Under the pieces are notes generated by a model. It was given only the letters and a program-made list of their open reading frames with translations. It was not told where the DNA came from and made no database searches. 28,961 nt of DNA from Fidelibacterota bacterium (lineage in GTDB: Bacteria > Bipolaricaulota > Bipolaricaulia > UBA7950 > UBA9294), in NCBI GenBank assembly GCA_024278395.1, contig JAJRTG010000081.1, positions 1-28,961 on the forward strand, in the 5' to 3' direction. The position numbers and the translations under genes were made by a program. Numbering within the stretch: position 1 is the first letter of the stretch; each line of letters opens with the position of its first letter. Shown one piece after another: positions 1-28,961 of the stretch.

Positions 1-891
1 GATAAGCCGGACCTGCGCTTCGGGATGGAGATCCACGACCTCTCTCCGGTCGTCCGCGAGAGCGGATTCCGCGTGTTCGACGCCGCGGTGGCGGGCGGAG
101 GGAAGGTCCTGGGGATCAATGCCGTCGGCTGCGCCGGGTACTCGCGGGGGGAGCTCGACAAGCTGCAGGAGCTCGCGATGCGTGAAGGAGCGAAGGGGCT
201 CGCCTGGATCAAGCTGGAGGATGAACCCCGCTCCCCGATCGTAAAGCACCTCTCTGCGGACGCCATTTCCGGGATCATCCGTGATCTCGGGGCGAAGGAG
301 GGGGATTTGATCCTCATCCTCGCTGGGCAGGGGATCGAGGAGGCGATGGGAGCGCTCCGCCTCGAGGTCGGACGGAAGGAGAACCTGGTCAAGTCCGGAT
401 GGAACTTCCTCTGGGTCACCGACTTCCCCCTGTTCGGGCTCGACGAGGAGGGGAACCTGACGAGCGAGCACCACCCGTTCACCTCCCCGCGGGCGGAGGA
501 CCTTCCCCGGCTGGAGTCCGATCCCCTTTCGGTTCTGTCCGACGCGTACGACCTCGTGTTGAACGGGACCGAGCTCGGGAGCGGGAGCATCCGAATCCAC
601 TCCCGTGCGCTCCAGGAGCGGATATTCAACCTTCTTGGGATCTCCAAGGAAGAGGCGGAGCTCCGGTTCGGGTTCTTCCTGCGCGCGCTCGAGTACGGCG
701 CCCCTCCGCACGGCGGGTTCGCCCTCGGGGTCGATCGGCTGGTGATGATGATGGCCGGGGAGAGGTCGCTCCGCGATGTGATCGCATTTCCCAAGACGAC
801 TACCGGGGTCTGTCCCCTCACCGAGGCCCCGATGCCGGTCGAACCGGCGCAGCTCGATGAACTGGGGCTCAGACTGAAGGACGAGGGGTGA
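1..891 (+). CDS. aspS: Aspartate--tRNA ligase, C-terminal part (5' truncated by window edge)
   Basis: Frame is open from base 1 (DKPDLRFGME). GAD insertion region, motif 2-adjacent FLWVTDFP/HHPFT, YDLVLNGTELGSGSIRIH and motif 3 GAPPHGGFALGVDRLVM are typical of bacterial AspRS. Ends TGA at 889-891. Confidence 0.97.
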   Translation, partial: DKPDLRFGMEIHDLSPVVRESGFRVFDAAVAGGGKVLGINAVGCAGYSRGELDKLQELAMREGAKGLAWIKLEDEPRSPIVKHLSADAISGIIRDLGAKEGDLILILAGQGIEEAMGALRLEVGRKENLVKSGWNFLWVTDFPLFGLDEEGNLTSEHHPFTSPRAEDLPRLESDPLSVLSDAYDLVLNGTELGSGSIRIHSRALQERIFNLLGISKEEAELRFGFFLRALEYGAPPHGGFALGVDRLVMMMAGERSLRDVIAFPKTTTGVCPLTEAPMPVEPAQLDELGLRLKDEG

Positions 892-896
892 GGTAG

Positions 897-1769
897 ACGG
901 ATCGACGCAAGCTTTTCATCCTCTCTCTCTTCCTCCTGATCTTCGTGGGGGTCGCGATCCTGAGCGGCGGTCTCACCAAGCTTCGGTTTCAGCCGGGAAA
1001 ACCGTTTCCCCAGGAGGCTCCCCCGGCTCCCCCGGACATCGGGGAGACGGGCCGCAACCTTCAACCCGCGTGGCTGGCCGAGATGTTTCAGCGCCTCATC
1101 TACGCCATCGTCCTCCTTGCCGTCGTCATCACCGCGATCGGGGCGATCGTCTCCCACCAGTTCCGCCGGTTCCTCCTGCGACAGCTCCCCCCCATCCTGG
1201 TCCTATTCCTCCTCCTCGTCCTGTTCTCCCTCTTCTTCCATCCGGAACAGGCCAAGCTTGCGTCATCCCACCCGCCGCCCCCCGCGGCGCCTCCGGCGGC
1301 GGGGAGCGCCCCGGAATACGTCCCCCCTGCAGTGACCCCGCCGAACTGGTCGGTTGTTCTGATCGCGCTCGGGACGGCGGGTGGGATCGTCGGGCTCGGG
1401 TTCGCCGCGTGGTGGAGGTTCCGCCGCGCGAAGCCTGTTCCGGAGGAGCGGGACGTGCTCGCGGAACTGGGGGTGGAGGCAGGAGCGGCGGCGGCCCGCA
1501 TCCGCAGCGGGGAGGAGCCGCGGGACGTGGTGATCAGGGCGTACAAGGAGATGTGCGACATCCTCTCCCGGCGGGTGGAGAACCCCGACTACCTCACCGC
1601 GCGCGAGTTCGCTCGCCGGCTTCGTGCGCGCGGGATGCGGGATGAACACGTCGACCGGCTCACCCGGATCTTCGAGGAGGTCCGCTACGGCCACCGCGAA
1701 GGGACCCGGTTCGCCGGGGACGCCGTCTCCTGTCTGGAGGAGATCAGGGATGCCTACGCCCAGGGATAA
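897..1769 (+). CDS. DUF4129 domain-containing membrane protein (start anomalous; see findings)
   Basis: Several TM segments and a Pro-rich linker. C-terminal 'VVIRAYKEMC...YLTAREFARRL...RLTRIFEEVRYG' is the DUF4129 signature. The hydrophobic segment DRRKLFILSLFLLIFV lies in frame upstream of the GTG at 945. Confidence 0.8.
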   Translation, partial: TDRRKLFILSLFLLIFVGVAILSGGLTKLRFQPGKPFPQEAPPAPPDIGETGRNLQPAWLAEMFQRLIYAIVLLAVVITAIGAIVSHQFRRFLLRQLPPILVLFLLLVLFSLFFHPEQAKLASSHPPPPAAPPAAGSAPEYVPPAVTPPNWSVVLIALGTAGGIVGLGFAAWWRFRRAKPVPEERDVLAELGVEAGAAAARIRSGEEPRDVVIRAYKEMCDILSRRVENPDYLTAREFARRLRARGMRDEHVDRLTRIFEEVRYGHREGTRFAGDAVSCLEEIRDAYAQG

Positions 1770-2349
1770 GAGACAACGTAGATGGACCATCGGGCTGCTC
1801 GCGGCCGGTCTCGTCGGGTTCCTCACCATGCTGTTCATCCTCTTCCTCCAGGAGTGGTTCCGCCGTGCAGTAGCCGTCCCCGTCGTTCAGGCATACTGGC
1901 GCATACGATTCTTCCTCTCCCTCCTCCCCCAATACCTGGTCTGGCTCGTTCCCGCACTTGTGATGGGGGCGATCATCCTCGCGCGCCTCCCGCGGACGCT
2001 GCCGCCCCTGCCGCAGGGGAGAGCGCGGAGAACGGGGCGCAGGCGGGAGACCGACCCTCTCCTCTCCCTGGCGGCAACGATCTCCCACGCCCGCCGCCGC
2101 CCGTTCTACCGAAGGACGATCGTGCGGGAGCTCGGAAAGACGGCGGTACGGATCATCGCGAGGCGGGAGGGGCTGTCCCTTCCGGAGGCGCGGAAGCGGT
2201 TCGAGAGCGGCGATTGGTGCGAGAATCGGGCGGTACGGGATCTCTTCCTCTACGCCCGGGGGAACGGAGGAATGGACAAGGTATACGATTTCGAGCGTAG
2301 GCTGGACGAGGCTATATCCGTCCTGGAAAAGCTGGAACAGGGGGTATGA
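1750..2349 (+). CDS. Hypothetical membrane protein (199 aa) of the MoxR/DUF58 operon
   Basis: ATG at 1750 with GGAGGAG upstream, overlapping the previous gene's end. Two to three TM helices followed by a soluble domain. Its TGA abuts the MoxR ATG. Confidence 0.72.
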   Translation: MPTPRDKRQRRWTIGLLAAGLVGFLTMLFILFLQEWFRRAVAVPVVQAYWRIRFFLSLLPQYLVWLVPALVMGAIILARLPRTLPPLPQGRARRTGRRRETDPLLSLAATISHARRRPFYRRTIVRELGKTAVRIIARREGLSLPEARKRFESGDWCENRAVRDLFLYARGNGGMDKVYDFERRLDEAISVLEKLEQGV

Positions 2350-3300
2350 ATGAAGATAGCCGAAGTGGCGGCGCGCAGCCGCGCGATCATCGACGAAGTG
2401 AGCAAGGCGATCGTGGGGAAGGAGGAGGTCCTCGAGCTGGTCTTAACCGGGATCCTCGCCGGGGGACACATCCTGTTCGAGGACTATCCCGGCCTCGCCA
2501 AGACCCTGATCGCCCGCAGTTTCTCCCAGGTCCTGGGGATCGAGTTCAAGCGCATTCAGTTCACCCCCGATCTTCTCCCCGGGGACATCACCGGCTCGTA
2601 CATCTTCGATCGGGATAAGGAGGAGTTCGTCCTGTCCAAGGGGCCGATCTTCGCTCACCTGATCCTGGCCGATGAGATCAACCGGGCCACCCCGAAGACC
2701 CAGTCCGCCCTGCTCGAGGCGATGCAGGAGTTTCAGGTGACGATCGCGGGGGAGACCCTCCCCCTTCCGGCTCCGTTCATCGTGATCGCCACCCAGAACC
2801 CGATCGAGTATGAGGGGACGTTCCCACTCCCCGAGGCCCAGCTCGACCGGTTCATCATGCGGCTCAAGGTCGGGTATCCGGAGCCCGCCGAGGAGCTTGA
2901 GATCCTGAAGCGGAGGAGGGAAAGGAAGGCCGACGAGATCGTCCTCTCCCAGGTGACGAACGCCGATGATCTCCTCGAGATGAGGGCGGCGGTGGAGGAG
3001 GTGTTCATCGATCCGGATGTGGAGTCGTACATCGTGACGATCGTGACCCGGACGCGGGAGGACACGAACGTGTACGTGGGGGCGAGCCCGCGCGGCTCCC
3101 TCGCCCTGCTGAAGCTGACGCGGGCGTGGGCGGCCCTGCACGGGCGCGACTACGTCCTCCCCGACGACGTCAAGACCCTCGCCGTCCCCGCCCTCGTCCA
3201 CCGGCTCATCCTCAGCCCGGAGCTCTGGTCGAAGCGGATCGGCCCGCAGGACGTGGTGGAGAACATCCTCCGCTTCGTTCCGGTCCCCAAGGTCGATTGA
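2350..3300 (+). CDS. moxR: MoxR-family AAA+ ATPase
   Basis: GHILFEDYPGLAKT (Walker A variant), RIQFTPDLLPGDITG, LADEINRA (Walker B), ATQNPIEYEGTFPLPEAQLDRF, GASPRG. Confidence 0.95.
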   Translation: MKIAEVAARSRAIIDEVSKAIVGKEEVLELVLTGILAGGHILFEDYPGLAKTLIARSFSQVLGIEFKRIQFTPDLLPGDITGSYIFDRDKEEFVLSKGPIFAHLILADEINRATPKTQSALLEAMQEFQVTIAGETLPLPAPFIVIATQNPIEYEGTFPLPEAQLDRFIMRLKVGYPEPAEELEILKRRRERKADEIVLSQVTNADDLLEMRAAVEEVFIDPDVESYIVTIVTRTREDTNVYVGASPRGSLALLKLTRAWAALHGRDYVLPDDVKTLAVPALVHRLILSPELWSKRIGPQDVVENILRFVPVPKVD

Positions 3301-4586
3301 TGGAACATCGGGAGCGGTTGGCCGCCGCCGCGGGGATGACCGCGGCGCTAGTCGTGCTCGGGATCGTAGTCCACGACGGGCGCGTCCTTGGACTCGCCGT
3401 CCCCTACCTTGTCTACTTCGCCTGGATCGTCCTCTCCCGCCCCGCAAGCGGCGGGATCGAGGTGACGCGGCAGATTCACCCCGACCGCGTCCCGGCGGGG
3501 GAGGAGATCGAGGTGGTCCTGACGGTGGAGAACCACGGGACGGCCGTCCCGTTCTTCGGGCTGGAGGAGCTCCTCCCGGATGGACTCAACGTCATCGACG
3601 GGGAGACGACCGCGCTCGCCCCGCTCCCCGCCGGGGGGAGAATCTCGATCTCGTACACCATCGTCCCGCAGCGGGGGGAGTACGAGCTACCTTCCGTCCG
3701 GACCAAGCGCTGGGGACATGGGGCACCGGCACCGCTGGTGGAGGAGATCCGATGTCCGTCATCACTCCTCGTCCTCCCCCGGCCGGCCCCGCTCGCGGAG
3801 ATCGAGATCCGCCCCCGTCGTACTCTGGTCTACGCCGGGACGGTGAAGGCGGACGTCGGAGGGGCGGGGATCGACTTCTTCGGATGCCGCAACTACACCC
3901 CCGGGGACGATGTGCGCCGGATCAACTGGCGCGCCTACGCCCGGACCGGGCGGCTCGTGGTGAACGAGTACGAGCAGGAGAGGATCGCCGACGTGAACGT
4001 GATCCTCGACGCCCGTGCCCGTGCGCACCACCGCTCCTCCGACGGGGACACGTTCGAGCCGGCGGTGCACGCGGCGGCAAGCCTCGCCGTCCATTTCCTC
4101 GAACAAGGGAACCGCGTCGGTCTCCTCATCTACGGGGACGTCCTCGACTGGACCTATCCCGGGTTCGGACGCACCCAGCGGGAACGGATCCTCGATTCCC
4201 TCGCCGCCGCCCGTCCGGCGGACAAGGCGGTGTTCGAGGACCTGCGCTACATCCCGACGCGGCTCTTCCCCTCCCGCTCCCAGCTGGTGGTGGTGAGCCC
4301 GCTCGCCGGTGAGGAAGACGTGGAGATCCTCGGTCTGCTGCGGGCACGCGGCTATCACGTGATCCTCGTCTCCCCTGACCCGCTCGACCGCTGGATCGAG
4401 AGGAACACCGGAAAGACGGACGAGGGGAGCCTGCGGCTCGCGGCCCGGCTCATCCGGCTCGACCGCCGTGTCCTCCTCGACACCCTCGCCCGCATCGGGG
4501 TGGAGGTCGTAGATTGGCCGGTCGATGAGTCCTTCGCCCGCGCCGTCGATTGGGCCCTGTCCCGGCGCGGAAGGAGGTTCAGATGA
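3300..4586 (+). CDS. DUF58 domain-containing protein (428 aa) with N-terminal TM segments and an Ig-like beta-sandwich
   Basis: ATG overlaps the moxR TGA. DUF58 core 'DFFGCRNYTPGDDVRRINWRAYARTGRLVVNEYEQE...VILD'. Follows moxR as is usual for this family. Confidence 0.9.
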   Translation: MEHRERLAAAAGMTAALVVLGIVVHDGRVLGLAVPYLVYFAWIVLSRPASGGIEVTRQIHPDRVPAGEEIEVVLTVENHGTAVPFFGLEELLPDGLNVIDGETTALAPLPAGGRISISYTIVPQRGEYELPSVRTKRWGHGAPAPLVEEIRCPSSLLVLPRPAPLAEIEIRPRRTLVYAGTVKADVGGAGIDFFGCRNYTPGDDVRRINWRAYARTGRLVVNEYEQERIADVNVILDARARAHHRSSDGDTFEPAVHAAASLAVHFLEQGNRVGLLIYGDVLDWTYPGFGRTQRERILDSLAAARPADKAVFEDLRYIPTRLFPSRSQLVVVSPLAGEEDVEILGLLRARGYHVILVSPDPLDRWIERNTGKTDEGSLRLAARLIRLDRRVLLDTLARIGVEVVDWPVDESFARAVDWALSRRGRRFR

Positions 4587-5059
4587 GGTGGGCCGGCCTA
4601 CTCCTCTTTCCCGCTGGGATGCTCATCCTCGCTGCGACCGGGTACGCAGACGGGGAAGCGGTCGTGGGAACGATCGCCGTCATCGGCGCAGTCGGCTGGA
4701 TCCTCCTCATCCTCCGCCGAACCGGAGGAGCAGCGGCCCTCCTCGGGGTCTCCGGCGGAATCGGGCTCTTCCTCCTCTTCACCGGGAGCGGGTTCTATCC
4801 GATCCTCGCCGGGGAGGTCCTCGCGATCCTCGGGTTGGAGGCCGGGATGAGCCGTCGCGAGATCTCACCGTTCCCGAAGGAGCATCAGGACAAGTTCTCG
4901 CGCCGGATGCTCCTGCTCCTCGGATCGGCCGGGATCGGGAGCGGCGGGCTGGCAGTCCTCGCCGTCAACCTCCACCTCACCCTGCGGTTCCTTCCGGCCC
5001 TCGGGATCTCCCTCGCCGTTCTCGCCGGCCTCGCTCTACTCCTCCGCCGGGTGAAATAA
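4583..5059 (+). CDS. Hypothetical multi-pass membrane protein (158 aa)
   Basis: AAGGAGG RBS, ATGA overlap with the DUF58 stop, about 5-6 hydrophobic helices, TAA stop. Confidence 0.78.
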   Translation: MRWAGLLLFPAGMLILAATGYADGEAVVGTIAVIGAVGWILLILRRTGGAAALLGVSGGIGLFLLFTGSGFYPILAGEVLAILGLEAGMSRREISPFPKEHQDKFSRRMLLLLGSAGIGSGGLAVLAVNLHLTLRFLPALGISLAVLAGLALLLRRVK

Positions 5060-5084
5060 AAAGCGGGCGACCTCGGCCGCCCGC
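5058..5084 (-). terminator. Rho-independent terminator of the minus-strand surface-protein operon
   Basis: GCGGGCG...CGCCCGC stem (5063-5069/5078-5084) followed on the minus strand by TTTTT (5062-5058), 27 nt after the stop at 5111. Confidence 0.75.
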
Positions 5085-5110
5085 CTCCGCTGCAATCGGT
5101 TGAACCGGCT

Positions 5111-5791
5111 CTAATGCGGCATGGTCAGGTCGCCGCAGAGCATATTCTTCACCCGCTTTCCATCGGTGTAGCCGCTGATCGTCCCCTCGAACGCAGGGAC
5201 CCCGTTCCCTTGCGCCGGATAGAGGTCATAGGAGAAGGTGGCCACATCCCCGGCGGCGAGTTTGTTCAACCACAGGATCTGGAGCGTCCTTCCCGCCCGC
5301 TTGACGAACACACCCCCGCTCTGGGTTGCGCTCACCTGCCAACCGAGGGGGATCCTCTCCTCGATCCCGACCCCGGAGAGATCCGCTTCAGCGATGACGG
5401 TGATGGAGACGGCGATGCTCCCATCGGGCCTCCCCTACACCCGTCGTATCCCGATCAACGGCGATTTTCCGACGAGGATCCCCTTTCGCCGTGCCGTCAC
5501 CCGGCCGTCGCTTCCGACCACGCGCAGGGTCACCTCTTCGTACCCCGCGGCGGCGAAGGTGTGGTCGACGAACGGGTCGGAGCTGGAGAGATCGGATACC
5601 CCGTCTCCGTCGAAGTCCCACTCGTACTCCACGGCCCCGGCGGTGCACGCCTCACAGACGGAGAACGTCACCGCCTCCCCCACCGCCGGGTTGTAGGTCG
5701 TCGGATCGAAGTCGATCCCCTGTCCGAACGCGGCAAGCCCGATCCAAAGAAGGAGCGCGCCGCCCAACGTGATTAACAATCCTCTTTTCAT
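5111..5791 (-). pseudogene. Secreted PKD + beta-sandwich protein interrupted by an in-frame TAG at codon 119 (pseudogene, sequencing error or readthrough)
   Basis: ATG at 5791 with GGAGGGG RBS, signal peptide, PKD (EWDFDGDG...HTF...VTLRV). After the TAG at 5435-5437 the frame stays open for 107 codons (GRPDGSIAVSITVIAEADLSGVGIEERIPLGWQV...), matching the beta-sandwich module of the neighbouring genes. Confidence 0.8.
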
Positions 5792-5828
5792 ACCCCCTCC
5801 AAAAGAACCCGAGGCCACGATCCGCCCC

Positions 5829-7973
5829 CTAGGGGAGCGGATCGTGAACCGAGGTGTCGGTCAACCAATAAGCGATCAGATCCTGCATCGTCGCCAGATC
5901 AATCGTCGCGCCGTTCGTATACGGCACCTTATCGCCGGAGATCCAGAGCGAAACCGCATACTGAATCTGATCGAACGCGATCTGCGGCGGGAGGCAGAGA
6001 TCGATCGTGTCCTTTTCTGTATCCCAACGCGAGATGACCACCGCGACGGGGAGGTACGCCACGCGTGTCACCTTGTCCTCGCCGAGGACCATCTGCGAAA
6101 GCCGCGGGGAAGAACTCCCCACGATCCCGTTTATCGAGACCTGCTCCACGCCGGAGTCTGGAAGCGGCGTATCGGGAGCGGTCAGGGTGTAGGTGATCAC
6201 GCGTTGATCTCCGTCCTTCAACGTCTCCATGAAGAGCCAGTCGTGCGAGGCCTCCCGCAGGGTGGCGTTCCCGCTGTCCACGGCCTTGAACGTCCAACCG
6301 TCCGGGATATCCTCGTGCAGGCTCAACCCATGCACCTCGGTGTTGGCGGTGATCGTGACCGTCACCGTGACCACCCCGCCGGCGATCGTCTGATCATCCG
6401 GCAGACAGGTGTCGATCGTGCGCACCACGGTCACGCTCGGCAGGACATCGATCGTCTTCGTGTACGCCCCCTTCCCGCCGGCGTTGTCGGTAACGACGAG
6501 CGTCACCTGCACCTCGCCGGCCGCGGGGAAGGTATGGGTCACCTGCGGCGAGCCGGTGGTCTCGTCGAAGATCCCGTCGCCGTCGAAGTCCCACGCGTAA
6601 GAAACGATGCTTCCGTCGATATCGTTGGATCCGCTTGCGTCCAGCGTCGCCTCCACCCCACTGCGCGGTTGTTTCGGATCACAGGTGAACAGCGCCGTCG
6701 GATCGGTGTTGTGCACCGTAATCGTCTCCTCCGCCGCGGCGGAGCGTGCCCCGCGGTCGTCCACCACCACCAGGCTCACGGTGTAGGAACCGGGCTGGGT
6801 GAAGCGGTGCTGCGGATTCTGTTCGGTGCTCGTACCACCGTCCCCGAAATTCCACTCCCACGCTACAACTTCCCCGTCCGGGTCGCTCGACGCATCGGTG
6901 AACTCGACGACATCGCTCGACGAGGGGGCCTGCGGCGAGTACGTGAAACCAGCGACTGGAGGGACGTTGGGGGCGATCACCGAGATCTCAAGCGGGGTGA
7001 TGGGGATGGTGCTTGCCACTCCGCGGAAGTTGCTCAGGGTCACGGTCGAGCCTGCATCCGTCTCCCACTTCCCCGTCTTCTTCCCCTTGAGGATGACCGT
7101 GGCCGTCCAACGGGCACCGAGTCCGAGCGCCCCGATCCTCCAGGTTGCGGTCGTCGTGCCGTCCGGGTTCTGATCGATTCCCGCGGGGGTCGGAGAACCG
7201 CCTGCGTAGCTCAGTCCGGCGGGGATGACCTTCGTGATCGTGATGTCGGTCGCGGCCTGGCGGACGGCGAGGCGCTCCATGATCCGCCCCACCGTCGTAT
7301 CCTTCGGCCGGGGGAAGAAGAGCCCGCCGGTCTTGGCGGCGAACTCCTCGAGGAGATTCTTGTCTATGAGATTGCCGATCCCGACCGAGATGATCTTTAT
7401 CCCCAGCTCCTTGGCCACGTCCCCCTCCACCCCTGGATCACTCCCGACGTTGTTCTGCCCGTCGGTGAGGAGGATCTCACTGAGGACGGCGTTCGGTCGT
7501 CCGTGGGAGGTGAGCTCCTGGCGCGCGAGCCTGAGGGCGTCTCCGAACGCGGACTTCCCTCCCCGGACGAGGTCGGCGATCGCCTTCTTGACCTGTGTCC
7601 GATCATCGGTCAGCGGGATGACGAGGTTCGCCTGCGTGGCGAACGCGACCACTCCGACACGGTCGCCGTCCCCGAGCCTGTTCAGGATATCGAACGCCAT
7701 CTGCTTGGCGGTGTCGATCGCCGCTGTGGCCGAGACATCGATCACAAGCACGCAGTCGATCGGAAACCTGTCGGCCGGTCCCTTCCCCGTCAGGGTGAAG
7801 GTGAGGGTCGCGCTGTCCGGGCTTCCACCGCTCCCGGCGAGATAGATCTCATTCGGAGCAACGGACTGCTGCACCTGGACGTAATCGGCCCCCACAGCGG
7901 CCACCGTCACCAGAACCACCATCAAGAATACGGCGAGGGGAAGCCCCCCCGCCGCGTTGTACCTTCTTTTCAT
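5829..7973 (-). CDS. Secreted VWA + beta-sandwich + 2x PKD + beta-module + dockerin-like protein (714 aa)
   Basis: AGGAG RBS before ATG 7973, signal peptide, VWA (DCVLVIDVSAT...DRVGVVAF...ILLTDGQNN...IISVGIG), two PKD repeats (WEWNFGDG; YAWDFDGDG), C-terminal repeated modules. Confidence 0.88.
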   Translation of the reverse strand: MKRRYNAAGGLPLAVFLMVVLVTVAAVGADYVQVQQSVAPNEIYLAGSGGSPDSATLTFTLTGKGPADRFPIDCVLVIDVSATAAIDTAKQMAFDILNRLGDGDRVGVVAFATQANLVIPLTDDRTQVKKAIADLVRGGKSAFGDALRLARQELTSHGRPNAVLSEILLTDGQNNVGSDPGVEGDVAKELGIKIISVGIGNLIDKNLLEEFAAKTGGLFFPRPKDTTVGRIMERLAVRQAATDITITKVIPAGLSYAGGSPTPAGIDQNPDGTTTATWRIGALGLGARWTATVILKGKKTGKWETDAGSTVTLSNFRGVASTIPITPLEISVIAPNVPPVAGFTYSPQAPSSSDVVEFTDASSDPDGEVVAWEWNFGDGGTSTEQNPQHRFTQPGSYTVSLVVVDDRGARSAAAEETITVHNTDPTALFTCDPKQPRSGVEATLDASGSNDIDGSIVSYAWDFDGDGIFDETTGSPQVTHTFPAAGEVQVTLVVTDNAGGKGAYTKTIDVLPSVTVVRTIDTCLPDDQTIAGGVVTVTVTITANTEVHGLSLHEDIPDGWTFKAVDSGNATLREASHDWLFMETLKDGDQRVITYTLTAPDTPLPDSGVEQVSINGIVGSSSPRLSQMVLGEDKVTRVAYLPVAVVISRWDTEKDTIDLCLPPQIAFDQIQYAVSLWISGDKVPYTNGATIDLATMQDLIAYWLTDTSVHDPLP

Positions 7974-8008
7974 CGCGATCAACTCCTATCGTTCGCTCGT
8001 CCCATCAG

Positions 8009-10234
8009 CTACTTCCCCCCCTGGCACGGGAGCTTGCACGCCTCGCATGTGCCCGGCACCGCTCCCGGAAGAGGATCGCAGATATCCGTATTGGTGAGCC
8101 AGTAGGCGATGATCGCCTTGAGGGTCTCATAGTCGACCGTCTGACCGCCGGTGCGCGGGACAACTTCATCCTCAAGCCAGAAGGCGATCGCCCGCTGTAC
8201 CTGCTGGAAGGAGATCTTGTTCGACAGGTTGATGTCGATCGTGTCGTTGTCCACGTCCCAGCGCGAGATGGCGACGATCACCGAAAGGACGTCGGTCACA
8301 TCCACCGCCGTATCCCCGGTCACGGTCACGTTCTGACACGGGAGGGCGGAATCGACCACGCCGAACAGGTCGTTGGAGCTGACGTAGCAGGGGTTGTCCG
8401 CCGGCTGTTCGATCGCCTGCGCCTGCGGGACCTCCACCTGATAGATGATCGCCTTCGTCGTTCCCGCTGGAAGCTTGCTCGGGAAGACCCACTCCACCTT
8501 GGACGCCTTATAGGTGAACCCGGCATTGTCGATCGGAGTGACCTTCCAGCCGGTTGGGAGCTGCTCAGCGAGTCCAACGCCGTACAGATCCTGATCAGCG
8601 CTGATCTCCACCTTCACGGTGAACGTGTTCCCCGCCGGGTTGCCGTCCGGGCCGTAGTAGTTGAGGAGGACGTTGTTGCACGGAACCGGCGTGGCGATGG
8701 TGCGCACGGCGGTGATGTTCGCCTGCGGCACCGCCGGAAGCGGATTGTCGACCTCAGTGCAGGTGTACGCGTAGGCCGCCAGCTCCTTCATCGTCTCAAG
8801 ATCGATCGTCGCCCCCTGCGTCCACGGGACCGGCTCGTCATTGCGCCACATCTCGAGCGCCCGCTCCAGCTGGTTCGGGTCGATCTTCTGCGACAAGCGC
8901 AGGTCGATCGTGTCCTCGGTGTCATCCCCAACCCGCGGGACGAGGTGAGCTATCGCCGTCTTGATCGTCAATGCGTCCGTCACCTCGATGTCGCTGTCCC
9001 CCTCCACCGGGATGGAGAGTGATGGGGTCATCGCCTGGAACGTACCGGTAATCTTAAAGCAGGCGGGAAGCGTTGTTGCGATGAGCTGATCGCTCGTCGG
9101 CACGGTCACCTCGTAGGTGATAACCTTGGTCGTACCCGCCTTCACCTGATCGACGAACACCCACTGCACCGTAGCCCGCTTGAACGCGGCGCCGGCGTTT
9201 TCTATCGGCTTTATCTTCCACCCAACCGGGAGGTTCTCCTGCAACCCGACTCCGGCGAGGTCGGTCTCAGACTCGATCCGAACGACCACCTTGAACGTGC
9301 TTCCCGGCAGGGCGGCGACGGTTGAGATCGTCCGCGTCACCTTCACCGCCAGGGCGGATATATCGACGCTGCTCGACGTGCGCCCGGTCGCCCCGTCATT
9401 GTCGGTCACGCGAAGGGTGACGTTCTTAACCCCGCTCGTAGCGTAGGTGTGGGTGACAACGGGATCGGTGGTCTTCTGATCGAAGACCCCGTCGCCGTCG
9501 AAGTCCCATTCATAGCTGACGATCGACCCATCCGGATCGTGGGAAGCGCTGGCGTCGAACGTAACGGGCTCGTTGACGTGCGGCTTGTCCGGCGCGACGG
9601 AGAACGCGGCCACCGGCGGTTCGTTCGGGCTGCCGGAGATGATGATCGGATCGGTCAGATTGAGATCGATCTTCTGCGGAGCGGTCCGGTCACCGGAGAG
9701 GAACTTCACCGCAGTGATCCCGGAGGTGAACTGGGGATAGATGGTCAGCGAGAACTGATCACCAAGAGGCCCGAGGACCATCCCATCGGATTTCCCTTCA
9801 TCCCACGCCCAGGAAACCGTACCGGTCGGCGGGTTCAGCTCCCACGTCTCGCGGAAGTCGACCGGTCCGTCATCCTGCACCTCGAACCCGGCGCCGGCGG
9901 GGACCCCGGAAAGGGAGAACGTGACCGTTCCCGCCGTCCCGTTCGGCCCGCTCAAGAGGACAAACAGGGAGATCGCTCCGGTAGAGGTGTTCCGGTAGAG
10001 GAAGAGGACCGCAGTGTTCGCCTCCTCCAGTCCCGTGTTCGATTGGCTGTCGGTCAGGTTATAGAAACTGGCGGCGTCTCCTGGGCCGGCGAGGGGGAGA
10101 ATCTGTACCTTTTTATCCCCCTGACTGACCGTATAGTACCCTTCCCCTTGCGCGTAGACCGCCGCCTGAAAGATAAGTGCGACGAGTACCAGCAAGAGGG
10201 GAAGGCCATAAGGACCGACCTTAAGAAACTTCAT
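8009..10234 (-). CDS. Secreted PKD-domain protein with two tandem [beta-sandwich + dockerin-like] units and a Cys-rich tail (741 aa)
   Basis: AAGGAGG RBS before ATG 10234, signal peptide ending AVYA|Q, PKD (NEPPVAAF...YEWDFDGDG...HTY), internal duplication visible in the translation. Alternative in-frame start at 10333. Confidence 0.88.
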   Translation of the reverse strand: MKFLKVGPYGLPLLLVLVALIFQAAVYAQGEGYYTVSQGDKKVQILPLAGPGDAASFYNLTDSQSNTGLEEANTAVLFLYRNTSTGAISLFVLLSGPNGTAGTVTFSLSGVPAGAGFEVQDDGPVDFRETWELNPPTGTVSWAWDEGKSDGMVLGPLGDQFSLTIYPQFTSGITAVKFLSGDRTAPQKIDLNLTDPIIISGSPNEPPVAAFSVAPDKPHVNEPVTFDASASHDPDGSIVSYEWDFDGDGVFDQKTTDPVVTHTYATSGVKNVTLRVTDNDGATGRTSSSVDISALAVKVTRTISTVAALPGSTFKVVVRIESETDLAGVGLQENLPVGWKIKPIENAGAAFKRATVQWVFVDQVKAGTTKVITYEVTVPTSDQLIATTLPACFKITGTFQAMTPSLSIPVEGDSDIEVTDALTIKTAIAHLVPRVGDDTEDTIDLRLSQKIDPNQLERALEMWRNDEPVPWTQGATIDLETMKELAAYAYTCTEVDNPLPAVPQANITAVRTIATPVPCNNVLLNYYGPDGNPAGNTFTVKVEISADQDLYGVGLAEQLPTGWKVTPIDNAGFTYKASKVEWVFPSKLPAGTTKAIIYQVEVPQAQAIEQPADNPCYVSSNDLFGVVDSALPCQNVTVTGDTAVDVTDVLSVIVAISRWDVDNDTIDINLSNKISFQQVQRAIAFWLEDEVVPRTGGQTVDYETLKAIIAYWLTNTDICDPLPGAVPGTCEACKLPCQGGK

Positions 10235-10358
10235 TGCTACCTCCTTTATCCTTAGCATTCTCTGCGCAATTTTCTGTCTCATAAAAGAGTCCATACCCAC
10301 TCTATCATAAAATCCCGCTTTAGTCTGTAACATCGATCACGATCCTCCTTCCGGCGTC

Positions 10359-10988
10359 TCATAGGGTCACCGCGATCTGGTACAACGCCGTATCGATCGC
10401 CTGCTTGGCCGCCTCCAACGGGTCGGCGGTGAGTAGGGAGAGAAACGGCCGGTCCGTAGAGGTTGCCGAAGTGGCAAATTCAATGTCCCCTTTCGGGCTG
10501 AACACGGTGGCGAACAACCCGACAGTCGCCTCCTTCTGCAGACCAAGGAGGATCCCAAGCGGGCTTAAAAGAAGTTTAAGGGAGTTGTCGGCGAATGAGG
10601 TCGCTCCGAGCAGGAGGAGGGATCTCGCCGGCTGAAAAGAGAGCTGACTCTCCCACCGCACAATGCGGAAGATAATGATATGATCGACGTCAAGGGCGTT
10701 GGCGAGCCGTCGTATCCCTTCCACGGAGAGAGTATTACCGATGTAGGTGTTCGTCGCCCGCTGAGCCTGCATGAGTTCTCCCGTGGAGGAGACCCGCGCG
10801 CCGGTGATAATCGCACCGTGTTGCTGGGCGAAATTCTGGAGGAGCTCCAGATCCGCAGTCGGGACCGGTGCGGCAGCTTGCACGAAGATAGCGATCCTTC
10901 CCCGCTGTCCCATCACCGGCACAACGGCGCTCAGCAGGACTGCCCCCACTACTACCCACAAACTAATCCTGCGCACCTTCGTCAGCAT
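10359..10988 (-). CDS. Exported protein, possibly CsgG/LpoB-like alpha/beta fold
   Basis: Signal peptide (VVPVMG|Q). 'IRRLANALDVDHIIIFRIVRWE' resembles the helix-strand motif of CsgG/LpoB-type folds. The fold call is tentative. Confidence 0.6.
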   Translation of the reverse strand: MLTKVRRISLWVVVGAVLLSAVVPVMGQRGRIAIFVQAAAPVPTADLELLQNFAQQHGAIITGARVSSTGELMQAQRATNTYIGNTLSVEGIRRLANALDVDHIIIFRIVRWESQLSFQPARSLLLLGATSFADNSLKLLLSPLGILLGLQKEATVGLFATVFSPKGDIEFATSATSTDRPFLSLLTADPLEAAKQAIDTALYQIAVTL

Positions 10989-11040
10989 ACTCTCCCCACC
11001 ACCCGTTTAGATGTTATTTCTGTGCAGGGAGTCTAGCTAT

Positions 11041-11092
11041 GGAAAGACAAAACCGGAAGGAAGGGTGTCGAAGCTTCCCTCCGGGTTTGTCT
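11041..11092 (-). terminator. Rho-independent terminator downstream of rplM
   Basis: Minus strand CCGGAGGGAAG...CTTCCTTCCGG 11-bp stem (one G-U pair; 11084-11074/11063-11053) followed by TTTTGTCTTT. Confidence 0.8.
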
Positions 11093-11133
11093 ACAGGACC
11101 GCGGACAAATGTCCGCACAAGGTGCGCCCGCCG

Positions 11134-11577
11134 TTACAGAGAGAGCTCTGTAGGCTGCTGCGCAGTGTGGGGATGGGTCGGACCGGCGTATACCTTGAGC
11201 TTGCGCAGCATCCGGCGGCCGAGCTTCGTCTTCGGGAGCATGCGGCGGACCGCCTCCCGCACCGGCAGTGTCGGACGGCGTTCGATCAGCTTGCGGTACG
11301 GGATCTCCTTCAACCCGCCGATGTATCCGCTGTGCCGCTGGTAGAGCTTCTTATCCCACTTATCTCCCGTGAGGACCACCTTGTCGGCGTTGATCACGAT
11401 CACGTAGTCGCCGGTATCGACGTGTGGGGTGTAGATCGGCTTGTGCTTCCCCTGTAGGATTACCGCGATCTCGCTCGCCAGTCGGCCGAGTCTCTTGCCA
11501 TCGGCATTGACCACGTACCACTTGCGGTCCCAGGTCTTGCCTCTCTCTTCGTTCTTCGCCACGTATGTCCGCTGCAT
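11134..11577 (-). CDS. rplM: 50S ribosomal protein L13
   Basis: [78 protein letters not shown]. Confidence 0.98.
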
Positions 11578-11612
11578 CTTGTGCTCCTTGATGAATGTCC
11601 GATTGGAGCGTG

Positions 11613-11641
11613 ATTATAGCCGAGGGGCAATCACCTGTCAA
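11613..11641 (-). promoter_or_regulatory. Consensus sigma70 promoter of rplM
   Basis: TTGACA (11641-11636), 17-bp spacer, TATAAT (11618-11613). The -35 box contains the purA stop codon. Confidence 0.9.
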
Positions 11642-12900
11642 AGCAGGGAAATCGTGGCATCCGGCTCCGGCCCGACCGAAACGATACCGATCGGGACTCC
11701 GAGCTCGTCGGAGATGAACTCGAGGTAATCCCGCGCCGCCCGCGGGAGCCCGTCCGGCGACCGCACCGACCGCAGCTCCTCCCCCCAACCGGTGAGGGTT
11801 GTATAGACCGGCGTGCAGCGGGAGAGATCCTCGACGGAGAGCGGGAACCGGATCGTCTCCTCACCGTCGATCCGGTAGGCGCGACAGACTTTGATCTCGT
11901 CCAGGCCGGACAGGACGTCGAGCTTGGTGATCGCCAGCTCGGTCGGATCGTTCAAAGCGACGGCGTGACGCAGCCCGACGAGATCGAGCCAACCGCAGCG
12001 CCGCGGCCGTCCGGTCGTCACCCCGAACTCCCCGCCCATTTTCTGCAGCTTCTCTCCGAGTTCACCTCCGATCTCGGCCGGGAACGGGCCGGCGCCCACC
12101 CTGGTCGTGTACGCCTTGGCCACCCCGATCCTCCGCTCGATCCGCGGGTTGGGGACGCCAATCGCGCCGGGGAGCCCGGCGAACGTGGTCGAGGACGAGG
12201 TGACGTACGGGTAGGTGCCGAAATCGACGTCGAGCAGCGTTCCCTGCGCCCCCTCGAATAGGACCTCCTCCCCGCGGGAAAGCGCCGCGCGGATCGCACC
12301 GGCGGCGTCCCCGATGGACGGAAGGAACGGCGCCGCCACATCGATCAGCTCGGTCGCCATCTTCTCCGGGTCGAGGGCGGAGACCCCGGGAACACCCGGC
12401 CAGGCGCGCTTAAGAAGGTCGATTCGTTGCTCAAGCCGGGCCTGCAACCGGTCCGGGGCGAGGAGGTCGCCGGCGCGGATTCCGACCCGCGCCGCCCGAT
12501 CCCGGTAGGCGGGACCGATCCCGCGGCGGGTCGTCCCGATCGCCTTCCCGCTCCCTTCCAGCTCCTCGAGCAGGCGATGATAGGGGAGGATGAGGTGGGC
12601 GTTCTCCGCGATGATGATCTCCGGACGGGATCCCAGGTGGGCGGAGATCGCGTCGTACTCCTCCCGCAGCACCCGTATGTCGATCACCATCCCGCTCGCC
12701 AGGACGGAGACCGTCCCGGGGTAGAACGCCCCGGCCGGCACCTGATGGGTCCCGAACTTCACTCCCCGATCGATCACCGTGTGGCCGGCGTTCGGCCCGC
12801 CGTTGAACCGGACCACTATCGCCGCGTCGCGGGCGAGGAGGTGGGTGATCTTCCCCTTCCCCTCGTCCCCCCACTGCATCCCGAGGACCGCTGTCGCCAT
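11638..12900 (-). CDS. purA: Adenylosuccinate synthetase
   Basis: GMQWGDEGKGK, RFNGGPNAGHT, GTTRRGIGPAY, LFEGAQGTLLDVDFGTYPYVTSS, EFGVTTGRPRRCGWLD. Confidence 0.98.
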   Translation of the reverse strand: MATAVLGMQWGDEGKGKITHLLARDAAIVVRFNGGPNAGHTVIDRGVKFGTHQVPAGAFYPGTVSVLASGMVIDIRVLREEYDAISAHLGSRPEIIIAENAHLILPYHRLLEELEGSGKAIGTTRRGIGPAYRDRAARVGIRAGDLLAPDRLQARLEQRIDLLKRAWPGVPGVSALDPEKMATELIDVAAPFLPSIGDAAGAIRAALSRGEEVLFEGAQGTLLDVDFGTYPYVTSSSTTFAGLPGAIGVPNPRIERRIGVAKAYTTRVGAGPFPAEIGGELGEKLQKMGGEFGVTTGRPRRCGWLDLVGLRHAVALNDPTELAITKLDVLSGLDEIKVCRAYRIDGEETIRFPLSVEDLSRCTPVYTTLTGWGEELRSVRSPDGLPRAARDYLEFISDELGVPIGIVSVGPEPDATISLL

Positions 12901-15900
12901 CTAACCCTCCTTCACCCGTGCGAGGCAGAACTTCATCGGTGCCCCTTCGATCTCCACGGAACCCTCGTACTCGCACCCCGAAGACCCGCCCCGGCTCATC
13001 TCCGTCGCCAAGACCTCGGCGCGGACGAATTCCGCGTTTCGCTCGATGATCCCGCACAGCTCGGGATCGCCGTTGTAGGACAGCCTTATCCGGTCGGTGA
13101 CCTCGAACCCGGCCTCCTTGCGCAGGAGCTGGATGCGATGCACGAGCTCGCGCAGTAGCCCCCTCTCCCGCAGGGCGTCGTCGATCCGGGTATCGAGGAG
13201 GAGGCGCAGCCCGGGCTCGGCGGAGAGGACGAACCCCGCGGGAACCGCTTCGGAGAACTCGACGTCATCCGGGGTGATCTCGACCTCGGTCCCGCCCTCA
13301 AGCTCGGCCGTGACCGTCCCGGCGGCGAGCCGTGCTCGCAGGTCGTCCGGGTCCTGGGCCTCGATCCACTTCGCCGCCGCCGGAGCCGCCTTCCCCAGCC
13401 GCGGGCCGAGGGCGCGGAAGTTGGGAGCGGCGACCGCCTGCATGTGCGGGGCGAGATCGGGCACGAGGACCACGTTCTCCACGTTGAGCTCGGTCTTGAG
13501 CAGTCCCACCACCTCCGGTGGAAGCGCATTCTCCTCGGACGGCGTCTCCACGATCACCCGGGCAAGCGGCTGGCGCACCTTGACCTGGGCCTGATGGCGC
13601 GCCTGGTGACCGAGAGAGGCGATCCGGCGGGCGAGCGCCATCGCGTCCTCCAGCCGTTCGTCGATCAGCCCGGGGTCGGACTGCGGATAGCGGCACAGGT
13701 GCACGCTCTCCGGATCGGCGTCGGTCCGCAGGCGCAGGTAGATTGCCTCGGCGAGGAACGGGACGAACGGGGCGAGGAGCTTGGCCAGATCGATCAGAAC
13801 CCGATACAGAGTCGCATACGCCGCGATCTTGTCCGACCCCATCCCGCCCTTCCAGAACCGGCGCCGCGACGTGCGGATGTACCAGTTGGACAGCTCATCC
13901 ACGAATCTCTCCAGCGCGGCGGTGGCGCTCACCACGTCGTAGGAATCGAGCGCCGCGACCACCGCCCCGGCCGTGGAGGAGAGCCGGGACAGGATCCAAC
14001 GATCGAGCACCGTGGGAGCCCCCCCGCGGTCGCGCGCCGGGTCGAACCCGTCGATCGCGGCGTACAGCGCGAAGAAATCGTAGGAGTTGCGCAGGGTATC
14101 GAGGAACTTGTACAGCGGTTCCTTCACGTCCTCCTCCCCGAGACGCTTCGACTTCCACGGCGCGCTCGACGAATACAGGTACCAGCGCAGGGAATCGGCA
14201 CCGTAGCGGCCGATCAGGTCCCACGGATCGATCACGTTCCCCTTGCTCTTGCTCATCTTGATCCCGTTTTCGTCGAGGCCGAGGCCAGTGACGACGCAGT
14301 TTTTGAACGCGGGTTCGCCGTACAGGATCGTGCTCGTGGCAAGGAGCGTGTAGAACCATCCCCGCGTCTGATCAACTCCCTCGCAGATGAAGTCGGCCGG
14401 GAAGCTCCGCTTGAACTCCTCCTCGTTCTCGAACGGGTAGTGCCATTGGGCGGTGTGCATCGATCCGGAATCGAACCAGGTGTCGATCACGTTCGGGACC
14501 CGGTGCATCGTCCCCCCGCACTTCGGGCAGCGGAGCTCCACCCGGTCGATGTACGGCCGGTGCAGCTCGACCGTGCGCGCCAGCTCGGGATCGAGGGCCC
14601 GGGAGACGAGCTCGTCTCTGCTCCCGACGGATACTATTTCCCCGCACTCGTCGCAGGTCCACAGGTTGAGCGGGGTCCCCCAGTAGCGGTCGCGGGACAG
14701 GGCCCAGTCCTTCAGGTTGGCGAGGAAATCGCCGAGGCGTCCCTCCCCGACGTGCGGCGGATACCAGTTGATCTTGCGGTTGTTCTCGATCAGTTTGTCC
14801 TTGACCGCGGTCGTCCGCACGTACCAGGAGTCCATGGCGTAGTAGAGGAGCGGGGTGTTGCAGCGCCAGCAGAACGGGTAGTCGTGCTCGTACGGGGCGT
14901 AGCGGTAGAGGATCCCGCGCGATTCGAGATCGGCGATGATCTTCTGGTCGGCATCCTTGACGAACGTCCCGGCGCACAGCGGAAACTCCTCGGTGAACCT
15001 GCCGGCCAGGTCGACCGGATGAAAGAACGGAAGCCCCTTCTCCCGGCCGAGGTTGTAGTCGTCCTCCCCGAACGCGGGCGCGGTGTGGACGATCCCGGTC
15101 CCCTCCTCCATGTTCACGAAGTCAGCGGCGTGCACCCGGTAGGCGCGGGGATCATCTATCAGCCGGTACGGGGGGTCGTAGGCGAGCCCGACGAGGTCGG
15201 CCCCGGGAAACTCCCGCACCACTCTGTAGTCGCCGGTGAGCGCGCTTTCCACCAGCTCCTTGGCCAGGATCAGCCGCTCTCCGCCGATCTCCACCTCGAC
15301 GTACGCCGCATCCGGAGCGACCGCGAGCCCGACGTTCGCCGGCAGGGTCCACGGGGTCGTGGTCCAGGTGAGAAGCGAGGTCTTCCCCGCCCGCTCCTGC
15401 TTATACTCCGCATCGGCGTCGGAGACGATCCGCATCCGCACCGAGATCGACGGGTCCTCCACCCGCCGGTAGCCCTGCGCCACCTCGTGCGAGGAGAGCC
15501 CGGTCCCGCAGCGCGGGCAATAGGGAAGGACCTTGTGCCCCCGGTAGAGGAGCCCCTTCTCGTACATCCGGGAGAGCTCCCACCACACGGATTCGATGTA
15601 CTCGTCGGTGTAGGTGACGTAGGCGTTCTCGAGGTCGATCCAGAACCCCATCCGCTCGATCATCCGCTCCCACTCCGACTTGTACTTCCACACCGACTCT
15701 TTGCACTTCTCCACGAATTGCTCCACCCCGTAGGTCTCGATCTCCGGCTTGGAGTTCACCCCGATCTCGCGCTCCACCTCGAGCTCGACCGGGAGACCGT
15801 GCGTGTCCCACCCCCCCTTGCGCGGGACGTAGAACCCCTGCATCGTCTTGTAGCGGGGGAACAGGTCCTTGTACACCCGCGGCATCAGGTGGCCGAAGTG

Positions 15901-16065
15901 GGGCCTGCCGTTCGCCGTCGGCGGCCCCTCGTAGAACACGTAGCGCGGGCCGTCCTTGGTCGCGGAGAGCGACTTCTCGAACGTCTCGTTCTCCTTCCAG
16001 AACTTGAGGACCTCCTCCTCGCGGGAGATCGGATCCTTGGGCAACTTCTCAAATCGATTCATCAT
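12901..16065 (-). CDS. ileS: Isoleucine--tRNA ligase, type 2 (IleRS2)
   Basis: YEGPPTANGRPHFGH (HIGH motif), GWDTHGLPVE, WTTTPWTLP, DWALSRDRYWG, KMSKS. The C-terminal 'ELNVENV...RELVHRIQLLRKEAGFEVTDRI' extension marks type 2. Start is ATG 16065 or 16062, after AAGGAG. Confidence 0.97.
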   Translation of the reverse strand: MMNRFEKLPKDPISREEEVLKFWKENETFEKSLSATKDGPRYVFYEGPPTANGRPHFGHLMPRVYKDLFPRYKTMQGFYVPRKGGWDTHGLPVELEVEREIGVNSKPEIETYGVEQFVEKCKESVWKYKSEWERMIERMGFWIDLENAYVTYTDEYIESVWWELSRMYEKGLLYRGHKVLPYCPRCGTGLSSHEVAQGYRRVEDPSISVRMRIVSDADAEYKQERAGKTSLLTWTTTPWTLPANVGLAVAPDAAYVEVEIGGERLILAKELVESALTGDYRVVREFPGADLVGLAYDPPYRLIDDPRAYRVHAADFVNMEEGTGIVHTAPAFGEDDYNLGREKGLPFFHPVDLAGRFTEEFPLCAGTFVKDADQKIIADLESRGILYRYAPYEHDYPFCWRCNTPLLYYAMDSWYVRTTAVKDKLIENNRKINWYPPHVGEGRLGDFLANLKDWALSRDRYWGTPLNLWTCDECGEIVSVGSRDELVSRALDPELARTVELHRPYIDRVELRCPKCGGTMHRVPNVIDTWFDSGSMHTAQWHYPFENEEEFKRSFPADFICEGVDQTRGWFYTLLATSTILYGEPAFKNCVVTGLGLDENGIKMSKSKGNVIDPWDLIGRYGADSLRWYLYSSSAPWKSKRLGEEDVKEPLYKFLDTLRNSYDFFALYAAIDGFDPARDRGGAPTVLDRWILSRLSSTAGAVVAALDSYDVVSATAALERFVDELSNWYIRTSRRRFWKGGMGSDKIAAYATLYRVLIDLAKLLAPFVPFLAEAIYLRLRTDADPESVHLCRYPQSDPGLIDERLEDAMALARRIASLGHQARHQAQVKVRQPLARVIVETPSEENALPPEVVGLLKTELNVENVVLVPDLAPHMQAVAAPNFRALGPRLGKAAPAAAKWIEAQDPDDLRARLAAGTVTAELEGGTEVEITPDDVEFSEAVPAGFVLSAEPGLRLLLDTRIDDALRERGLLRELVHRIQLLRKEAGFEVTDRIRLSYNGDPELCGIIERNAEFVRAEVLATEMSRGGSSGCEYEGSVEIEGAPMKFCLARVKEG

Positions 16066-16130
16066 TCTCTCCTTACACAAAGAGCAATTGGCGAATGGAA
16101 ATTGTAACCGAAAACGCGATGAGACGCCCC

Positions 16131-16190
16131 TTACCGGGGCACGATAATGTAGATGAGAAGCGGTTGAAAGGCTCGGTCTTCCTTCAGCAT
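16131..16190 (-). CDS. Putative ileS leader peptide MLKEDRAFQPLLIYIIVPR
   Basis: 19-codon ORF between the predicted ileS promoter and the ileS start, with 3 Ile codons within 4 positions. Its stop lies in the loop of a GCCCC-GGTAA-GGGGC hairpin. Confidence 0.4.
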   Translation of the reverse strand: MLKEDRAFQPLLIYIIVPR

Positions 16191-16206
16191 CGCAAGATCA
16201 CCCTTC

Positions 16207-16235
16207 ATCTTAGCGCGAGAAAAAGGCCCCGTCAA
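16207..16235 (-). promoter_or_regulatory. sigma70 promoter of ileS-purA
   Basis: TTGACG (16235-16230), 17-bp spacer, TAAGAT (16212-16207). Confidence 0.75.
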
Positions 16236-16239
16236 GCGC

Positions 16240-16258
16240 GCAATTTTCGTATAATTGC
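16240..16258 (+). promoter_or_regulatory. -10 box (TATAAT 16250-16255) of the kinase gene, overlapped by the inverted repeat GCAATT-N7-AATTGC
   Basis: Perfect TATAAT 35 nt upstream of ATG 16290, but no consensus -35. The inverted repeat is read directly from the sequence. Confidence 0.45.
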
Positions 16259-16289
16259 ACTCGGCAACGCGAAGGAGGCGAGGTTCAGT

Positions 16290-17825
16290 ATGGCACGATA
16301 CCTTCTCGGAGTGGACGTGGGCACACAGGGGACCAAGGGGGTGCTCGTCCGGACGGACGGGAGCATCGTCGGAACAGCGAGCGCGGCCTACGGGCTCCTC
16401 CACCCCCGACCGATGTGGGCCGAGCAATGGCCGGACGTGTGGTTGGATGCGACGGGCGCGGTCATCCGGAAGCTCCTGGACCGCCCCGGGGTCTCCCCGC
16501 AGGAGGTGGCCGGGGTGTGCATCAGCGGGCTGTACGGTGGAAGCGGGATCCCGCTCGATAAGGACATGAAACCGGTGCGGCCGTGCCTCATCTGGATGGA
16601 CCGGCGGGCGACGGCCGAAGTGGAGTGGATCACACGTAACGTCGACCTGGAGCGGTTGTTCACCGTGACCGGAAACTGGGTCGACAGCTACTTCGGCTAC
16701 CCCAAGATCCTGTGGATCAAGCGGAACGAGCCGGACAACTGGAAGCGGATTGCCCTGTTCCTCCCCCCGAACTCGTACATCAATTACCGCCTGACCGGCG
16801 AGATCGCGATCGACCACTCCTCGGCCGGGAACCTCGGCGGGCTGTACGACATCCGGGCGCACGCCTGGTCGGAGGAGACGGCCCAGGCGCTCGGGATCCC
16901 GCTCGAGCTGATGCCGGAGCGCATCGTCCCCTCCGAAGCGGTGATCGGCGAGGTGACCGCGGAGGGATCGCGCCTCACCGGGTTGGCCCCCGGGACCCCG
17001 GTCCTCGGGGGCGGGGTGGACGCCCCGATGGCGACCTTCACCGCCGGGGCGCTCGACCGCGGGGACAACGTCGCCATGATAGGGACATCCACGTGCTGGG
17101 GGATCATCCACACCGGGGGGAACTTCGCCAAGGAGCTGGTCTCCATGCCGCACGTGATCGACGCCGAGCACCGCACCTACACCTGGGGGGGATCGGCGAC
17201 CTCCGGCGCGCTCGCCAGCTGGTTCCGGGACGCGGTGCGCGGGGGGACGGATTCGTTCCGCGATCTCGACCGAGCGGCGGCGGACGTGCCGCCGGGAAGC
17301 CAGGGGCTGATCGCGCTTCCCTACTTCATGGGCGAGCGGGCGCCGCTGTGGGACCCGGGGGCGCGCGGGGCGTTCGTCGGGTTGACGCTGTCCCATACCG
17401 CGGGGCACCTGTTCCGGGCGCTCCTCGAGGCGACCGCCTACTCCCTGCGCCATGCGATCGAGACCGGGGTGGAGATCGGACTCCCGCTCGCCCCGGGGAC
17501 GACGGTTGTGGGCGGGGTGGCTAAATCCGAGCTGTGGCTATCGATCCTCGCCGACGTCATCGGCCGGCCAGTCCGCACCCTCGCCACCGAGGGGATCGGC
17601 GCCCCGCTCGGGGACGCGTTCCTCGTCGGGCTAGCCGCCGGCGAGTTCGCGGACTACGGCGAGATTCGGGGATGGATCAATTACAACAACACGGTTGCAC
17701 CCGACCCCGTCCGAAAGACGGTCTACGATCGCTATTACCGGCTGTACCGCGACCTCTACCGCGACCTGCGCGCCGACCTCCACGCGCTCTCGGAGCTGTC
17801 CGCGGATCAGGCGAACACGCGGTAG
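16290..17825 (+). CDS. FGGY-family carbohydrate kinase (xylulokinase/ribulokinase-like), 511 aa
   Basis: LLGVDVGTQGTK (phosphate-1 motif), WAEQ, CLIWMDRR, GGGVDAPMA, LPYFMGERAPLWDPGARGAF, ALLEATAY. AAGGAGG/GAGGT RBS before ATG 16290. Confidence 0.93.
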   Translation: MARYLLGVDVGTQGTKGVLVRTDGSIVGTASAAYGLLHPRPMWAEQWPDVWLDATGAVIRKLLDRPGVSPQEVAGVCISGLYGGSGIPLDKDMKPVRPCLIWMDRRATAEVEWITRNVDLERLFTVTGNWVDSYFGYPKILWIKRNEPDNWKRIALFLPPNSYINYRLTGEIAIDHSSAGNLGGLYDIRAHAWSEETAQALGIPLELMPERIVPSEAVIGEVTAEGSRLTGLAPGTPVLGGGVDAPMATFTAGALDRGDNVAMIGTSTCWGIIHTGGNFAKELVSMPHVIDAEHRTYTWGGSATSGALASWFRDAVRGGTDSFRDLDRAAADVPPGSQGLIALPYFMGERAPLWDPGARGAFVGLTLSHTAGHLFRALLEATAYSLRHAIETGVEIGLPLAPGTTVVGGVAKSELWLSILADVIGRPVRTLATEGIGAPLGDAFLVGLAAGEFADYGEIRGWINYNNTVAPDPVRKTVYDRYYRLYRDLYRDLRADLHALSELSADQANTR

Positions 17826-19225
17826 CGGATCCCGAGCATCCGCGCCGTCCAGATCAACTCCTCGGTCCAGTCCCCGTAGGCGGCGTGGATGTGGTTCGAG
17901 TCGTACTCGGCCAGGAACTCCTCCGGCCCGACCTCAAACCGGGTGAACGCGTGCGGCCACTCGATCTGGGTCGCCTGAGCCTTGCGCTCGGCCTCGTCAC
18001 GCGGCAGCTCGATGAACTCGCCCGGGACGATCGCCAGCCAGTACTCCCCTCTGCGGCGGGCGAGGCGGGCGAGGGTCACCTTCCCCGGAGCGGCGATGTG
18101 GCGGACCGACGCCCCCCCGGCCGGGAAGTAGAACCCCTGCGGGTAGAACTCGACCTGGGGGAGGTTGTCGTCGGGGTCATATGACCGCCCGGCGAAGTAG
18201 GTCGGGTGGTTCCCGGAGTTGCACAGATCGAACACGCCGAGTTCGGCGTCGTAGTGGCGCAGATCGGCGAACATGACCGGGGTTCCGGTGATGTGCTTCA
18301 TGATCTCCATGGTGAGCGCCCCGTCCATATCGGCCTCGGTGGCGGTGACGATCGGGGCCTTCGGCCCGTTCCAGTCGTAGGGATCGTTCAGGAACGCCTC
18401 GGTCACGTCCATGGTGACGAAGTTGTCGGTGAGCTCGGGCTGTCCCTTGATCCCGAGGAAGTCGAGCCGCTTCTCCTTCGCCATCTCGCGCACTGCGATA
18501 TAGCTTCTGATCTGGAGCTTCAGCTTCTCCGGGGTGAGCTGCTTTCCGTCGTAGCGGATCTTCCCCACCTTCTCCGTAAGCCAGGTGAACGCGCGCTTCA
18601 CCTCGTCGTCCGGAGCCTCACCGGACCGCCGCACGATCTCGTACTGGTCGATGTGCTCGACGTCGATCCCGAACAGGCTCATCCACTGGTCGGTGTTGGC
18701 CACCGCGGTGTACATCCCCATCGGCCGGCCGCCGAACAGGCCGTAGGTCTCACCCCGCAGCCGGGCCACGGTCGAACCGGCGCGGATGAACGCCATCACC
18801 CGGCGCAGCACGCGCTCGTCCCCGATGTCGCCGGAGATGCGGCCGTGCAGCGCCCCGATCTGATCGAGCGCGCCGGCGGAGGCGAGCATCCCGACCATCC
18901 CCGGATAGCGGGGGTTGATGTTGGAGAACAGCAAGAACGGACCTGGAGCGAACCGGGAGGCGATCGCCGCCAGGTGGGGGAAGCTCCACACCGCGAAGTT
19001 GAACACCGTGAGCTCGCAGCCCTCGTTCGCCAGCCGCTGCGCCTCGTTTCTCGCCAGCTCCGCGGTCCAGACGATCTCCCGGGCCACTACCGGTTCCACT
19101 TCGCCGGTCGCCTCCAGCGCCGCCGCGAGCTTTTCCTGAAACTCCAGGTTTAGTCCCTCCAGCTCCTTGTGCACCGACTCCCGTCCGTCGGAGAAGGTCA
19201 GGATCCCCACCTTGCGCTTATCCAT
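17807..19225 (-). CDS. L-fucose/D-arabinose isomerase-family protein
   Basis: VGILTFSDGR, GGRPMGMYTA, GIKGQPELTD, ATEADMDGALTM, DLCNSG and H-AF/H-H-YGD resemble the FucI/AraA isomerase family. AAGGAGG RBS. Confidence 0.85.
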   Translation of the reverse strand: MDKRKVGILTFSDGRESVHKELEGLNLEFQEKLAAALEATGEVEPVVAREIVWTAELARNEAQRLANEGCELTVFNFAVWSFPHLAAIASRFAPGPFLLFSNINPRYPGMVGMLASAGALDQIGALHGRISGDIGDERVLRRVMAFIRAGSTVARLRGETYGLFGGRPMGMYTAVANTDQWMSLFGIDVEHIDQYEIVRRSGEAPDDEVKRAFTWLTEKVGKIRYDGKQLTPEKLKLQIRSYIAVREMAKEKRLDFLGIKGQPELTDNFVTMDVTEAFLNDPYDWNGPKAPIVTATEADMDGALTMEIMKHITGTPVMFADLRHYDAELGVFDLCNSGNHPTYFAGRSYDPDDNLPQVEFYPQGFYFPAGGASVRHIAAPGKVTLARLARRRGEYWLAIVPGEFIELPRDEAERKAQATQIEWPHAFTRFEVGPEEFLAEYDSNHIHAAYGDWTEELIWTARMLGIRYRVFA

Positions 19226-19260
19226 CTTCAGCTCGTCCTCCTTTCATATCGTGAAAATAG

Positions 19261-20295
19261 TCAAGTCACCCTGCGGATCTCCTCTACCTCCGCCTCCGCG
19301 ATCTCAACGTGCCTGATGGCGGCCCGGCGGTAAGTATAGGTGATGTGCAGGGTACCGTCCCGCCCCTGGATGACCGCCGGGTAGCTGTACTCCCCCGGTC
19401 CCTCCTCGATGGTTACCGACCACGGCCAGCTCTCCCCGTCATCGGGTGAGAACGAGACAACCAGCGGGCTGCGCTTCCCCCACCGGTCGAACCCGACCGG
19501 CATCCGGGCCGGCCAGCGCTCGTCGAGCCCCGGCGGGACAGGGGGCAGACCGACTGGGTTGTGCACCAGCGCCAACAGACCGGAACGGAGCCGGACCATG
19601 TCGATTCCGCTGTTGTTGTTCGGAAGCGGCGTTGGGGCCGGAACGGTCCACGTCTCGCCGAGATCGCGGGACTCGCTCCGGTAGATGTATCCCTCCTGAC
19701 TGCGCATGTAGGCGAGAAGCGCTCCGTCACCCAGACGGACCACCGTCGGCTGGATCAGGTGCGCTCCGGCCACGCGGCCGAGGTCGCCGATGATCTCCCA
19801 GGTCCCCCCGTCGTCCGTGGAGCGGAGGAACGCGGCGCTCCAGGACCGCTCCCACTCGACCGGGAGAATCCACACCCCGTCCCCGTGGAACGGCTTGGTC
19901 CTCCCCAGCAGTCCCTTGGTCTCCACCAGGAGCTCGAGGTCGGTCCAGCTCTTGCCGCCGTCGAGGCTCCGCTTGAAGAACAGATAAGTGTCGCCGCTGC
20001 ACCACCGCCCGTAGTTCACCCCGACGACGAGCCACACCTCGCCGGAGCGCGGGCCGAGGAACACCCGGGGGTTGGCCGGAGCGCGGCGCGGGACGTCCAC
20101 CCACACCGCGGGGGCACTCCATTTCTTTCTAGTGACATTGAATCTAGTTCCCAACACCACCGAATCCGGGGAGCCTTCCCGCATCCCGGCGTAGCAGCAC
20201 GCGAGGAGGTCGCCGTCTTCCAGCTCGCAGACGCTCGAGGCGTGCATGCTCGGGTATTCCGGGGACGGCTCGATGCAGAATCGACGCTTCATCAT
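19261..20295 (-). CDS. Cytoplasmic BNR-repeat sialidase-like protein (predicted neuraminidase family)
   Basis: Four Asp-boxes (SLDGGKSW, STDDGGTW, SRDLGETW, SPDDGESW), HASS..., IQPTV, EYSYP. No signal peptide. ATG overlaps the upstream permease TGA. Confidence 0.87.
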   Translation of the reverse strand: MMKRRFCIEPSPEYPSMHASSVCELEDGDLLACCYAGMREGSPDSVVLGTRFNVTRKKWSAPAVWVDVPRRAPANPRVFLGPRSGEVWLVVGVNYGRWCSGDTYLFFKRSLDGGKSWTDLELLVETKGLLGRTKPFHGDGVWILPVEWERSWSAAFLRSTDDGGTWEIIGDLGRVAGAHLIQPTVVRLGDGALLAYMRSQEGYIYRSESRDLGETWTVPAPTPLPNNNSGIDMVRLRSGLLALVHNPVGLPPVPPGLDERWPARMPVGFDRWGKRSPLVVSFSPDDGESWPWSVTIEEGPGEYSYPAVIQGRDGTLHITYTYRRAAIRHVEIAEAEVEEIRRVT

Positions 20296-21125
20296 CCCTT
20301 CGACCCCGATCCGGCCAGGGTGAACCCGCGGATGATCTGGCGGCGCAGCAGGAGGAAGACGAACAGCGAGGGGAGAGAAGCCATGAACGCACCGGCGAGG
20401 ATCAGCCCGTAATCGATCTCGAACGCCCCCTGCAGGAGCTTCAACCCGACCGGGAGCGTCACCATCTGGGATTTGCGCAGAACGATCATCGACCAGAAGA
20501 ACTCGTTCCACGCGAAGTTGAACATGTACACCCCGAACGCGGCGAACACCGGCTTGGAGACGGGGATGATCACCCGCGTCAGAATCCCGAAGCTGGAGCA
20601 CCCGTCGATCCGGGCCGCGTCCTCGAGCTCCTTGGGAATGTTGATGAAGAACTGGCGCAGGAGGAACACCCCGATCGGCATCGCGATCATCGGCAGGGCT
20701 ACCCCCTGGTAGGTATTGAGGAACCCGAACTTGGTCATCGTGAAGAAAAGCGGAATCACGTTCACCTGCCAGGGGAGGAGCATGAAGACGAGTAGAATCA
20801 TGAACAGCGTGTCCCTCCCCCGCCAGTGGAGCCGGGCGAAGGAGAACGCGGCAAGGGTGGAGACGATGAGAGAGCCGAGCGTCACTGAGCTCGCCACGAT
20901 GACACTGTTCAGGACCCAGCGTCCGAACGGCCACTGGGCGAACAGCCGCTGTACGTTCTCCAACGTGAAATGGGAAGGGATCCAGGAGGGAGGAATGCTC
21001 AGGATCTCCGGCCGCGGCTTGAACGCGGTATCGGCCATCCACAGGATCGGAATGATCCACGCAAACGCGATCCCGTACATGATGACATAAGGAAGAAACC
21101 GCTTGGTCGCTCGTAATGCCTTCAT
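20292..21125 (-). CDS. Carbohydrate ABC transporter permease (MalG/UgpE-like)
   Basis: Six TM helices, EAA loop 'IPKELEDAARIDGCSS', FNFAWNEFFW. Confidence 0.95.
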   Translation of the reverse strand: MKALRATKRFLPYVIMYGIAFAWIIPILWMADTAFKPRPEILSIPPSWIPSHFTLENVQRLFAQWPFGRWVLNSVIVASSVTLGSLIVSTLAAFSFARLHWRGRDTLFMILLVFMLLPWQVNVIPLFFTMTKFGFLNTYQGVALPMIAMPIGVFLLRQFFINIPKELEDAARIDGCSSFGILTRVIIPVSKPVFAAFGVYMFNFAWNEFFWSMIVLRKSQMVTLPVGLKLLQGAFEIDYGLILAGAFMASLPSLFVFLLLRRQIIRGFTLAGSGSKG

Positions 21126-22024
21126 TGCAACTCCGATTTAAGCCCGAGGAACTTCACGCCGATCAGCGTGAGGAGCAGGATCATGAGCAGGAGGATGACC
21201 CCGGCTGCAGCCGCCTTCCCCACCTGGAAGTAATCGAACCCGACCCGGTACAGGTAGAGGGCCAGCACCTCCGTCGATCGACCGGGCCCGCCGTCCGTCA
21301 TCAGGAGCACCTGTCCGAAGGTGCGGAACGCCGAGATGATGGTAAGTACCAAAGCGAACAGAAGCGACGGCTTGATCAACGGCAAGATGATGTGCAGAAA
21401 CTGATGCCGCGGCTTAGCGCCATCGATCGCCGCCGCCTCAAACAGATCCTGCGGGATCTCCTCCAACCCGGCCTGCAGGACCACCATCCGATAGCCAGCG
21501 AGCCACCAGGCGGTGGTGAACGCAATGGCCGGAAGTGCCCATGTGGTACTGGTAAGGAAAACCGGGGCCGACGGGACTACTGAGCTGAGCGTGTGCTGCA
21601 ACAGCCCGAAGTCACGGTCGAGCAGCCATTTCCAGACAATCGCCACGATGGAAACGGTGAGCAGGTACGGGAAGAAGAGGATCCCCTGCACCGCGGTCGT
21701 TCCCCGGCGGGACTTCCCCCATCCCCACATCATGAGCGCGAACAGGAAGCCAAACCCTATGATGAGGGGGATCGTCATCGCGGCGAATTTGAACGTGTTT
21801 CCGAACGCGTTCCAGAACCGCGGTTCATGGAAGAGCGTGATGTAGTTCGCCAGCCCGACGAACTTCGAGCCGCGCATCGGGTTCCAGTCGAACAGGCTGA
21901 TGTAGATTCCGTATCCCACCGGCCAGGCGAGGAAGACCGCCCACAGGCTGACGAACGGGAGGACGTACAGCACCCCCTCCAGTCCTTGGTGCCTATACAA
22001 GAATTCGCCTAATCTTTTGCCCAT
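21122..22024 (-). CDS. Carbohydrate ABC transporter permease (MalF/UgpA-like)
   Basis: FVGLANY, EAA loop 'IPQDLFEAAAIDGA', ILLPLIKP-like segment, GGPGRST. Confidence 0.95.
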   Translation of the reverse strand: MGKRLGEFLYRHQGLEGVLYVLPFVSLWAVFLAWPVGYGIYISLFDWNPMRGSKFVGLANYITLFHEPRFWNAFGNTFKFAAMTIPLIIGFGFLFALMMWGWGKSRRGTTAVQGILFFPYLLTVSIVAIVWKWLLDRDFGLLQHTLSSVVPSAPVFLTSTTWALPAIAFTTAWWLAGYRMVVLQAGLEEIPQDLFEAAAIDGAKPRHQFLHIILPLIKPSLLFALVLTIISAFRTFGQVLLMTDGGPGRSTEVLALYLYRVGFDYFQVGKAAAAGVILLLMILLLTLIGVKFLGLKSELQ

Positions 22025-22032
22025 TTTAATAA

Positions 22033-22061
22033 GCGGGCGGGGCCGGCCGGCCTCCGCCCGC
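22033..22061 (-). other. Strong intercistronic stem-loop between the binding-protein and permease genes
   Basis: GCGGGCGG(A)GGCC-GGCC-GGCC CCGCCCGC, a 12-bp stem with one bulge, followed by TTATT. Confidence 0.7.
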
Positions 22062-22073
22062 GTCGCTCCTTAT

Positions 22074-23342
22074 TTATTTACCCTGTAGGATCTTGTTACA
22101 CTCCTTCTCCGCGTTGGCGAGAGCCTCCTGCGGGGTGATCTTCCCGTTCACCGCAAGCTCGATCTGGGCCTGAATGGCGTGCTCCAGCTCGGATCCGTGC
22201 GGGTTGTTGATCGGGAAGTGTACCAGCCCCTCCTGGGCCATCTCGTTCAACCACTTGCCCGACTTGATCCAGTAGTCGGACGCGAGGAGATCGGGGTTCT
22301 TCGCCTCGGGCTTGTACGCGGTGATGTGCCCGCCATACATCGTCCAGATGTGGGAATGCTCCGAGATGTACTTGATCACCTCGGCCGCGGCCATGTACAC
22401 CTCTCTGGGCGTTCCCTTCGGCTGAACCGGGATCACGATCTGGTGGCTGTTCCCCCAGGTGTATGGAGTGCCGAAGAAGCTCGGCATCTTCATGTAGCCC
22501 CAGTTTACCCCGCTGTTCTTCGCAGTCCCGTAGTACCAGTTCCCGGCGATGAGCATCCCGAGCTCCCCCGCGGCGAACTGGTCGTAGCCGTTGGTCCCAG
22601 GCTTGTTCCAGCCGAAGTCGTTGAAGATGTCAACGAGGAACTGGAGCGCCAGGAGCCCCTTCGGGTTGTTGAACGTGGCATGCGTGTAGTCCTTATCAAA
22701 CAGCTGGCCGCCCATCTGCCAGAAGAAGACGTACCACGCACGGCGGAGCTTGCGCGGGGCGGCGTCCTCCCCCGGATGGAACGCGTAGTATCCGGCGTCC
22801 TTGATCTTGTCGCAGGCGGTCATGAACTCGTCCAACGTCTGGGGCGGGTTGTTCGGATCGAGCCCGGCCTTCTCGAAGATGTCCTTATTGTACCAGATCC
22901 CCCAACCGTGGGTATCGAGCGGAATCAGGTAGTGGTGACCGTTCAGCTCGCCGGCCTTCCAGTTAGCGGATACGTAGTCGTCCGGATTGAACCCCGCCAT
23001 CTGAAGGATGTTCCCCACCGGGGAATCGTCGAGCGGAGTGAGGTAGTCGGCCATCTCCACGAGCTTGTTGGTGTGGCAGATCCCGATCTGCGGCGCGTTC
23101 CCGGCGATCACCGAGAGACGAAGCTGCGCGTAGTAATCGGTCCACCCGCCCTGGGTGAGCTCCACCTGGATGTCGGTGTGCTCTGCGTTGAACTGGTTGA
23201 TGATCTGCTCCATCGCCTTGGCGTCGGCCTCGTGGAACAGCGTGTTGAACGTGATCTTGATCGGCTGAGCCGCCAACGTCTGCAGCCCCACCACAAACAG
23301 CAATCCTACAAGCAGAATCCCAAGTTTCCAAGCTTTATGCAT
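22074..23342 (-). CDS. Sugar ABC transporter substrate-binding protein
   Basis: Signal peptide (TLAA|QP) without a lipobox, 'IWYNKDIFEKAGLDPNNPPQT', FAAGELGMLIAGNW. Confidence 0.94.
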   Translation of the reverse strand: MHKAWKLGILLVGLLFVVGLQTLAAQPIKITFNTLFHEADAKAMEQIINQFNAEHTDIQVELTQGGWTDYYAQLRLSVIAGNAPQIGICHTNKLVEMADYLTPLDDSPVGNILQMAGFNPDDYVSANWKAGELNGHHYLIPLDTHGWGIWYNKDIFEKAGLDPNNPPQTLDEFMTACDKIKDAGYYAFHPGEDAAPRKLRRAWYVFFWQMGGQLFDKDYTHATFNNPKGLLALQFLVDIFNDFGWNKPGTNGYDQFAAGELGMLIAGNWYYGTAKNSGVNWGYMKMPSFFGTPYTWGNSHQIVIPVQPKGTPREVYMAAAEVIKYISEHSHIWTMYGGHITAYKPEAKNPDLLASDYWIKSGKWLNEMAQEGLVHFPINNPHGSELEHAIQAQIELAVNGKITPQEALANAEKECNKILQGK

Positions 23343-23389
23343 GATTTAGATGCACCTCCCTTTCATTTTCGGTTCCGATCGCCCAGATG

Positions 23390-24322
23390 CTATTGCTCCT
23401 TGTTACCACCCCCCTTCTCCATCAACTGTGCCGCTCGTTTTTCTATCGAACCAAGCTGCACCTCGAGGGATGCAACCTCCTCGGTCGGTGCAGGACGGAG
23501 GGGAGGGACAGGAGGACCGACCTCCCATCCCATGAGCGTCAATGCCTGCTTGATGGTGGGAACGTTACCGCGGCGAGTGGCGCGACACAGCTCGATTATC
23601 GACATCTGGAGTTTCTTCCCTTGTTCGTGGTCACCGCGTTGCGCAGCCCGGTAGAGGGCCGTGTAGAGCGTCGGAAAGACGTTCGCCCCGCTTGAGACAA
23701 GCCCGCTCCCACCCATCGTGAGGAGCGGTAGCCCCATCTCGTCCTTGCCGATCAAAAGGTGAACCTCGTCGGCCAACTCGAGGTACTCTTCCCACGCCTC
23801 CCAGTCCCCCCGACTGATCTTGGCTCCGACGATGTTTTGGGCATCCGCGTGCAAAGCATTGAGCAAGTCAGCATCCAACGGGTTTCCCGTGGTCGACGGG
23901 ATGTCGTAAAGGAACAGCGGCAAGTCCCCGATCGCCGATGCGATTTCCAAGTAGTGCGCGCGCAATTCCTCTTTTGTGAACCGGTATCGACACGGAGGAG
24001 CGACCGCGACTGCCGCCGCTCCGATCCTCGCGGCGTGCCGCGAGAGGGCGCAGGCGGCGGCGGCGCGATCATGTCCGGTGTGCACGATGACGGGAATGCT
24101 CCCCGCGGCGGTCTCCAACACGGCCTCGGCGAACTCCTGCCGCTCGCCGACGGAAAGGAGCGTCCCCTCGCCGGTGGTCCCCAGTATGTACAGCCCCGTG
24201 ACCCCGGCTTCGACGAACCTATCGATAAGCCCCGGCAGAACCTCGGGGTCGGGCGTCCGTCTTTCGGGATCCCACGGGGTGACCATCGCCACCCACACAC
24301 CGCTGAAGTTCGCTGCCTTCAT
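23390..24322 (-). CDS. DHDPS/N-acetylneuraminate lyase-family class I aldolase (probably not a true DapA)
   Basis: GTTGEG, YDIPSTTG (lacks the DapA-typical Arg of YNVPSRTG), Schiff-base Lys in IVGAKISRGD. Located inside a sugar operon. Confidence 0.9.
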   Translation of the reverse strand: MKAANFSGVWVAMVTPWDPERRTPDPEVLPGLIDRFVEAGVTGLYILGTTGEGTLLSVGERQEFAEAVLETAAGSIPVIVHTGHDRAAAACALSRHAARIGAAAVAVAPPCRYRFTKEELRAHYLEIASAIGDLPLFLYDIPSTTGNPLDADLLNALHADAQNIVGAKISRGDWEAWEEYLELADEVHLLIGKDEMGLPLLTMGGSGLVSSGANVFPTLYTALYRAAQRGDHEQGKKLQMSIIELCRATRRGNVPTIKQALTLMGWEVGPPVPPLRPAPTEEVASLEVQLGSIEKRAAQLMEKGGGNKEQ

Positions 24323-25314
24323 GTCGACCCTCGCACTGTGAGCGTCACCGGCACACGAACCTCCTTGACCGCCCCTTCCCCACCGCCCTCGAACCGGGCG
24401 AGCAGGATTTCCATCGCGATTTTCCCGATCTCATACGGATTTTGTGTGACTGCTGTGAGCGGCGGTTGAAAGAGCTCTCCCAAATCCAGGTCGTCGAAGC
24501 TTACAACCGCCATGGTCTGCGGAACGGCGATCCTCCGCTGCGCGAGGGTCTTGAGCACCCCCACGGTCATAAGGTTGTTCGTGCTGAAGATCGCGGTGGG
24601 CGGATTGGGGAGGGAGAGGAACTTCTCCGTAGCCCTCTGTCCCCCCTCAACCCGGTACCCACCGTAGGCGGCGAGCTCACCGGAAAAGTGAAGGCCCGCC
24701 TCATCGAGTGCCTTCCGGTATCCGCCCAGGCGCTCCTCGGTGGTCGTCGCCCCCTCGATGCCGAGGATGATTCCGATCCGCCGGTGACCCCGTTCGATCA
24801 GGTGTTTGGTCGCCTGGTAGCCGCCGTCGATGTTATCGGAGAGGACGGCGTCGGCCTCGATCCCCTTGGCGCGCCGGTCGATGAAGACGAACGGCGTCTT
24901 CCAACGCGGAAGCTCCTGCACCGCTTCGCTCGATCCGTCTCCCACCGGAGAGATGAGAAGCCCATCCATCTGTCGGCGACGGAGGAGCCGCACGTAGCGG
25001 TCCTCCTTCTGGGTCGATTCATCGCTGTTGCACACGATCAGGGAATAACCGGCCTCGATCGCCGCATCCTCCGCTCCGCGCACAAGCGTGGCAAAGAATG
25101 GGTTCGTGATATCCGAGACCACCGCCCCGATCGCATGCGTCCTACGGGTGCGGAGCGACTGGGCGACAGCGTTGGGGTGGTAATCGAGGGCCTCCATCGT
25201 CCGCCGCACCCGCGCCGCCGTCTCCGGCGCCACCGGACGGGTCCCGTTGATCACATGCGAGACCGTTGCTACAGAGACCCCAGCTGCACGTGCCACATCC
25301 CTTATCGTGGCCAT
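24319..25314 (-). CDS. LacI-family transcriptional regulator
   Basis: ATIRDVARAAGVSVATVSHVING HTH, YHPNAVAQSL hinge, periplasmic-binding-protein-like effector domain (PTAIFSTNN, VVSFDD). Confidence 0.96.
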   Translation of the reverse strand: MATIRDVARAAGVSVATVSHVINGTRPVAPETAARVRRTMEALDYHPNAVAQSLRTRRTHAIGAVVSDITNPFFATLVRGAEDAAIEAGYSLIVCNSDESTQKEDRYVRLLRRRQMDGLLISPVGDGSSEAVQELPRWKTPFVFIDRRAKGIEADAVLSDNIDGGYQATKHLIERGHRRIGIILGIEGATTTEERLGGYRKALDEAGLHFSGELAAYGGYRVEGGQRATEKFLSLPNPPTAIFSTNNLMTVGVLKTLAQRRIAVPQTMAVVSFDDLDLGELFQPPLTAVTQNPYEIGKIAMEILLARFEGGGEGAVKEVRVPVTLTVRGST

Positions 25315-25332
25315 CCACCCCTCCATAGTAAT

Positions 25333-25353
25333 CGTTTACCGTAAACGTTTTAC
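25333..25353. promoter_or_regulatory. Candidate LacI operator(s)
   Basis: GTAAACGTTTTAC with the central AAACGTTT typical of LacI-family operators (25341-25353), overlapping a second palindrome CGTTTAC-C-GTAAACG (25333-25347). Sits at the predicted transcription start. Confidence 0.7.
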
Positions 25354-25382
25354 AGCATACAGCCACACCCCGGGTTTGTCAA
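25354..25382 (-). promoter_or_regulatory. sigma70 promoter of the LacI sugar operon
   Basis: TTGACA (25382-25377), 17-bp spacer, TATGCT (25359-25354). Confidence 0.78.
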
Positions 25383-25412
25383 GTGGCCGGAGCGACAAAG
25401 ATGGAAGAAGCG

Positions 25413-25441
25413 TTGCGATCTCAACAGAATCGCGGTAGCAT
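25413..25441 (+). promoter_or_regulatory. Putative sigma70 promoter of the beta-CASP gene
   Basis: TTGCGA (25413-25418), 17-bp spacer, TAGCAT (25436-25441). Confidence 0.5.
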
Positions 25442-25496
25442 AGAAAAAAGCTCCGCACGGGGATCGTCGGTGCGGACGAAAAAGAGGGTGGAAGTA

Positions 25497-26873
25497 ATGC
25501 GGATCACATTTTGCGGCGCAGCAAAGACGGTAACCGGATCGTGCCATCTGATAGAGACGAACGGCCTCAAGATACTCCTCGACTGCGGGCTGTTCCAAGG
25601 ACGTCACGAGGTCGAGGACCGAAACTGGGCGGAGTTTCCGTTCGATCCGGCGGAGATCGACTACGTCATCCTCTCCCACTCGCACCTCGATCACGTGGGG
25701 AGGATCCCGCTGCTCATCAAGAACGGGTTCCGGGGAGAGGTGGTGACCACCCCGCCGAACGCGGCGATCGCCAAGGTGATCCTGATGGACTCCGCCCACC
25801 TGCAGGAGGAAGAGGCCGCCTACCACGCACGCAAGGCGCGCCGCCGGGGAGAGGAGGCGCGCCCGCCCCTCTACGACGTGGGCGACGCCCTCGATGCCCT
25901 CGAGGTCTTCCGCCACCGCGTCCCTTACGAAAAGCCGTTCAACCTGAACAACAGCGCTGAGGTGATCTTCCACGATGCCGGGCATATCCTCGGCTCGGCC
26001 ACGATCGAGCTGCGTGCGGAGGGAAAGACTCTCCTCTTCAGTGGAGATCTAGGGAACCGCCACCGGCCGATCGTGCGCGATCCGGCCGTCCCGCCGCATG
26101 CCGATGTCGTCCTCATCGAATCGACCTACGGGAACCGCCGCCACCGCCCGCTCGCCGAATCGGTGGATGAGCTCAAGGGCGCAATCCACACCGTGATCGG
26201 CCGCGGGGGGAACCTCCTCATCCCCTCCTTCGCCCTCGAGCGTACCCAGGAGGTGCTCTACGAGCTCTTCCTCATGTGGCGGAACAAGGAACTCCCGAGC
26301 TGCAAGATCTTCCTCGACAGCCCGCTCGCCATCGCGACGACGCGCATCTTCTCCAAGTTCCCCGGTTACTTCGACGAAGAGGGGAAGAAGGTCTTCTCCC
26401 AAACCCCCAACCCGTTCAACTTCCCACCGCTCCACTACACTCAGACCTCGGAGGAATCGAAGCGGATCAACAACCTGCCGGAGGGGAACATCATCATCGC
26501 CGGAAGCGGGATGTGCACCGGCGGGCGGATCGTGCACCACCTGCGCCACAACCTGTGGCGGGAGGAGGCGGGGGTGATCTTCGTCGGCTACCAGGCGCGC
26601 GGAACCCTCGGCCGCCAGATCATCGAAGGGGCGAAACAGGTGCATGTCCTGGGTGAGCCGACGGCGGTGCGGGCGCAGATCTGGACCGTAAACGGATTCT
26701 CCGCCCACGCCGATCAGCAGATACTCCTCGACTGGCTGAAGAAGGTCGACGCTGAGCGCGCCTTCCTCGTCCACGGCGAAGAAGAGACCCTCTCCGACTT
26801 CCAGGCGGCGATCAAAGACAAGCTCGGCAAAAGGGCCGAGATCGCCGAGTGGAAGCAGACGGTGGAGGTGTAA
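25497..26873 (+). CDS. MBL-fold beta-CASP ribonuclease (YSH1/CPSF73-like), 458 aa
   Basis: GAAKTVTGSCH, LDCGLFQG, HSHLDH, DAGHILGS, ESTYG, SFALERTQE, GSGMCTGGRI, FSAHAD, LVHGE. Confidence 0.95.
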   Translation: MRITFCGAAKTVTGSCHLIETNGLKILLDCGLFQGRHEVEDRNWAEFPFDPAEIDYVILSHSHLDHVGRIPLLIKNGFRGEVVTTPPNAAIAKVILMDSAHLQEEEAAYHARKARRRGEEARPPLYDVGDALDALEVFRHRVPYEKPFNLNNSAEVIFHDAGHILGSATIELRAEGKTLLFSGDLGNRHRPIVRDPAVPPHADVVLIESTYGNRRHRPLAESVDELKGAIHTVIGRGGNLLIPSFALERTQEVLYELFLMWRNKELPSCKIFLDSPLAIATTRIFSKFPGYFDEEGKKVFSQTPNPFNFPPLHYTQTSEESKRINNLPEGNIIIAGSGMCTGGRIVHHLRHNLWREEAGVIFVGYQARGTLGRQIIEGAKQVHVLGEPTAVRAQIWTVNGFSAHADQQILLDWLKKVDAERAFLVHGEEETLSDFQAAIKDKLGKRAEIAEWKQTVEV

Positions 26874-26955
26874 TCGCGCTCGGCAAGCATCGCCAAGGCA
26901 AACATCACCGTTCCCTTCCGACAAGCCCCGGGATCGAGTTGCTTCTCCTTCCTAT

Positions 26956-27007
26956 TTGACGCATCCATTCACGTCATGAATGATAATCATTCAGCCGGTG
27001 AATGGAT
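26956..27007. promoter_or_regulatory. Orphan 45-bp palindromic operator-like array, preceded by TTGACG
   Basis: ATCCATTCAC-GTCA-TGAATGAT-A-ATCATTCA-GCCG-GTGAATGGAT (26963-27007). The core AATGATAATCATT matches 13 consecutive bases of the classical Fur box. Confidence 0.65.
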
Positions 27008-27239
27008 CTACAAGCGCCGATGAGTGGTCAACGGCCATCGGATATGCCACACGACCTTCTCTCCCCGCGCGAGACGCACTGGGCCGATCCCTCCCTAAGT
27101 GGGAAAGCGGGCGCGCTGCTTTAGGGCTTGGTATTACTGCATCTCCAGGCCCTCGCCGATTCGCTTCATCCGCCAGCTGCGTAGTCCAACCGCGCCGTAG
27201 GTTGCAGCCTGTTGCCCCGATCGGCAAGAAACTCCGCGC

Positions 27240-28133
27240 TCATTCCGGAGTGCGCGTTGCCAAATAGAGGACCGGATGCAGCCCCTCGCTGATGGTGACG
27301 TAGGATCCCGCGCCGTGGACAAAGCAGATCGCCTCCCCCTGCGGCTCCTGTGCCACCGGCAGCGGGCATCCGTCGGATTGGATGAGCTCCGCGATCGAAG
27401 TTTCCGGATCCCGGCGCCAGATATAAGCGGTGAAGTACGTGCGGATGATGATCCAGCGGCCGTCTGGGCTTACATCACCACCGGTCGCTCCGTTGAACGG
27501 AAGATCTCCTGTGTACTCGAGAACGACCGTACTCTCCGGATCCTCGAGCTTCGCCCGGTAGATGCGCGAGCGAGGCTCCCACTTGGTGATCACGTAGAGC
27601 TCACCGGATGACGGGTCGATGAGGAGCGTCTCGGCGTCGTGCGGCCGATCGGGGTAGACGAGCCTGAACATCTCGACGTCCGTGATCTCCAGTCGCCCTC
27701 CTCCAGATGCTGCGTCGAGCCGCGGCTCGGGGAACCGGTAGACGCTTATGGTCCTTCTCCTCATCCCGTTATCGCCGATATCGGCGAGATAGATGTAGTT
27801 ACCGCCGGATCGCGGACCAGGACCGACAGCTATATCCTCGCAATCGACCGGTGAAACCCCGGTAAGCGTACACCGGGCGAGCAACACCCCGTTGAGCGAG
27901 ACGCCGTAGATCTCGGGAGGGGATCCCGAGTCCTCATGGATCCAGAACACCCCGGGATTCAGCCGGCTCGCGGCGATCCCAGAGACCTCCGTGATCCGCT
28001 CATCGGTCAAGATTCCGACCGGGGTCGGGTCACTGAACTTGGGACAGGCGGACATTGCCCATCCCGTCAGCCCGACAGCGACCACCAACAGTGAGAGAAA
28101 AGCCGCTCGGGCGACCGTGACCCGCTTTTTCAT
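27240..28133 (-). CDS. Secreted beta-propeller-like protein (phytase-like/SdiA-regulated-type hypothetical family)
   Basis: Signal peptide, then EVSGIAAS...WIHEDSG, DCEDIA, YLADIGDN, YPDRPHDAETL, TGGDVSPDG, QGEAI. Confidence 0.75.
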   Translation of the reverse strand: MKKRVTVARAAFLSLLVVAVGLTGWAMSACPKFSDPTPVGILTDERITEVSGIAASRLNPGVFWIHEDSGSPPEIYGVSLNGVLLARCTLTGVSPVDCEDIAVGPGPRSGGNYIYLADIGDNGMRRRTISVYRFPEPRLDAASGGGRLEITDVEMFRLVYPDRPHDAETLLIDPSSGELYVITKWEPRSRIYRAKLEDPESTVVLEYTGDLPFNGATGGDVSPDGRWIIIRTYFTAYIWRRDPETSIAELIQSDGCPLPVAQEPQGEAICFVHGAGSYVTISEGLHPVLYLATRTPE

Positions 28134-28149
28134 CGAAGCATCGACCCCG

Positions 28150-28569
28150 TTACTGCCCTGGCACCGGGAAGACGGAGAACCCGCTGACCGCGTTCACCCG
28201 CTGTTCCAAAAGCGTGACGAGTTCAGGAGAAAACCCGGCAACATCGGCCTCGGTGACGAGCGGGAGGACGATCGCCGCGGCGAGCATCTGCCGCTCGATG
28301 ATCTGGTACCCGATCGCCTGTACCTGAAACGAGCCGTATTCCTCCTCCGTGATCGGCCGGAGAACGACGACGAAGTCGGTCTCCGGAATGGTGGTGACGT
28401 AGAGGAGCTGTTCAGCCGGTCGTTCGCTCGTCGGAACGGGCTGCGGATAGCTCATAAGGTCCGTCAGGGTGGCAATCGGAAACAGGGGGGGCTCGGAGCC
28501 GACCGCCTGCACAACGCCTCCAAGAACGATCACTGCGACAACGATCAGAGACAACCGGAACACTCTCAT
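28150..28569 (-). CDS. Exported hypothetical protein (139 aa); mature part resembles phage tail assembly chaperones
   Basis: Perfect AAGGAGGTGA RBS, ATG at 28569, signal peptide (VVQA|VG), then 'VVLRPITEEEY...LAAAIVLP...LLEQRVNAVSGF'. Confidence 0.75.
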   Translation of the reverse strand: MRVFRLSLIVVAVIVLGGVVQAVGSEPPLFPIATLTDLMSYPQPVPTSERPAEQLLYVTTIPETDFVVVLRPITEEEYGSFQVQAIGYQIIERQMLAAAIVLPLVTEADVAGFSPELVTLLEQRVNAVSGFSVFPVPGQ

Positions 28570-28622
28570 CGATCTCACCTCCTTCGCCACCCAGGGCGGG
28601 GGACCCACCCGGGGCGACGGGG

Positions 28623-28961
28623 TTACTCCTGGTAGTGCAGCACCCACACCTCTGTTTTATCCGGAAGGCTCTCCTTGCTCAGCTTCACCTCCGAAGCGTC
28701 GAGGCAGTGCACCGTCCAGTGGGCCTCGGCGGCCTCGACGAAGTCATCCACCGGGGCAAGGGGCCAAGGGCAGAATCCGGCCACAAAATAGTGCATCGGG
28801 ACCACGATCCGCACCGTGGGAAGGCTTTGAACAACCTTGACCGCCTGATCGGCGTCTATCGTGTATACACCCCCCACCGGTACAAAAAGAACCTCCACAT
28901 CCCCCAGTTTGGCGACCTGCTCAGAAGAAAGAAGGGTCCCCAAGTCGCCGAGGTGGGCGAA
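28623..28961 (-). CDS. Metallo-beta-lactamase-fold hydrolase (Lactamase_B_3-like), C-terminal part (5' truncated by window edge)
   Basis: FAHLGDLG...VLFVPVGGVYTIDA...IVVPMHY. Frame is open to the window end. Confidence 0.88.
   Translation of the reverse strand, partial: FAHLGDLGTLLSSEQVAKLGDVEVLFVPVGGVYTIDADQAVKVVQSLPTVRIVVPMHYFVAGFCPWPLAPVDDFVEAAEAHWTVHCLDASEVKLSKESLPDKTEVWVLHYQE

Follow-up and report, generated by a model that had tools for sequence, protein, structure and literature searches.

The question raised by this locus is which compound would be consumed with an operon that places a sialidase-fold protein beside an importer, a Schiff-base aldolase and an aldose-ketose isomerase. 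The host is an uncultured Bipolaricaulota bacterium, and the window (the whole stretch of DNA analysed) is 28,961 nucleotides long. The best fit for the substrate would be Kdo, a sugar acid of eight carbons, cleaved to pyruvate and D-arabinose with the pentose passing into central metabolism, a reading that we hold with moderate confidence. Kdo aldolase activity (EC 4.1.2.23), which gives pyruvate plus D-arabinose, is credited to Ghalambor and Heath (1966) in a passage of PMC12199768. No gene assigned to it was found in the literature searched, and genes for a route from Kdo through D-arabinose to central metabolism have no earlier description. What is established here is which genes the locus holds and how the operon is built, together with the protein folds, the conservation of catalytic residues, the synteny and the co-occurrence described below.

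All eight genes are present where the initial annotation had seen a LacI-led operon with an adjacent FGGY kinase. Seven of them follow each other on the minus strand in the order LacI, aldolase, CUT1 binding protein, two permeases, BNR_2 and isomerase; the overlaps of 4 bp (LacI/aldolase, permease 1/permease 2, and permease 2/BNR_2, where a stop codon overlaps a start codon) and the short remaining gaps (35-49 bp) fit a single operon. The kinase is convergent with it and overlaps the 3' end of the isomerase gene by 19 bp. The LacI-family repressor (24319..25326, minus strand; Pfam LacI plus Peripla_BP_1/3) scores below all NCBIfam equivalog cut-offs, and its true start is likely the second ATG, at 25314, found behind a GGAGG. 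A sigma-70-like promoter (25354..25382, minus strand; TTGACA, 17 nt, TATGCT; 10/12 in a consensus scan, a pattern match only) has, just downstream of its -10 box, a perfect 7-1-7 palindrome, CGTTTAC-C-GTAAACG (25333..25347), that is a candidate LacI operator. This is the single perfect copy in the window (the chance expectation is 0.29 matches at ≤3 mismatches), and an identical palindrome immediately precedes the LacI gene in loci L001, L002, L006, L033, L034, L036, L041, L043 and L045. The repressor is 66-86% identical across the syntenic loci. No copy of the palindrome was detected upstream of the FGGY kinase, which counts against the Kdo reading.

All eight genes recur together, in synteny, at more than 12 independent loci from MAGs, so the arrangement is not a product of chance; such loci are known from Bipolaricaulota, Fraserbacteria and Caldisericota. 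In a distant and rearranged copy (L050) the isomerase, kinase, aldolase, ABC genes and BNR are still together, at 29-62% identity. Co-occurrence of the enzymes across genomes, a check proposed in the initial annotation, was examined in 151 genomes of the phylum, with orthologues taken at identities of at least 49% for the aldolase and at least 77% for the isomerase. The BNR gene is present in 16 of the 151; aldolase orthologues are found in 15 of these 16 and in none of the 135 others, always within a few kb of the BNR gene. The isomerase occurs in the 15 genomes with both BNR and aldolase, plus seven more.

The aldolase (23390..24322, minus strand; Pfam DHDPS 192 bits) is a class I (Schiff-base) enzyme of the DHDPS/NAL family, with GTTGE at 48-52, Y139 and K168, and is proposed here as the Kdo aldolase. 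The view that it is not a DapA, already put forward from the bare sequence, agrees with NCBIfam scores below both equivalog cut-offs (DapA 153.8 vs. 206; NanA 128.6 vs. 281) and with the motif YDIPSTT in the corresponding stretch, which we take to be where DapA bears its substrate Arg. It is highly improbable that two unrelated functions stand here side by side, the utilisation of an oligosaccharide (e.g., a D-arabino-oligosaccharide) and a separate DHDPS-family gene that is either the cell's own DapA or an unrelated lyase. The BNR protein would then belong to the glycosidases of clan GH-E and have a neutral sugar as its substrate; GH93 exo-arabinanases are members of this clan. In line with such a division, the aldolase (P0004) is the sole DHDPS-family gene found in the genome (79% complete), and two of the nearest solved relatives of the binding protein, 7bvt and 4qrz, are the same pair reported for the binding protein of a D-arabinan locus. 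However, no DapB was found in this 79%-complete genome, the scores and the lack of the substrate Arg speak against a DapA, and genome G109 holds a 77%-identical aldolase plus a separate, 32%-identical DapA-like gene. The restriction of the aldolase orthologue to the vicinity of BNR also argues against two functions, as do the two Arg and the Tyr of a carboxylate-binding sialidase site that the BNR protein keeps.

If the aldolase acts on Kdo, the aldose to be dealt with would be D-arabinose. The isomerase (17807..19225, minus strand; Pfam Fucose_iso_N1, N2 and C) is a short, 472-aa member of the L-fucose isomerase family, proposed here as a D-arabinose isomerase. It scores far below the FucI equivalog cut-off, among solved structures its best match is 3a9r, a D-arabinose isomerase, and E297, D321 and H445 fall, by alignment, in conserved FucI motifs, presumably those of the metal and catalytic residues. 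The kinase (16290..17825, plus strand; Pfam FGGY_N plus FGGY_C) is XylB-like (XylB 323.5 vs. a cut-off of 380) and a proposed D-ribulokinase. Both genes are always paired across the loci, convergent or co-directional. Relatives of the isomerase with 52-83% identity adjoin GH172 genes, homologues of which were detected in 38 of the loci compared. In Actinobacteria, isomerases 52-56% identical belong to clusters of LacI, isomerase, DUF2961 (GH172), CUT2 ABC and FGGY genes, and in a sister Bipolaricaulota locus (L032) the isomerase (83% identical) and the kinase (68%) lie behind a DUF2961 gene (293 bits), with a LacI 70% identical to that of the window and the same palindrome upstream of it. No GH172 gene was found in the window's own genome (79% complete). 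Members of GH172 are exo-alpha-D-arabinofuranosidases, and D-arabinan loci hold genes predicted to deal with D-arabinose, either for a fucose isomerase or for an isomerase together with a kinase (PMC10115798, PMC10509167). The GH172 linkage, the relationship to 3a9r and the kept FucI motifs would thus point to D-arabinose; that GH172 also includes alpha-D-fructofuranosidases (PMC8605356) counts against this.

The published D-arabinan loci, a PUL of Microbacterium arabinogalactanolyticum and PUL42 of Dysgonomonas gadei, combine GH172 with a putative D-arabinose isomerase/kinase (PMC10509167, PMC10115798) and share with the window a FucI-family isomerase plus sugar kinase for a proposed conversion of D-arabinose to D-ribulose 5-phosphate, the published isomerase and kinase being themselves predicted only. 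There the D-arabinose comes from D-arabinan through GH172, GH183 and GH116, whereas here it would come from BNR_2 and the aldolase. Along similar lines, FucI of the E. coli fuc route (FucI, FucK, FucA) turns D-arabinose into D-ribulose, the same chemistry as proposed here, but the isomerase of the window is of the short form, its kinase is XylB-like and not FucK-like, and there is no FucA-type aldolase; the last two differences suggest phosphorylation at C5.

More distant relatives of the cluster bear on the nature of the acid. BNR homologues with 40-46% identity are found in DHDPS/ABC/BNR clusters (L013-L015, L008, L025 and L112) that also contain KdsB, the CMP-Kdo synthetase (305.8 bits vs. 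a cut-off of 193); clusters in which KdsB accompanies a homologous BNR_2 and aldolase core come from Anaerolineae and Spirochaetes. L013-L015 have, in addition, a KpsF/GutQ arabinose-5-phosphate isomerase (208.6 bits vs. a cut-off of 203.7), a ribokinase-family kinase, FucU and YhcH. The KdsB and KpsF-type neighbours would point to Kdo, but KdsB is an odd fit inside a catabolic cluster and this counts against the Kdo reading. NanE, an AGE-type epimerase, KdsA, KdsB and LpxC were not found in the window's own genome (79% complete, so these absences are provisional). The substrates, the role of BNR_2 and the operator are what we infer, the substrate calls being drawn from the neighbourhoods of loci whose BNR protein is just 31-46% identical to that of the window.

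It seems to us quite unlikely that a different ulosonic or 2-keto-3-deoxy acid is used in place of Kdo. Candidates would be Kdn, a sialic acid, Dha and those 6-deoxy or L-configured analogues that release an aldose also suited to a FucI-type isomerase (e.g., L-fucose or L-galactose). BNR_2 shares its fold with GH33 sialidases and KDNases, NanA and DapA are about equally far from the aldolase, and L-fucose is a substrate of FucI-family enzymes alongside D-arabinose, all of which would fit such an acid. However, a 2-acetamido aldose would be unusable by an aldose-ketose isomerase, Kdn would yield D-mannose, which is no FucI-type substrate, and we know of no natural ulosonic acid derived from L-fucose or L-galactose. 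Besides the provisional absence of NanE and AGE from the genome, no NanE, ROK-type (NanK-like) or NagA/NagB-like gene was found in the window, as the initial annotation had remarked for NanE, NanK and NagA. The KdsB and KpsF-type enzymes of the homologous clusters are Kdo-specific, and the GH172 link indicates D-arabinose. The nan clusters for the use of sialic acid by bacteria (sialidase, transporter, NanA lyase and the NanE/NanK or AGE route) follow the same logic as the proposed Kdo operon: a single repressor governs an importer, a protein of sialidase fold, a Schiff-base lyase of the DHDPS/NAL family whose products are pyruvate and an aldose, and the enzymes through which this aldose re-enters central metabolism. 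The window differs in having an aldose-ketose isomerase and an FGGY kinase in place of NanE, NanK, NagA and NagB, a lyase below the NanA cut-offs and a cytoplasmic propeller with Gln and His at the catalytic Glu and FRIP Arg positions, and the clusters related to it contain KdsB and KpsF, enzymes of Kdo and not of sialic acid.

The importer consists of a CUT1-type ABC substrate-binding protein (22074..23342, minus strand; Pfam SBP_bac_1 plus SBP_bac_8; N-terminal signal peptide) and two permeases with Pfam BPD_transp_1, one MalF/UgpA-like (21122..22024, minus strand; all NCBIfam matches under cut-off) and one MalG/UgpE-like (20292..21125, minus strand). The closest solved structures to the binding protein are oligosaccharide binders (7bvt, 5ci5 and 4qrz), which do not thereby indicate its ligand. 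No ABC ATPase gene lies within the operon, so that the completeness claimed for the pathway is not supported.

The weakest step of the proposed pathway is the BNR_2 protein (19261..20295, minus strand; Pfam BNR_2 191.6 bits), a candidate Kdo-releasing or Kdo-processing enzyme. It is a six-bladed propeller and falls in a non-canonical subfamily of the sialidase fold; it is leaderless, with no signal peptide, and therefore presumably cytoplasmic. Its AlphaFold model (pLDDT 94.3) retrieves GH33 sialidases with Foldseek at TM 0.75-0.78 and 13-19% identity, and it has four Asp-boxes. Aligned to sialidases, R201 corresponds to a triad Arg, R278 to a second Arg and Y308 to the nucleophile Tyr, whereas Q185 takes the place of the catalytic Glu and H21 that of the would-be FRIP Arg (by motif inference), a signature kept in homologues down to 31% identity. 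Since the catalytic Glu is replaced by Gln and the FRIP Arg is missing, a retaining ketosidase mechanism, and with it glycoside hydrolysis, is not assured. Loci of Blautia, Faecalicatena and Ruminococcus hold a carboxylate transporter, TctCBA, along with their BNR_2, DHDPS, FucI_C isomerase and FGGY kinase genes; since TTT transporters are usual for monomeric carboxylates, the need for a glycosidase is left without explanation, which counts against hydrolysis.

It is possible, if unlikely, that the pathway is as proposed and BNR_2 is not a glycosidase, acting in the cytoplasm on monomeric Kdo species by hydration of anhydro-Kdo, lactone opening, or an anomerisation or ring-opening step that supplies the aldolase, in analogy with what NanM, YhcH or the 2,7-anhydro-Neu5Ac route do when sialic acid is consumed. 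Gln185-Pro186 in place of the Tyr-activating Glu and His21 would be so explained, these Gln and His being conserved in the homologues whereas a 25%-identical outgroup retains Glu; so would the lack of a leader in all loci, the TctCBA transporters, and best PDB sequence matches that are intramolecular trans-sialidases/anhydrosialidases. On the other hand, BNR_2 still has both Arg, the Tyr and, in Asp47, a candidate acid, the other invariant acids E43, E150, E152 and E305 could stand in for the lost Glu, the CUT1 importer is of a type typical for oligosaccharides, and we know of no enzyme that produces anhydro-Kdo. There is also precedent in KdhA, a sialidase-like protein with true Kdo hydrolase activity (PMC3573668). 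The KdhAB enzyme of Francisella, Helicobacter and Legionella acts on a Kdo ketoside through this subunit and so shows that a sialidase-like fold can serve in Kdo chemistry; it is a two-component enzyme of the inner membrane that remodels LPS, has a small membrane protein as its partner and lies outside any catabolic operon (PMC3573668), whereas BNR_2 is soluble, leaderless and without a partner gene.

In the Kdo pathway that we favour, the substrate would be imported by the secreted binding protein and the two permeases, energised by a shared ATPase encoded elsewhere in the genome. Free Kdo would be supplied by BNR_2, most likely through cleavage of a Kdo ketoside, and split by the aldolase; the isomerase would convert D-arabinose to D-ribulose, and the kinase would make D-ribulose 5-phosphate, which enters the pentose phosphate pathway. 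Three comparative lines, the GH172 linkage, the clusters with KdsB and KpsF-type genes (and with a ribokinase-like kinase and FucU) and the strict co-occurrence in the phylum, support this probable core from Kdo or a related ulosonic acid to ribulose phosphate, and to that extent the route of the initial annotation stands; its hydrolysis of Kdo glycosides, its completeness and its source are not supported as put there. LPS necromass is not distinguishable from RG-II as the source; the Kdo would come from LPS or capsules of other organisms, pectin or algal walls. If the Kdo reading is true, the DHDPS/NAL-family aldolase of the window would be a candidate gene for EC 4.1.2.23, an activity long known without one.

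All eight genes that the initial annotation listed between 16290 and 25382 are present there. The operon runs on the reverse strand and starts with a LacI regulator (24319-25326), followed by a DHDPS-family protein, the putative aldolase (23390-24322, Pfam DHDPS), an SBP_bac_1 binding protein that carries a signal peptide (22074-23342), two BPD_transp_1 permeases (21122-22024 and 20292-21125), a leaderless BNR_2 protein (19261-20295) and a 472-aa isomerase with all three L-fucose-isomerase domains (17807-19225). The FGGY kinase (16290-17825) is convergent, on the forward strand, and overlaps the end of the isomerase gene by 19 bp. From LacI to the isomerase, stop and start codons overlap or the genes are 35-49 bp apart, which indicates a single transcription unit. 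Upstream of the operon lies a sigma-70-like promoter (25382-25354, reverse strand) and, downstream of this promoter, a candidate operator (25333-25347), a perfect 7-1-7 palindrome (CGTTTAC-C-GTAAACG) of which no second copy was found upstream of the kinase by searches allowing up to three mismatches or by inverted-repeat searches. The operon has no ABC ATPase, and among solved structures the binding protein matched only generic CUT1 oligosaccharide binders. The same genome has a second LacI paralogue, with 52% identity to that of the operon, on a contig of 5 kb (G000:C23:2199-3182). Elsewhere in the window, which has a G+C content of ca. 65%, there are housekeeping genes (for AspRS, PurA, IleRS and a beta-CASP RNase) as well as a MoxR/DUF58 set and genes for secreted VWA-PKD proteins. 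Three genes in a row (945-4586) encode DUF4129, MoxR-type AAA_3 ATPase and DUF58 proteins, after which come secreted VWA/PKD/DUF11 proteins on the reverse strand (5829-10333).

None of the proteins of the operon, nor the kinase, scored above any curated equivalog cut-off (NCBIfam). The aldolase belongs to the DHDPS/NAL class I superfamily (PF00701, 192 bits, residues 5-289) and keeps GTTGE at 48-52, Y139 and K168, with catalytic roles assigned by motif position. It falls below the cut-offs for both NanA (NF003164, 128.6 vs. 281; TIGR00683, 102.5 vs. 382) and DapA (TIGR00674, 153.8 vs. 206.15). Furthermore, it reads Y139-D-I-P-S-T-T and lacks an Arg after the YxxP motif, where DapA has its substrate Arg. 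It is the sole DHDPS-family gene found in its own 79%-complete genome, in which DapB (DapB_C) was not found, and a related genome (G109) has both this aldolase (77% identity) and a separate DapA-like gene (32% identity). We have therefore rejected a housekeeping DapA on the score, the single DHDPS gene and the failure to find DapB in this 79%-complete genome, and the separate gene in G109. By its sub-cut-off DapA score, the missing Arg and these genomic features, the protein is a predicted specialised NAL-type lyase, in agreement with its first description as a non-DapA class I aldolase.

The isomerase was rightly placed in the FucI family, although it is not a FucI equivalog (NF008220, 106.9 vs. 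a cut-off of 775; TIGR01089, 91.7 vs. 850) and has 472 aa vs. ca. 590 in the full-length enzyme. Fucose_iso_N1, N2 and C all score above cut-off, as expected of the L-fucose isomerase superfamily, and in the alignment ATE297AD matches ATEND and FAD321LR matches FADVR of 1fui and 3a9r, and SNH445 matches ANH; the motifs ATE-x-D, FAD-x-R and NH hold the metal and catalytic residues of FucI. Its closest solved relative is the D-arabinose isomerase 3a9r. A sulfoquinovose isomerase (SftI) was rejected (50 bits vs. a cut-off of 700). The kinase is XylB-like, below the XylB equivalog cut-off (TIGR01312, 323.5 vs. 380.25) and far under those of the remaining FGGY equivalogs; it is an FGGY kinase to which these models assign no specificity.

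Kdo is the natural ulosonic acid from which aldol cleavage yields D-arabinose (EC 4.1.2.23), and no gene for this Kdo aldolase is annotated according to the literature searched. A link of the cluster to Kdo comes from homologues of the BNR protein (40-46% identity) in Anaerolineae (L013-L015), a Spirochaete (L008) and metagenomic contigs (L025, L112), where the clusters are made up of DHDPS, ABC, a 400-aa protein, CTP_transf_3 and BNR genes. In the Anaerolineae locus L013 the cytidylyltransferase is KdsB (305.8 vs. a cut-off of 193; TIGR00466, 221.9 vs. 155), an enzyme specific for Kdo, and a single-SIS protein belongs to the KpsF/GutQ arabinose-5-phosphate isomerase family (208.6 vs. 203.7). 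This locus also contains a ribokinase-family kinase and the L-fucose mutarotase FucU, both above curated cut-offs; FucU, the pentose kinase and the arabinose-5-phosphate isomerase are a second, non-homologous route from D-arabinose to ribulose 5-phosphate. In homologous loci, parts of the proposed Kdo cluster are accompanied by enzymes specific for Kdo and D-arabinose: KdsB and KpsF/GutQ beside BNR and DHDPS homologues, GH172 beside homologues of the isomerase and kinase. The ca. 400-aa protein, which has no Pfam family (a faint GSU2086-domain match), and the KdsB-type CMP-Kdo synthetase form a conserved pair directly upstream of BNR_2 in clusters that are otherwise catabolic (L013:8056-10016; L014; L015; L008:6886-8837; L025:8056-10004; L112:8037-10004). 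After the Kdo-type cluster of L013 there are LarE-, LarB- and LarC-like genes (PP-loop, AIR carboxylase and Ni insertion; 11736-14571) whose products would synthesise the nickel-pincer cofactor, a hint that a LarA-type racemase or epimerase is encoded nearby. Within the 79%-complete genome carrying the window no KdsA scored above cut-off and neither KdsB nor LpxC was found, so that any Kdo would be foreign.

The nature of the aldose is suggested by loci in which the isomerase and kinase pair occurs without BNR and aldolase and is then found beside DUF2961/GH172. GH172 homologues were present in 38 fetched loci. Spirillospora, Nonomuraea, Actinoallomurus and others have LacI, the isomerase (52-56% identity), DUF2961, a CUT2 ABC system and FGGY, and a sister Bipolaricaulota locus (L032:1768-12972) has LacI, a CUT1 ABC system, DUF2961 (293 bits), two genes, the isomerase (83% identity to that of the window) and the kinase (68%). 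Its LacI is 70% identical to ours and has the same palindrome upstream, with two copies in the locus. Here the BNR protein and aldolase are replaced by the GH172 gene, an AP_endonuc_2 TIM-barrel and a URO-D-like gene, located before the isomerase and kinase, in what looks like module swapping under one regulator. GH172 enzymes are exo-alpha-D-arabinofuranosidases, and in D. gadei growing on D-arabinan the most abundant carbohydrate-active protein was a predicted fucose isomerase (PMC10115798, PMC10509167); alpha-D-fructofuranosidases are also included in the family (PMC8605356). Since two different upstream modules supply the same conserved downstream module and the repressor is of one kind, D-arabinose would be the simplest product common to both, the specificity of the neighbouring GH172 proteins being putative. 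No GH172 was found in the genome of the window (79% complete).

The full eight-gene arrangement was found in more than 12 MAG loci labelled Bipolaricaulota, Acetothermia, Fraserbacteria, Caldisericota or "Thermotogae". A distant version (L050, 29-62% identity) has the isomerase and kinase, the aldolase, the binding protein with two permeases, and BNR; a PfkB kinase and LacI are also there, and the gene order differs from that of the window. Among 151 genomes sampled from the phylum, co-occurrence agrees with the grouping of these enzymes in the initial annotation. The BNR protein is present in 16 (a descriptive count, as kin are not independent), and an aldolase orthologue (at least 49% identity) was detected in 15 of these 16 and in none of the 135 others, with the same caveat of kinship; in the sixteenth, a DHDPS gene of 31% identity is located 3.3 kb from BNR. 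The isomerase (at least 77% identity) is found in the 15 genomes with both proteins and in 7 further ones. Outside the phylum, cultured human-gut Lachnospiraceae (Blautia intestinalis, L019:3273-14960; Faecalicatena contorta and a Ruminococcus; L018, L020, L021) have clusters of IclR, BNR_2, DHDPS and TctCBA. In L018 and L019 (the Blautia and Ruminococcus loci) a FucI_C isomerase and a XylB-scoring FGGY kinase are located ca. 4 kb upstream, with a formate-tetrahydrofolate ligase gene in between. In one variant (L111:985-12220), PfkB and DHDPS are divergent from a set comprising DeoR, Fe-ADH, Zn-ADH, a binding protein, two permeases, BNR_2 and a SIS protein of 351 aa; the pair of dehydrogenases suggests that route or substrate is modified here.

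Of all steps in the proposed Kdo pathway, that of the BNR protein is the least certain. As first described, the protein is a cytoplasmic one with a sialidase fold: it is leaderless and predicted to be a six-bladed beta-propeller (pLDDT 94.3), with four Asp-boxes, S-x-D-x-G-x-(T/S)-W, at residues 113, 162, 212 and 286. Nearly all of the top 50 Foldseek matches were GH33 sialidases (TM 0.70-0.78), at 13-19% identity for TM 0.75-0.78. There is no NCBIfam model for it, and its ESM Atlas matches were all generic "sialidase family" clusters. The mapping of catalytic residues relied on HMM alignment and motifs only. In profile alignments to 4x47/4x6k, Y308 corresponds to the nucleophilic sialidase Tyr, and the column of its partner Glu is occupied by an invariant Gln185-Pro186, leaving the GH33 Tyr/Glu pair incomplete. 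Gln185-Pro186 is kept in 12 of 14 distant members, and a 25%-identical outgroup has Glu, which supports the assignment of this column as the catalytic Glu position. R201 aligns with a triad Arg, and R278 is invariant at the expected place by motif inference. The protein has no FRIP/RIP motif; the N-terminal strand reads (C/M)-H-A-(S/P), with His21 invariant. The His/Gln signature persists down to 31% identity. These apparent Glu to Gln and Arg to His changes speak against the textbook mechanism of a retaining sialidase and leave room for a role other than that of a glycosidase, e.g., on an anhydro form, lactone or anomer. Such a role also gains from the TTT transporters of homologous clusters, which suggest import of a monomeric acid; however, a sialidase-like Kdo hydrolase does exist, KdhA of Francisella (PMC3573668). 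The BNR chemistry might be the processing of monomeric or anhydro Kdo instead of glycoside hydrolysis.

From gene context we propose that the cluster encodes Kdo aldolase, D-arabinose isomerase and D-ribulokinase activities. The CUT1 system would import the substrate, which the BNR protein would release or process to free Kdo; the aldolase would then cleave Kdo by a Schiff-base mechanism into pyruvate and D-arabinose, and the isomerase would convert the latter to D-ribulose. The kinase would phosphorylate D-ribulose, probably at C5, given its similarity to XylB and the lack of a FucA-type aldolase. The palindrome, over the presumed transcription start, would be bound by LacI, and since loci like L032 share repressor and operator, a downstream metabolite, D-arabinose or D-ribulose, is an attractive candidate for its effector.

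This system works like the sialic acid (nan) operons, but we do not consider it a member. Nan operons have ManNAc enzymes (NanE and NanK, or an AGE epimerase and a kinase, with NagA/NagB), whereas NanE, NanK, AGE epimerase and NagA/NagB are all lacking within the window, as originally claimed for nanE, nanK and nagA-like genes; neither the NanE nor the AGE epimerase (GlcNAc_2-epim) family was detected in the genome, which is 79% complete. Together with a lyase that fails the NanA test, a propeller that fails that of GH33 and a D-arabinose branch downstream, this places the system outside the nan operons. The downstream branch corresponds to the D-arabinose module of D-arabinan loci, which is also a predicted one.

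Kdo is a constituent of almost every LPS, of many capsules, of pectin RG-II and of the walls of green algae, which makes it a large carbon pool of universal occurrence; the literature searched describes no genes for its breakdown. Tentatively, and with more doubt than confidence, this could be the first Kdo catabolic pathway to be defined genetically, ranging from subsurface Bipolaricaulota to human-gut Lachnospiraceae, containing a gene for an enzyme that has been an orphan for 60 years (EC 4.1.2.23) and a widespread cytoplasmic sialidase-fold subfamily, with His/Gln in place of Arg/Glu, that would carry out non-classical Kdo chemistry. The altered catalytic residues of this subfamily are of mechanistic interest. 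A defined route would supply thermostable aldolases for ulosonic acid synthesis and allow the annotation of thousands of genes now called, probably wrongly, "sialidase family" or "DapA". It would also explain how subsurface and gut organisms devoid of LPS recycle the Kdo of Gram-negative necromass or of plants and algae.
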